Counted from the first letter of the stretch, positions 1 through 64,000 are shown. The stretch: DNA of 64,000 nt from Gammaproteobacteria bacterium GWE2_42_36 (GCA_001801305.1 MGXH01000002.1:3054-67053), one strand, 5' to 3'. Numbers and translations: made by a program. Notes: a model not told the origin generated them from the letters alone.

Positions 1-831
1 CGTAGAAGGTGTTTTTTCTGTTACTGAATCAAGCTGTAATGCATTGCCTGGAGCACACAAGAGAGTACGCAAAATATCGCGAGTGCTATAGCGAGCAGTT
101 CTAACAGCGGTATTGGGTATTTTATCAAAGAGCTTTTTTGCCATTACGCAGTAGCGATGCTGATCGCTTTCTTGGCAGTTTAAAGCAAGAGCAGTTAATT
201 TTTCTGCGCATTGAGTGGCATTTACGTAATCGCTCCTAGCAATATAGCCAAGCCCCTCATGGTAACTACGGTTTGCGTTTTCTTTTTCAGTTAACTCCCC
301 AATTTCCGCTGAAGGTTCAACCTCCTGTTTTAAAGGGGATTTTTCTGAGACTTTTTTGAGAATTTTTTCTGAAGAAACTTCGTTCAGTGGCTTTTGCTTG
401 GGAATTTCTGCAGTTAACTGCACATTCCTCATTGCTTCAAGTAGATCGTTATTGTATTCAATTTGCTTCGATTGGATCGCTGTTGCATGCAATAAACAAC
501 ATTTTGCGGCATTATACGATCGATGCGATTCGAAAGATTTTTCTAAATCAATTAACATTGAAATTATATTTTGAGTATTTTGTGATTGGGAAATAGTAAT
601 GGGTATGCTGACTGCCGCTTTAACACATTCTGATGCTTGAAGGTATAATCCCTTCAGTTGATAGGTTCTTGCGAGATAGAGATGCGCCAGTTTGTTTTTT
701 TTATTCAATAAAATAGCACTTTGAAAAGTCAAAACCAAGCGATGGTATAGTGTTGTGTTATGTTTGTACGCCAATAACTGTTGGAACGCTTGTTGTGCCC
801 ATTTATCGCCGTTAGTATTAGTTGATAACAT
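1..831 (-). CDS. hypothetical protein, N-terminal part only (ORF continues beyond window start)
   Basis: Minus-strand ATG at about 831, hand-translated as MLSTNTNGDKWAQQAFQQLLAYKHNTTLYHRLVLTFQSAILLNKKNKLAHLYLARTYQ... with no stop before position 1. It is absent from the ORF track because it has no in-window stop. Helical and Lys/Glu-rich, with no recognisable catalytic motif. Confidence 0.45.
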   Translation of the reverse strand, partial: MLSTNTNGDKWAQQAFQQLLAYKHNTTLYHRLVLTFQSAILLNKKNKLAHLYLARTYQLKGLYLQASECVKAAVSIPITISQSQNTQNIISMLIDLEKSFESHRSYNAAKCCLLHATAIQSKQIEYNNDLLEAMRNVQLTAEIPKQKPLNEVSSEKILKKVSEKSPLKQEVEPSAEIGELTEKENANRSYHEGLGYIARSDYVNATQCAEKLTALALNCQESDQHRYCVMAKKLFDKIPNTAVRTARYSTRDILRTLLCAPGNALQLDSVTEKTPST

Positions 832-1075
832 TTGTGCGCCTTTGTTTTATTATTAATTTTATTGTTTTTATCAGCGTGCAAAAGAATAACTGATCAACCT
901 TAAGAGCAGATTAAGAAAAACGGTTAACTGCGAAAAAAATGGAATTTTTTATGAAAATTTAGCGAATAATGGAATTACTTCAATGTGTGTGAATTCTGAT
1001 GAGATAGGAGAAATAGATTCCTGTTTTTACAAGAACCCAAGAAAAAATACCACGCGGTGAAAAGAGGAATTAAAT

Positions 1076-1537
1076 TCAAATACTTTCGTGTGCAAGCAAC
1101 CATTTTTTAATTTCGAGAAAAAAGGCTTTATCTTTTCCGCAAAATCCACCGAGTCCATTTTGTGCGACGACACGATGGCAGGGGATGACGATAGGAATGG
1201 GGTTCGTGCGACAACCGGCTCCGATCGCTCGAGCACCTGTGTCGAGGGTTTTTGCAAGTTCACCGTAGGTGGCTGTTTTACCCGTCGTAATTTTGCAGAG
1301 TCGTTGCCAGACTTTATTTTGAAACGGCGTACCGTTTAATTGGATAGGAATATTGAATACTGTTTTTGGATTTTTAAAATAGTATTCGAGTTGTTGGACA
1401 ACGTTTTTTGAAAACGTATCTTTCGGCGCTATTTCTTTTGCCGCATGCGGTAAGAAATGCAAAGCAGTAAGGTGATCATTGTCAGTGATAATGCCGATTT
1501 TCCCGACAGGGGTTTTGATGACTGCAGTATAAGGCAT
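1076..1537 (-). CDS. ogt: methylated-DNA--protein-cysteine methyltransferase
   Basis: 153 aa carrying the MGMT active-site signature IPCHRVV and helix-turn-helix context (TATYGELA). Confidence 0.85.
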   Translation of the reverse strand: MPYTAVIKTPVGKIGIITDNDHLTALHFLPHAAKEIAPKDTFSKNVVQQLEYYFKNPKTVFNIPIQLNGTPFQNKVWQRLCKITTGKTATYGELAKTLDTGARAIGAGCRTNPIPIVIPCHRVVAQNGLGGFCGKDKAFFLEIKKWLLAHESI

Positions 1538-1641
1538 ATTATCACCTCCATCGGTCTGAATGCCGGATGCTTTTTACAAATGATCTACTGGATCCCGCAA
1601 TCCGTCACCCCGCGGCTTGACCGCGGGATGAGAAAGTTTTT

Positions 1642-2085
1642 TTATTCTGCAACCGACTCAGCTTGTGCCGCGATTTCCGCTTTACTGGCTTCTTGCATTG
1701 CTAACAAGGTTTGTTCAGCAGAATTTTTTTTCTTCTTACCGACTTTCTCTTTAATGCGAGCCGCTTTACCACTTAATTCACGCAAGTGATAGAGCTTCGC
1801 TTTTCTCACATCGCCATGACGTTTGACGGTAATGCTGTCGATCAAGGGGCTGTGTGTTTGAAAAGCTCTTTCAACGCCTTCGCCGTGTGAAATTTTTCTG
1901 ACGGTGAAGGAGGAGTTTAATCCACGATTACGTTTGGCAATGACAACACCTTCAAAAGCCTGCAATCGTGTACGATCGCCTTCTTTCACTTTAACTTGGA
2001 CGACAACCGTATCGCCTGCTTTAAATTCCGGCACATCTTTTTTGATATGCTCTTTTTCGATCATTTGAATGATTTTGTTTGTCAT
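1642..2085 (-). CDS. rplS: 50S ribosomal protein L19, with a roughly 30-aa Lys/Ala/Glu-rich C-terminal extension
   Basis: L19 core ([20 protein letters not shown]...[13 protein letters not shown]) is present. It lies downstream of trmD with the typical 4-nt overlap. At 147 aa it is longer than the usual ~115 aa. Confidence 0.9.
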
Positions 2086-2837
2086 AGTTGTTTCCTCAGT
2101 TTCTCTTCGTAGTCTTTTATAAACTCGTTCAATAATCTAGTTTGCAACGCATCCAGTTGCAACGTTTGTAATAAATCAGGCCTTCTTAACCATGTTTTTC
2201 CTAACGCTTGTTTGAGTCGCCACGTTGCAATTGCTTGGTGGTCGCCACTCAATAAAACGCTAGGCACAGCCAGCCCATTTATTATTTCCGGCCTTGTGTA
2301 ATGCGGATATTCTAGCAAGCCTTCCGAAAAAGATTCTTGCTCGATGGATGCTTCATCACCCAATGCCCCTGGTAATAATCGCGCTATTGTATCAACTATT
2401 ACCATAATTGCTAGTTCGCCGCCGCTTAAAATGTAATCTCCGATCGACCATTCTTCATCAACGAGGGTGTCGAGCAGTCGTTCGTCGATGCCTTCGTATC
2501 GCCCCGCTACAAAAATCAGTTGATTTTCAGTCGCGGCTTGTCCGGCCATCGATTGATTAAACCTTTTACCTTGCGGTGAAACGTAAATCACTTTTGCTTG
2601 AGGTGTCAAATTAGCTTTCGCTTGTTTGATTGCTTTCTCAAGCGGTTCTACTTTCATCAACATGCCGGGCCCCCCACCATAAGGGCGGTCATCGACGGTG
2701 TGATGTTTGTCTGTCGTAAAATCCCGCGGATTTATTGTCGACAAAGTTATTAATTTATTTGCGATTGCTCTGCCGGTAATGCCGAGCTTGAGCGCATCGA
2801 ACATTTCTGGAAACAGGGTAATAATCCCGATTTCCAT
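2082..2837 (-). CDS. trmD: tRNA (guanine37-N1)-methyltransferase
   Basis: 251 aa with SPOUT/TrmD motifs ([19 protein letters not shown]) and rimM-trmD-rplS synteny. Confidence 0.92.
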
Positions 2838-2840
2838 CGT

Positions 2841-3347
2841 TTAAAACTCCGCATCCCAGTCGGCAGTAATGATTCTTTTTTCTGCATCAATGTGAGAAAT
2901 CACTCGATCTCGGATGAAAGGGATTAAATGTCTTTTCTTGCCAACGACAACTAATACGTCGTTCGATCCGGTTTCCATCAGATGATCGACGGCGCCAAGT
3001 AATTCACCGGCTGGATTAACAACCGTCATGCCAACGAGATCGGCCCAATAAAATTCATGGTTCGTTAATGAGGGTAGTGCCGAACGTGAAATGCCGATGG
3101 TTTTATTCGTGTATAATTTGGCGCTTTCAGGGTCATTGATATTTTTGATATGAACAAAAATATGATTGGCTTCATCGACGCGAATATCATCCACATCAAG
3201 TGGTTCCCATGAGGTGGAAGTTTTAATCAACCAGGGATTGTAATCGACAATATTAGTTACCGGGTTGGTATGCGAGGCGACTTTAATCCAACCTTGTAAA
3301 CCATGAGGGCTGCATAATTTGCCAATGGTGATGTAATGATTATTCAT
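2841..3347 (-). CDS. rimM: 16S rRNA processing protein RimM
   Basis: 168 aa with the RimM N-terminal motif (ITIGKLCSPHGLQGWIKV) and position between rpsP and trmD. Confidence 0.85.
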   Translation of the reverse strand: MNNHYITIGKLCSPHGLQGWIKVASHTNPVTNIVDYNPWLIKTSTSWEPLDVDDIRVDEANHIFVHIKNINDPESAKLYTNKTIGISRSALPSLTNHEFYWADLVGMTVVNPAGELLGAVDHLMETGSNDVLVVVGKKRHLIPFIRDRVISHIDAEKRIITADWDAEF

Positions 3348-3420
3348 GCAAAAATTTCAGGTGATCCGGATTTGCACGAAAAATGATATTTTTTCGTGCT
3401 ATTCAGAGTGTGTTAATCGA

Positions 3421-3669
3421 TTAGACTTTCTTGAATTTTTTGACCAATAAGTCAACGCGTTCAGAGGGTTTTGCGCCTTGTTTCACCCAGTGATCAAAAC
3501 GGGCTAAATCGACTTTTATTGCGTGCGTATCGCCATCTTTTGCAATGGCATTGTAATGGCCAATTTTTTCGATGAATTTTCCATCGCGTGAAGCGCTTTT
3601 GTTAGCAACAACGATATCGTAAAATGGTTTCTTCTTTGCGCCTCTTCGGGCTAAACGAATAACGACCAT
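3421..3669 (-). CDS. rpsP: 30S ribosomal protein S16
   Basis: 82 aa beginning MVVIRLARRGAKKKPFYDIVVA, a canonical S16 N-terminus, leading the rpsP-rimM-trmD-rplS operon. Confidence 0.92.
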   Translation of the reverse strand: MVVIRLARRGAKKKPFYDIVVANKSASRDGKFIEKIGHYNAIAKDGDTHAIKVDLARFDHWVKQGAKPSERVDLLVKKFKKV

Positions 3670-3878
3670 GAGTGATTAATCCTCTTTATATATAAAAGGG
3701 GGCTATTCTACGTAAAAAATGTCAATTTTGGAAATGTTTTATTGAGATTGCGTGATTAAATTGGTGATTGACAAGGAAGGATCTCATCGTTTTTATTTTG
3801 CGATGATTTTTTATTTAGGAGACACCCCAGAACACCGGGCTATTATAGCGGGCGTTCTTTATCGGTGTCCATGAGCGC

Positions 3879-4976
3879 TCACTCACGAGGGGGTCGCTTA
3901 CAGGAATCAGATGGCTGCTTCATCAAAAGTTCTATTTCTGCTTCTGTGAGCGCGCGAAATTTTCCAGTTCGTAATTGGGGCGGTAAAGTTAAGTTACCAA
4001 ACGCAATACGCATGAGTCGATTAACTTTCAGCCCTTGTGATTCCAACAATCGTCTGACTTCGCGATTACGGCCTTCGGTGAGAATGACGTGGTACCATCG
4101 ATTGATCCCTGTTCCGCCGGCATTTTCGATTTTCTTGAAGGCAGCTAAACCATCTTCGAGCTGCACGCCACGCAATAGTTGTTGTCGAATCATCGGTGTG
4201 ATTTCGCCCATGATTCGTACGGCATATTTTCGTTCGTATTCGGAAGAGGGATGCATGAGTTTATTGGCGAGTTCGCCGTTATTCGTGAATAATAAAAGAC
4301 CGGATGTGTTGATATCCAGTCGTCCGATGACAATCCATCGGCCGGCCCGTAATGATGGGAGTTGATCAAATACAGTGGGACGTCCTTCCGGATCTTTTCG
4401 CGTGCAAATTTCACCCGTTGGTTTGTGGTAGATGAGTACTTGCGTATCCAGGCATCTTTTACTGAGATTCAATCGAACGGGTTTTCCTTGCACGAGAATG
4501 GTATCGGTTATGACCGCGCGATCGCCAAGTTTTGCCACTTGCCCATTGATTTTCACAGAGCCGGTCTCAATTAAACGCTCCATTTCTCGACGGGAACCAA
4601 AGCCTGCATCAGCCAGAATTTTTTGCAATTTAAAGTGACTGGTTGGGAGGGGAAGCGGATTTGACTGACTCAAGTTTCGTCCGTCATTTTTATGAGAGGT
4701 CGATCTATCACTGCCTGTGGCGCGTTCATTTTTGCTTTGGCGCTCACTTTTTCGCGCAAACGGAGAAGCGCTGGGTTTTCTATCGCTGCTTCTTCGTTGA
4801 CCCTCATTTTTTGACGATGAAGTGCTTCTTTTTAAGGATAGCAACGGCTGTGATTTTTTTGCAGCGGATTTTCGAGCAGCGATGGGTTTAGTTTTCATGG
4901 GGAATATTTTCTTCTGTTGGCATTGTGATGAGTGTTTCGGGTACGTCGTTTTGTTCGGTGTCACTGAGCGAAGCAT
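3879..4976 (-). CDS. rluB: 23S rRNA pseudouridine synthase RluB-like, with a ~110-aa basic Ser/Lys/Arg-rich N-terminal extension
   Basis: S4 domain (LQKILADAGFGSRREMERLIETGSVKING) plus the RsuA/RluB catalytic motif RLDINTSGLLLFTN. It overlaps the scpB 3' end. An alternative start at Met27 (about 4898) is possible. Confidence 0.8.
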   Translation of the reverse strand: MLRSVTPNKTTYPKHSSQCQQKKIFPMKTKPIAARKSAAKKSQPLLSLKRSTSSSKNEGQRRSSDRKPSASPFARKSERQSKNERATGSDRSTSHKNDGRNLSQSNPLPLPTSHFKLQKILADAGFGSRREMERLIETGSVKINGQVAKLGDRAVITDTILVQGKPVRLNLSKRCLDTQVLIYHKPTGEICTRKDPEGRPTVFDQLPSLRAGRWIVIGRLDINTSGLLLFTNNGELANKLMHPSSEYERKYAVRIMGEITPMIRQQLLRGVQLEDGLAAFKKIENAGGTGINRWYHVILTEGRNREVRRLLESQGLKVNRLMRIAFGNLTLPPQLRTGKFRALTEAEIELLMKQPSDSCKRPPRE

Positions 4977-5559
4977 CGCCTTCGACGATATCTTGTGTTA
5001 ATTGTGCTTCTACGTTTTTTTCGATCTCAGTTAAGTCACGAATTTCAGGTAACGTGGGTAACTCTGTCAAACTTTTTAGTCCAAAATGATCGAGGAATTT
5101 TTTGGTTGTTCCATAGAGCGCTGGCTTTCCCGGTACTTCGCGATAACCGATGATATGAATCCATTCGTGATCTAACAACGTGCGAATGATTTGTGTGCTT
5201 ACAGCGACACCGCGAATATCTTCAATTTCGCTACGGGTGATTGGTTGGCGGTAAGCGATTAGCACGAGTGTTTCCAATAAGGCGCGTGAATAACGAGGCG
5301 CTTTTTCTTCAAATAATTTAATCATCCACGGCGAAAATTCACTTTTGACTTGCAACTGATAACCGCTCGCCAATTCTTTGAGCTCAAAACTATGATGCGC
5401 ATAATGTTCGGCCAGCGTGTCCAGTGCTGATTGAATTTCTGCTTTGCTTGGTTGTGCATGCGGATCAAAGAGCGATAACAATTTATCGATCGTTAAGGGT
5501 TGTCCGGCCGAGAGTAAAGCGCCTTCTAAAATGTAATGAATTTGAGTGAGTTCAGTCAT
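4888..5559 (-). CDS. scpB: segregation and condensation protein B
   Basis: 223 aa with ScpB winged-helix repeats (SRALLETLVLIAYRQPITRSEIEDIRGV), directly downstream of scpA. Confidence 0.8.
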   Translation of the reverse strand: MTELTQIHYILEGALLSAGQPLTIDKLLSLFDPHAQPSKAEIQSALDTLAEHYAHHSFELKELASGYQLQVKSEFSPWMIKLFEEKAPRYSRALLETLVLIAYRQPITRSEIEDIRGVAVSTQIIRTLLDHEWIHIIGYREVPGKPALYGTTKKFLDHFGLKSLTELPTLPEIRDLTEIEKNVEAQLTQDIVEGDASLSDTEQNDVPETLITMPTEENIPHEN

Positions 5560-5562
5560 AAT

Positions 5563-6363
5563 TTATGATTCCTTCATCAGCGGAGAACGGATATAAATCG
5601 GCGCGAAAGGCTCAGTTTGGACGAGTTCAATCGCCGATTCTCGAAACAATTCTAAAATAGCAATAAAGGTTACCACTACACCAAGGCGACCTTCTTGCAA
5701 ATCAAAACAATGGGTGAAGAGCGTAAATTGATCATCATTTTGTAAGCGCGATAAAATAACCGACATGCGCTCGCGAATCGATAATGTTTCTTTTTTAATG
5801 TGATGACTCGAGCGCAACTGCGCGCGCTGCATGACGTCATTAAGTGCCAATAATAATTCTCTCAAATCGATGGGTGGCAAAGGACGTTCGAATTCCATTG
5901 CGGGTGGTTTGGCAAACGCTTCAAATGTATCTCGGCCCACACGCGGCAGCGTATCTAAATCTTCCGCTGCTTTTTTATAACGCTCATATTCTTGCAGACG
6001 TTTGATCAATTCAGCCCGAGGATCGACTTCCTCGCCTTCAGGCGTAATCGTGCGGGGTAATAACATGCGTGATTTGATTTCGGCGAGCATGGCGGCCATG
6101 ACCAAATATTCGCCCGCTAATTCTAACCGCATTTCCGTCATGATGTTGATGTATTCCATGTACTGCCGCGTGATTTCAGCAATCGGAATATCTAATACAT
6201 CTAAATTTTGTCGACGAATGAGATACAATAATAAATCGAGAGGCCCTTCAAAAGCCTCTAAAAAAACACGCAAGGCATCCGGCGGAATATATAAATCTTC
6301 CGGCAATTGGGAAAAAAGTTCGCCTTTGACAAGAATGGGCGATGGCGCTGCTGTTTCAGTCAT
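5563..6363 (-). CDS. scpA: segregation and condensation protein A
   Basis: 266 aa ScpA/kleisin family (LDVLDIPIAEITRQYMEYI); the scpA-scpB-rluB gene order is conserved. Confidence 0.85.
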   Translation of the reverse strand: MTETAAPSPILVKGELFSQLPEDLYIPPDALRVFLEAFEGPLDLLLYLIRRQNLDVLDIPIAEITRQYMEYINIMTEMRLELAGEYLVMAAMLAEIKSRMLLPRTITPEGEEVDPRAELIKRLQEYERYKKAAEDLDTLPRVGRDTFEAFAKPPAMEFERPLPPIDLRELLLALNDVMQRAQLRSSHHIKKETLSIRERMSVILSRLQNDDQFTLFTHCFDLQEGRLGVVVTFIAILELFRESAIELVQTEPFAPIYIRSPLMKES

Positions 6364-6494
6364 AAGGTATCAAAAATAATTGTTAAAAAATCGTTGCCAT
6401 TATTGTGGAAAAAGGAGGAAAAGTAAAATGGTTGTTGAGTGTTCGCTATCCGTGATGTTGTTCTTATGCCGACCTCGAGTGTTTGTAAAATCGT

Positions 6495-6516
6495 AAGGGC
6501 GCGCGCAGCATGCCCC
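6495..6516. repeat. REP-like GC-rich palindromic element, copy A (aagggcGcgcgcagcAtgcccc)
   Basis: Matches the 22-23 bp imperfect palindrome also seen at 7626, 7689 and 36844. It sits in the scpA/tsaC divergent intergenic region. Confidence 0.45.
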
Positions 6517-6585
6517 ATATAATAACAGCATGGTGAAGTCATACATGCTTTTCAATCCTTTTCCCAGTCGACAAATTATGTAAAA

Positions 6586-7587
6586 ATGGTGCTTGTGTTT
6601 ATAAGAAAAGCGAAAGACATGTTAATTGAAAACGATATCTTAACAGCCGTTAAATTATTACAGGCAGGCGAAGTGATCGGTTTGCCGACGGAAACCGTTT
6701 ATGGTTTAGCGGCCGATGCGAGCAATCCTGAAGCGGTTAAAAAAATTTTTGCACTTAAAAATCGACCGATTGACCATCCGCTTATTGTGCATATTGCGAG
6801 CGATCGTTATTTGAAAGACTGGGCGATTTCCATTCCTGAGCGAGCCTATCAACTAACCCAGGTATTTTGGCCGGGACCTTTAACCTTAATTTTAAAGAAA
6901 GCGCCGCATGTATCATCGATTATTACAGGCGGGCAAGAGACGATTGGGTTGCGGTGTCCATCGCATCCGGTTGCACAAACAGTATTACAGGCGTTTCAGG
7001 GCGGTGTTGCTGCGCCATCGGCCAATCGATTTGGTTATACGAGTTCGACATCAGCTGACCATGTTCGACAGGATTTTGGCGATAAAATCCCCTTGGTTTT
7101 AGAAGGGGGTGTCTGTCAAGTCGGGATTGAGTCGACAATTGTTGATTTAACCGCTGAATTGCCAACAATCTTGCGCCCGGGGATGATCACACAAGCACAA
7201 TTAGAAGCGGTGTTGCAGTGCCCTGTATTGGTTGGATCCAAACGTTCACCCCGCGTGTCAGGATCGCTCGCTTCGCATTATGCCCCTAAAACGCCGACGA
7301 AAATAATGGCATGGCAAGATTTATTGGCTTATTGCCAAAAGCTACTATTTAGTGATCGTATTGTGGTGATTGCCAGAAAAAAATCGCCTTTTCACCTATC
7401 ACAAATTACTTGGAAAGAATTACCCGATAATGCCGAACGTTATGCGCAATTGCTATATCATACTTTACGCGAGAGTGATCAATTGGGTGCGAGTGAAATT
7501 CTCATCGAGCAAGTGCCACATGAAGGCGATTGGACGGCAATTTGTGATCGCCTCAAAAGAGCGACGACGAGGCCAAATAGGGGTTGA
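6586..7587 (+). CDS. tsaC: L-threonylcarbamoyladenylate synthase, Sua5/YrdC/TsaC family with Sua5 C-terminal domain
   Basis: YrdC fold motifs (LPTETVYGLAADASN, KNRPIDHPLIVHI, PSANRFG) plus a ~130-aa C-terminal Sua5 domain. The start could be Met12 (about 6619). Confidence 0.8.
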   Translation: MVLVFIRKAKDMLIENDILTAVKLLQAGEVIGLPTETVYGLAADASNPEAVKKIFALKNRPIDHPLIVHIASDRYLKDWAISIPERAYQLTQVFWPGPLTLILKKAPHVSSIITGGQETIGLRCPSHPVAQTVLQAFQGGVAAPSANRFGYTSSTSADHVRQDFGDKIPLVLEGGVCQVGIESTIVDLTAELPTILRPGMITQAQLEAVLQCPVLVGSKRSPRVSGSLASHYAPKTPTKIMAWQDLLAYCQKLLFSDRIVVIARKKSPFHLSQITWKELPDNAERYAQLLYHTLRESDQLGASEILIEQVPHEGDWTAICDRLKRATTRPNRG

Positions 7588-7625
7588 GGCTTAGAAGCGT
7601 TGAGAGAACTGCGTTTGTATTTTAT

Positions 7626-7711
7626 AAGGGCACGCGCAGCGTGCCCCTACACATAGAATTTCAGTTTGATTGCACCACATTATCTCGTAAGGACACGCTG
7701 CGCGTGCCCTT
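7626..7711. repeat. pair of inverted REP-like palindromes, copies B (7626-7648) and C (7689-7711), flanking a 40-bp spacer
   Basis: aagggcacgcgcagcgtgcccct and aaggacacgctgcgcgtgccctt are reverse complements with 2 mismatches. Each is itself an 8-bp-stem hairpin. They lie in the tsaC-alaS intergenic region. Confidence 0.5.
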
Positions 7712-7870
7712 ATTAAAATATTTATCACGGAGCGATTCATTCCCCTCTTAATTCACACAAAAATATCAGCAGCCCATAGATTTTGCTGAAGATCTAAAAA
7801 ACTAAAGAGCCTCGTCAATCTTTTTGATATGATCTCAATCAATATTGATCTGGAAGGAATAGAAAAAATC

Positions 7871-10480
7871 ATGCTGTCGACTCAAGCCATACGCGAAAAA
7901 TTTCTCACTTATTTTCAATCGAAAGGGCATACAATTGTTTCGAGCAGTTCGCTTGTGCCTACAAATGATCCGACCTTGCTATTTACTAATGCGGGCATGG
8001 TGCCTTTTAAAGATGTATTTCTTGGACGCGAGCAACGATCTTATCGTCGCGCGACGACTGTGCAAAAATGTATGCGTGCAGGGGGTAAACATAACGATTT
8101 GGAGCAAGTGGGTTATACGGCACGGCATCATACGTTTTTTGAAATGCTCGGCAATTTTAGTTTTGGTGATTATTTTAAGCGCGAGGCGATTCAGTTTGCA
8201 TGGGAATTTTTAACAGGCGTTTTGCAATTGCCAAAAGAGCGTTTATGGATCACGGTTTTCGAAAAAGATGATGAAGCGGCACAAATTTGGCTCGATGAAA
8301 TGAAAATCGATCCCAAACGTTTTTCCCGCTGTGGTGAAAAAGATAATTTTTGGGCGATGGGTGATACAGGACCTTGCGGACCTTGTTCGGAAATTTTTTA
8401 CGATCATGGCCCCTCAATTGCCGGTGGCCCGCCGGGGAGTGTGGATGCTGAAGGTGATCGATATGTTGAAATATGGAATTTGGTGTTCATGCAATTTGAA
8501 CGAGATGGAACAGGGACTTTAACGCCATTGCCGAAACCGTCTGTCGATACGGGGATGGGATTGGAAAGAATTGCGGCGATTATGCAAGGCGTGCACAGCA
8601 ATTATGAGATCGATATTTTTAAAACTTTAATTCAAGCGATTGTTCAATTGGCCGGTAGTAAAGAAATGCTGAATCATCCTTCTCTCTGTGCGATTGCCGA
8701 TCACACCCGCGCGAGCGCCTTTTTAATTGTAGACGGCGTGTTGCCGTCGAACGAAGGACGAGGATATGTGTTGCGCCGAATTATTCGTCGCGCGATTCGT
8801 CATGGCAATCAATTGGGCTTAACGGAGCCATTTTTTTATCGATTGGTCGAGCCGCTCATCGCGACAATGGGTGAAGCCTATCCTGAATTAATCGCGGCAA
8901 AATCGATGATTGAAAAAGCGTTATTGCAGGAAGAACAACAATTTGCAAAAACGTTACAGCAAGGATTACAGCTGATCGATTCATTGATTGTTTCGGCGAA
9001 GACGAAAATGATTTCGGGTGAAATTGCGTTTAAATTATATGACACGTATGGTTTCCCGCTAGATCTCACAGAAATGATCGTGAAAGAAAAAGACTTTTCG
9101 GTGGATCGTGCAGGATTTGATGCGGCGATGGAAAAGCAACGTTCGCTTTCTCGTCAATCAAGTAAATTCAAGGCAGATTACCAACAAAAATTGAAAACAG
9201 AATTGAAATCAACATTCGTTGGCTATGATAAATTGCAAGACAAAGCCATCGTCCTAGCCATGTTGAAAAATAATGCTTCAGTCAACCTCTTACAAGAAGG
9301 TGAGTCAGGCCAGGTGATATTGGACAAAACGCCTTTTTATGCCGAATCTGGTGGGCAAGTGGCAGATCGAGGTTTTTTAGCGATCGATAATAATGTTTTT
9401 CAAGTCGAAGATGTGCAAAGGGTTGATCAAGCGATTGTACATTATGGGAAAATGATTTGTGGCGAAATCACTGAAAAACAGGAAGTGCTCGCAGAAGTGG
9501 ATATCGCCCATAGACAATCGGTGAAATTAAATCACTCAGCGGCGCATTTATTGCAAAGTGCATTACGCGCTGTTTTGGGAGAGCATGTCGTGCAAAAAGG
9601 ATCTTCCGTTGATGCCGACCGCCTGCGTTTTGATTTTCTGCATTTTCAGCCGGTTTCAAAAGAAGAATTACGGCAAGTCGAGCAACTTATCAATCAAAAA
9701 ATTCGCGCTAATCATCTGATTGAAACAACGGTAACGACTTATGATGAAGCCGTTGCTAAAGGTGCGATGGCTTTATTTAACGAAAAATATGGTGATCGAG
9801 TGCGCATGGTGAGCCTGGGCGATTTTTCAACAGAATTATGTGGTGGTACGCATGCGGCTCGTACCGGTGATCTAGGATTATTTAAAATCATTGAAGAAAT
9901 GGGGATTGCAGCTGGCGTTCGTCGTATTGAGGCTATCACGGGGGCCAAAGCGTTAGATTATATGGAAGCACAAATGGTTATTTTGGATCAATTGGCTCAA
10001 AAATTGAAAACGTCTACGGCGAAACTGCCCGAACGATTCGATCAACTGATCGAACAGCATAAAGTGCATGAAGTACTTTTACATGATTATGAACGTCGTT
10101 TAGCCGAGCAAAAACAGCAAGCGTTGATTCATTTAGTGGAAAAAGTGGGTGATATGGATGTGTTAATCGCAGAAGTCAAAGAAATCGAGCCGAAGTTGAT
10201 GCGAGAAATGGTTGAGTCCTTGAGAAGCCATTTTAATCGGAGCGTGATTTTATTGGCCGTTATTCATGAAGGAAGCATTCATCTGACTGCTGGCGTGACA
10301 AAAAACTGCGTTGATCGTGTTCAAGCCGGAGAGCTGATTAAACAGGCGTCTGAAGCTTTAGGCGGGAAGGGAGGGGGTCGTCCTGATTTCGCGCAAGGCG
10401 GTGGAAAACAGATTGATCAACTGCCGACCGTGTTGGAAATGCTTAAAAACTGGACAAAACATAAAATTTTAGTAAAATAA
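7871..10480 (+). CDS. alaS: alanine--tRNA ligase
   Basis: Class II AlaRS motifs (FTNAGMVPFK, FFEMLGNFSFGDYFK, WAMGDTGPCGPCSEIF), editing-domain HSAAHLL and a C-terminal DHHA1 domain. The start was taken at MLSTQAIREKF, which is Met15 of the track ORF. Confidence 0.95.
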   Translation: MLSTQAIREKFLTYFQSKGHTIVSSSSLVPTNDPTLLFTNAGMVPFKDVFLGREQRSYRRATTVQKCMRAGGKHNDLEQVGYTARHHTFFEMLGNFSFGDYFKREAIQFAWEFLTGVLQLPKERLWITVFEKDDEAAQIWLDEMKIDPKRFSRCGEKDNFWAMGDTGPCGPCSEIFYDHGPSIAGGPPGSVDAEGDRYVEIWNLVFMQFERDGTGTLTPLPKPSVDTGMGLERIAAIMQGVHSNYEIDIFKTLIQAIVQLAGSKEMLNHPSLCAIADHTRASAFLIVDGVLPSNEGRGYVLRRIIRRAIRHGNQLGLTEPFFYRLVEPLIATMGEAYPELIAAKSMIEKALLQEEQQFAKTLQQGLQLIDSLIVSAKTKMISGEIAFKLYDTYGFPLDLTEMIVKEKDFSVDRAGFDAAMEKQRSLSRQSSKFKADYQQKLKTELKSTFVGYDKLQDKAIVLAMLKNNASVNLLQEGESGQVILDKTPFYAESGGQVADRGFLAIDNNVFQVEDVQRVDQAIVHYGKMICGEITEKQEVLAEVDIAHRQSVKLNHSAAHLLQSALRAVLGEHVVQKGSSVDADRLRFDFLHFQPVSKEELRQVEQLINQKIRANHLIETTVTTYDEAVAKGAMALFNEKYGDRVRMVSLGDFSTELCGGTHAARTGDLGLFKIIEEMGIAAGVRRIEAITGAKALDYMEAQMVILDQLAQKLKTSTAKLPERFDQLIEQHKVHEVLLHDYERRLAEQKQQALIHLVEKVGDMDVLIAEVKEIEPKLMREMVESLRSHFNRSVILLAVIHEGSIHLTAGVTKNCVDRVQAGELIKQASEALGGKGGGRPDFAQGGGKQIDQLPTVLEMLKNWTKHKILVK

Positions 10481-10913
10481 AATCACTTAATTTTTTGGTG
10501 CTTTGTGTGTGGCAGAGAATTTTTCTAAAAAATTAAGAAAAAAGGATTTTGTATATTGTTCAAAAAAGGTGAGGGAATACGTCAGTTCACTTGCGTGATG
10601 CAGAAATAGATCTGATTTTTCTTAAGTAGTTATTTTTATTGTTATTTGTTTAGACTTTTTAAAACGTTCTGGGAAATACAGAATATTGTTTTATCCGTTA
10701 TCGATAAAATTTTAACGAAAAAATGAAATGCGAACGTATCTTATTTTCGCCCATTATTTTTTCGCCTAATTCAGAGATGGATGAAAAGTTTAAAAAATAA
10801 CCAAGATAAACAATTTGCTTAAGTTTCTCTTAAGTTTTTGCGTCTATATTGAATGGGCTGCCAGTGTTGCAGTGACTGGTTGCACAAAATTTAAAATTTA
10901 CAAGGAGAAGATC

Positions 10914-11135
10914 ATGCTTATATTAACGAGGAGAATCGGAGAGACATTAATTATTGGTGATGATGTGTTAGTCACCGTTTTAGGTGTCAAAGGTAATCAA
11001 GTGCGCGTCGGCATTAATGCGCCTAAGACAACTTCTGTTCATCGCGAAGAAATTTATAAACGTATTCAAGATGAAAAAGAAAAAAATCAAGAAATATCGG
11101 AAGAAACCGATCAAGATGATACAGGAAATCAATAG
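10914..11135 (+). CDS. csrA: carbon storage regulator CsrA with an acidic C-terminal tail
   Basis: [38 protein letters not shown] matches CsrA. An AAGGAG Shine-Dalgarno lies 7 nt upstream. The tail is [20 protein letters not shown]. Confidence 0.9.
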
Positions 11136-11256
11136 GGTTTCTGCCTTTCGTCACGGTATAGTATAGAAAATAAATTTCAACTATTGTTGTATTTGAATTC
11201 TGAAGCGTCATCCCGCGTGCTTCATGCCCGTCAATTGCGGGGCGCAGCCGATCTCT

Positions 11257-11281
11257 CGTCATTGCGCTCCCCGCAATGACG
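11257..11281. repeat. GC-rich perfect hairpin (10-bp stem cgtcattgcg/cgcaatgacg, 5-nt loop) with a partial upstream copy
   Basis: Inverted repeat read directly from the sequence. A related arm (ccgtcaattgcgggg) lies about 25 nt upstream. It sits between convergent csrA and the ArnA-like gene. Confidence 0.35.
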
Positions 11282-11327
11282 GCAGAACGTTCTTGAATCA
11301 TGTCACAATCGCGGCGAATAGTTACAT

Positions 11328-12344
11328 TTATTTCAGATGGTAATCTAACGTTTTTCGAAGCGCTGTTTCAATATCATATTGCGGTTTCCAGCCCAGGCAA
11401 TTTTCCGCATGCTTGATTGAAGGAACGCGAGAAGGAACATCTTGATAGCCTTTGCCGTAATAAATGTTGGCATCTGTATCGATGAGTTTTGTTTTTTCTG
11501 CTAATTTTGCATATTTCGGATAAGTCTTAATGAGCTTCACTAATAACTCCGCCAATTCCCGAATCGATAAATCATTTTTCGGATTACCAATATTGAAAAT
11601 TTGTCCATTCGCCTTTCCCTCTTGATTATCGATAATTCGCATGAGGGCATCGATCCCATCATCAATGTAGGTAAAGCTTCGACGCTGTCTGCCACCATCG
11701 ACTAATTGAATATCTTTACCGCGCAAAATATTGCCGATAAATTGCGTTAAGACACGAGAACTGCCTTCTTTTTCGGCAAACACATCATCTTGTTTGGGGC
11801 CGATCCAGTTGAATGGTCTGAAATTGGTAAATTGTAATCCTTGGTGATTACCATAAGCATAAATAATTCGATCCATGAGTTGCTTAGAGGTTGAATAAAT
11901 CCATCGCTCTTTATTGATTGGCCCGACAATGAGCGGGCTTGTTTCTTCATCAAAAACGGCATCAGTCGACATCCCGTACACTTCAGACGTAGAGGGGAAT
12001 AGGACGCGTTTTTTATATTTGACGACTTGTCTAACAATCGGGAGATTAGCTTCGAAGTCGAGCTCAAACACACGCAGTGGATCGGTTACATAAGTGGAAG
12101 GTGTAGCGACGGCAACGAGTGGCAAAACCACATCGCATTTTTTGATATGATATTCGATCCATTCTTTATGGATCGTAATATCACCTTCGGTAAAGTGAAA
12201 ACGTTCGCGGCCCAATGAGCCCTCTAATTTATTGGCTGCAAGATCCATGCCATAGACGACCCAATCGGTATTGTCTAAAATCATTTCAGTTAGGCGGCTG
12301 CCGATAAATCCATTGACGCCTAAAATCAGTATTTTTTTAGTCAT
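11328..12344 (-). CDS. UDP-glucuronate decarboxylase-type NAD-dependent epimerase/dehydratase, homologous to the ArnA C-terminal domain
   Basis: Rossmann motif ILGVNGFIGSRL and a strong resemblance to the E. coli ArnA dehydrogenase domain (HFTEGDITIHKEWIEYHIKKCDVVLPLVA, PSTSEVYGM). There is no N-terminal formyltransferase domain. Confidence 0.8.
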   Translation of the reverse strand: MTKKILILGVNGFIGSRLTEMILDNTDWVVYGMDLAANKLEGSLGRERFHFTEGDITIHKEWIEYHIKKCDVVLPLVAVATPSTYVTDPLRVFELDFEANLPIVRQVVKYKKRVLFPSTSEVYGMSTDAVFDEETSPLIVGPINKERWIYSTSKQLMDRIIYAYGNHQGLQFTNFRPFNWIGPKQDDVFAEKEGSSRVLTQFIGNILRGKDIQLVDGGRQRRSFTYIDDGIDALMRIIDNQEGKANGQIFNIGNPKNDLSIRELAELLVKLIKTYPKYAKLAEKTKLIDTDANIYYGKGYQDVPSRVPSIKHAENCLGWKPQYDIETALRKTLDYHLK

Positions 12345-12347
12345 AAT

Positions 12348-13301
12348 TTATTGTCCTTCTTGTTGTTGACGAATTTCTCGAATTACAAAGCGCGGTCGTT
12401 TTAATGTTTCCAGATAAATTCTACCGATGTATTCACCTAAAATACCAACGCCCATGATGATGAGACCCATGATAAAAAAGGCGATGGCGAATAAAGTAAA
12501 CAATCCAGCGACTTCAGGGCCTATGACCAATCGACGAATGAGCAAGTAAATGACAAATAATAAGCTTAAAATCGAGACTGAAATCCCAATAAACGTAAAC
12601 ATTTGCAGTGGAACAAGCGAGAAATTCGTGATCAAGTCAAAATTATAGCGAATCAATTTGTAAAAACTGTAACTCGAGGTGCCGGCAGCACGTTCTTCAT
12701 GTTTGATACCGATTTCAGCGGGATTCGCGGCATAGGTCAACGCTAATGCGGTAATAAATGTCGAGCTTTCTCCGCTGGATACCATGAGATCGACTAAATT
12801 ACGACGATACGCGCGTAACATCGATCCTTCATCTTCCATTTTAAGGGAGGGAATCATTTTTTTACGTAACCAATTATGCGCATGAGAAACAAATAATCGC
12901 CATGGATTGTCTTGTCGATCCATGCGGTGGGTATTTACCACGTCATGACCTTTTTCCATTTCAGCGACGAGGCGAGGAATTTCTTCGGGCGGATTCTGTA
13001 AGTCGGCGTCCATCGTGATAATGATTTCACCACGGACATTTTCAAATCCTGCCATGATCGCCATATGTTGACCATAATTGCGATTGAAATGAATAATACG
13101 GAATTCGTTTGGTCGACGCTTAACGAAATCATTTAAAATCGCTGTAGAATTATCGGTGCTACCGTCATTCGTTAAAATCACTTCATACGGTTTGCCGAGT
13201 TGATCCATCACCGTGGTTAAACGTTGATAGAGAATTTCTAACACTTCCTGTTCGTTATGAACGGGAATGACGATGCTGATATAGGGTAGAGACGTAGTCA
13301 T
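12348..13301 (-). CDS. arnC: undecaprenyl-phosphate aminoarabinose transferase-like GT2 glycosyltransferase
   Basis: GT2 motifs (SIVIPVHNE, TMDADLQNPPEEI) and two C-terminal TM helices, as in ArnC/dolichol-phosphate sugar transferases. Confidence 0.8.
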   Translation of the reverse strand: MTTSLPYISIVIPVHNEQEVLEILYQRLTTVMDQLGKPYEVILTNDGSTDNSTAILNDFVKRRPNEFRIIHFNRNYGQHMAIMAGFENVRGEIIITMDADLQNPPEEIPRLVAEMEKGHDVVNTHRMDRQDNPWRLFVSHAHNWLRKKMIPSLKMEDEGSMLRAYRRNLVDLMVSSGESSTFITALALTYAANPAEIGIKHEERAAGTSSYSFYKLIRYNFDLITNFSLVPLQMFTFIGISVSILSLLFVIYLLIRRLVIGPEVAGLFTLFAIAFFIMGLIIMGVGILGEYIGRIYLETLKRPRFVIREIRQQQEGQ

Positions 13302-13380
13302 GAAAAAACCTCAGTTGTTTGTTTTGAGATAAATGGGAAAATCTTAGTTAAAAAAACATCAGTTCTTTTAAAATAAATGC

Positions 13381-14538
13381 TTACTTTCTAAATACCTCTT
13401 TCATTGTCGCAACGACCCGATCTTGTTGTTGTTCAGTTAGATCTGGGAAAAGCGGCAAACTGACAATGCGGCTTGCAATTGATTCGGTGTGTGGAAAATC
13501 GCCGAGCTTGTAGCCAAATTGATTACGGTAAAATGAATACAAATGTACCGCATCGTAGTGCAATCCTGTGCCGATATTATGTTCTTTCATTTTGGCCATG
13601 AAGGTATCGCGATCAACGCCAGCCACTTCCGGATTGATGAGCGGCGCAAACAAATGCCACGCATGTTTGCAATCGTAAGACGTTTTTGAAGGCGGCAAGG
13701 TGATTTCTTTCCAATCGGCGAGCAAGTGTAAATAACGATTCACCAAAACCGTTCGACGTTCGATAAACCGATCAAGCGAAGCGAGTTGATGAATGCCGAT
13801 CGCTGCTTGCAGATCGAGCATATTATATTTATAACCAGCCGAGATGACATCGTAATGCTGACTGCCTTCTTTCGAAAAACGGTTAAAGGCATCGCGATCA
13901 ATGCCATGAAAGCTGTTCACTTTAACGGAGCGTACAACGTGCGAATCATTGGTTGTGACGCAGCCGCCTTCGCCGCTGGTCATATTTTTATTCGGGTGAA
14001 AACTAAAGACTTGAATATCGCCGAAGCTGCCCAAAATTTTTCCTTTATAATAGGCGCCAATTGCGTGGGCCGCATCTTCAATCACGCGTAAATTGTATTT
14101 TTTAGCCAGTGCATAAATTACGTCCAGATCAGCGGGTAATCCCGTGTAGTGAATCGGCATAATCGCTTTAGTTTTTGGGGTAATCGCCGATTCGATTTTA
14201 GTCACGTCAATATTGTATGTGCGAGGATCGATATCGACAAACACGGGTTTCGCGCCTGCTTGAACAATCGTATTGGCTGAAGCAGCAAACGTTAAAGGGG
14301 AGGTGATGACTTCATCGCCGGGCTGAAAGTTGAGCGCTTGTAAAGCCAGTTGCAATCCTGCCGTTGCGGAGGTCAGCGGTACGGCATTTTCCGCCTTTAA
14401 ATAAGTTTTGAGATTTTCCGTAAATTTTTGTACGCGCGGGCCTGTCGTAAGCCAACCGGATTTTAAACAGTCAACTACTTCAGCAATGGTTGCGTCGTCA
14501 ATTGAAGGGCGAGCAAAAGGTAAAAAAGACTCTGTCAT
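13381..14538 (-). CDS. arnB: UDP-4-amino-4-deoxy-L-arabinose--oxoglutarate aminotransferase-like (DegT/ArnB family)
   Basis: 385 aa DegT/DnrJ/EryC1 PLP aminotransferase (FSFHPNKNMTSGEGG lysine region, DAAHAIGA). Confidence 0.8.
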   Translation of the reverse strand: MTESFLPFARPSIDDATIAEVVDCLKSGWLTTGPRVQKFTENLKTYLKAENAVPLTSATAGLQLALQALNFQPGDEVITSPLTFAASANTIVQAGAKPVFVDIDPRTYNIDVTKIESAITPKTKAIMPIHYTGLPADLDVIYALAKKYNLRVIEDAAHAIGAYYKGKILGSFGDIQVFSFHPNKNMTSGEGGCVTTNDSHVVRSVKVNSFHGIDRDAFNRFSKEGSQHYDVISAGYKYNMLDLQAAIGIHQLASLDRFIERRTVLVNRYLHLLADWKEITLPPSKTSYDCKHAWHLFAPLINPEVAGVDRDTFMAKMKEHNIGTGLHYDAVHLYSFYRNQFGYKLGDFPHTESIASRIVSLPLFPDLTEQQQDRVVATMKEVFRK

Positions 14539-14545
14539 AGTGTTC

Positions 14546-14917
14546 TTAACTCCGAGTTACAAAATACACCCCTAGTAGGATGACCAAGATGCCAACAATC
14601 CGTGTGGCGGATAAATTTTCTCCTAAAAAAAGATAAGCGCCTATTGGCGCTAAAATAAAACCAATGCTGGTTAATGGATAAGCAATAGAAACATCCGTGC
14701 GCGATAAAACCAACAACCAGAGAATAACGCTTAATACATAACAAGTAATCCCCGAGATAATGTAAGGGCTGGTTGCGACTTTAATCCCGATTGGAATCAG
14801 GCTGGGCAGGGTAAAAGTAAACGTACCGATGTGATTCATGGCTGCTTTAAGTAACAGTTGCGCCAGCGCATTGAGCAACATACAGGCAAACACAATTGAG
14901 AAAACGAGGATAGTCAT
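14546..14917 (-). CDS. small multidrug-resistance-fold 4-TM protein, ArnE/ArnF-like flippase subunit
   Basis: 123 aa with four hydrophobic helices (EamA/SMR-like), immediately upstream of arnB in the same operon. Confidence 0.65.
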   Translation of the reverse strand: MTILVFSIVFACMLLNALAQLLLKAAMNHIGTFTFTLPSLIPIGIKVATSPYIISGITCYVLSVILWLLVLSRTDVSIAYPLTSIGFILAPIGAYLFLGENLSATRIVGILVILLGVYFVTRS

Positions 14918-15013
14918 AATTTTTATTGCGCCTCTTTTTTTGCGATCCCAAATAAAGCGCAGATTCTACTTTTTTTAAAAGGGGAAGTCTATTGGGGTGT
15001 GCCAAAAAAATCG

Positions 15014-16014
<1,001 letters not shown>

Positions 16015-16141
16015 TTTGACAACGAGCTACGCAGATCCTTAACGTGTTGATTATGGGCCTATCATGGTATGTCGATCCAGGCGATATTTGTGGTAAGAAG
16101 CCATCCATGGAAATTCATCCAGCTCAGCGTCCTTGCTTCGC

Positions 16142-16171
16142 GTTTATCGCTGCGTATTCCTCGCGATAAAC
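16142..16171. terminator. possible hairpin at the trxB / synthase-phosphorylase convergent junction (9-bp stem gtttatcgc/gcgataaac)
   Basis: Inverted repeat seen in the sequence. It has no clear U-tract, so any terminator role is uncertain. Confidence 0.2.
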
Positions 16172-16221
16172 CCATGCGCGTCGTTCGCCTGGGGAAATGC
16201 TTCGCATTTCCTTTACCAGGC

Positions 16222-19200
16222 TCACCCCCAAATCATCAGATTCATATCATGTGGATACACCAATTTTGGATGATAAGGATAAATACGGACACCATAGGAA
16301 AATAAGCCCGTATCTTCTATTTTATATTCCGCCGTATACGTCAAAATACCACTTTCTCGTTTATCTGAAAGTGTCAACGGCATAGTAATAGGTGATGATT
16401 TCATTGGATCATCGGTCGTACGAATTAAAATCAGTTCTGCTTTGATTTCACTGGCCTTTAGTTTTCCGGAGAATAAAAGCAAGGTGATTTTTAGTTCGCC
16501 ACTGGTTTGGATCTTTCCATTTTTAATCCCTTCGACTAAGAGCGTTTTGATTTTAAGGGTATTAAAATGTAATCGAGTGCGTTCTTTCCATCGTACCAGG
16601 GCCTTTAAATCGGCAAAATCATTTTGCTGTAACTGGGTTGAATAACGGGCCAAGGGTAAATACAATTCTGACAGATAGTTTTTTACCATGTGGTGTGCGT
16701 TAAATTCGCAGCTGACTTCCATGATGGACGCTTTCATTCGCGCTACCCATTCTGATTTTCTCGTATCCTTTTTACTGTCGTAATACAATGGCGCAATTGT
16801 GTATTCCAGTTTATTGAGCAAATCATCGCACTCCGCGGCATTGCGTTTTTCTTCGTTGGTTTGCATTTCAACGGTATCAATCGACCAACCGGCTTGAGGA
16901 CTTGTTTCATCCCACCAGCCATCTCGAATCGAAAAGTTCAGTCCGCCATTCATCGCGACTTTCATGCCGCTCGTGCCACAGGCTTCTTTAGGGTAAATGG
17001 GATTATTTAGCCAGATATCAACCCCTTGCACCAATGCTTTGCTTAAAGACATATCATAGTCTTCTAGAAAGATAACGTGACCTTTAAAAGCCGGGTCGCG
17101 GGTTATTTCAATGATAGATTTCAAGACGTTTTTACCTAATGTATCGGCCGGGTGTGATTTTCCGGCAATCAATAACACAACCGGCATTTGGGGATTGGTC
17201 AGAATTTTTACGGCGCGTTCTCGGTTATTAAAAATTAAATCGTGTCGTTTGTAAGTAGCAAATCTCCTGGCAAAACCAATCAATAATGTTTGATTGGTTA
17301 ATGTTTCCAATGAAGACTGAATGAGTGATTCTTTTTCACTGCGGCGCCGATATTCTTTAGGAATACGCTCTTTCAAAATATTTAATAGGCGGTCTTTTTG
17401 AATTTGGTGGGTGTCCCATAAACTGTAATCGGGGATGAGGCTCATTTTTTTCCAAGTTTCGGGATCGTCTTGTGCATCGAGCCAAGAGCCTCCCAAATAA
17501 GTATCGAAAAGAATTCTCATGGGAATACCTAACCAAGTTTCGAGATGTACCCCATTCGTGACCCCTTCAATGGGCACTTCATTTTCCAGTAATCCCGGCC
17601 AGATCGGTTGCCACATATGCTGCGCAACACGTTGATGAATTTTTGATACGCCATTGGATTTAGCCGTTAATTTTAACGCTAGAATGGTCATTGAAAAGTT
17701 ATGCGCATTATCAAAATCGCGTGCGAATTCGAGCAGCTTTTCAATGGGGACGCCCAACAATTGTGCCGATTTAGAGAAATACTCTTTAATTAAAGTTTCA
17801 TCAAACACTTCATTTCCTGCCGGAACAGGCGTGTGTGTCGTAAAGACGGATGAAGCGCGCACCATTTCGATGGCCTCTGAATGTGAAAAGCCTTGATTAG
17901 CTAACATTTTAATGCGTTCTAACAATAAAAAAGCAGAATGACCTTCATTGAGATGGTAGACGCTCGGTGTGATCGCTAGCTTATCGGCAATTAATCGAAC
18001 ACCTGCGACGCCTAACACAATTTCTTGTAATAAACGTTGTGTTTTAGAATTGCAATATAATCGATTCGTGATTTGCCGATCATCAGGGTTGTTTTCAGGG
18101 ACGTCCGTATCGAGTAAATAGAGCGGGACTTTCCCCACTTTGAGTTTCCATATGCCGACGAAAATCGTTCTGTTTTGAACTTCAACGCCAATCAATAGAG
18201 GTTTGCCCGAATCATCGCTAAGTTGTTTTAAAGGTAATACTTTAGGGTCGATTGTGGCATGTTCGATGAGTTGCTCACCTTGATGGTCGACGCGTTGTGT
18301 CAGGTAACCTTGCTTGTAATATAAACCAATCGCAATTAAGGGCAAATCCACATCAGATACAGATTTTAAATAATCACCCGCCAAAATACCGAGGCCACCT
18401 GCGTAGATTGGTAAACTTTCATCTAAACCATATTCCAAACAAAAATAGGCGATGGGTTGATCGGCGTGAATGACCTCTAAATCCAATTTGCTTTTACGAT
18501 TAAGATATTGATCGAAAGCAATGAGTAAATGATTATATTTTTCCATATACCCGGGATCATTCATTTTTTGGGATAACAACGTGGACGATACGTTATTCAA
18601 AAATTCAATCGGATTGCGTTTTACTTTTTCCCATAAAACCGGATCCATCCCTTGAAATAATAATTTCACTTCGTGATGCCATGCCCACCACAAGTTGTAA
18701 GCGAGATCTCGTAATTGTGAAAGTTGTGCGGGCAATTGACACTCATGTTGAAAAGATCGAAAGCGCGGAGTAGTGGATTCAACCGTATGATAACTAGCCA
18801 TATACTCATTTTGTATATCTTCATAGTAAATGTCATTGAACTCGATGGCTTGGTCATAAGCATCGAGATAATCCTGATAAAACAATTTCCAGTCGGCTAA
18901 TTGCGCTATTTTAGCGACTTGTTCACGGATCGATTGTTTTTGCGCATCGGTTTGTTGGACGGTTTTATAAAGACAATCGCTCAGGCTGGTGACAATTTCT
19001 TCCTGTGTCCCATAATGTAACACTTGGACGGCTTCCTGATTCGGTAATTGTAAACTACTGACCCAAGATCCAAAGCCAGCCAAATTAGTAGTAATCGTCG
19101 GTGTTTGATAGGCAATACTTTCAAGCGGTGTGTAACCCCAAGGTTCATAGTAAGAAGGGAAGATGCTGAGGTCACAAGCGGCTAATATTTTCTCATAATC

Positions 19201-20439
19201 GATATTGAAAACACCGTCATGGCCATGTAAATAGCTATCGGAATAAATCACGGAAATTTTTCGACTCGGTTGATTGAAATTTAATTCGCGACACGTTTGA
19301 ATGATCGGATCTCTATTCGGGTCATTTAGTCGGTGTGTTGCAATACCGAGGGCGCTTTGCTGATTGGGGTCGTAAGACGCATGGCCTTGTGGTAATAAAC
19401 TGTCTTGTTCAGTGCGGTTATTTGCTGCAATACAAAATAACACAATGATGGGCGGCGCTTCAGCGGACAGTTCTTTTTCAAGTTTATCTAAGCTATACAA
19501 TAGTACGTCAAAACCCTTGTTATGAAATTCATAACGTCCGGAAGTAATCCAGAATAAAGCATTCGCCGGGACGTCATGACGTAAGGTTTGACTTGCCACA
19601 TGATGTAATTTTTCTCGAATAGCAGGAAGATCATAAGTTGTCAGGACTTGTTGAATATGCTCCACATCTAGTCCATTCGGTACGATTTTATCCGGATATT
19701 TTCCGAGCATGATATAGGCTTCATCGGCGGTGAGTGCGCTGACTGTTGTAAAGCAATCGGCTTCTCTAGCAGCAGCACGCTCGACAGAATGTTTAGCGAA
19801 AACACCATATTTTCTTGCTTCGGTTTCAGGATCAAAAGTGGCTGGTAAATTATAAATATCTCGGCGATCACTGGCTAACGCGCGGCCTAATACTGTGGCG
19901 TGGGTAGTAAATACTGTTGAAATGTTATGCGAATCATGTTCTGAAAATAAAATACCAGCGCCACATAACCATTCATGAAATTGAGCAATGATATTCGCAT
20001 TTTTGTAATGCTCATTTGAGGCGATGGCTTTAATGGCATCTGCGACGGTAGTCGAAAATAAAATGGGTTCGATGTATTCGTAATTGCCGGCGAGAGAATC
20101 CACATTAAAATGTGACCACATCGAATAAAGTATGTCGGCAATATTATAACGATTTTGATAATCGAGTAGAATGACTTGAGGTTTGCCTTCTTCCGCATCC
20201 CAATAACCCATGCGAAATCGCAAATGATGGTCTTCGAGAATTTTGGCGATTGGGGCTAAGTGATCAGGAATTGTTTCAACAAAATTTTGATTTTCAGGAA
20301 GCCAGGGGCCAACCATAATATAGCGATCGCCAAAAGAGGCGAGTGCTTGTTTGATTTTTGTACGCAAGACGGTATTGATGCCGCCGACTTTATTGCATAC
20401 TTCCCAGCTTGTTTCGAATAACCAAGTATTTTCTGACAT
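16222..20439 (-). CDS. fusion protein: N-terminal GT3 (eukaryote-type) glycogen synthase plus C-terminal GT35 alpha-glucan phosphorylase (GlgP family with DUF3417)
   Basis: 1405 aa. The N-terminus LFETSWEVCNKVGGINTVL matches the GT3 glycogen synthase signature (FExxWEVxNKVGGIxTV). About aa 600 onward carries DUF3417 (LAYNLWWAWHHEV) followed by phosphorylase motifs IAYFCLEYGL, GGLGILAGDYLKS and the PLP-lysine motif EACGTSGMKVAMNGG. Confidence 0.85.
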   Translation of the reverse strand: MSENTWLFETSWEVCNKVGGINTVLRTKIKQALASFGDRYIMVGPWLPENQNFVETIPDHLAPIAKILEDHHLRFRMGYWDAEEGKPQVILLDYQNRYNIADILYSMWSHFNVDSLAGNYEYIEPILFSTTVADAIKAIASNEHYKNANIIAQFHEWLCGAGILFSEHDSHNISTVFTTHATVLGRALASDRRDIYNLPATFDPETEARKYGVFAKHSVERAAAREADCFTTVSALTADEAYIMLGKYPDKIVPNGLDVEHIQQVLTTYDLPAIREKLHHVASQTLRHDVPANALFWITSGRYEFHNKGFDVLLYSLDKLEKELSAEAPPIIVLFCIAANNRTEQDSLLPQGHASYDPNQQSALGIATHRLNDPNRDPIIQTCRELNFNQPSRKISVIYSDSYLHGHDGVFNIDYEKILAACDLSIFPSYYEPWGYTPLESIAYQTPTITTNLAGFGSWVSSLQLPNQEAVQVLHYGTQEEIVTSLSDCLYKTVQQTDAQKQSIREQVAKIAQLADWKLFYQDYLDAYDQAIEFNDIYYEDIQNEYMASYHTVESTTPRFRSFQHECQLPAQLSQLRDLAYNLWWAWHHEVKLLFQGMDPVLWEKVKRNPIEFLNNVSSTLLSQKMNDPGYMEKYNHLLIAFDQYLNRKSKLDLEVIHADQPIAYFCLEYGLDESLPIYAGGLGILAGDYLKSVSDVDLPLIAIGLYYKQGYLTQRVDHQGEQLIEHATIDPKVLPLKQLSDDSGKPLLIGVEVQNRTIFVGIWKLKVGKVPLYLLDTDVPENNPDDRQITNRLYCNSKTQRLLQEIVLGVAGVRLIADKLAITPSVYHLNEGHSAFLLLERIKMLANQGFSHSEAIEMVRASSVFTTHTPVPAGNEVFDETLIKEYFSKSAQLLGVPIEKLLEFARDFDNAHNFSMTILALKLTAKSNGVSKIHQRVAQHMWQPIWPGLLENEVPIEGVTNGVHLETWLGIPMRILFDTYLGGSWLDAQDDPETWKKMSLIPDYSLWDTHQIQKDRLLNILKERIPKEYRRRSEKESLIQSSLETLTNQTLLIGFARRFATYKRHDLIFNNRERAVKILTNPQMPVVLLIAGKSHPADTLGKNVLKSIIEITRDPAFKGHVIFLEDYDMSLSKALVQGVDIWLNNPIYPKEACGTSGMKVAMNGGLNFSIRDGWWDETSPQAGWSIDTVEMQTNEEKRNAAECDDLLNKLEYTIAPLYYDSKKDTRKSEWVARMKASIMEVSCEFNAHHMVKNYLSELYLPLARYSTQLQQNDFADLKALVRWKERTRLHFNTLKIKTLLVEGIKNGKIQTSGELKITLLLFSGKLKASEIKAELILIRTTDDPMKSSPITMPLTLSDKRESGILTYTAEYKIEDTGLFSYGVRIYPYHPKLVYPHDMNLMIWG

Positions 20440-20445
20440 AGTTCG

Positions 20446-21660
20446 TTAGGCTCCTTTCTTTTTTTTCTGTTTCATTTTCTGCTGATTTAATTGTAAAACA
20501 AAATCAGTTAATATATTTTTGTAATTGACATAGGCGTCATAGGGGTTGTGGTAAGGATTGAAATATTTATGTACGTCACCATCATTCGCATATTTTGTGC
20601 ACATATAATAAAAATGATCGGATGTTTGTAATAATCGCCAAGTATGTAATAAGTCTTTATCGCCGGATGCTTTGACTTTTCCTTCTAAAAGGTAGACCGA
20701 TTGCAAGGCATCTTCTTGAAGCGGGTTTCCTCGCCAGGCTGAAAGATCTCGTTCTTCGTCCGCCCATGAAACAAAATGCGGTGTATCCAATGTCGCAACC
20801 GCTTTAAATTTTTTGCTGACTTCACAAGGCAGGAGGAATTCAAAATCGGCATGCTGGAAAATTTTTTCTGGTAATTGTTCTAAAAATGCAAAAATACCGG
20901 TTTCTTTCCATTGATGTTCGCCGAACGTTTCATAATCCATAAACAGATTGATCACCTCCGCTTGTCCGGCCAATTGATGAACCCAATAGGCGTATTTTTC
21001 AGCCAGCAAAGGATACTCGACCCAAGATTGATTAGAAAAACGAAACGCTACATCATCGGATAGTCGATAATTTTTTAACAGCTGTTGTAATTTTTTACAC
21101 CCGACAGGGCGATAAACAAAATTGGGACTACGCCAGCCGAGCACTTTATCGGCGCCTTCGGTAAGTAAGGTTTTATAACCCATCCCTTCGACAAATTGGG
21201 CGAGTTCATTATTATAAATTAATTCGGTATTACGAAAAGTGGTGGCTTTGTAGCCAAACTCTTTTCGAATCAATTTATGGTGTAGTTCAACTTGTTCGGT
21301 AAATTCTTCTTTGGAAAAAAGATACGACAGCGAGTGGTAATAAGTTTCATCTAAAAACTCGACTTCGCCGGTATCTGCCAATGCTTTGAAAGAGTCTAAC
21401 ACTTCGGGTCGATATTGTTTGAATTGATCGATGACCGTGCCCGATAAAGAGAAAGCAACTTTGAATTTTCCTCGATAACGTTTAATTAATTTAAGCAATA
21501 ATTGATTGGTCGGGAGATAACATTTTTCAGCGACTTTCAGCAAGATCTCTCGGTTGGTTTTTTCGTCTTCATAGTCATGCGATTGACCGATGTCAAAATA
21601 CGTGTATTTTCTTAACCGATTCGGTTGATGCACCTGAAAATATAAACACAGAGCAGTCAT
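20446..21660 (-). CDS. glycoside hydrolase family 57 protein (alpha-amylase / 4-alpha-glucanotransferase / branching-enzyme type)
   Basis: 404 aa with the GH57 region I signature near the N-terminus (YFQVHQPNR) and a conserved Trp/Glu-rich core. It is 6 nt downstream of the fusion gene. Confidence 0.7.
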   Translation of the reverse strand: MTALCLYFQVHQPNRLRKYTYFDIGQSHDYEDEKTNREILLKVAEKCYLPTNQLLLKLIKRYRGKFKVAFSLSGTVIDQFKQYRPEVLDSFKALADTGEVEFLDETYYHSLSYLFSKEEFTEQVELHHKLIRKEFGYKATTFRNTELIYNNELAQFVEGMGYKTLLTEGADKVLGWRSPNFVYRPVGCKKLQQLLKNYRLSDDVAFRFSNQSWVEYPLLAEKYAYWVHQLAGQAEVINLFMDYETFGEHQWKETGIFAFLEQLPEKIFQHADFEFLLPCEVSKKFKAVATLDTPHFVSWADEERDLSAWRGNPLQEDALQSVYLLEGKVKASGDKDLLHTWRLLQTSDHFYYMCTKYANDGDVHKYFNPYHNPYDAYVNYKNILTDFVLQLNQQKMKQKKKKGA

Positions 21661-21674
21661 CGGCTACCTCCTCT

Positions 21675-22958
21675 TTATAGATTGATGGCTTGTTGATAAA
21701 TATCAACTAATTTATCCGCAGCGCTTTCCCAAGTTAATTGGTCAAGGTCTTTTTTCGATGCATTTACCGTTGTTTCGCGCAAAACAGGATAATCCAATAA
21801 CGCGCACATCTTGGACGCCATTTCATGAATATCCCAGTAATCAACGGTTAATACATTTTGTAACACTTCTGCTGCACCTGATTGTTTTGAAATGAGTATG
21901 GGAATATTTTGCGATAAGGCTTCTAAAGCGGTGAGCCCAAAGGGTTCTGATACGCTGGGCATGACATAAAGATCGGCCATTTGATAGATTTTCTTTGTGA
22001 CTGTGGGGGGTACAAAGCCGGTAAAATGCACATGGTGAGCCACGCTGCTTTGAGCGACATGTTCAATCATGCTCGGTAATAAATCACCCGTTCCGGCAAT
22101 AACGAAATGGACATCTTTTCGCTTCGATAATATTTTTTTCGCGGCTTCGATGAAGAAATAAGGCCCCTTTTGATACGTGACGCGACCTAAAAACAAAATC
22201 ATTTTCGAGCGTTTTTTATCGTGTTTTTTGCGAGATGTTTCTGTGGATCGTTCCGTAGGGGAAATACCATTATGGACAACAAAAATTTTATCTTCTGAAA
22301 TACCATAATATTGCATGGCAACGCTTTTCGTGTATTGGCTAACCGCAATAACTAAATCGGCTTGTTCCATGACTTGTTTCTCAATCGCAAAAACTTGCTG
22401 ATTGACATTTTCGCCGCATCGATCTCGTTCGAGCGCGTGAATATGAAAAACCAGTGGTTTTTTACTGTTTTTTTTTGCTTCAATACCCGCAAGACCGGTC
22501 AACCAATCGTGAGCATGAATCACATCATGCGATGTTGTTTTTGCAATGCTGCCGGCAATAACGGCGTAACGATACACTTCAGCCATTAAATTCGGGCCAT
22601 ATTTTCCCGTAAAAGCAAAAGGGTCACTGCTGGAAGCGCGTTTAACCTGATCGCTAAAGGTCAGCAATAAATCGTGGTAACGTTCTTCAGTGATGTAAGG
22701 GTGCAGCAATGTATCAATTTCGGTAATATTAACGTTCTGTAGCAGCGTTTGTAGCCAGGTGTGTTCTTCACATAAATTGCGGCATCCCAATAGGGAAAAT
22801 TGATCGTGACAAACAATATCTTGAGCGGCATGAGGAAGGACTAAGGTTACATTAACGTCGGGTTTTTTAATCAGCGAAGTGACCATCCCATAACAGGCGA
22901 CACCTAAACCGCCACTGATGTGAGGAGGGAACTCCCAACCGTACATGAGGATCTTCAT
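21675..22958 (-). CDS. GT4-family glycosyltransferase (glycogen-synthase-like retaining transferase)
   Basis: 427 aa. The N-terminal MKILMYGWEFPPHISGGLGV is the GT4/GT-B donor-binding start. The C-terminal EX7E-like region is VMPSVSEPFGLTALEAL. Confidence 0.75.
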   Translation of the reverse strand: MKILMYGWEFPPHISGGLGVACYGMVTSLIKKPDVNVTLVLPHAAQDIVCHDQFSLLGCRNLCEEHTWLQTLLQNVNITEIDTLLHPYITEERYHDLLLTFSDQVKRASSSDPFAFTGKYGPNLMAEVYRYAVIAGSIAKTTSHDVIHAHDWLTGLAGIEAKKNSKKPLVFHIHALERDRCGENVNQQVFAIEKQVMEQADLVIAVSQYTKSVAMQYYGISEDKIFVVHNGISPTERSTETSRKKHDKKRSKMILFLGRVTYQKGPYFFIEAAKKILSKRKDVHFVIAGTGDLLPSMIEHVAQSSVAHHVHFTGFVPPTVTKKIYQMADLYVMPSVSEPFGLTALEALSQNIPILISKQSGAAEVLQNVLTVDYWDIHEMASKMCALLDYPVLRETTVNASKKDLDQLTWESAADKLVDIYQQAINL

Positions 22959-23065
22959 CGCAATTCCTTTAATATGAGCATCATTCTCAAGTTCTGATCA
23001 TTGTATCATAAAAGTTTCATGTATGAAGAAGTGAGTCAAAAAAATTGATGTTTTTTACGGTTCCT

Positions 23066-25111
23066 TTAATGTTTGTACAACGATTGCGCGAGTTGCAAGA
23101 AAGCCGCGACACTCCATGCTTGATGAATGCATCCGCGTGGATGGTGTGGCGCGTCCCCATCAAAAATTTCCGAAACACAGCCGATACCGGCTTCGGATAA
23201 ATGGCGTGTGAGCGCATCCACACAGGGTTGCAATAATTGTTGAGTCGTTGCACGGTCGGCATACACTTTGTTGACTGCTCGAGCGAAATGCCCCAATAGC
23301 CACGGCCAAACAGTTCCGTTGTGATACGCTTGATCTCGTTTGGATTGCTCGCCTTGATAAATGCCGATGTAATGAGGATCTTCAGGCGATAAAGTGCGCA
23401 ATCCATACGGGGTCAACAAATGTTTGATAACGATTTCGATAACCCCTATCGCCATGTCTTTTGCTAGCGGAGAATAGGGGAGTGAGGCTGCTATGATTTG
23501 ATTCGGGCGAATAGATAGATCTTCACCGTCATCATTCACATAATCTTTTAAATGGTTTGACGATTTTATCCAAAAGACTTGTTGAAAAGCATTTTGGATT
23601 TTCTGTGCCAGTGTAGCAAAATTTTTCGCCGTTATTTTTTCGCCAAAACAGGTCGCTAATTCTTGCATAAAACAAATGAAATTATACCAAAGCGCATTTA
23701 ATTCGACGATTGCGCCATAGCGTGGTGTCGCCGGCTTCCCATTGACTATCGCATCCATCCAAGTGACATTGGTTCCAGGATCGCCGGCGTAAAGCAATCC
23801 ATTTTCTCGCTGATGAATCTGATACAAAGTGCCGGCTTGATAATGTGAAAAAATACTTTTTAACGTTGGCCATAGCCGTTTTTTTATCGAAGAACGATCT
23901 TTTGTTGTGAGATAGTATTGCTGCACGGCCCATGCGAACCATAAACTGGCATCGGCCGAATTATAGGCATTTTCCTCAGGTGTTTTACCCAGGAAATTAG
24001 GGATGATGCCTTGATGTTCCTGTTCGGCAAATGATTTGAGAATCGCTAAACATTCCGCCGCTTGGTCAGTAGATAAGGTGAGATCGGGTAGTGAGATCAT
24101 GGCATCGCGGCCCCAGTCTAAAAACCAGGGATAACCTGCTACGAGCGTGATGGATTGGCGTAAAGAAGAATCTGTATTTTCATCGATGGATAAGTAAGCG
24201 CCTGTCGCTCGCCCTTTTTCATCGCGTATCTCATCTTTTTGTACCCGCGTGAAATATTTCAGAAAATCTTGCCCGGATTGCTTCAGTTGTTGTTCTAACG
24301 GCGTCCCTGTATAAGAACGCCTCAATTTAACGCGGCGTTTTATTTCATTTTGGAAAATAAGAGAAAGATCATCGGATAATTCATTTGATGAAGCAGAGAA
24401 AATAATATCCTGGTGTTGATAACAAGCGATAGTAAATTGACCCGGGGAAAACAAATCTTCGCGATAAGGGTATCCGCGTTCTTGTTCTTCTCGGTATTCG
24501 TATTGTTTATACCACACCGGATTTTGTTCACATTCGAAAGCAGTGTTGATCTGAAAGTATAAGTTTGGAAATGTGGCATAGGGCTTTATTTGATAGCCTT
24601 GCTTGGAGGACGATAAAATGCGCGACATACAGTCGTTTTCATGCGTGAGTTCATGAAAATTGCGCGCAGCAATCATCGGACGTAATTGCAGCGTGATCGG
24701 TTGTTTGGATGAGGTTTTATATCGAATGAGTACCGTATTTCTTAAGTGGGGCATTAAAATTTCTTTGGTGATCGTTATATCGTTGAATTGAAACGTCCAG
24801 CACGGATGGGTTGTTAAATCGAAGCGTTGAAAACAATGAAAACTACCCTCTTGAAAATAATTCGGAAACTGCGATCCGCAAAGTGGATAAGAGATATCAT
24901 TGATGATCACATAATCTTCACATTTGGATAATAGAACAAACTTTTCAGCGAAGGCTTCAATTTCCGCAACGAGCAAGCCATGGTATTTTCGAGTGTGGCA
25001 ATTGAGTAACGAACTCGAAGCATAACCACCCAGATGATTGGTTTCGAGCCATTCTCGAGAAAGAAAATCCTGAGTATTTGAAAAAGCCGTTTTCGCAAAT
25101 GAAAAATCCAT
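23066..25111 (-). CDS. amylo-alpha-1,6-glucosidase-type glycogen debranching enzyme (GDE_C, six-hairpin glycosidase fold)
   Basis: 681 aa. The N-terminus REWLETNHLGGYASSSLLNCHTRKYHGLLVA is typical of bacterial/archaeal GDE-N. The C-terminal (alpha/alpha)6 barrel has ITLVAGYPWFLDWGRDAMISL and GLLYAGD motifs. Confidence 0.8.
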   Translation of the reverse strand: MDFSFAKTAFSNTQDFLSREWLETNHLGGYASSSLLNCHTRKYHGLLVAEIEAFAEKFVLLSKCEDYVIINDISYPLCGSQFPNYFQEGSFHCFQRFDLTTHPCWTFQFNDITITKEILMPHLRNTVLIRYKTSSKQPITLQLRPMIAARNFHELTHENDCMSRILSSSKQGYQIKPYATFPNLYFQINTAFECEQNPVWYKQYEYREEQERGYPYREDLFSPGQFTIACYQHQDIIFSASSNELSDDLSLIFQNEIKRRVKLRRSYTGTPLEQQLKQSGQDFLKYFTRVQKDEIRDEKGRATGAYLSIDENTDSSLRQSITLVAGYPWFLDWGRDAMISLPDLTLSTDQAAECLAILKSFAEQEHQGIIPNFLGKTPEENAYNSADASLWFAWAVQQYYLTTKDRSSIKKRLWPTLKSIFSHYQAGTLYQIHQRENGLLYAGDPGTNVTWMDAIVNGKPATPRYGAIVELNALWYNFICFMQELATCFGEKITAKNFATLAQKIQNAFQQVFWIKSSNHLKDYVNDDGEDLSIRPNQIIAASLPYSPLAKDMAIGVIEIVIKHLLTPYGLRTLSPEDPHYIGIYQGEQSKRDQAYHNGTVWPWLLGHFARAVNKVYADRATTQQLLQPCVDALTRHLSEAGIGCVSEIFDGDAPHHPRGCIHQAWSVAAFLQLAQSLYKH

Positions 25112-25197
25112 ATATCACCGCTCAATAGTTATCAAAAAAACTATTATTGCGCGAGTACGAACGGGAGTCTAGTGTTGCTGTTTAAAAAATACTGAGC

Positions 25198-25899
25198 TTA
25201 TAAAGTGATTGTTTCACCCACTTTCAATTCAAGGCAATTTTCTTGGTAATGTTTTTTGAACAGTTTTTTAGCTAGAGTGCCGCTACAATGAAGCGGTGCA
25301 ATTCTTTTGACTTGGAGTGATTGCAAGGTGCGAATGAGACTTTCAATTTCCATCTGATTTTTTCGATACAAATGAAAGCCTCCTATAAAAAGATCGATGG
25401 GATCATGAGGAAAATGTGTTTTTACGACAGTGACAATGGTCGTTATGGATGGATGGGCACAGCCAGTTAAAATTGTGAGCCCGCGCGTTCCTTTTAAAAT
25501 TAAAACCTGTTCGACGATGAGTTGCTTATTGTATAGACCGACTAACTCGCCAGAAGAAAAGACTTGTTTGTCGATTACGCAAAAAGGCGAAACAGAAATT
25601 ATTTTATTTGAAGTGATTGAAATTCGTGAATGCGGGCAGAGATAAATTGATTCAGGGTCGGCAAAGGTAAGTAGTTTGTTTAATGCGCCTGCATGATCGT
25701 GATGATCATGAGAAATAATGATGGATTTTATTGAGGTGGGATCAATAGCCATCAAATGGAGATTATGACGCAATGCCTTACTGCTCTTCCCCACGTCAAA
25801 CAGAATAGCGTCATTGACGAGGCAAGAAAATCCCCAACCCGTTTTAAAATGTGGATGGATGGCATGAGAATCAAATAGCAGCTTAATATTCATAAGCAT
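25198..25899 (-). CDS. MBL-fold metallo-hydrolase
   Basis: 233 aa with the metallo-beta-lactamase HxHxDH motif (IISHDHHDHAGAL). It overlaps the coaBC 3' end by 10 nt. Confidence 0.7.
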   Translation of the reverse strand: MLMNIKLLFDSHAIHPHFKTGWGFSCLVNDAILFDVGKSSKALRHNLHLMAIDPTSIKSIIISHDHHDHAGALNKLLTFADPESIYLCPHSRISITSNKIISVSPFCVIDKQVFSSGELVGLYNKQLIVEQVLILKGTRGLTILTGCAHPSITTIVTVVKTHFPHDPIDLFIGGFHLYRKNQMEIESLIRTLQSLQVKRIAPLHCSGTLAKKLFKKHYQENCLELKVGETITL

Positions 25900-27086
25900 T
25901 TATTGATGATTTCAAGTAACTCATAGGCGAGCAGCGATTTGCTTTTTTTGGGGAGTGTAATGGTTTTCCCCTGTCGAGTGATAATGATCAGTGCATTTTC
26001 ATCGCTGTTAAATCCTTTATTGTCACCTACTTCGTTAGCGGCGATGAGATCAATGTTTTTATGGCTCAATTTTTGTCGGGCATGTTCGAGAACGTGTTCT
26101 GTTTCTGCAGCGAATCCTACCGTAAAGGGTGGATTCGGCAACGCGGCAACAGCGCCTAAAATATCGGGATTTTTGATGAATTTCAGAGAAATGGTTTCTT
26201 CGGAGCGCTTCATTTTTTGAGTTGAAAAAATTTCCGGTCGATAATCGGCGACGGCTGCGGTTGCGATAAAAATATCGCAATCGTGAATGGTTAACATCAC
26301 TGCCTGCCTCATTTCTTCGGCCGTTTTTATGTGAGTGGCGGTGACGTGATGCGGAAGGGGAAGACAAGTGGGTCCAGTAATGAGTGTGACGGTGGCGCCG
26401 AGATCTCTGGCTGCTTTGGCAATCGCATAACCCATTTTGCCCGAGCTGTAATTGGTCATACATCGCACGGGATCGATGGGCTCGATCGTCGGACCGGCCG
26501 TGATGACGACTTTTTTATTTTCAAGTAAAGGTGGGGAAAAAGCGTGATGGAGATGGCTGACAATTTCTGTAGGTGGAATCATTCGGCCAAGACCTATTTC
26601 TCCACAAGCTTGAAAACCCATTTCAGGCCCAAAAATTTTTATGCCTTTTTTTTCGAGTGCTTTCAGGTTTTCTTGTGTCGTATGATTTTCCCACATCGCA
26701 TGATTCATAGCAGGCGCAACAGCAATCGGTGCATCACTGGCCAGGCAAATTGTCGTGAGTAAATTGTCCGCAATCCCATACGCTAATTTGGCCAGTGTAT
26801 TCGCTGTAGCTGGCGCGATTAAAATCATATCGGCCCACCGGGCTAATTCAATATGATCAATTTGCCAGTCATTGGATGATTGATCAAACAGATCGGTATA
26901 AACAGGGTTATTCGATAATGTTTTAAGCGTGAGAGGCGTAATAAACTCTAAACCGGCCGGCGTAACTATGGCTTTAACATTCGCATGATTCGTTTTTAAG
27001 AGACGAATGAGTTCGCAGCTTTTATAGGCTGCAATGCCGCCCGTGATGCCGAGAATGATTTTTTTATTATTTAAATGATCCAGCAT
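25890..27086 (-). CDS. coaBC: bifunctional phosphopantothenoylcysteine decarboxylase / phosphopantothenate--cysteine ligase
   Basis: Flavoprotein domain (KIILGITGGIAAYK) plus the CoaB domain (KMGYAIAKAARDLGA). The start was chosen at MLDHLNNKK, which is Met27 of the track ORF and abuts the HIT gene stop. Confidence 0.9.
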   Translation of the reverse strand: MLDHLNNKKIILGITGGIAAYKSCELIRLLKTNHANVKAIVTPAGLEFITPLTLKTLSNNPVYTDLFDQSSNDWQIDHIELARWADMILIAPATANTLAKLAYGIADNLLTTICLASDAPIAVAPAMNHAMWENHTTQENLKALEKKGIKIFGPEMGFQACGEIGLGRMIPPTEIVSHLHHAFSPPLLENKKVVITAGPTIEPIDPVRCMTNYSSGKMGYAIAKAARDLGATVTLITGPTCLPLPHHVTATHIKTAEEMRQAVMLTIHDCDIFIATAAVADYRPEIFSTQKMKRSEETISLKFIKNPDILGAVAALPNPPFTVGFAAETEHVLEHARQKLSHKNIDLIAANEVGDNKGFNSDENALIIITRQGKTITLPKKSKSLLAYELLEIINKCL

Positions 27087-27087
27087 G

Positions 27088-27552
27088 TTAGGGGTTCTCC
27101 TGAGACAGTGCTCGTTTAAATTGCTCAGCCAGTTGATTGATCTTTTGCGGGTCGACAGGCCCAATACAATTTTCTCGTGCGTGATGAAAAATCTTTACTG
27201 CATCGATCTGGTTATTGGCATCCTGAATATGGGGCCAATCGAGCATCCAATCGTATCGAGGAAAAAGATGAAAATGCACGTGCGGCGTCAGCTCATTAAA
27301 ACTGCACATATAGATTTTTTCAATGGCTGGATCAAAATTTTTTAAAAATCGAATAGTCCATTGAGATAAGCGAGAAAATTGGGCTAATTCTTTTCCGGTT
27401 AATAATTCGTAACTGGCTATGTGGCGAATCGGTGCGATCATCAAATATCCGAGAATAGTCGTGTCAGCGCAGTGCCAAATCATGATGTCATCATCACGAT
27501 AAAAAAGGGCGTTGGGTTTTTGTGTCAGTTGGCAAATAGAACAAGACATCAT
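27088..27552 (-). CDS. HIT-family nucleotide hydrolase/transferase
   Basis: 154 aa with the histidine-triad motif HVHFHLFPR. Confidence 0.75.
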   Translation of the reverse strand: MMSCSICQLTQKPNALFYRDDDIMIWHCADTTILGYLMIAPIRHIASYELLTGKELAQFSRLSQWTIRFLKNFDPAIEKIYMCSFNELTPHVHFHLFPRYDWMLDWPHIQDANNQIDAVKIFHHARENCIGPVDPQKINQLAEQFKRALSQENP

Positions 27553-27568
27553 GCGTTTTCTCCCGAAA

Positions 27569-28399
27569 TTATTTTTTATTGAGATTGTAGCGCTGTACGA
27601 CGGTCAATAATTCTTTGGCCACCGTAGGATTGCCGGCGATGATATCAGCATCCTCTAAGCAATTTGCCGAGAGCCCTTTAATATTAACCACTGAACCACC
27701 GGCCTCTTGAACGAGCAAAATACCTGCCGCAATATCCCATGATTTTAACTGAAACTCCCAAAAACCATCAAAGCGCCCGCAAGCAATATAAGCTAAATCA
27801 AGTGCAGCAGAACCGCACCGTCGGATGCCTACTGTTTCGGGAATAAGCGCTTTAAAAGTAGCGATATAAGGTTCGAGATAATCCATGTTGCGATAGGGAT
27901 AGCCTGTTCCGAGCAAAGAACCCTTTAATTGTGGCTGTTGGCTAACTTGAATGACTTTATCATTGAGTTTCGCCCCTTGTCCTTGTGTGGCGGTGAAAAG
28001 TTCGCGTCGAATGGGATCGTAAACCACTGCATATTGCAGGTGATTTTGATACTGGATTCCAATGGAAATAGCGCAGTGGGGGACTGCGTGTAGAAAATTA
28101 GTTGTCCCATCGAGCGGATCGATGATCCACAAATAATCACTGGATGGGTTATGGGTCGATGATCCACTTTCTTCTGAAAGAATGGCGTGATCGGGATAGT
28201 GCTGACGAATCATTTGCATAATGATTGTCTCGGATTGTCGATCAATTTCAGAAACGAAATCAAAAGGCGCTTTTTCTTGAAATTTGATGGTTTCGATATG
28301 TTGAATAGCTTCTACGATAACTTCACCCGCTGATCGGGCCGATTGAATGGCAACATCAAGGATTGTGTTCATCGGAATTCTCTCTTTGTTAAATCCCAT
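27569..28399 (-). CDS. suhB: inositol monophosphatase family protein (SuhB-like)
   Basis: IMPase motifs (WIIDPLDGTTNF, the GRFDGFWE region, AAGILLVQEAGG). The start may be Met10 (about 28372). Confidence 0.85.
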   Translation of the reverse strand: MGFNKERIPMNTILDVAIQSARSAGEVIVEAIQHIETIKFQEKAPFDFVSEIDRQSETIIMQMIRQHYPDHAILSEESGSSTHNPSSDYLWIIDPLDGTTNFLHAVPHCAISIGIQYQNHLQYAVVYDPIRRELFTATQGQGAKLNDKVIQVSQQPQLKGSLLGTGYPYRNMDYLEPYIATFKALIPETVGIRRCGSAALDLAYIACGRFDGFWEFQLKSWDIAAGILLVQEAGGSVVNIKGLSANCLEDADIIAGNPTVAKELLTVVQRYNLNKK

Positions 28400-28535
28400 A
28401 TTATCTTATCATAGCAGCATTTAATTTGTTATCTTCCAGGTAACTATTCAGCACGCTCGGGGAAACATTCATCTTTTGGATGCATTTAGAAGAGATGCTG
28501 GCGAATTCGCATTTTAGATAAAATAAGGAATCTGT

Positions 28536-29243
28536 GTGACTATCAAAATAGATGAGATTATTTGTTCTCGAAGAAAAACATTGGCGTTGCAAATCAATAG
28601 CGAAGGCAAGCTGATTGTTCGAGCGCCATATCGCATGCATCAATCCTTTATTGAACAATTTATTTCTCAAAAGAAAGAGTGGATTTTAGCCAAACAAGCG
28701 CAAGCGATAACTCGTCATCAATCGCGACAGACCCTTAAACATCGTTATTTGCCGGGTGAGAAATTTCGATTTTTAGGTCATGATTATCCTTTATGTCTGG
28801 TTGTCGCATCGAAAGAAGGTAAAACGAGGCTGGCTAAAAAGCTCAGGCTTTGCGATCAAGGATTTTTGATGCTTGAACAATATCAGCATCAAGCAAAAAA
28901 GTTATTTGTCGAATGGTATCAAAATGAAGCGCAGGTTTTTTTTGAAAACCAAGTGAAAGCGTATGCTGAAAAGCATCAATTGACTTATCGAGAGATTAAA
29001 GTCGGTCATGCGCGCAAACGATGGGGATCATGCAGTAGCCAAAAGAATTTGAATTTCAGTTGGCGATTAATGATGGCGCCAATCGAAGTGATTGACTATG
29101 TTATTGTGCACGAATTGGCGCATTTGGCGCATTTAAATCATTCAGCGGCATTTTGGTATCAGGTGAAACAGATGATGCCCGATTACGCCGTCCATAGGCA
29201 GTGGTTGAAGTCTTATGGGCATCAGCTGGAATTGTTGGAGTAA
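28536..29243 (+). CDS. YgjP/DUF45-family metal-dependent hydrolase (SprT/WLM-like zincin)
   Basis: 235 aa with a HExxH motif in a YgjP context (VIVHELAHLAHLNHS) and an upstream WGSCS motif. Confidence 0.7.
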   Translation: MTIKIDEIICSRRKTLALQINSEGKLIVRAPYRMHQSFIEQFISQKKEWILAKQAQAITRHQSRQTLKHRYLPGEKFRFLGHDYPLCLVVASKEGKTRLAKKLRLCDQGFLMLEQYQHQAKKLFVEWYQNEAQVFFENQVKAYAEKHQLTYREIKVGHARKRWGSCSSQKNLNFSWRLMMAPIEVIDYVIVHELAHLAHLNHSAAFWYQVKQMMPDYAVHRQWLKSYGHQLELLE

Positions 29244-29494
29244 ATGAGTCTTGCAAGCGAATGAAGGAAAAATAGTGCATTTTTCGTGAGAACTCCAAGC
29301 GCATTGTCAAAACGCGTGCTATCTTAATTGAATTCGGCTAAGATGCCGCCCGCGATTCTCGATTCCTCATCGCGCAAGGAATAATCTTATACCGTTTTTT
29401 GATGTGATTTTTAGCGTGGGAATTGCTAAGATGCCGCGCTTTGTAAATTATAGATACAGGCACGAAACTGAATCGAATTAAAGAGAGAAATAAT

Positions 29495-31321
29495 ATGATG
29501 CAACGTGAGCTTCGAAATATTGCGATTATCGCACATGTCGACCATGGCAAAACCACGCTGGTTGATAAATTATTACAACAATCCGGTACTTTCCATCAAC
29601 GTGCCCAGTTAGGCGAGCGCATCATGGACTCTAACGATTTAGAGCGTGAACGCGGTATTACGATTTTAGCGAAAAACACCGCCATCGAATGGAAAGGATT
29701 TCATATCAATATCGTTGACACACCAGGACATGCGGATTTTGGTGGTGAGGTCGAACGTATTTTATCGATGGTTGATTCTGTCTTATTGTTGGTTGATGCG
29801 GTAGATGGTCCTATGCCACAAACTCGTTTTGTGACGCAAAAAGCCTTTGCGCAGGGACTGAATCCTATTGTCGTGATTAATAAAGTGGACCGAGCCGAAG
29901 CACGTCCGGAATGGGTGGTAAACCAGGTTTTCGAATTATTTGATCGACTCGGCGCGACGGATAAGCAGCTCGATTTTCCCGTTATTTACACTTCAGCTAT
30001 TCAAGGTTATGCGACGTTGGATTTAAATGAGCCTTCGACCGATATGTCATCGCTTTTTAATATGATTATTGATCGGGTACCGCCCCCTGATGTTGATCTG
30101 AATGCGCCATTTCAAATGCAAATCAGCTCATTGGATTATTCCAGTTATGTGGGCTCTATTGGTATTGGTCGTATTAAACGTGGCATTGCGAAAGCCAATA
30201 TGTTGGTCACATTAATTGATCGCGATGGACAAACCAGAAAAGGAAGAATTTTACAAGTTTTCAGTCACTTAGGGTTGGAACGTCAAGAAGTTCCAGAGGC
30301 GTATGCAGGGGATATTATTGCGATTACCGGCATTGCTGATTTGAAAATTTCTGATACGTTGTGTGATCCGGGACAGGTCGTTGCGCTGCCGGCATTGACG
30401 GTCGATGAACCCACTGTGATGATGACTTTTCAGGTGAACACTTCTCCGTTTGCAGGGAAAGAAGGGAAATTTTTAACCAGTCGCCATTTGGGTGCACGAT
30501 TAGAGCGAGAGTTAATTCATAACGTGGCTTTGCGCGTTGAGAATACCGAAGATCCCGATAAATTTCGCGTATCGGGTCGAGGCGAATTGCATTTATCCAT
30601 TTTACTAGAAAATATGCGTCGGGAAGGCTATGAACTTGCCGTGTCACGTCCGGAAATTATTACGAAAATGATTGACGGGCGTTTATGTGAGCCTTATGAA
30701 GTCGTGACGATCGATATTGAAAATGCCAATCAGGGCGTGATCATGGAAGCGATGGGTATGCGTCGAGCAAAATTACAAGATATGCTTCCTGATAATAAAG
30801 GCAGAATTCGACTTGATTACCTGGTGGCCAGCCGTGCGCTCATTGGTTTTCATACGGATTTTCTAACGATGACATCAGGAACAGGGCTTATGTATCAAGC
30901 CTTTGATCATTTCGGCCCGCTCGATGAGCAACCACGTCATAAGCGTCCGAATGGGGTTTTAATTTCTAATGCCGCTGGAAAAGCGACCGGTTTTGCCCTG
31001 TTTAATTTGCAGGAACGAGGACGTATGATGATTGGTCCGCAAACCGAAGTGTATGAGGGCATGATCGTGGGTATTCATGCGCGGGATAATGATTTGGTCA
31101 TCAACATCACGAAGGAAAAACATTTAACCAATATTCGAGCAGCGGGTTCTGATGAAAATATTATTTTGGTGCCGCCAATTAAACTAAGCTTAGAACAAGC
31201 CCTCGATTTTATTGAGGACGATGAATTGGTCGAAATCACACCAAAACATATTCGATTACGAAAGAAAATGTTGATAGAATCAGATCGTCGCCGAGCCGGA
31301 AGAGAATCGAAAGAGGGGTAG
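29495..31321 (+). CDS. typA: translational GTPase TypA/BipA
   Basis: G1 motif [24 protein letters not shown] and NKVD, with EF-G-like domains. 608 aa. Confidence 0.93.
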
Positions 31322-31526
31322 CAGGAAAGGATGGAGTGGTCGCGTGTTACTTTGCGATGATTCTTGCGGGCATTATAACAAGATGCTCCTACGAGTTTTC
31401 GCACGTTTAGCGCCCCTTGTGAACATCCGGATGGGGAGAGGGTTTTCATGGGAATGAGACACAAATCAGATGTCTGTTCTTGTGAGCATGGCGTGTCCTT
31501 ATGCGATTTAACAAGGAGAAATAACA

Positions 31527-32906
31527 ATGCCATTAAGTGTTTTTGATTTGTTTTCAATAGGCATCGGCCCGTCTAGCTCGCACACCATGGGTCCCATGAG
31601 AGCGGCGCGACAATTTATGTCGACGTTAGAATCCATGAATTTACTCGATCAGGTTGAAACGATTAAAATTAAATTGTATGGTTCGCTCGCTTTTACGGGA
31701 AAAGGGCATGGTACCGATAAAGCGATTTTAATGGGATTGGAAGGACAATCGCCGGAGACGATCGATCCGGACCTGGTGACACCACGTTGTGAAGCGATCA
31801 GTGCAGAAAAAGCGATTAACCTCTTCGGGAAGAAAAAAATCCCCTTTGATCTCGAAAAATCTATGGTCTATATTTTTTCAAAAACCTTGCCGAAGCATTC
31901 CAACGGCATGCATTTTTTTGCTTATGGGAAAAAACGCGCTATTTTATTGGATAAAATTTATTATTCGATAGGCGGTGGTTTTATTATGACTGATGATCCT
32001 GTCGAAATAAAAATCCGCAAAAACATATCTCGACAAAAATACCCTTTTAACAAGGCCAAAGAACTATTTTCCTGGTGCCAAAAACAGGGATTGCGACCTT
32101 ATCAGGTGATTTTAGAAAACGAAAAAGTATCTCGAACGGAAAAGGAAATTTATGCGCAAGTGGAGCAGATTACACAAATTATGCATCAAGCGATCGAAAG
32201 GGGCTGTCATCGAAGCGGTATTTTGCCCGGTGGATTAAATGTTAAGCGCCGCGCACCGGAATTGTATAAAAAATTGTCTGCAATGAATTTAGAAATGACG
32301 GATCGAGAAACGAGTAGTATTGCCTGGATTCAAGCGTATGCGTTTGCGGTCAGCGAAGAAAATGCTGCGGGTGGGCGAGTTGTGACAGCTCCCACGAATG
32401 GATCTGCCGGCATTATCCCCGCTGTTTTGGAGTATTATAAAAAAAGCCATCCCACCGAAGCGACTGTTGAAAAAATTGTCGAATTTTTATTAACAGCCGG
32501 CGCGATTGGGATTCTTTATAAAACAGGTGCCTCGATTTCTGGTGCAGAAGTCGGCTGTCAGGGTGAAGTGGGGGTTGCCTGTTCGATGGCGGCGGGCGCT
32601 TTGACAGCGGTTTTAGGCGGCGATATTAAGCAAATCGAAAAAGCGGCTGAAATTGCGATGGAACACCATTTGGGATTAACATGTGATCCGGTCAAAGGAC
32701 TTGTGCAAATTCCCTGTATCGAGCGTAATGCCATTGCGGCTGTGACCGCCGTTAGTGCCGCAAAATTAACGTTGCTAGAATCCGGTGAACATCTTGTGTC
32801 ATTGGATGATGTGATTGCGACGATGAAACAGACCGGTCATGATATGCAAACAAAATATAAAGAAACGTCACAAGGTGGGTTGGCGGTCAATTTTACGGCG
32901 TGCTGA
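31527..32906 (+). CDS. sdaA: L-serine ammonia-lyase (iron-sulfur dependent, single chain)
   Basis: 459 aa. The N-terminus [21 protein letters not shown] is the SDH beta-domain signature. The C-terminal alpha domain carries Cys motifs ([14 protein letters not shown]). Confidence 0.9.
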
Positions 32907-33031
32907 TTGGGCTTGTGTGAAAAGCGATCTGCTTTGTTATCTTCCTCGCTCGCCATGCTCATGCTATATTTAATACACTCCGCTGGCTCGCTTGTCGATG
33001 CCTCTCATCTCATCTTTTCACACAAGCCCAA
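32907..33031. repeat. 125-bp element bounded by perfect 18-bp terminal inverted repeats (ttgggcttgtgtgaaaag ... cttttcacacaagcccaa)
   Basis: Inverted repeats read directly from the sequence. The element begins at the first base after the sdaA stop codon; its 89-bp interior is non-coding. Confidence 0.45.
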
Positions 33032-33217
33032 TAGACATCAAGAATCGCGAGGATGAACGGGGTTGTGTCGTTACGCGACGATGTTTTTATTATTTTGCAA
33101 CCAATAACAATCTCTTACCGAAAAATGGTGCGTTTGTTTGCAGCCCAATGCTTCTCCCGAATTTGCGTTAAGCGCTCTAAGTAGAGCGCCATTGCCATCA
33201 GCTTGTAGAGATTCGTT

Positions 33218-33574
33218 TTAAACGAGGCGAGCCGCAGTAGCTAGTGCTTTTGCAAGGGGTGCTTTATCGTGATCTTTACCATGCGTAAAAAAAGTTGTAA
33301 AAAACCTATTCACAGGATTATTGCTGCGCATCGCACATGACGCTATAGTAGCAGTCGCAACTGTTGAGGCAGCACCGAAGGCGGTTACAGCACCAGAAAG
33401 CGCTTTTGTTGAAATAGGCTGATCGTCCAAAAATGACAACACACAGAGCACCGCACCATACGCTGTACCAAGCCCATTGAGTACAGTTAAAGAAACGAAA
33501 GCAGTTGCAAGAAAAAGATCAACATTCTTACCTGGGCAATGGCATTTACCATCATTTTCGTTTTGCATATTCAA
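33218..33574 (-). CDS. small Ala/Gly/Thr-rich hypothetical protein with two hydrophobic segments
   Basis: A 118-aa ORF downstream of, and co-oriented with, the EnhA-like gene. There is no homology signal, so coding status is uncertain. Confidence 0.3.
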   Translation of the reverse strand: MNMQNENDGKCHCPGKNVDLFLATAFVSLTVLNGLGTAYGAVLCVLSFLDDQPISTKALSGAVTAFGAASTVATATIASCAMRSNNPVNRFFTTFFTHGKDHDKAPLAKALATAARLV

Positions 33575-33736
33575 TTACTCCTGCATTATTATTTGAAAGT
33601 ATATAAATGGTAGACTACAAAAAATCATTTCGCCAAAAATTTCGAGAAAAACATTGGGTGTTTCTTTATTACCCGAACGTAAGGTGCTTTGATATCCACC
33701 GCGTACACAATCCATTCGCTCACCCCTCAACGTTTC

Positions 33737-34447
33737 TTATGCACTGACAAACGTCGAATGCGATAGCCAATTTTGATCGGGATAATACGCTAAAATAATC
33801 GAATTATCTTTGATGGTTTGGATAATAGGTTGGCTCTCTGTCTCGCTTAAAGCAGGGCATCCCCAACTACGTCCTAATCGCCCATGTTGCTGTAAAAAGG
33901 AGGGATCAACATACCAAGCGGGATGAATCACCACCGTTCTTTTGTAAAGATTGTCATTCACGCCTTTTTCTAAGCCATATAATCGCAAAGAATACCCATG
34001 CTTACCCATGTAGGTATCTCCCGTTAAATACACGCCTAGGCTTGATGCGTCGCTGCTTGCTTGATTAGAAAAATGAGAGGCATAGACATCGCCGCTGCTT
34101 TTCCCATGTGCGACATAAGTATCAAATAACACTTTACTGTTATCGAGATCTATGACAAAAAATCGTTTTTCAAAGGATGGCTTAGAATAATCAATGATCG
34201 TTAAAACGTCTTTAACGGGTATGCCTTCTTCTTTGGCATGATTAAATGCAGCAAGACCTAACGTTAAAATATTTTTCTGTAGATTAGGGGCTTGTTGTAA
34301 AATTTGGTTAATGTGGGGGGCAGGTGCACTTGCTGTATTCTGTGCTTGGACGGCTAGACTACTGGTAAGTAAAAGCGCTAATAGCCATATTTTTTTTAAT
34401 ATCATTCTGGATCCTTTTATCTTAGAGGTTGCTTGTTTTTTATACAT
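33737..34447 (-). CDS. L,D-transpeptidase-fold periplasmic protein (EnhA-like / murein L,D-transpeptidase catalytic domain family)
   Basis: Signal peptide (MILKKIWLLALLLTSSLAVQA, so the start is probably Met15, about 34405). The C-terminal HGRLGRSWGCPAL resembles the YkuD catalytic His/Cys region. Confidence 0.6.
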   Translation of the reverse strand: MYKKQATSKIKGSRMILKKIWLLALLLTSSLAVQAQNTASAPAPHINQILQQAPNLQKNILTLGLAAFNHAKEEGIPVKDVLTIIDYSKPSFEKRFFVIDLDNSKVLFDTYVAHGKSSGDVYASHFSNQASSDASSLGVYLTGDTYMGKHGYSLRLYGLEKGVNDNLYKRTVVIHPAWYVDPSFLQQHGRLGRSWGCPALSETESQPIIQTIKDNSIILAYYPDQNWLSHSTFVSA

Positions 34448-34557
34448 ATCAAACAGTATAGACGAGATTTTAAAAAATGCCGCAGGAATTTATTGACGAT
34501 TAAGCTTTCAGTCGCTAAGGTGCATGTTCGGTGAAAACTTAACGATAGAAAATCACG

Positions 34558-35844
34558 ATGGATTTTACAGAACACGACACACGCAATACCCCTACGAGGA
34601 CTTTTCATCCTTTGCAGTTTGCCATGATTACCGTCATCATGGTGTTGTTAATTACCTTAAGTATTAGTTATTTGGCTAAACCGCAAGCGCCACCGCCCGC
34701 AGTTCCTCAACCTATTCTTGTACCCCCTCAGGCTGCAGTGCCTTGGACGATTGATAGACTGGCGCATGGGGAAACGCTACAGGCATTTTTTAAACGATTA
34801 AATATTGACGCAGCGACATATCAATCGATTATTATTTTACCTGCTGTCAAAAATGCTGAACGAACTTTTCGACCTGATCGCGATGCTTATTTTTTGTTTA
34901 ATGCACAGCATCAACTCGAACGATTTGTTTATCCCATTGATACCGAGCATCATCTGGAAGTAACCCGTATCAATAATCAATATCGCGCCGAAGTGACGAC
35001 TATTCCATTGACCCCAAAATTAATTACTGTTCGGGGAAGTATCCAAACTTCTTTAGCGACTGCCTTGCGACAAGCGGGCATTTCAAATGCATTAGCCAAT
35101 AATTTTATCAATGCGTTTAATTGGGATGCGGGATTTGCTCGACAACTTCAGCGTGGAGATCGATTTGCATTAGTGTATGATGACTTTTATGCAAATGGCA
35201 CGAAGGTTAAGACAGGGCCGATACTGGCTGCTGAATTAACGGCGCCTAATAATGTGTATCGCGTCATCGGTTATCAAGATGCCAGTGGTCAAATTAACTA
35301 CTACACCCCGAATGGCGCTAGTTTAAAAAAAGCTTTTTTACGAGCCCCGCTGCATTATAAATATATTAGCTCTCCCTTTACTTATCATCGTTATCATCCT
35401 TTATTGCATATTGTCCGGCCGCATTTAGGGGTTGATTTTGCTGCGCCGACCGGCACGCCGATTTATGCGGCATCAGATGGACGAATTGCTTTTAGAGGTC
35501 GTCATGGCGGGTATGGTAACGTGATCATGATTCAACATCCGCACGGCATATCGACCGTTTATGCGCATCTTTCAGATTTCGCGTCCCAATTCCATTTAGG
35601 TAGTTATGTCAAAGAAGGACAAACCATTGGTTATGTCGGTGAAACAGGGCTCGCAACTGGTTCACACTTACATTATGAATTTCGTATCGGCGGCGTGCCC
35701 CATAATCCGATGACGGTGCAATTGCCAACGGCTAATCCGATTACTCAGAGAGAAATGCCGGCCTTTTCTGGTTATGTGAAACGCATGATCGATCTGATGG
35801 ATCAATCGCAACAAACAGCAACAACAATAGCAAAAACAGCTTAA
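34558..35844 (+). CDS. M23-family murein DD-endopeptidase (MepM/YebA-like) with an OapA/LysM-like domain
   Basis: N-terminal TM segment, OapA-like region (WTIDRLAHGETLQAFFKRLNID) and M23 motifs HLGVDFAAPTGTPIYAASDGRI and GSHLHYEF. Confidence 0.85.
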   Translation: MDFTEHDTRNTPTRTFHPLQFAMITVIMVLLITLSISYLAKPQAPPPAVPQPILVPPQAAVPWTIDRLAHGETLQAFFKRLNIDAATYQSIIILPAVKNAERTFRPDRDAYFLFNAQHQLERFVYPIDTEHHLEVTRINNQYRAEVTTIPLTPKLITVRGSIQTSLATALRQAGISNALANNFINAFNWDAGFARQLQRGDRFALVYDDFYANGTKVKTGPILAAELTAPNNVYRVIGYQDASGQINYYTPNGASLKKAFLRAPLHYKYISSPFTYHRYHPLLHIVRPHLGVDFAAPTGTPIYAASDGRIAFRGRHGGYGNVIMIQHPHGISTVYAHLSDFASQFHLGSYVKEGQTIGYVGETGLATGSHLHYEFRIGGVPHNPMTVQLPTANPITQREMPAFSGYVKRMIDLMDQSQQTATTIAKTA

Positions 35845-36005
35845 TTTGATCGATGGCTAGAAAAAAATAAAAAATCGAGCGGCCGTTATTATTTTCAAAT
35901 TTTTATAGCTGTCCTGTAGAAAAGCGTAGTCAGAAAAATATAATTGACTTCGTTTTAATTTATTATACAGTACGCTTTCTTTGAAACTTAATGAAGGATT
36001 ATATA

Positions 36006-36749
36006 ATGAGAAAACTAGCTTTAGTTGCTGCAGCCGCAGCTTCTTTATGTTCGCTTGCAACGTATGCCGCTGGCGTGCCAGATCAAACTTCAGCACCAAC
36101 AGCCGCACTTTCATACAGCGCGTTTGATGGTACCTACATTGGCGTTGCGGCGGGTGTTACTCATATGACCAACCAAGCGCAAATGTTTGATAATGGCGCT
36201 CTCGATTTAACAAATGTACGTAGTCATGCCGGAACCGACAGGGTGACAGGCATGTTATTTGGTGGTTATGGTTTAGCTTTTAATCAATATTACGTCGGCG
36301 GTGAACTATTTGGCCGACCCGGCATGCAAAGCAACTCTGATGTGACAGGTTCTGATGTCTCTACTATCGATGGTAGTTCGAGCAATACAAGCTTTGATAG
36401 GGTTCAGGATAAGTTTTCGTTTGGGGGTGCATTTAAAGGGGGATATGTTTTAACGCAAGATGTGATGGCTTATGCTTTGGTAGGTCCAGATGTAACAAGA
36501 TTTAAATCTACAGTTACGGATGAAATTGGCACTGTATCAACATTTACAGATACAAAAGTGGGTGTTTTAACTGGTTTAGGCGGATCAGTCGCCATAGCAT
36601 CCAATGTTTTATTAAACATGGAATATACCTATTCATTCTATAGTCCAATTAGACATCATTTCACAGATAGCGTTGATGGGGATTTAATTTCAACAAAATT
36701 AACACCTTATCGGGGCCGATTCTGGGTAGGTGCTTCTTATTTGTTTTAG
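36006..36749 (+). CDS. outer-membrane beta-barrel protein (porin/OmpA-membrane-like)
   Basis: Signal peptide MRKLALVAAAAASLCSLATYAAG. The start was taken at Met6 of the track ORF, with an AAGGA Shine-Dalgarno. The sequence has alternating amphipathic beta strands and a C-terminal aromatic residue (...GASYLF). Confidence 0.65.
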   Translation: MRKLALVAAAAASLCSLATYAAGVPDQTSAPTAALSYSAFDGTYIGVAAGVTHMTNQAQMFDNGALDLTNVRSHAGTDRVTGMLFGGYGLAFNQYYVGGELFGRPGMQSNSDVTGSDVSTIDGSSSNTSFDRVQDKFSFGGAFKGGYVLTQDVMAYALVGPDVTRFKSTVTDEIGTVSTFTDTKVGVLTGLGGSVAIASNVLLNMEYTYSFYSPIRHHFTDSVDGDLISTKLTPYRGRFWVGASYLF

Positions 36750-36770
36750 TTAATAAATTATTAGTAACTC

Positions 36771-36819
36771 AAAAAACGGCTGGGCTGCAAGAGATTGCGA
36801 TCCGGCCGTTTTTTTTTGT
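36771..36819. terminator. bidirectional rho-independent terminator (A6, GC hairpin, T9) between convergent OMP and GH65 genes
   Basis: aaaaaacggctgggct..gatccggccgttttttttt: an imperfect stem of roughly 8 bp flanked by an A-run and a T-run. Confidence 0.5.
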
Positions 36820-36843
36820 GGTTAGAAAATTAAGTTTGTATAT

Positions 36844-36874
36844 AAGGGACACGGCGTATCGTGCCCTTTTTTTT
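36844..36874. repeat. REP-like palindrome copy D (aagggacacggcgtatcgtgccctt) followed by T8
   Basis: Related to the elements at 6495, 7626 and 7689. It could double as a second terminator. Confidence 0.4.
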
Positions 36875-36879
36875 CGATA

Positions 36880-39204
36880 TTATTCTATTTTTGCCTGAAT
36901 CGATTGACGCGCTGGAATCGTATACTCGTGATCAAACAATATGAGCGTAATGGATTCTTTCGATTGATTTTCAATTTTAACCATTTCATTCGTCGCAGTG
37001 ATTTGTAAGAGATGATTTCTAAACATCACTTTGAAAGAAAACTGCTTCCACTGTTTGGGTATGCATGGATTGAAATGCAGGCAGTCATTTTTCACTCGCA
37101 TACCACCAAAACCTTGTACAACCGCCATCCAAGTGCCAGCCATACTGGTGATATGACAACCATCGCAGGTATCGTTATTGTAATCGTCCAGATCCAAGCG
37201 AGCAGTTCGTAAATACATTTCATACGCTTTGTCATGATAGCCGAGTTTTGTTGCTAAAATCGTGTGCACACAAGGGGACAAGGACGATTCATGCACGGTG
37301 CGCGGCTCATAGAAATCAAAATTTCTTCGAAGCGTTTCGAGATCATAACGGTCTTCAAAGAAATAGAGTCCTTGTAACACATCCGCTTGTTTAATAAAGC
37401 AAGATCGCAAAATACGATCCCATGACCATTTTTGATTGATGGGTCGTTCTTTTGGATCCAAATCTTTGACTAAGACTTGCTCCTTATCCATGTAACCTTC
37501 TTGCTGCAAGAAAATTTTCAAATTGTCCTCACAAGGGAAGTGCATGTGATCGATAATGTGTTGCCAAGCTTCCGTTTCAGTGCCTGCTTTTAATTTTGTT
37601 TGCTTCAAAATTTGTTCATATGTTTCAGGGTGACTTTTTTGAATGTCAGACAAACTTTTGATGGTGTATTCCATCGTCCAGCAAGCGATGGTATTGGTAT
37701 ACCAATTATTATTCACATTGTTTTCATATTCGTTAGGACCTGTCACACCGAGCATGACGTATTGATTTTTGGCAATCGACCAATTAACGCGTTGTGCCCA
37801 GAAACGGGAAATGCCAATCAATACTTCCAACCCGTAGTTGATTAAGTAATGCTGATCCCCGGTATATCGTGTGTAATTAAAAATAGCATAGGCAATGGCA
37901 CCATTACGATGGATTTCTTCAAACGTGATTTCCCATTCGTTATGACATTCTTCGCCATTCATCGTAACCATCGGATATAAAGCCGCGCCTGAATGAAATC
38001 CCAATTTTTTCGCATTTTCGATGGCACGATCTAGTTGTTTATAACGATACAATAGTAAATTACGCGCTACTTTTTCATCGGCCGTACTGAGATAAAAAGG
38101 AATACAATAAGCTTCCGTATCCCAATACGTACTGCCGCCATACTTTTCACCGGTAAATCCTTTAGGTCCGATGTTTAACCGTTCGTCTTCGCCGGTATAC
38201 GTTTGATTGAGCTGGAAGATATTAAATCGAATCCCTTGTTGGGCCGCAATATCGCCTTCGATAATAATATCGCTTTCTTGCCATTTTTTATCCCAAGCAG
38301 CGACTTGTTCTTGAAGTAATTTCTCAAAACCTAGTTGATAGGCCGCGTGAAGCGCTTTTTCACAAGCGACATGGAGCGCTGGTTTTTCATGATTGAGAGA
38401 GGAAACAATCGCGGCATATTTTTCAATGACGGTTTCTTGATTTTGTTTGCAGGAGACCGTGACAGTGCTGGCAATATATTTTCTTTTTTCAGTAGGAACT
38501 GGATTGAGTGACAATTTTTTGCCATTTTGTAAGATGTCAAATTGCATTCCCACGCATACGTGGAAATCGAGCTTTTTTGTTTTGACAGTAACATAACCTT
38601 CTTGCCCCTCAATCGATTGATCAAGTGCCGCCCAAAATTTCATGCGATAATTGGAATCTTCATTTTCAATATCGCCATCGATATAAGGCGTGATGGTTAA
38701 TTGACCATCAAAATTTAGTGGTTTGACGACGTAGCGAATAGCGCCGACTTCAGAGTGAGTAATGCTTAAAAAGCGAATCGTATTTACCTGGATTTCTTTT
38801 TTGCTCGGCAATACGGCAATAAATGAACGCGTCAAAACACCTTCTTTCATATTCAAAACACGTGTGAATTGCTTGATTTCACAAGTCGCTAAGTCGAGCG
38901 GCTCATCGTCGATTGATAGATTAATACCAATCCAATTAGGGGCATTGAGCACTTTGGCGAAATATTTCGGATAGCCATTTTTCCACCAGCCCACTTTGGT
39001 TTTATCTGGAAAATAAATGCCGGCAATATAGCTGCCCTGGAAAGTATCACCGCTGTATTGTTCTTCAAAATTAGCGCGTTGTCCCATCGCGCCATTACCT
39101 AAACTGCATAAGCTTTCAGTAATACGGTTATATTGCGGATAAAATTGATCTTCAATGATTTTCCATGGATCGCGGGTGATGTATTCTTTGATGAGGCTGG
39201 CCAT
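36880..39204 (-). CDS. GH65 glycoside-hydrolase-family disaccharide phosphorylase (maltose / trehalose / kojibiose phosphorylase type)
   Basis: 774 aa. The N-terminus matches maltose-phosphorylase folds. The catalytic-acid motif GPNEYENNVNNNWYTN has the GP(D/N)EY signature, within an (alpha/alpha)6 barrel. Confidence 0.85.
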   Translation of the reverse strand: MASLIKEYITRDPWKIIEDQFYPQYNRITESLCSLGNGAMGQRANFEEQYSGDTFQGSYIAGIYFPDKTKVGWWKNGYPKYFAKVLNAPNWIGINLSIDDEPLDLATCEIKQFTRVLNMKEGVLTRSFIAVLPSKKEIQVNTIRFLSITHSEVGAIRYVVKPLNFDGQLTITPYIDGDIENEDSNYRMKFWAALDQSIEGQEGYVTVKTKKLDFHVCVGMQFDILQNGKKLSLNPVPTEKRKYIASTVTVSCKQNQETVIEKYAAIVSSLNHEKPALHVACEKALHAAYQLGFEKLLQEQVAAWDKKWQESDIIIEGDIAAQQGIRFNIFQLNQTYTGEDERLNIGPKGFTGEKYGGSTYWDTEAYCIPFYLSTADEKVARNLLLYRYKQLDRAIENAKKLGFHSGAALYPMVTMNGEECHNEWEITFEEIHRNGAIAYAIFNYTRYTGDQHYLINYGLEVLIGISRFWAQRVNWSIAKNQYVMLGVTGPNEYENNVNNNWYTNTIACWTMEYTIKSLSDIQKSHPETYEQILKQTKLKAGTETEAWQHIIDHMHFPCEDNLKIFLQQEGYMDKEQVLVKDLDPKERPINQKWSWDRILRSCFIKQADVLQGLYFFEDRYDLETLRRNFDFYEPRTVHESSLSPCVHTILATKLGYHDKAYEMYLRTARLDLDDYNNDTCDGCHITSMAGTWMAVVQGFGGMRVKNDCLHFNPCIPKQWKQFSFKVMFRNHLLQITATNEMVKIENQSKESITLILFDHEYTIPARQSIQAKIE

Positions 39205-39345
39205 AATAGTTCCTTCATATGTTTATTTCTTTAATGGGTAAGATTTATTCTTAATTCCAAATGAATGCGCAACATATTCTCTAATGCTTAACCCATTTGG
39301 TCAAATAAAATGTGCGAAGTAGTGGTTATTGTGATTGTGGCTGTT

Positions 39346-48373: not shown

Positions 48374-50800
48374 ATGAGTGAAAAAAATTTACAATTACCC
48401 AATGTGAAACAACCTCACGAATTACCTGTTGTTGCTTTACGGGATGTGGTTATTTATCCCAGTAATGTTTTACCCTTATTTGTCGGTCGCAAAAAAACTA
48501 TCAAAGCCGTCGAATTAGCGATGAATCTTTATGATAAAAAAGTGTTGCTGGTCGCTCAAAGAAAAGCAATGACGGAAGATCCAAAACCTGGCGATTTATA
48601 CGAAGTGGGAACCATTGGCTCCATTTTGCAATTTTTAAAACTGCCCGATGGGACGGTGAAAATTCTCGTTGAAGGAGAGCAGCGAGCCTCTATTCATTCG
48701 TTTGCATTCAAAGAAGAGACTGTTTTTGGTGAGATTTCTGTTGTCGAAGACACGACGGATGAAAAAAATATTACGGCGCAAGCTTTAGTGCGCAGCACAT
48801 TATCTTTATTTGAGCAATATGCCAGGCATAGCAAAAAAATCCCCATAGAAATTATTTCGGTTTTATCGACGATTGAAAGCGCCAGTCAAATTATTGACTC
48901 GATTGCGGCTCACGTACTTTTAAAGATTGAAGAAAAGCAGTTGCTATTAGAGACCTTTGATTTGCAAGCACGTGCTGAAAAATTATTGAAATTTCTTGAA
49001 CGTGAAGTTGAGGTGATGAGTATTGAGAAAAAGATTGGTTCTCGGGTTAAAGGGCAAATTGAAAAAAATCAGCGCGAATATTATTTGACCGAACAGATGA
49101 AGGCCATTCAGAAAGAATTGGGTGAGTTAGAGAATTTACCGAATGAGCAAGATTTATATTTAAAAAAGATCAAAAAATCCGGTATGCCAAAATTGGTTCA
49201 AGAAAAAGCAAAAGCGGAGCTCAATAAACTCAAGCTCATGCCGCATTTCTCTGCTGAAGCGACGGTTTCACGCAATTATTTAGACACATTGATTGCTGTC
49301 CCTTGGACTAAAGAAACCACTGTGAATCGAAATTTAATGCGCGCTGAAAAGATCTTGGATGAAGAACATTATGGGTTGGATAAAGTGAAGGAACGCATTT
49401 TAGAATATCTCGCTGTTCAAAATCGAGTAAGTCAAATCAAAGGGCCCATTTTATGCCTTGTTGGCCCTCCTGGCGTTGGAAAAACTTCTTTAGGAAAGTC
49501 GATTGCCCATGCGACGGGCAGAAAATTTGCTCGTATGTCATTGGGTGGGGTTCGTGATGAAGCGGAAATACGAGGCCATCGTCGAACGTATGTGGGCGCT
49601 TTACCGGGCAAAATTGTTTATCACTTATCAAAAGCAGGCGTTCGAAATCCACTCTTTTTATTGGACGAGATCGACAAAATGACGATGGATTTTCGTGGTG
49701 ATCCCTCTTCAGCGTTGCTAGAAGTTTTGGATCCTGAGCAAAATAATTCATTCAATGATCATTATTTAGAAGTGGATTATGATTTGTCGCACGTCATGTT
49801 CGTTACGACCGCTAATACGCTGGATATTCCGCCGGCTTTATTAGATCGCATGGAAGTGATTCATCTTTCTGGTTATACGGAAGACGAAAAAATTCATATT
49901 GCTATCCAACATTTATTACCGAAGCAAATTAAAGAGAGCGGATTAAAAACACAAGAAATATCAATCAATGATACGGTTATTCGAGATATTATTCGTTATT
50001 ACACACGGGAAGCGGGCGTTAGAAATTTAGAGCGAGAATTAGCTAAATTATGTCGTAAAGTCGTCAAGCGTATTTTATTAGATAAAAAATTAAAAAAACT
50101 CGAAATCTCTTCGGAAAATCTGGAAGATTATTTAGGTGTTCATCGTTATCGCTATGGAGAAGCAGAAGAAAAAGATCAAGTGGGACAAGTGACTGGCCTG
50201 GCCTGGACAGAAGTGGGCGGCGAGCTCTTAACCATCGAAGCAGCTACGATGCCAGGGAAAGGAGAGGCAATCGTGACAGGCCAAATTGGAGAGGTCATGC
50301 AAGAATCCATTAAGGCTGCCATGACGATTGTTCGCAGCCGTGCTCAGTTGTTTGGGATTGACCCACACTTTTTTGAGAAACACGACACCCACATCCATGT
50401 GCCGGAAGGTGCGATTCCTAAAGATGGGCCTAGCGCCGGCATTGCGATGTGTACCGCAATCATCTCAATTTTAACGAAAACGCCTGTGCGTGCTAATGTC
50501 GCTATGACAGGAGAAATTACTTTGCGCGGGGAAGTCTTACCAATTGGGGGATTAAAAGAAAAACTATTGGCTGCTAAGCGTGGGAATATTAAGCATGTCA
50601 TTATTCCACGGGAAAACACCAAAGATTTAAAAGAAATTCCTGATAATGTGAAGGAAAACTTACAGATTCATCCAGTCCGATGGATCGAAGAAGTCTTGCA
50701 ATTAGCCTTGCAACACGCGCCAAAACCGTTGAAAGCCAAAAAGCAACCACGTAAAGGTTCGTCCAGCAAACCAGTGCATAAAAAGACACGAAAAAAATAA
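48374..50800 (+). CDS. lon: Lon protease
   Basis: LON N-domain, Walker [10 protein letters not shown], and a Ser-Lys dyad region ([17 protein letters not shown]). Confidence 0.95.
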
Positions 50801-51015
50801 TTATTTACGGCACAGTGATGATGCAAACATGTTCAGATTGGGGATGACTCTTCATCAAAAAGAGTCGAAATAGGGGCATTCAAAAAACTAGGCCAAAATG
50901 TTACTACAAAAAACTTTTGTCGCGAAAACGCACGACAAAAGTTTAAATTTTCATAAAAACACTATATCTCTATTTCAAAAAAGCGCACTCAGAAGCAAAT
51001 TCAAGAGGAATAAGC

Positions 51016-51045
51016 TTGACAGTGCTTTTGAAGTATTGGTATAAA
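51016..51045 (+). promoter_or_regulatory. sigma70-type promoter for hupB (TTGACA, ~17-18 bp spacer, TATAAA)
   Basis: Hexamers read from the sequence about 105 nt upstream of the hupB start. Confidence 0.4.
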
Positions 51046-51150
51046 TTCACCTTCTTTATTATATTTCGATATACGGTGCAATAATTTTGAATTATCGTAA
51101 AGAAATTAATGAATTTTTATTTAATATCTTTCAATGGAGAGGAACTAATT

Positions 51151-51429
51151 ATGAACAAAGGCGAAATGATTAAAGCAATAGCGGATGCAGCTGATTTGTC
51201 TTTAAATAAAACGGGCGAAATACTTGATACGATGCTTGAGACAATCGTCAAGACTTTAGCAAAAGATGAAGAAGTTACTTTAATCGGTTTTGGTACGTTT
51301 AAACTATCTAAAAGATCTGCTCGAAAAGGTCGTAATCCGCTAACTGGAGAGACCATTCAAATCGCCGCCAAAAAATTACCTGTTTTTAAAGCCGGTAAGA
51401 AATTTAAAGACGCTGTCGATAAAAAATAA
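51151..51429 (+). CDS. hupB: DNA-binding protein HU-beta
   Basis: MNKGEMIKAIADAADLSLNKTGEILDTMLETI... with the HU beta-arm motif (RNPLTGETIQIAAKKLPVFKAGK). The start was taken at Met15 of the track ORF, with a GGAGAGGAA Shine-Dalgarno. Confidence 0.9.
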   Translation: MNKGEMIKAIADAADLSLNKTGEILDTMLETIVKTLAKDEEVTLIGFGTFKLSKRSARKGRNPLTGETIQIAAKKLPVFKAGKKFKDAVDKK

Positions 51430-51476
51430 CGTTGCATTATTTGTAAAATAACGTAAACTCTTCGCCTTGTGCAATG

Positions 51477-51551
51477 GGGTGCTTAGCTCAGTGGTAGAGC
51501 ATCGCCCTTACAAGGCGGGGGTCGTGGGTTCAAGCCCCTCAGCACCCACCA
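51477..51551 (+). tRNA. tRNA-Val (anticodon TAC)
   Basis: gggtgcttagctcagtggtagagcatcgcccttacaaggcgggggtcgtgggttcaagcccctcagcaccca+CCA: anticodon loop cttacaa, T-loop ggttcaagc. Confidence 0.9.
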
Positions 51552-51569
51552 GAGCATGTTTGATTTTTT

Positions 51570-51646
51570 GGAGTGGTAGTTCAGTTGGTTAGAATACCGG
51601 CCTGTCACGTCGGGGGTCGCGGGTTCAAGTCCCGTCCACTCCGCCA
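51570..51646 (+). tRNA. tRNA-Asp (anticodon GTC)
   Basis: ggagtggtagttcagttggttagaataccggcctgtcacgtcgggggtcgcgggttcaagtcccgtccactccg+CCA: anticodon loop cctgtcacg. Confidence 0.9.
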
Positions 51647-51671
51647 GCATTTGGAAGGATAAGCAAAAACC

Positions 51672-53612
51672 ATGTTGCAATTTATTCGAGAAAAATCTCA
51701 AGGATGGATTGCGTCGGTTATTGTAATTGGTGTTTGCATTCCTTTCATTTTGTGGGGCGTTAAAAGTTATTTGTATGGTCAATCCAATGAAGCGCTTGTA
51801 GCCACAGTCAATGGCAACAAAATAACACAGCGCGATTTCTTATTTTTTTACAATCAATATAAACAACAGCAACGAATGGATCAGCCGGATAGCGAAATGG
51901 CGGTCAACACAACAGCACTCAAAGAAGCCGCTTTGCAATCGATGATTTCCAATCTTACGTTAACGCAAGATGCGACAGGCCATGGTTTTGTGGCTGCACC
52001 CGAATTAATTGATGCGACGCTTGCAAAAATACCTATTTTTCAAGTTAATGGTGTTTTTTCCAGTATTCGCTTTGAGGAAATATTAAGTCGTATGCTCTAT
52101 ACCCCAGAGACTTTTTTCCAACAATTGAGCAATAAAATTTTAGTTAATCAAGTAAAAAGCGGATTTGTAGATACCGCTTTTGTGTTGCCCAGTGAAATTA
52201 ATCGTTCGATCGCTTTAGTTAATCAATGGCGTGATTTCGATTATCTCATCGTCCCAAAAAATCGCTTTTTATCAAAAGTAACGGTGTCGAATCAAGCAAT
52301 AAAGGATTACTATGGACAGCATCCAGAAGCCTTTAAAACCATTGAAAAAGCGAGTTTTGATTATATTCGATTATCGCTGAATGACCTGGTTCAATCGATA
52401 CAACCTACACCTGCTCAGCTACAAGATTTTTATCAGACCAATATAACGGCTTATACTGTGCCTCGCCAATGGCAAGTTCAATATATTAGTTTGCCGATTC
52501 CGATGCAGGAGACGCCAAAACAATTAGCAGCAGTAGATCAATCGATTAAAACGATTACGCAACAAATTAAAACAGGTGTCGATTTCGTTAAGCTAATTCA
52601 ACAATATTCGGATGATAAAAGCACGGCCGTCAATGAAAAACAATTAGCTTGGATAAATGCAGGACAAGTGACGGATATCGTTCGTGATGCTTTGATGAAA
52701 ATGAAAGTGGGTGATATTTCTATGCCCATCCGTACATCACAAGGGTACCAAATTTTAAAAGTCGTTAATGTGAAACCGGAAAAGGTTATGCCTTTTAGCC
52801 AAGTCAAAGATAAAATCATGCTCGCCTATCGTCAACAAAAAGCAGAACAAACCTTTGCCAACTTAAATGATAAATTAGCCAATTTAACTTACGAAACGCC
52901 GAATTCTTTAACATCCGCAGCAACGACATTAAACCTCAAAGTTCAAACAACAGATTTATTGACGCGACAAGGCGGTAACGATTCTTTCACAAAAGACGCC
53001 CGTATTTTACAGGCTGCTTTTAGCGATGATGTGATCATCCAACACAATAACAGCGCGCCTATTAACTTAGATGAGAATACAGTCGTTGTGCTTCGTCTAC
53101 ATCAATACGAACCAGCACAAATCAAACCGTTTGATCAAGTCAAGGCAGACATTACTCGATTGTTACAAGATCAAGCAGCGAAAGCGCAAGCTGAAAGTGC
53201 AGGACAACAAATACTGGTTAATTTAAAAATAGGGACATTGCCTAAAACGGATGCTTCTGGATTCCCGTTATCATGGCAATCCAAACGGAATATTAAATCT
53301 AGAGATAAAACGGTTCCCTCTGAGATTTTGATGGTGGCATTTCGTATGGCCAGGCCGAGTAAAGTGCCGACGCAGAAAGGGTTATCACTCGCTTCAGGCG
53401 ATTATGCCATTATTCGATTAAACCAAGTTCAAACTATTTTACCAGGGACAGTTGATCACCCCAAACAACAAGCTTTTACGGAAAGCATGTCCAATGGGTA
53501 CGGTAATTTAGATTATAATTTTTATGCAGAAGGCCTTTCGAATAAAGCCAAAGTGAAACGCTATGCCTCTCTTGATGCAACGCAATCAGATCCATCGAAC
53601 GATGGCGCGTAA
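51672..53612 (+). CDS. ppiD: periplasmic chaperone / peptidyl-prolyl isomerase PpiD
   Basis: 646 aa with an N-terminal TM anchor (WIASVIVIGVCIPFILWGV), SurA-like chaperone regions and a parvulin-like domain (VDFVKLIQQYSDD...GYQILKVV). Conserved position after lon-hupB. Confidence 0.8.
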   Translation: MLQFIREKSQGWIASVIVIGVCIPFILWGVKSYLYGQSNEALVATVNGNKITQRDFLFFYNQYKQQQRMDQPDSEMAVNTTALKEAALQSMISNLTLTQDATGHGFVAAPELIDATLAKIPIFQVNGVFSSIRFEEILSRMLYTPETFFQQLSNKILVNQVKSGFVDTAFVLPSEINRSIALVNQWRDFDYLIVPKNRFLSKVTVSNQAIKDYYGQHPEAFKTIEKASFDYIRLSLNDLVQSIQPTPAQLQDFYQTNITAYTVPRQWQVQYISLPIPMQETPKQLAAVDQSIKTITQQIKTGVDFVKLIQQYSDDKSTAVNEKQLAWINAGQVTDIVRDALMKMKVGDISMPIRTSQGYQILKVVNVKPEKVMPFSQVKDKIMLAYRQQKAEQTFANLNDKLANLTYETPNSLTSAATTLNLKVQTTDLLTRQGGNDSFTKDARILQAAFSDDVIIQHNNSAPINLDENTVVVLRLHQYEPAQIKPFDQVKADITRLLQDQAAKAQAESAGQQILVNLKIGTLPKTDASGFPLSWQSKRNIKSRDKTVPSEILMVAFRMARPSKVPTQKGLSLASGDYAIIRLNQVQTILPGTVDHPKQQAFTESMSNGYGNLDYNFYAEGLSNKAKVKRYASLDATQSDPSNDGA

Positions 53613-54334
53613 TGTGGTCGGCTTTACAACTCCGCTATGATGCGCTTCGTTTATCGGCTAATCGTACTGGCATTACAGACTCGGCAATCCAAGCCGTTAA
53701 AACAAGATTTTTCACCCAAAAGAATAATTGCTGGATTGCTGATGAAGGTTTTTGGAAACCGACGGGTATTGTACTGGGTTATCCATTCCCCGATTTTTTA
53801 ATTCAACATTTTTTAACGATTCGTCATCAAATACTTGAGATGCTGAATCTTTCTTCGACTGAGTATTGGCTTCAACAAGCGGAACATTTTCACACGACGA
53901 TCCAATCGTATTCGCATTATACGGAAAGAGGATTTAACCCCCGCATTATATTTCCGGGCGATGAATTGCCAAAAGCACAGCAAATTATGACTGCATTCAG
54001 CCCCATCACCCTTATTTATCAAGGAATACTGATTACGGCCGATGGCTCGATATTGGCTACCGGTTTTTTAGAAAATAACGATCTTTTTTCATTGCGAGAA
54101 CAATTAAAAAAAACAATCTTAGGCATTACGCAAAGAGATTTTAATATTGCGCACTGTAAAATAGGGCAACTACTGATCCCTTTATCGTCTGAAAAAGTGA
54201 CGGCGATCAACGACGCCTTTTCCTCACTACCGATTGGGAAATGTGTTTTTCAGTTTGCAACGGCTTGTCGAGGCGAAAAACTATATTTTGCATCGACAAA
54301 TACAAAAAGTTCCGATACATTTTCATTGTCATAA
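53612..54334 (+). CDS. hypothetical protein, translationally coupled to ppiD (TAATG overlap)
   Basis: 240-aa ORF. No confident family assignment could be made from the sequence. Confidence 0.5.
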   Translation: MWSALQLRYDALRLSANRTGITDSAIQAVKTRFFTQKNNCWIADEGFWKPTGIVLGYPFPDFLIQHFLTIRHQILEMLNLSSTEYWLQQAEHFHTTIQSYSHYTERGFNPRIIFPGDELPKAQQIMTAFSPITLIYQGILITADGSILATGFLENNDLFSLREQLKKTILGITQRDFNIAHCKIGQLLIPLSSEKVTAINDAFSSLPIGKCVFQFATACRGEKLYFASTNTKSSDTFSLS

Positions 54335-54353
54335 ATCATCATAAGGATTCATT

Positions 54354-55571
54354 ATGAAAAAATATAATCCCGAAGAAGCGATTGTCGAAGTGCGTCGAGA
54401 ATTCGGTGAACATGGCGGCGTGACGCCTTCCATTGAACGCTCGTCGACTTTTACCGTATTAGATCCTGCCGTCATGACCCAAATTTTCCAGGGTGAAAAA
54501 TCGCCAGAAGAGGGCGATTATTTTCTTTATAGTCGCAATTTTAATCCGACCGTTAATGTGTTATGTCGTTATTTAGCGGCAATGGAAGGATCTGAAAGTG
54601 CTATCGCGACAGCCAGCGGTATTTCAGCGATTGCTTGCGCTTTATTGCAATTGTGTCGCCAAGGCGATCACATCATCGCCAGTCATCAAATTTACGGAGG
54701 CACCCATGCCTTGCTAGAAAAAATTTTTCCGGCGATGGGTATTCGAGTCACTTTTGTCCATCCGACTGATTTGTCTTCTATTAAGGCTGCCATAACGCCC
54801 CAAACTAAAGTGATTTACACCGAAACTATGGGGAACCCTATCCTCACCATCGCTAATATTCCAGCGTTGGCAGAAATTGCTCATCAACATCAGATTCAGT
54901 TGGTCGTTGATAACACATTTACGCCCCTGCTTGTTTCTCCGCTGATACTAGGTGCTGATATCGTTGTTCATTCCATGACGAAATTCATCAATGGGGCCAG
55001 CGATATCGTTGCCGGGGCCATCTGTGCATCGAAAGATTTTATTTACCAGTTGATGGATTTGCATCAAGGGCGATTGATGCTTTTGGGGCCGACGATTGAT
55101 CCACGCGTGGCTTTTGATGTTATTCAACGATTGCCTCATTTAGGACTGCGTATGCGAGAGCATGGCGTTCGCGCTATGGCGATTGCAGAGCGGCTGCAAA
55201 CATTGGGAGTGAAAGTGCGATATCCAGGATTGCCTTCTCATCCGGAACATACTGTGCTGAAATCGATGTTAAATGAGGGTTACGGTTTTGGCGGGATGCT
55301 AACGATCGATTGTGAAACACGTGCAAAGGCGGAAAAGTTGCTATCTATTTTGCAAAACGAAGAAAGATTTGGATTGATTGCTGTATCGCTGGGATATTTT
55401 GATACCTTGATGAGCTGTTCCGGTTCATCAACCTCTTCAGAAATTTCCAACGAAGAGCAAAACCAAATGGGATTGTCTCCCGGACTAATTCGATTAGCGA
55501 TCGGTTACACAGGGAGTTTAGAAGTTCGTTTAGATCAAATAACACGAGCGGTGAAAAAAGTTTTCACTTAA
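54354..55571 (+). CDS. Cys/Met-metabolism PLP-dependent enzyme (methionine gamma-lyase / cystathionine gamma-synthase family)
   Basis: 405 aa with the PLP-lysine motif VVHSMTKFINGASD and the family core (YSRNFNPTVNVL, DNTFTPL). Confidence 0.8.
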   Translation: MKKYNPEEAIVEVRREFGEHGGVTPSIERSSTFTVLDPAVMTQIFQGEKSPEEGDYFLYSRNFNPTVNVLCRYLAAMEGSESAIATASGISAIACALLQLCRQGDHIIASHQIYGGTHALLEKIFPAMGIRVTFVHPTDLSSIKAAITPQTKVIYTETMGNPILTIANIPALAEIAHQHQIQLVVDNTFTPLLVSPLILGADIVVHSMTKFINGASDIVAGAICASKDFIYQLMDLHQGRLMLLGPTIDPRVAFDVIQRLPHLGLRMREHGVRAMAIAERLQTLGVKVRYPGLPSHPEHTVLKSMLNEGYGFGGMLTIDCETRAKAEKLLSILQNEERFGLIAVSLGYFDTLMSCSGSSTSSEISNEEQNQMGLSPGLIRLAIGYTGSLEVRLDQITRAVKKVFT

Positions 55572-55639
55572 GATGAGATGCCTAGAGTGATAGGTACCAT
55601 TGTCATTAGGGGCTTTACATCAAGGAAAGAGTAGGTCCG

Positions 55640-56779
55640 ATGAATGCCAGAGATATTTTACTAGACATTTTTAAAGTGGCCTTGAGTGCGGTTCATGGAA
55701 GAACGTGTGTTCGATCTTATTTGGCCACTCACAGCCTTGAACCCATATCGCAGCCTATTTATTTAATTGCTATAGGGAAAGCCGCTGTTGCGATGTCGTT
55801 AGGCGCTGTTGATTTTTTTGGAAAACAAATTGTTGATGGCTTGATCATTACAAAAAGACAGCATGATCTTGATGCGCCGTTTTTTTGCATTGACGCCTCT
55901 CATCCTATTCCAGATGAAAGTAGTTTGTTAGCGGGAAAAAGGCTACTTGATTTTATTCAGCGTATTCCGCCCTCAAGTCAGATTTTGTTTTTATTGTCGG
56001 GCGGCGCGTCGGCATTAGTCGAAGTTTTACCTAAGTCTATTGATTTAAAAAAACTACAGGCACTGCATACTTATTTAGTGACTTCTGGATTATCAACTAA
56101 ACAAATGAGCGAAATGCGTGCGCAATATTCTGAAATTAAAGGCGGAAAGTTAGTGCGCTATTTGGAAAAATATAATACTTTGCAACTCATTATTTCTGAT
56201 GTTCCATCCAATTGTCCTGAAGAGGTAGGTTCGGGATTGTTATTTCCTTCCGACGAGCAAATTGAAACAGCGGTGATTGCCACGCTGGTGCAGGCTAAGC
56301 ATGCTGCAGCAACTTATGCGTGTCAGTTGGGTTTTGATGTTGATATTGAAGATCGTTATCTAACAGGGGAGGCGACAATCATTGGAAAGAATCTCGCGCA
56401 ATTATTACTTACCGGAAAACCACGCTTGATTATTCGAGGTGGAGAGCCTAGCGTTAAATTACCGGATCAGCCAAAAAAAGGGGGACGTAATAAACATTTG
56501 GCTTTAAGCGCGGCTCAAGTTTTAAAGGGACAATGTGGGGTTTATTTATTATCTTGCGGAACCGATGGAACTGATGGGCCTTGTGATGATACGGGCGCTT
56601 TGGTCGATGGGCATACGATAAGCCGTGGGCAGTCTGCGGGATTTGATCCATCCATGTGTTTGCAAGAAGCCAATGCCGCAGATTTCTTGAGAGCCAGTGG
56701 GGATTTGGTTTTTACGGGGCCTACCGGCACGAATGTCATGGATTTAATTTTGGGGTTGAAAATAAATGATTCGCTGTAA
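55640..56779 (+). CDS. glycerate 2-kinase (MOFRL / DUF4147 family, GckA-like)
   Basis: 379 aa with DUF4147-like N-terminus (IAIGKAAVAMS, LLSGGASALVE) and MOFRL C-terminus (GGEPSVKLPDQPKKGGRNKHLALS, GTDGTDGP). Confidence 0.7.
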   Translation: MNARDILLDIFKVALSAVHGRTCVRSYLATHSLEPISQPIYLIAIGKAAVAMSLGAVDFFGKQIVDGLIITKRQHDLDAPFFCIDASHPIPDESSLLAGKRLLDFIQRIPPSSQILFLLSGGASALVEVLPKSIDLKKLQALHTYLVTSGLSTKQMSEMRAQYSEIKGGKLVRYLEKYNTLQLIISDVPSNCPEEVGSGLLFPSDEQIETAVIATLVQAKHAAATYACQLGFDVDIEDRYLTGEATIIGKNLAQLLLTGKPRLIIRGGEPSVKLPDQPKKGGRNKHLALSAAQVLKGQCGVYLLSCGTDGTDGPCDDTGALVDGHTISRGQSAGFDPSMCLQEANAADFLRASGDLVFTGPTGTNVMDLILGLKINDSL

Positions 56780-57371
56780 ACAGAAACGTCCTTCAGCTGA
56801 CAAAACAAGACATACTATTTTGCAAGTTGCTACACGATTGTTTGCAAAGCATGGTTTTGCCGGTACCTCTATGCGAGATATTGCACAAACTGCTCAAGTA
56901 AGTCTTAATCTTATTACGCATCATTATGAAAGTAAGAAAAATTTATGGAAACAAGTGCGGCTCAACATGGCGAATAAATTTGAGCATTTTTGTGGGGCGA
57001 AAACCAGGCAAGAACCCAGCGATCTTAAGATGTTTTTGGAACGAGCCGTCAGCAATCTTTTTGGTTTTTGGCAAAAACATCCAGAAGCATTGCGAATTCT
57101 TAATTGGCAACGCTTAGAAGCAAAGCAAAAATCTCTCATGATTACTTCAGGCAGTTATTCATTGCATCTTCAAGAGGTTATAGGGGCACTACAAACAAGA
57201 GGACAAGTGCGTCAAGATGTGGATGCAGATATTATTTTGCTATTAATTTTCAGCACGATCCATGGGGCGCTCGAAGAATCGAGTGTCGTCTTTCAAGAAA
57301 ACAAGGCGCACAAGCAAAAAACATACCTTCAGTTGGCCGCAGACAGTTTGTATAAAGCCCTCAAAACTTAA
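56766..57371 (+). CDS. TetR/AcrR-family transcriptional regulator
   Basis: N-terminal HTH signature (TRHTILQVATRLFAKHGFAGTSMRDIAQTAQVSLNLITHHY). Overlaps the glycerate kinase gene by 14 nt. Confidence 0.8.
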   Translation: MIRCKQKRPSADKTRHTILQVATRLFAKHGFAGTSMRDIAQTAQVSLNLITHHYESKKNLWKQVRLNMANKFEHFCGAKTRQEPSDLKMFLERAVSNLFGFWQKHPEALRILNWQRLEAKQKSLMITSGSYSLHLQEVIGALQTRGQVRQDVDADIILLLIFSTIHGALEESSVVFQENKAHKQKTYLQLAADSLYKALKT

Positions 57372-57630
57372 ACAACACGTCAATGCTTGCGCCTGCTTAT
57401 CTTTTTGTCTGGCTTGACGAGAAATCATCCAAAATCTGAACATTATTGGCTTATTATGATCGTATGAATGGAGATAGATTCTAATAAATAATTGTACATA
57501 CGTTCAATTATTTATTAGAATACCGCTGTATTCGATAATCATACAAAGAGAATGTGATGGGAACGATTCGGGGAGGCGAACACACTAACTTGCGAAAAGC
57601 GCAACTGCAGGCGCATTATTTTTATCATTA

Positions 57631-58422
57631 ATGGCACTTTGCTCAAAGCTAGCGCTACCACATTCCAGTGAACCAGTCCTTACCTTTTTTCGTTTTTCTA
57701 TAGCAGCGCTATATATTTTCGCCATGCTATTGATGCGGCACTTGCGTGGTTGCCCCATATCTCTTAAAACACAACATCTTGGGATGCATATCATGCGTGC
57801 CATTGCTTCGACCGGTGCCATGTACTCACTTTATTATGCCTTGCGTTACATTCCACTTGTCAATGCCAATTTATTGTCATTAACTTACCCTTTGTTTGCC
57901 TTGGTGTTAATCGCTATCTTTTTTAAAGAAAAACCCCGTTTATTCAGCTGGCTTGCCATGATGGTTGGATTCATGGGCATTATTTTTGTACTCAAACCTA
58001 CACTTACATTATTCAATCTTGCGTCAGGGGTAGGCTTGTTTTCCGGACTATGTGCTGCCGTGAGTATTTTGGGTATTCGTGAATTGAGTCAACACGAACA
58101 TCCCTATACGATCCTATTTTACTATACATCGATTGCTCTTTTAATTAGTAGTGCACTGGTTGTTTTTTATTGGCAAACGCCTGATAATTTGACGTTACTT
58201 GCGTTGTTAGGTGTTGGTGTTTTTGGAGTGCTCTATCAAGAATTGTTAACGAGAGCCTTAATTTATGCGCCGGCCTATATTCCATCATCGTTTATGTATC
58301 TAAGCGTAGTATTTAGCGGTATCTTTGGTATGTTGATTTGGAGATACATACCCGATGGCTGGTCGTGGTTTGGCATAGGACTCGTTTGCTTGAGCAACAT
58401 TATTATCATTATTTTGAAATAG
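57631..58422 (+). CDS. EamA/DMT-family transporter
   Basis: 263 aa with about 9-10 hydrophobic helices and duplicated EamA-like halves. An in-frame TAA lies 43 nt upstream, so the ATG at 57631 is the first possible start. Confidence 0.65.
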   Translation: MALCSKLALPHSSEPVLTFFRFSIAALYIFAMLLMRHLRGCPISLKTQHLGMHIMRAIASTGAMYSLYYALRYIPLVNANLLSLTYPLFALVLIAIFFKEKPRLFSWLAMMVGFMGIIFVLKPTLTLFNLASGVGLFSGLCAAVSILGIRELSQHEHPYTILFYYTSIALLISSALVVFYWQTPDNLTLLALLGVGVFGVLYQELLTRALIYAPAYIPSSFMYLSVVFSGIFGMLIWRYIPDGWSWFGIGLVCLSNIIIIILK

Positions 58423-58455
58423 CGTGTTTTTATTAAAAAAGAGAAATTTTTTTTC

Positions 58456-64000: not shown

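Follow-up and report, generated by a model that had tools for sequence, protein, structure and literature searches.

The locus analysed here raises the question of whether one gene of Gammaproteobacteria bacterium GWE2_42_36 really encodes a glycogen synthase and an α-glucan phosphorylase on a single polypeptide, and if so, what such a protein might do and how it came to be in a gammaproteobacterium. We examined the gene within a 64,000-nt stretch of DNA (referred to here as the window), in which the original prediction had placed a single 1405-aa chain joining a GT3 module to a GT35 module.

Integrity of the fusion gene

Translation of the minus strand bore this out, as the ORF begins with ATG, contains no internal stops across 1405 aa, and matches both families (Table 1). 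The alternative, that two neighbouring genes merely read as one owing to a frameshift or contig chimerism, as an artefact of sequencing or assembly, had been flagged for checking at the outset, but the uninterrupted ORF recurs in three independent assemblies: the same 1405 aa are found in the Logan assembly SRR22388088 with a single substitution (T1342A), and the orthologue in the metagenome-assembled genome (MAG) GWF2_41_13 is also 1405 aa long and aligns gap-free with 91% identity. The best 120 database relatives are likewise all 1396–1507 aa long, and the query coverage is 100% in 116 of them, 99% in three and 81% in one. We found no evidence in favour of an artefact, which is refuted by the independent assemblies and the full-length homologues and can be given practically no credence; the fusion is real and intact.

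Table 1. Features of the fusion gene and of the genes preceding it (nt, positions in the window; aa, residues of the fusion protein).
Feature	Position	Strand	Basis or remark
Complete CDS, GT3::GT35 fusion, 1405 aa	16222..20439	(-)	stop codon 16222-16224
GT3 glycogen-synthase module, aa 1-~535	18835..20439	(-)	Pfam PF05693; Gsy2p alignment; AF2 and Foldseek
Inter-module linker, aa ~536-563 (~28 aa), DIYYEDIQNEYMASYHTVESTTPRFRSF	18751..18834	(-)	between Gsy2p and ScGP alignments
Clade-2 GT35 α-glucan phosphorylase, aa ~564-1405	16225..18750	(-)	Pfam, NCBIfam, ScGP alignment
DUF3417 helical domain PF11897	aa 569-676	(-)	Pfam, E 1.6e-31
TIGR02094 core	aa 663-1262	(-)	NCBIfam
GlgP_C-type β domain	aa ~1263-1405	(-)	PF28476 GlgP_C on record for product
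PLP lysine K1160	codon 16960-16962	(-)	within GTSGMK, aa 1155-1160
Shine-Dalgarno AAGGAG	20451..20456	(-)	11 nt 5' of fusion ATG, within GH57 gene 3' end
GH57 glycoside hydrolase, 404 aa	20446..21660	(-)	Pfam PF03065, E 2.8e-73; synteny
GT4 retaining glycosyltransferase, 427 aa	21675..22958	(-)	Pfam Glycos_transf_1 / Glyco_transf_4; synteny
GH133 'archaeal-type' amylo-α-1,6-glucosidase / debranching enzyme, 681 aa	23066..25111	(-)	Pfam GDE_N and GDE_C; synteny

Properties of the two modules

The N-terminal half had been predicted to be a GT3 enzyme of about 590 aa carrying the motif LFETSWEVCNKVGGINTV. The motif is present at aa 7–24 and the family assignment stands, but the module is shorter and ends near aa 535. 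It had also been asked whether this half might instead be of the GT4 or GT5 type, but Glycogen_syn PF05693 (E 1.3e-97, 328.5 bits, cut-off 27) far outscored the GT5 models, with 43.9 bits for Glyco_transf_5 and 49.6 bits for TIGR02095 GlgA, the latter far under its cut-off of 328. The best PDB matches were all GT3 enzymes (Gsy2p and GYS1, E 1e-77 to 1e-79), with the alignment to yeast Gsy2p (3NAZ/6U77, E 5e-79) ending at aa 533. In an AlphaFold2 (AF2) model of the full-length protein searched with Foldseek, this half matched the human, yeast and worm glycogen synthases, with a target-normalised TM of 0.70–0.78 to the GT-B fold of GYS1 and Gsy2p. Residues K17, E156, H180, R302, K308, E432 and E440 correspond to R20, E169, H193, R320, K326, E509 and E517 of Gsy2p, and the last six are each kept in 118–120 of the 120 homologues.

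The module thus shares CAZy and Pfam family and GT-B fold with Gsy2p, GYS1 and C. elegans GSY-1, as well as a KxGG-type N-terminal motif and the six catalytic-site equivalents with Gsy2p. The description of it as 'eukaryote-type' holds at this family level, but does not extend to the G6P/arginine switch or the tetramerisation insert, both of which are absent. The G6P-site residue H500 of Gsy2p is replaced by D (also in 116/120 homologues), and R580, R581, R583, R589 and R592 by D, A, K, Q and K in columns which are variable; within the arginine cluster R587 alone is widely kept (96/120). In each of the 120 homologues, the Gsy2p insert at 363–441 (~78 aa), which holds the tetramer-forming helices of the yeast enzyme, has shrunk to 17–31 aa. 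At its C-terminus the module passes directly into the linker and phosphorylase, and the phosphorylatable tails of the Gsy2p type are missing, as is glycogenin. In phylogenetic terms, the fusion GT3 forms a clade of its own with 31–33% identity to Gsy2p, whereas Gsy2p groups with the stand-alone Bacteroidales GT3 (44% identity). By its regulatory residues and its shortened insert the fusion GT3 falls outside the regulated Gsy2p/GYS1 subtype. It should be noted that the donor is presumably UDP-glucose, as assumed from the family, and that the label 'UDP-glucose-dependent' applied to it earlier is an over-reading; neither galU nor glgC was found within the 64-kb window, and the clade of the fusion GT3 is distinct from the UDP-glucose enzymes that have been characterised.

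The linker is bracketed by the end of the Gsy2p alignment and the start at aa 557 of the alignment to ScGP, the Segatella copri glycogen phosphorylase (9L6I). Its span is conserved in length (34–43 residues in the 120 homologues) and pLDDT falls below 50 at aa 540–556 and 561–563. The AF2 model has a mean pLDDT of 87 and a pTM of 0.59, and because of this pTM and the low-confidence linker it gives no support for a fixed inter-module geometry.

The C-terminal half had been described as a complete GlgP-type phosphorylase of some 800 aa with DUF3417 and a PLP lysine in GTSGMK; it is complete and both features were found, and its true length is ~840 aa. Phosphorylase PF00343 was matched at aa 826–1174 and TIGR02094 along the whole model (1–600 of 600, 758.2 bits against a cut-off of 191.7, E 7e-228). 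The Thermococcales maltodextrin phosphorylase model NF041129 scored 734.7 bits, under its cut-off of 1500, and we therefore rejected this identity and regard the proteins as homologous only. ScGP, which ranked first in the Foldseek search of the AF2 model ahead of the eukaryotic glycogen synthases, is the closest solved relative of this half and has the same three-domain set, aligning to aa 557–1404 (E 5e-173) and reaching residue 850 of 852. It is a stand-alone protein of 852 aa whereas in the fusion the same module lies behind GT3. ScGP has been assigned to the clade-2 glycogen phosphorylases, with roles given for individual residues, and is an active enzyme whose pentamer binds glycogen particles (PMC12912991); the pentamer and an AMP-driven inhibitory decamer are features of ScGP. 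Its K609 (the PLP lysine), H316, R507, R508 and K513 correspond to K1160, H869, R1058, R1059 and K1064, and Y512 and E278 are also conserved. The key residues E832, H869, R1058, R1059, Y1063, K1064 and K1160 are each found in 119–120 of the 120 homologues. The distal AMP-site residue R583 of ScGP is K in the fusion (K in 62/120 and R in 53/120 homologues).

These data bear on whether one half alone might be catalytic, with the other kept as a scaffold for glycogen binding, oligomerisation or regulation. There is a precedent in the chlamydial GlgA-GlgB protein, which carries an inactive GlgB domain (PMC11046441, PMC7935935), and a GT3 enzyme lacking the eukaryotic oligomerisation insert might lean on a phosphorylase scaffold. 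Against this, all of the catalytic residues checked, among them the PLP lysine and the two glutamates of E-X7-E in GT3, are retained in at least 118 of the 120 homologues, and dN/dS against the 91% orthologue is equally low in GT3 (0.037) and GT35 (0.035). We regard a single active half as unlikely. The earlier view that both halves keep their catalytic signatures is thus upheld, and both modules have an intact catalytic machinery and are under equal purifying selection. Neighbour-joining (NJ) trees of the two halves gave the same clades with pairwise distances correlating at r = 0.84, and this agreement would fit a single old fusion whose parts have co-evolved since.

Family membership, ancestry and gene neighbourhood

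KEGG lists K16153 as 'glycogen phosphorylase/synthase [EC 2.4.1.1 2.4.1.11]' (PMC8307300), and relatives which cover 100% of the query carry the JGI product names 'phosphorylase/glycogen(starch) synthase' or 'glycogen phosphorylase/synthase'. These proteins are ~1400–1460 aa long, with the same collinear GT3, DUF3417, GT35 core and GlgP_C and no architectural difference, which places the fusion, on sequence grounds, in this already catalogued and widespread family. This cataloguing had been missed in the original prediction.

Full-length fusions were found in Gammaproteobacteria, Deltaproteobacteria/Myxococcota, Chlamydiales, Planctomycetota, Thermoanaerobaculia and Bacteroidales, and the belief that such proteins occur in Bacteroidetes proved correct, since MAGs of Bacteroidales and Prolixibacteraceae carry them at full length. 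The suggestion that the gene is highly atypical for a gammaproteobacterium was not supported, as the family is widespread and the fusion shares a clade with copies of 48–55% identity from uncultured gammaproteobacterial and Coxiellaceae-labelled MAGs, the closest relative beyond the near-species group being at 55%.

It had further been proposed that the gene was a candidate for horizontal acquisition. A recent transfer, for example from Bacteroidetes, into a genome to which it is foreign might be argued from the rarity of GT3 in bacteria (395 cluster representatives at E ≤ 1e-30 among 1.84 billion) and from the patchy spread of the gene cassette described below over unrelated phyla, which implies old inter-phylum transfers (the Chlamydiales copy, for example, is nested among deltaproteobacterial copies). 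But the gene resembles its neighbours in GC (0.411) and GC3 (0.382) when compared with window means of 0.422 ± 0.024 and 0.387 ± 0.040, no other gene in the window deviates less in codon usage, and the operon has the same trxB/arnF/arnB flanks on both sides in GWF2_41_13. The NJ trees place the gammaproteobacterial copies in a monophyletic group for both halves, and so the phylogenies give no signal of recent transfer either. Bacteroidales are unlikely donors because their fusions are among the most distant, with 35–36% identity to the query compared with 40–43% for those of Deltaproteobacteria/Myxococcota. Composition, neighbours and monophyly effectively refute a recent transfer, which we consider very improbable.

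The fusion closes a cassette of four genes in which the GH133 debrancher comes first, followed by GT4 and GH57. The cassette had gone unmentioned in the original prediction. The gaps between the genes are 6, 14 and 107 nt, and with the fusion start just 6 nt beyond the GH57 stop, translational coupling of these two genes is likely. Of 25 related loci, 22 have GH57 adjoining the fusion on the upstream side, and in 15 of those 22 the GH133-GT4-GH57 set is complete and in the same order, covering at least six lineages; GWF2_41_13 carries the same operon. Gene order is therefore conserved across phyla.

The GH133 product scored 388.7 bits with TIGR01561 (cut-off 364.15). The GT4 was under the cut-off for every NCBIfam equivalog, and its PDB relatives are MshA, GlgM and P. 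abyssi GlgA. The GH57 has the conserved motifs HQP, RNTELI and DYETFGEH, lacks the C-terminal domain typical of GH57 branching enzymes, and has a weak PDB match to a GH57 4-α-glucanotransferase only. A GT4-GH133-GH57 cluster has been described in Picrophilus torridus, where the GT4 function was flagged as unknown (PMC11046441). This archaeal cluster has the same three partner families without GT3::GT35, whereas in the bacterial loci, which come from several phyla, the three genes immediately precede the fusion and keep a fixed order.

Stand-alone prokaryotic GT3 enzymes (DPANN/Altiarchaeota/Nanohaloarchaea and Bacteroidales) belong to the same family, are ~580–620 aa long, fall in clades apart from the fusion GT3, and have no phosphorylase gene within 10 kb. 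Nanohaloarchaea, too, have their GT3 gene in a cluster with GT4, GH57 and GH133-like genes, and in Prevotella bryantii GT3 is found in place of GlgA/GlgC in a UDP-glucose pathway (PMC7935935).

A proposed role in α-glucan turnover

We consider it probable that the gene encodes a K16153-type bifunctional enzyme acting as the last member of a conserved α-glucan operon, GH133-GT4-GH57-GT3::GT35. The literature we searched provided no enzyme assay for any fused GT3::GT35 family member, and both activities therefore rest on sequence. [quoted passage not shown] The helical and β domains, through which the ScGP pentamer wraps the glycogen particle, may hold both activities on the polymer, and a ScGP-type assembly could substitute for the tetramerisation and regulatory elements missing from GT3. 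Remodelling or branching of the glucan would fall to GH57 and the trimming of α-1,6 stubs to GH133, so that the cassette as a whole would form a glycogen-like storage module complete in itself.

A protein that both lengthens and shortens the glucan would have to be regulated to avoid wasting energy, and the stoichiometric coupling or reciprocal regulation of the two halves suggested earlier is plausible. No regulatory site was identified in the fusion when the G6P/arginine residues of Gsy2p and the distal AMP-site residue R583 of ScGP were compared. The direction of flux may be set by Pi, glucose-1-phosphate (G1P), NDP-glucose and AMP and not by the eukaryotic G6P/phosphorylation switch.

The phosphorylase half might instead be mainly synthetic, making or extending malto-oligosaccharide primers from G1P for a GT3 module which is unable to start chains, so that the protein would be a primer-plus-elongation machine and not a synthesis/degradation pair. 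GT3 enzymes require a primer and no prokaryotic glycogenin has been reported (PMC11046441), ScGP can run the reverse, synthetic reaction in vitro, although with a kcat described as much smaller than those of other phosphorylases (PMC12912991), and the two halves have co-evolved as a unit. Yet the operon also encodes a GH133 debrancher, with which a degradative phosphorylase normally works, and its GT4 is an equally good primer candidate. As a matter of general biochemistry, the Pi/G1P ratios in cells also favour phosphorolysis. A primarily priming role is in our judgement rather improbable, though it has more to recommend it than the other alternatives considered above.

Other fused glycogen enzymes resemble the bifunctional GT3::GT35 protein proposed here in having two glucan-metabolising catalytic modules per chain, including the chlamydial GlgA-GlgB, TreS-Mak/TreS-Pep2 and the Neisseria GlgB-MalQ (PMC11046441, PMC7935935). 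These join steps which run in the same direction, whereas GT3::GT35 joins nominally opposing ones at the same chain end.

Architecture and catalytic integrity of the fusion

The original prediction placed a GT3 glycogen synthase and a GT35 phosphorylase on a single chain, and Pfam and NCBIfam searches show that this reading is correct at the domain level. The N-terminal half matches Glycogen_syn (PF05693; E 1.3e-97; score 328 bits, threshold 27), DUF3417 and Phosphorylase follow at aa 569–676 and aa 826–1174, and aa 663–1262 cover the whole of the NCBIfam 'alpha-glucan family phosphorylase' model (TIGR02094; score 758 bits, threshold 191.7). Both quoted motifs are present, LFETSWEVCNKVGGINTV at aa 7–24 and GTSGMK at aa 1155–1160. 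A GT4 or GT5 identity for the N-terminal half, which would have contradicted the GT3 assignment, is ruled out because the PF05693 match is strong and the fusion scores far under the cut-offs of the NCBIfam GT5 GlgA models.

The same gap-free 1405-aa product was recovered from three independent assemblies, these being the window itself, a Logan contig from SRR22388088 and GWF2_41_13, a metagenome-assembled genome (MAG) with a 91%-identical orthologue (the Logan product differs from that of the window at a single residue, T1342A). The best 120 database relatives are likewise 1396–1507 aa long, with query coverage of 100% in 116, 99% in three and 81% in one. The ORF is thus not split into two genes by this check, and we reject a frameshift or other sequencing or assembly artefact as an explanation that has practically no chance of being right, given the agreement between assemblies and the 120 homologues of the same length.

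The N-terminal half aligns with the yeast glycogen synthase Gsy2p, human GYS1 and the Caenorhabditis elegans glycogen synthase over aa 3–342 and 365–533 (E ~1e-77 to 1e-79), and the C-terminal half (aa 557–1404) aligns end-to-end with the 852-aa stand-alone Segatella copri glycogen phosphorylase ScGP (PDB 9L6I; E 5e-173). From the limits of these alignments we place the GT3 module at aa 1–~535, the linker at aa ~536–563 and the phosphorylase module at aa ~564–1405. The linker span is of near-constant length in the family alignment (34–43 aa), a hint that the tether is constrained. With a 57-sequence family alignment as input, an AlphaFold2 model of aa 1–1200 (mean pLDDT 87.4, pTM 0.59, pLDDT <50 at aa 540–556 and 561–563) predicts two confident modules joined by a disordered linker, with no confidence in their relative arrangement and no fixed inter-module geometry defined in this monomer model. 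A Foldseek search of the PDB returned ScGP first (E 1.5e-56, 38% identity) and eukaryotic GT3 synthases next (E ~1e-39 to 1e-35), with E. coli GlgP far lower.

Alignment of the GT3 half with Gsy2p pairs R20, E169, H193, R320, K326, E509 and E517 of the yeast enzyme with K17, E156, H180, R302, K308, E432 and E440 of the fusion. The ScGP residues with assigned roles, K609 (PLP), H316, R507, R508, K513, Y512 and E278 (PMC12912991), correspond to K1160, H869, R1058, R1059, K1064, Y1063 and E832 of the phosphorylase half. Across the fusion and the 119 full-length relatives that match it best, each of these catalytic equivalents was kept in 118–120 of the 120 aligned sequences, with the exception of K17 (97/120). 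Comparison with the GWF2_41_13 orthologue gave dN/dS values of 0.037 (GT3 half) and 0.035 (GT35 half), which are approximate as dS is ~1.3 and near saturation. Both halves therefore keep their catalytic signatures, as had been claimed, and neither is decaying. That one half has become a non-catalytic scaffold is quite improbable, since the catalytic residues are retained, and dN/dS is equal, on both sides of the linker.

The GH133–GT4–GH57–fusion cassette

The fusion is the fourth and final gene of a co-directional run (GH133, GT4, GH57, fusion), with intergenic gaps of 107, 14 and 6 nt and a Shine-Dalgarno sequence (AAGGAG) for the fusion lying within the 3' end of the GH57 gene. The sole PDB sequence match to GH57 was a weak one to a 4-alpha-glucanotransferase (E 3e-4), and the donor-supply genes galU, glgC and pgm were not found within the 64-kb window. 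A promoter and terminator scan gave counts no greater than those obtained with shuffled sequence. We note a perfect 8-bp hairpin (GGAAATGC-GAA-GCATTTCC) 11 nt past the fusion stop codon; no T-run follows and it was not called in the terminator scan.

Features of the fusion locus and of other loci in the window
Feature	Window position	Strand	Remarks
Intergenic region	10480–11328		~850 bp between alaS and the epimerase gene
arn-like sugar-modification cluster	11328–14917		beyond trxB
trxB	15052–16014	plus	immediately downstream of fusion
Hairpin	16193–16211	minus	
Fusion CDS	16222–20439	minus	ATG start, 1405 codons, no internal stops
GH57 hydrolase	20446–21660	minus	404 aa
GT4 glycosyltransferase	21675–22958	minus	
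GH133 'archaeal-type' amylo-alpha-1,6-glucosidase	23066–25111	minus	TIGR01561 above cut-off
233-aa ORF	25198–25899	minus	between coaBC and GH133
Second glucan/disaccharide locus	36880–44811		~16 kb from fusion
GH65 phosphorylase (maltose/trehalose/kojibiose-phosphorylase family)	36880–39204	minus	
228-aa ORF	39346–40032	minus	no Pfam match; odd composition (GC 0.489, GC3 0.301)
HAD hydrolase, beta-phosphoglucomutase type	40048–40815	minus	
Four-gene ABC importer	41057–44811	plus	facing the GH65 set

A tblastn comparison of the window's neighbour genes with 37 related loci, 25 of them with the fusion, placed GH57 directly upstream of the fusion in 22/25 and recovered the complete GH133–GT4–GH57 set in the same order in 15 loci (in two further loci the GH133 match was partial, one of these being cut by a contig end). 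Loci with the ordered cassette come from Gammaproteobacteria, Delta/Myxococcota, Planctomycetota, Thermoanaerobaculia and Bacteroidales/Prolixibacteraceae. Three loci, one from Chlamydiales and two from Planctomycetota (L008, L012 and L026), have a full-length fusion with no GH57, GT4 or GH133 upstream, and the fusion can therefore exist outside the cassette.

Related gene sets occur in archaea. Picrophilus has a GT4–GH133–GH57 cluster in which the function of GT4 is flagged as unknown in a review (PMC11046441), and in Nanohaloarchaea it is a stand-alone GT3 that is loosely clustered with GT4, GH57 and GH133-like genes (two contigs, L030 4978–15524 and L032 8307–17728, in which GT3 lies within ~10 kb of GH57, two GT4 genes and a GH133-like gene). 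The partnership between GT3, GT4, GH57 and GH133 is therefore not limited to the phosphorylase-fused form. No split 'Rosetta-stone' pairs of GT3 and phosphorylase genes were found within 10 kb of the stand-alone GT3 genes we fetched.

The 233-aa ORF next to GH133 has no Pfam match at E <= 1e-8, and its counterpart in the Logan contig shows a faint Lactamase_B match only. It overlaps the end of the coaBC ORF by ~10 nt and so may be part of the upstream transcription unit instead of the glucan operon.

Distribution and descent of the fusion family

A survey of GTDB contigs (one genome per species) found full-length fusions in uncultured Gammaproteobacteria, including some labelled Coxiellaceae (48–51% identity to the fusion; GWF2_41_13, 91%), in Deltaproteobacteria, Myxococcota and Polyangia MAGs (40–43%), under a Chlamydiales MAG label (41%), in Planctomycetota MAGs (35–39%), under a Thermoanaerobaculia MAG label (36%), and in Bacteroidales and Prolixibacteraceae MAGs (35–36%), the last confirming the original suggestion that this architecture occurs in Bacteroidetes. 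GT3 is rare overall, with the GT3 half matching 395 cluster representatives (E <= 1e-30) among 1.84 billion. Within the best 150 of these 395, 25 are at least 1300 aa in length and 26 more are 700–1299 aa, the majority of the latter having phosphorylase motifs and being likely truncated fusions. From these size and motif counts, fusions are a major bacterial form of the rare GT3 family and no peculiarity of the GWE2_42_36 genome. Several proteins of ~530–560 aa (P0121 and similar) match the fusion-type GT3 in one stretch with up to 45% identity and are without the eukaryotic insert; they could represent fusions truncated by contig ends, split genes or stand-alone forms.

The family already has names. 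In JGI annotation the relatives appear as 'phosphorylase/glycogen(starch) synthase' or as 'glycogen phosphorylase/synthase'; names sourced from NCBI, among them 'alpha-glucan family phosphorylase' and 'glycogen phosphorylase', mention the phosphorylase alone. KEGG has an entry for the same fusion, K16153, glycogen phosphorylase/synthase (EC 2.4.1.1 2.4.1.11; PMC8307300), which is likewise in use in PMC11093988. The fusion thus joins a family that is already known and catalogued, as a new and divergent member, and adds little beyond that; the view that it is highly atypical does not hold for a K16153 protein that is widespread across phyla and no anomaly for its lineage.

The description of the synthase as eukaryote-type stands in so far as it belongs to GT3. 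In contrast to Gsy2p, the G6P-site residue H500 is D in the fusion (and D in 116/120 homologues), the R587 equivalent alone of the six regulatory arginines is generally kept in the family, the ~78-residue insert (Gsy2p 363–441, which we take to be the tetramer interface in the yeast structure) is reduced to 17–31 residues in every family member, and the regulatory tails of the eukaryotic synthases are absent. A partial Gsy2p sequence clusters with the stand-alone GT3 of Bacteroidales, to which it is 44% identical (31–33% to fusion GT3 modules), and Bacteroidales therefore hold two GT3 types. In Bacteroidales/Prolixibacteraceae MAGs these are a stand-alone form of ~610 aa with 44% identity to Gsy2p (loci L035–L037) and a fused form with 31% identity that sits in the four-gene cassette (L020 and L022). 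A passage in PMC7935935 cites UDP-glucose-dependent glycogen synthesis in Prevotella bryantii.

Neighbour-joining (NJ) trees of the two halves (Kimura distances, no bootstraps, with a single eukaryotic sequence, the partial Gsy2p, reconstructed from a printed alignment) gave the same clades, namely Gammaproteobacteria, Delta/Myxococcota with Chlamydiales, Planctomycetota with Thermoanaerobaculia, and Bacteroidales, and placed all fusion GT3 halves in a single clade separate from stand-alone GT3. Pairwise distances for the two halves are correlated (r = 0.84). The GC and GC3 of the fusion gene (0.411 and 0.382) equal the means for genes in the window (0.422 +/- 0.024 and 0.387 +/- 0.040), and no other gene there has a smaller codon-usage distance. 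GWF2_41_13 shares the operon as well as the trxB, arnF-like and arnB-like genes that come after it. The comparison with flanking genes proposed as a check for horizontal acquisition thus gave no foreign signal, and with the conserved flanks and a Gammaproteobacteria clade of its own the gene is a poor candidate for such an event: composition, flanks and phylogeny make a recent transfer very improbable, and on the same grounds we reject the Bacteroidetes as a recent source. Because the trees match, the distances are correlated, the composition is that of the window and the flanks are shared, the data fit a single ancient fusion event, after which the gene was inherited mostly vertically within lineages, with occasional old transfer of the cassette between phyla.

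Proposed function and neighbouring loci

The two-module architecture has intact active sites, is under equal constraint in both halves and sits in a conserved operon; it is probably a bifunctional synthase/phosphorylase of a glycogen-like cassette. The GT3 module would add glucose from NDP-glucose onto non-reducing ends and the PLP module would phosphorolyse the same chain ends to G1P, with the direction of flux presumably set by metabolites. GH57 and GH133 may provide branching or remodelling, and debranching. The helical and beta domains of ScGP form a pentamer around glycogen particles (PMC12912991), and by analogy those of the fusion might hold both activities on the polymer. It is unlikely that the phosphorylase half makes primers, as the synthetic kcat of ScGP is reported to be small (PMC12912991) and the operon has a GH133 debrancher, an enzyme that usually accompanies a phosphorylase working in the degradative direction.

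The cassette has the look of a glycogen system in its own right. A bolder reading of the bifunctional enzyme, which we offer as a tentative possibility, would place it at the centre of an alternative-glycogen cassette that is complete in itself, has spread laterally and replaces GlgC/GlgA/GlgB/GlgP/GlgX in its hosts, and in which an ScGP-like pentamer ring carries five GT3 modules on constant short linkers and metabolites switch between elongation and phosphorolysis of the same chain ends; if true, its regulatory logic would be unlike the bacterial GlgC or eukaryotic G6P/phosphorylation paradigms. Pathway rules based on GT5 GlgA and GlgC, a published CAZyme rule among them, would overlook the synthase half, since NCBI-sourced names give the phosphorylase alone, and genomes with the fusion could be scored as glycogen non-producers by such rules. 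The full-text literature searched yielded the K16153 definition, the ScGP structure paper, and reviews on bacterial and archaeal GT3 and on the GT4–GH133–GH57 cluster, and no enzymology of the fusion family was found in it. As the family spans Gammaproteobacteria, Myxococcota, Planctomycetota, Acidobacteriota, Bacteroidota and Chlamydiota, and is strongly selected and embedded in a conserved operon, it offers a clean, testable case of opposing activities on a single chain.

The arn-like cluster beyond trxB encodes a GT2, an NAD-dependent epimerase/dehydratase, a small ArnF-like membrane protein and an ArnB-like aminotransferase that scores under the equivalog cut-off. Two of its genes, arnB-like and arnF-like, were used as queries, and both occupy the corresponding position in GWF2_41_13. 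The region between this cluster and alaS contains no ORF of at least 150 aa and no Rfam or tRNA match, and at ~0.364 its GC is the minimum of the GC profile, which covered 8000–30000 of the window. On the other side of the operon, the GH65 locus could feed or drain a G1P pool common with the fusion.

Follow-up and report, generated by a model that had tools for sequence, protein, structure and literature searches.

An intact GH133–GT4–GH57 array with a GT3–GT35 fusion in a Coxiellaceae-like bacterium: a probable α-glucan module with no classical glg genes in the surrounding window

Introduction

The closest described counterparts of the locus studied here come from gut Bacteroidetes and from Sulfolobus acidocaldarius. 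In Bacteroides thetaiotaomicron, the genes BT_4303 (GH133), BT_4304 and BT_4305 (GH57) lie in series, and BT_4304 is presumably a GT4 glycosyltransferase. Segatella copri carries a GH133–GT4–GH57 trio. In both organisms, these genes are annotated merely as predicted α-glucan enzymes, a GT3-type synthase is used, and GlgC is absent. Bacteroidetes nevertheless synthesise glycogen despite having no GlgC (PMC10395257), and BT_4305 acts as an in vivo fitness gene. A published table shows that the corresponding GH57 proteins of gut Bacteroides, Prevotella, and Porphyromonas have lost one or both catalytic residues, so GH57 catalysis does not always seem to be needed in the module.

The glg cluster of S. 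acidocaldarius consists of glgX (GH133)-gaa (GH15)-glgC and amyA (GH57)-glgA, and amyA is co-transcribed with glgA (PMC8158581). A markerless deletion of amyA prevents glycogen accumulation, which is restored by complementation, and loss of either the GH133 'glgX' or the GH15 gene increases glycogen (PMC8158581). This AmyA (AAY80547) belongs to the same 'α-amylase' subgroup of GH57 as the enzyme described below. The sole biochemically characterised GH57 'α-amylase' is Methanocaldococcus jannaschii AmyA, which was assayed for hydrolysis only, with starch and pullulan. A 2024 review proposes this subgroup as a 'missing branching enzyme', raising as a question whether it is one yet to be discovered, and states that the role of the GT4 in the module 'requires clarification'.

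Few α-glucan gene sets outside the E. coli paradigm are as widespread as this module, which is found in Bacteroidota, Planctomycetota, CPR bacteria, and DPANN archaea. The module is a known one, yet neither its GT4 nor any bacterial GH57 of the subgroup has been characterised. Here, we describe a copy in a 64 000-nucleotide stretch of DNA (the window) from a Coxiellaceae-like groundwater MAG, and compare it with these systems.

Results

The array consists of four ORFs on the minus strand, in the order GH133, GT4, GH57, and GT3–DUF3417–GT35 fusion. The features of the locus are as follows.

25111..23066, minus strand: GH133 stand-alone amylo-α-1,6-glucosidase (archaeal-type GDE), 681 aa; PF12439 and PF06202, TIGR01561
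22958..21675, minus strand: GT4 retaining GT-B glycosyltransferase, 427 aa; Glycos_transf_1, Glyco_transf_4, and PF08323 on the N-terminal half
21660..20446, minus strand: GH57 of the 'α-amylase' (M. jannaschii AmyA/Sulfolobus AmyA) subgroup, 404 aa; PF03065 end to end
20439..16222, minus strand: GT3 glycogen synthase–DUF3417–GT35 α-glucan phosphorylase fusion, 1405 aa; Glycogen_syn, phosphorylase, TIGR02094
22959..23065, minus strand: GDE–GT4 spacer, 107 nt, holding a promoter-like site
23027..23000, minus strand: promoter-like site TTCATA-16-TGxTACAAT in the GDE–GT4 spacer, only a lead
25143..25171, minus strand: promoter-like site TAGACT-17-AATAAT, 32 nt 5' of the GDE start codon, a consensus match only

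An earlier note on this DNA had described a co-oriented array with gaps of 6–100 nt. The co-orientation holds, and the upper figure is slightly low, the gaps being 107 nt (GDE–GT4), 14 nt (GT4–GH57), and 6 nt (GH57–fusion). From this spacing, the four genes are probably co-transcribed as one unit. The fusion gene is the last of the array and lies outside 20446–25111, yet it is part of the GDE–GT4–GH57 unit. The spacer site may be a putative internal start for a GT4–GH57–fusion transcript. The scan that detected it found 27 promoter-like sites against 26.5 expected, which is not above chance, and the terminator scan was also at chance level. The GC and GC3 contents of the four-gene block are the same as those of the housekeeping genes, so the block is a settled part of the genome.

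Pfam and NCBIfam profile scans covered 46 of the 49 window ORFs of at least 150 aa; the other three comprise two at the clpP and clpX positions and one overlapping a pseudouridine synthase gene. The scans confirmed the family assignments made in the earlier note (GH57, GT4, GDE, and GT3–GT35), and also its statement that no classical glg genes are visible: glgC, GT5 glgA, GH13 glgB or glgX, glgE, treS, and galU were all absent from the 46 scanned ORFs. The classical glg genes were likewise absent from about 1.5 kb past one end of the window and 10 kb past the other (about 75 kb in total), so that none of the members of a glgBXCAP set (glgC, GT5 glgA, GH13 glgB, and GH13 glgX) occurs in the window and its flanks of about 11 kb. 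The rest of the scanned window contains housekeeping and envelope genes. There are other α-glucoside genes in the window, for a GH65 phosphorylase and a β-phosphoglucomutase (36880–40815), which make up a route for maltose-type disaccharides 12 kb from the array.

We surveyed the gene neighbourhoods of 80 species-representative loci, which span at least eight phylum-level groups, including Bacteroidota, Planctomycetota, Myxococcota-like bacteria, CPR, Nanoarchaeota, and Altiarchaeota. GT4 is directly upstream of GH57 in every one of them (80/80), and the GDE gene is directly upstream of GT4 in 54 of the 80. A GT3 gene follows GH57 within 1.5 kb in 28 loci, and in all 27 other loci that have both halves, GT3 and GT35 form a single ORF. 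Six loci without GDE, from CPR, Nanoarchaeota, and two uncultured gammaproteobacterial MAGs, have instead a GH15 glucoamylase-like gene after GH57, directly so in five; these loci follow the same logic in a second, GT/GH57/(α/α)6-hydrolase form. The window genes have the co-orientation, the order, and the gaps (107 and 14 nt) of a GDE–GT4–GH57 module of the BT_4303–4305 type, and the resemblance to GH57/GT4/GDE clusters elsewhere, noted before, is thus real, with the order of both BT_4303–4305 and the S. copri trio and the constant GT4–GH57 pair. However, to call the locus 'non-canonical' overstates its rarity, since GH57 and GT4 each have over 8000 relatives in the databases. The array is an intact member of a known, biochemically uncharacterised module, and not a new kind of system.

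Is the block conserved or patchy among related genomes? Among the closest relatives, Coxiellaceae and Legionellales MAGs included, the same four-gene block recurs in differing chromosomal contexts. The conserved block thus has four genes and not the five proposed earlier, and the upstream gene for a metallo-β-lactamase-fold protein is not kept beside it. The fusion gene of one Coxiellaceae MAG is broken into about seven ORFs, as it might be if the array genes were relics in decay, with a working classical glg operon at another site in the genome. For the window, this explanation is largely refuted, and we regard it as the least probable of all: none of the four ORFs is shortened in comparison with its homologues, all the catalytic and cofactor motifs that we checked are intact, a sister MAG has the same gene order with proteins 91–95% identical, and Legionellales, the order of the host, is reported to have lost glgPACXB.

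The GH133 protein matches PF12439 (GDE_N, 2.6e-69) and PF06202 (six-hairpin GDE_C, 1.3e-116), and its score of 388.7 bits with TIGR01561, against a cut-off of 364.15, places it within the archaeal-type debranching enzyme model. In human and yeast GDE, the part that aligns with it is the C-terminal glucosidase domain (human residues 1076–1528). D453 (TWMD) and E648 (VSEIF) stand opposite the human catalytic D1261 and E1502, so the Asp/Glu pair is present. The GH13 4-α-glucanotransferase domain is absent from the protein, which scores 112 bits with the eukaryotic model TIGR01531 (cut-off 1399). We rejected an identity as a eukaryotic bifunctional GDE, because only the glucosidase part aligns and the N-terminal GH13 transferase domain is missing. 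The fusion protein scores 758 bits with TIGR02094 and contains KVGGI (K17), EPWGYTPLE (432–440), and the PLP-lysine motif EACGTSGMK (1152–1160). Since the adjacent synthase domain is a GT3 containing KVGGI and EPWGYTPLE, the earlier suggestion of a UDP-glucose route is plausible.

The GT4 protein matches PF00534 (9.9e-32) and PF13439 (1.9e-19), with PF08323, the starch-synthase catalytic domain, on the N-terminal half. It contains the motifs SGGLG (15–19), GRVTYQKG (258–265), and E338-x7-E346, the last being invariant among its relatives. The AF2 model (pLDDT 81) has a GT-B fold, and Foldseek matches it to MshA (top), GlgM, and GlgA. Together, the GT-B fold, the Glycos_transf_1 C-domain, and the E-x7-E motif make it a retaining glycosyltransferase. 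The best PDB matches of the family profile are GlgM 6tvp (7.5e-35, 23% identity) and Pyrococcus abyssi GlgA (1.3e-26). Neither of these identities could be assigned to the window protein, since it scores only 139.3 bits with TIGR02149 for GlgM (cut-off 302.4) and 87.3 bits with TIGR02095 for GT5 GlgA (cut-off 328), and its I-S-G-G-L lacks the Lys of K-x-G-G-L. We predict that it is an NDP-glucose α-1,4-glucosyltransferase.

The top PDB match to GlgM is the point in favour of a maltose-1-phosphate route, which the earlier note had offered as a possibility. A GlgM-like GT4 would make maltose-1-phosphate from NDP-glucose and glucose-1-phosphate, to be polymerised by a GlgE from another locus or, as a more speculative option, by the GH57 enzyme. 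This proposal did not hold up, and we consider it very improbable: the TIGR02149 score is less than half the cut-off, the first 145 residues of GT4 do not align with GlgM, and GlgE, TreS, and Pep2 were not found in the window or beside the block in the loci with annotated neighbours. Furthermore, sugar-phosphate donors are not known for any GH57 enzyme.

Residues 6–293 of the GH57 protein correspond to positions 2–290 of the 291 in PF03065 (2.8e-73). CSR-1 to CSR-5 (QVHQP/GEVEFL/RNTELI/FMDYETFGEH/LQTSDHFYY) are at 9–13, 98–103, 143–148, 240–249, and 344–352. The catalytic Glu146 (nucleophile, CSR-3) and Asp242 (proton donor, CSR-4) are intact, and are invariant in 81 of 81 sequences and also in a 65-sequence alignment. 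The GH57 of Cyclobacterium, an environmental Bacteroidota isolate with the module, likewise has an intact catalytic site. The fingerprint of the 'α-amylase' subgroup is a non-aromatic start of CSR-3, Thr at position 23, Tyr-Tyr at positions 35–36, and a length of about 414 aa (Martinovičová & Janeček 2018), and the window enzyme has R143, T245, Y351-Y352, and 404 aa. Its CSR-1, 3, 4, and 5 are identical to those of listed bacterial members, for example from Lawsonia and Alistipes (CSR-5 is that of Lawsonia). The enzyme is thus a member of this subgroup by sequence. The GH57 branching enzymes have Leu at position 23, Phe and a non-aromatic residue at positions 35–36, about 520–550 aa, and an extra C-terminal domain; this type was rejected for the window enzyme from its Thr, its Tyr-Tyr, and its length, as well as an identity of 14–16% by structure, and the published fingerprints set it apart from the typical branching enzymes, than which the earlier note had found it to be shorter. 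The AF2 model (pLDDT 89) matches all solved GH57 structures, each only 13–16% identical. Sequence searches of the PDB reached no GH57 branching enzyme, the sole solved structure found being the T. litoralis 4-α-glucanotransferase.

That match would suit a split version of eukaryote-like indirect debranching, as would the published GH57 tree, in which the 4-α-glucanotransferases and the α-amylase subgroup cluster together, and a GH133 without the GH13 transferase domain that accompanies the glucosidase in eukaryotic GDE. The GH57 enzyme would be a 4-α-glucanotransferase that shifts maltooligosyl stubs on the phosphorylase-limit dextrin, GH133 would remove the single α-1,6 glucose, and both would be purely catabolic partners of GT35. 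However, GH57 is tied to GT4 and not to GH133, which is adjacent in 54 of the 80 loci and can be replaced by GH15. The Thr at fingerprint position 23 is of the α-amylase type, while 4-α-glucanotransferases have Lys. In addition, deletion of amyA lowers glycogen in Sulfolobus and deletion of the GH133 gene increases it, and two enzymes of a single step would not be expected to have opposite effects when lost. We therefore think that split debranching is improbable.

The GH57 enzyme could also be an ordinary intracellular endo-α-amylase, with GH133 as a debrancher of imported or stored maltodextrins and a GT4 unrelated to glucan synthesis that makes, for example, a glucosylated solute or a glycolipid. 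M. jannaschii AmyA, with its near-identical conserved regions, was described as a hydrolase of starch and pullulan. GT4 is a very broad family, the top Foldseek match is MshA, many GT4 homologues are labelled 'cell wall biosynthesis' by JGI, and the GH65 and β-phosphoglucomutase genes provide a disaccharide route nearby. Such a purely degradative locus is unlikely, given that the GT4–GH57 adjacency is invariant over at least eight phylum-level groups, that the N-terminal half of GT4 fits the starch-synthase domain and the solved enzymes closest to GT4 by profile, GlgM and GlgA, form α-1,4-glucosyl bonds, and that in Sulfolobus the phenotype of this GH57 subgroup is anabolic.

Discussion

We propose, with a probability of roughly 65%, that GDE, GT4, GH57, and the fusion form a co-oriented module that makes and consumes an intracellular glycogen-like α-glucan without GlgC, GT5 GlgA, or GlgX. 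In the first step, the GT3 domain would build chains from a nucleotide-glucose, most likely UDP-glucose, to judge by its family. GT4 would be a further α-1,4-glucosyltransferase, which might initiate chains for GT3, a primer-dependent enzyme, or else lengthen them. In the second step, the small GH57 enzyme would act on the growing glucan beside GT4 and be needed for polymer build-up, cutting and re-joining chains (branching or trimming) rather than simply digesting them; the invariant GT4–GH57 pairing and the Sulfolobus genetics suggest this synthetic role. In the third step, the GT35 domain would phosphorolyse the glucan to glucose-1-phosphate, and the stand-alone GH133 would remove the α-1,6-linked stubs, a role suggested by its conserved catalytic pair and by the GH133 mutant of Sulfolobus, whose phenotype is catabolic. 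Some observations count against the proposed module. The presence of two α-1,4 synthases, GT3 and GT4, in one operon is unexplained, the only biochemistry in the GH57 subgroup, on M. jannaschii AmyA, reported hydrolysis, and the GH57 counterparts in gut Bacteroides, Prevotella, and Porphyromonas lack one or both catalytic residues.

In a bolder form, GT4 and the small GH57 would be a self-sufficient synthase/branching pair, the GH57 subgroup would be the 'missing' branching enzyme of those archaea that have neither a GH13 nor a GH57 branching enzyme, and the four-gene operon would fully replace glgBXCAP, Coxiella/Legionella-like bacteria having gained it once their ancestor had lost the classical pathway. 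We find this extension doubtful.

What is new here is an intact copy with its catalytic residues kept, unlike the degenerate copies of gut Bacteroides, Prevotella, and Porphyromonas, and its occurrence in a Coxiellaceae-like lineage whose order reportedly lost the classical glycogen genes. For these two reasons, the window copy is a clean candidate for expression studies, and it poses the question of carbon storage regained by gene transfer in host-associated gammaproteobacteria.

Comparison with known systems

The overall task of building, branching, debranching, and phosphorolysing an α-glucan is common to the window genes, E. coli glgBXCAP, and eukaryotic GYS/GDE. The window lacks the GlgC, GT5 GlgA, GH13 GlgB, and GlgX of E. 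coli, and the glycogenin and GH13 transferase domain of eukaryotes, but its GT3 and GH133 belong to the families of eukaryotic glycogen synthase and the GDE glucosidase domain.

Among solved structures, mycobacterial GlgM and archaeal GT5 GlgA come nearest to the GT4 protein, and both share R-x-T-x-Q-K-G and E-x7-E with it; the GT4 protein differs in falling below the cut-offs of both families, in its divergent N-terminal 145 residues, and in having no GlgE partner. The GH57 branching enzymes of T. thermophilus, T. kodakarensis, and P. horikoshii and T. maritima AmyC have the (β/α)7 fold and catalytic dyad in common with the window GH57 (Foldseek E about 1e-12 to 1e-14, TM about 0.66–0.68), although they are longer (about 520–550 aa against 404), have Leu rather than Thr at position 23, and are 14–16% identical. 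M. jannaschii AmyA (Q59006) is much closer, with nearly identical CSRs (EVHQP/GNVELI/RNTELI/YMDYETFGEH/LQTSDNLYY). Both enzymes keep Glu and Asp, but the archaeal protein is from a hyperthermophile and has 467 aa, against 404.

In S. acidocaldarius, as in the window, GH57 adjoins a glucan synthase and GH133 is present, and the genetics place GH57 on the synthetic side and GH133 on the catabolic one. This archaeal thermoacidophile differs in that the synthase partner is GT5 GlgA and not GT4, glgC and GH15 are present, and there is no GT3–GT35 fusion. In B. thetaiotaomicron, the two outer genes of BT_4303–4305 are in the same order as in the window, and S. copri has the same three families in the same order. 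BT_4305 ('α-amylase-like') has lost both catalytic residues (RNSSLI, FMELSALGMA), whereas they are intact in the window GH57. In contrast to both sets of genes, the window has the GT3–GT35 fusion directly after GH57, and its host is a Coxiellaceae-like gammaproteobacterium.

Results

The α-glucan block and its surroundings

The array described in the earlier note, a GH57 enzyme, a GT4 transferase and a GDE-type debranching enzyme next to a GT3–GT35 fusion, is present as four co-oriented minus-strand ORFs within 16222-25111. The families were confirmed by Pfam/NCBIfam, and the spacers are 107, 14, and 6 nt.

Genes of the block
25111..23066, minus strand: GDE (stand-alone amylo-α-1,6-glucosidase, GH133), 681 aa; GDE_N and GDE_C domains; TIGR01561 388.7 bits against a cut-off of 364
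22958..21675, minus strand: GT4 glycosyltransferase, 427 aa; PF08323, the starch-synthase catalytic domain, is a further match in the N-terminal half
21660..20446, minus strand: GH57 protein, 404 aa; GH57 Pfam model covered end to end
20439..16222, minus strand: GT3 glycogen synthase–DUF3417–GT35 α-glucan phosphorylase fusion, 1405 aa

A 129-aa ORF within the GDE gene (23017..23406) was disregarded as a mechanical overlap. A promoter and terminator scan for transcription units gave counts at chance level, leaving two weak leads. Upstream, a 233-aa ORF with a metallo-β-lactamase fold (25198-25899, minus strand) overlaps the end of coaBC (25890-27164, minus strand) by 10 nt and stops 86 nt short of the GDE start. 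Since this ORF is not kept beside the block in relatives, it is probably outside the module, and the conserved unit is four genes rather than the five proposed earlier.

The Pfam or NCBIfam scan covered 46 of the 49 window ORFs of at least 150 aa, the remainder including two at the positions expected for clpP and clpX, between tig and lon. No glgC, GT5 glgA, GH13 glgB or glgX, glgE, treS, or galU was found among these 46 ORFs, which include the housekeeping genes alaS, tig, lon, trmD, rimM, scpAB, coaBC, trxB, and typA, as well as arn-like envelope genes, transporters, and efflux pumps. Walking outward from the terminal genes, about 1.5 kb and 10 kb beyond the two window ends, likewise gave no glg genes, only ppsA, nag genes, and an efflux pump. 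With the four ORFs confirmed and no glg genes in the scan or the walk, the earlier observation of an α-glucan locus that lacks the classical genes is borne out. As an account of the α-glucan gene content of the window, it is incomplete in one respect: a GH65 disaccharide phosphorylase (774 aa; NF010380, 1193 bits) lies 12 kb from the glucan operon, within 36880-40815 on the minus strand, beside an unannotated 228-aa ORF and a β-phosphoglucomutase (TIGR01990), and an ABC importer (41057-44811, plus strand) adjoins these genes. GH65 and β-phosphoglucomutase together are predicted to form a maltose-, trehalose- or kojibiose-phosphorolysis route, which could use up maltose freed from the glucan polymer.

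The gene for the carbon storage regulator, csrA (about 10914-11135, plus strand), directly follows alaS; in E. coli, CsrA represses glycogen genes. After the csrA region, an arn-like set (11328-14917, minus strand) encodes an NAD-dependent epimerase/dehydratase, a GT2, a DegT-type aminotransferase with UDP-Ara4N aminotransferase as its best match, and a small EamA/ArnF-like membrane protein. This set probably serves lipid A modification with an aminosugar.

The GH57 protein

The subgroup of the GH57 protein was assigned with the published classification by five conserved regions and its supplementary table (PMC6037648). Regions 1-5 of the window protein are QVHQP, GEVEFL, RNTELI, FMDYETFGEH, and LQTSDHFYY. 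In that table, the corresponding regions of Methanocaldococcus jannaschii AmyA, the only characterised GH57 'α-amylase', are EVHQP, GNVELI, RNTELI, YMDYETFGEH, and LQTSDNLYY, and Sulfolobus acidocaldarius AmyA (AAY80547) is grouped with it. The Lawsonia, Cyclobacterium, and Alistipes proteins entered there are identical to the window protein in regions 1, 3, and 4, and those of Lawsonia and Cyclobacterium in region 5 as well. Region 3 of the window protein does not begin with an aromatic residue, position 23 is Thr, and positions 35-36 are both Tyr; in GH57 branching enzymes, which are about 546 aa long, position 23 is Leu and positions 35-36 hold Phe and a non-aromatic residue. By this fingerprint, the window protein is assigned to the 'α-amylase' subgroup of the M. 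jannaschii and S. acidocaldarius AmyA proteins, and not to the branching-enzyme type. A short branching enzyme was rejected on both the published fingerprints and the length; the earlier remark that 404 aa is less than is typical of GH57 branching enzymes was correct, and the caution about which gene supplies branching was well placed.

The AlphaFold model of the protein has a pLDDT of 89. It matched every solved GH57 structure, of all specificities, about equally at 13-16% identity, so the fold does not decide between specificities. PDB sequence searches reached only the Thermococcus litoralis 4-α-glucanotransferase, weakly, and found no solved structure of the 'α-amylase' subgroup.

Glu146 and Asp242, the catalytic pair, are kept without exception in the window protein and the 80 relatives analysed. 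By contrast, in the rows of the PMC6037648 supplement drawn on here, both catalytic residues are replaced in the Bacteroides and Prevotella proteins, including BT_4305 of Bacteroides thetaiotaomicron, which is placed in an 'α-amylase-like' group, and the Porphyromonas protein lacks the proton donor. This difference suggests that the window protein is the catalytically competent form, and the listed gut and oral Bacteroidota apparently retain an inactive one. Cyclobacterium and Echinicola carry a GH57 of the active kind. BT_4305 is nevertheless a reported in vivo fitness gene, so the GH57 protein may have an additional non-catalytic role; a GT4:GH57 complex, if it forms, would account for both the constant adjacency of the two genes and the keeping of inactive GH57 copies. 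With the residues gone in Bacteroides, some settings evidently do not require GH57 catalysis.

The GT4, GDE, and fusion enzymes

The GT4 protein carries the GT-B motifs GRVTYQKG and E338-x7-E346. A profile of 56 homologues, whose alignments start only at residue 146, matched GlgM best (7.5e-35), then Pyrococcus abyssi GlgA, then MshA. Foldseek with the GT4 model returned the same set, so the fold leaves specificity undecided here too. Both curated models score far below cut-off, the GlgM type at 139 against 302 and GT5 GlgA at 87 against 328, and a genuine GT5 GlgA was rejected on this score. Given these scores and no GlgE nearby, GlgM was rejected as well, and we read the GT4 protein as a putative α-1,4-glucosyltransferase. 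The maltose-1-phosphate route raised in the earlier note, for which the GlgM profile match would speak, is set back by the same two findings and is very unlikely.

The GDE aligns to the glucosidase domain of human GDE and is without a GH13 transferase domain. Its D453 and E648 occupy the positions of human D1261 and E1502, which are experimentally verified. The fusion retains the GT3 motifs KVGGI and EPWGYTPLE and the phosphorylase PLP-lysine motif EACGTSGMK. Set beside these retained residues and motifs, a decaying remnant is scarcely credible.

Conservation of the arrangement

A scan of one genome per species gave 519 loci encoding GH57 relatives, and the best 80 of the 519 were analysed. 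Among these 80, the GT4 gene is directly upstream of the GH57 gene in every case; the GDE gene immediately precedes GT4 in 54, and a further 8 have it within 10 kb; and 28 have a GT3 gene no more than 1.5 kb downstream. GT3 and GT35 form a single ORF in all of the 27 loci having both halves. The carriers in this set are chiefly Bacteroidota, with Planctomycetota, Deltaproteobacteria/Polyangia MAGs, Leptospiraceae, Omnitrophica, CPR bacteria, Nanoarchaeota, and Altiarchaeota.

In six GDE-less loci (L011, L018, L022, L023, L063, and L068), from CPR, Nanoarchaeota, and two uncultured gammaproteobacterial MAGs, a GH15 glucoamylase-like gene is downstream of GH57, directly after it in five. These GT4-GH57-GH15 loci are a second version of the module, with GH15 in place of GH133. 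In L022 (8761-14714), phosphoglucose isomerase comes next after the GH15 gene.

The host genome and the history of the block

In the Rifle-aquifer MAG GWE2_42_36, both the GDE and the fusion carry the annotation 'hypothetical protein'. By exact-sequence look-up, a MAG with the label 'Coxiellaceae bacterium' contains the very same GDE sequence. In the sister MAG GWF2_41_13, the block is the same, its proteins are 91-95% identical to those of the window, and trxB again lies downstream. The closest metagenomic relatives (GH57 identity 63-73%), including Coxiellaceae and Legionellales MAGs, keep the four genes packed together with differing flanks. In GC and GC3, the four genes do not differ from alaS and lon; there is thus no compositional signal of recent horizontal transfer, and the block is not a recent intruder by this measure. 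In a rough NJ tree without bootstrap, which is suggestive only, the window groups with Deltaproteobacteria/Polyangia MAGs, sister to Bacteroidota.

In two samples of a Coxiellaceae MAG (L083, 8667-12859; L084, 6164-6755), about seven short ORFs stand in place of the GT3–GT35 gene, beside intact GDE, GT4, and GH57 genes, a state that may reflect pseudogenisation of the synthase-phosphorylase or assembly errors. On the 1.8-Mb contig of another relative (L087/L088, 1-6000 and 19700-20000), the neighbours of the block are a phage-type integrase, DDE transposases, and a leucine-rich-repeat protein, a context that suggests that it is mobile as a unit among host-associated genomes.

Comparative genomics found Coxiella and Legionella to be without any glg genes (PMC4301808), and loss of the glgPACXB operon has been placed in the last common ancestor of Legionellales (PMC8896642). 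This loss fits the absence of the classical genes from the window.

Discussion

We suggest, with a probability of about 0.65, that the block is one module for a GlgC-independent glycogen cycle. GT3 would carry out synthesis, with GT4 as initiator or co-elongator; GH57 would shape the growing polymer; and breakdown would occur by GT35 phosphorolysis together with removal of α-1,6 stubs by GH133.

What could the GH57 protein do in such a cycle? S. acidocaldarius transcribes amyA together with glgA, and markerless deletion of amyA abolished glycogen accumulation, which was regained on complementation, whereas deletion of the GH133 'glgX' or of a GH15 glucoamylase led to more glycogen (PMC8158581). 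GH57 is paired with a synthase-like transferase in every locus; a degradative (α/α)6 hydrolase, GH133 or GH15, accompanies it in most but not all. A purely degradative amylase next to an unrelated GT4 is unlikely beside the pairing with the transferase. A split eukaryote-like debranching pair, with GH57 as the transferase and GH133 as the glucosidase, would suit a GDE that consists of the glucosidase part; the pairing of GH57 with GT4, the GH57 fingerprint, and the opposite Sulfolobus phenotypes make it improbable.

For the favoured glycogen cycle, the source of branching is either a GH13 enzyme elsewhere or GH57 itself. In B. thetaiotaomicron, the GH13 enzyme BT_0771 is located away from the trio. 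A 2024 Chemical Reviews article notes that the α-amylase-type GH57 is kept in all archaea without a classical branching enzyme, and asks whether it is the missing one. The synteny points the same way; synteny and genetics do not prove branching, and would agree just as well with trimming or chain transfer.

The GH133/GT4/GH57 trio has been mentioned before, in each case with no study of function. It was listed as 'predicted α-glucan-related enzymes' in Segatella copri and noted in B. thetaiotaomicron (BT_4303, GH133; BT_4305, GH57), and Picrophilus torridus also has it, the 2024 review remarking that the GT4 role 'requires clarification'. Our literature searches found no functional work on BT_4304, the remaining member of the B. 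thetaiotaomicron trio, and no description of the GT3–GT35 fusion. Given the wide synteny and these earlier mentions, the locus belongs to a large, known, and uncharacterised module. What it adds is modest and twofold, namely the host lineage and a GH57 protein in intact form. It is a further member of a widespread, already noticed, and biochemically unexplored module, and not a new kind of system.
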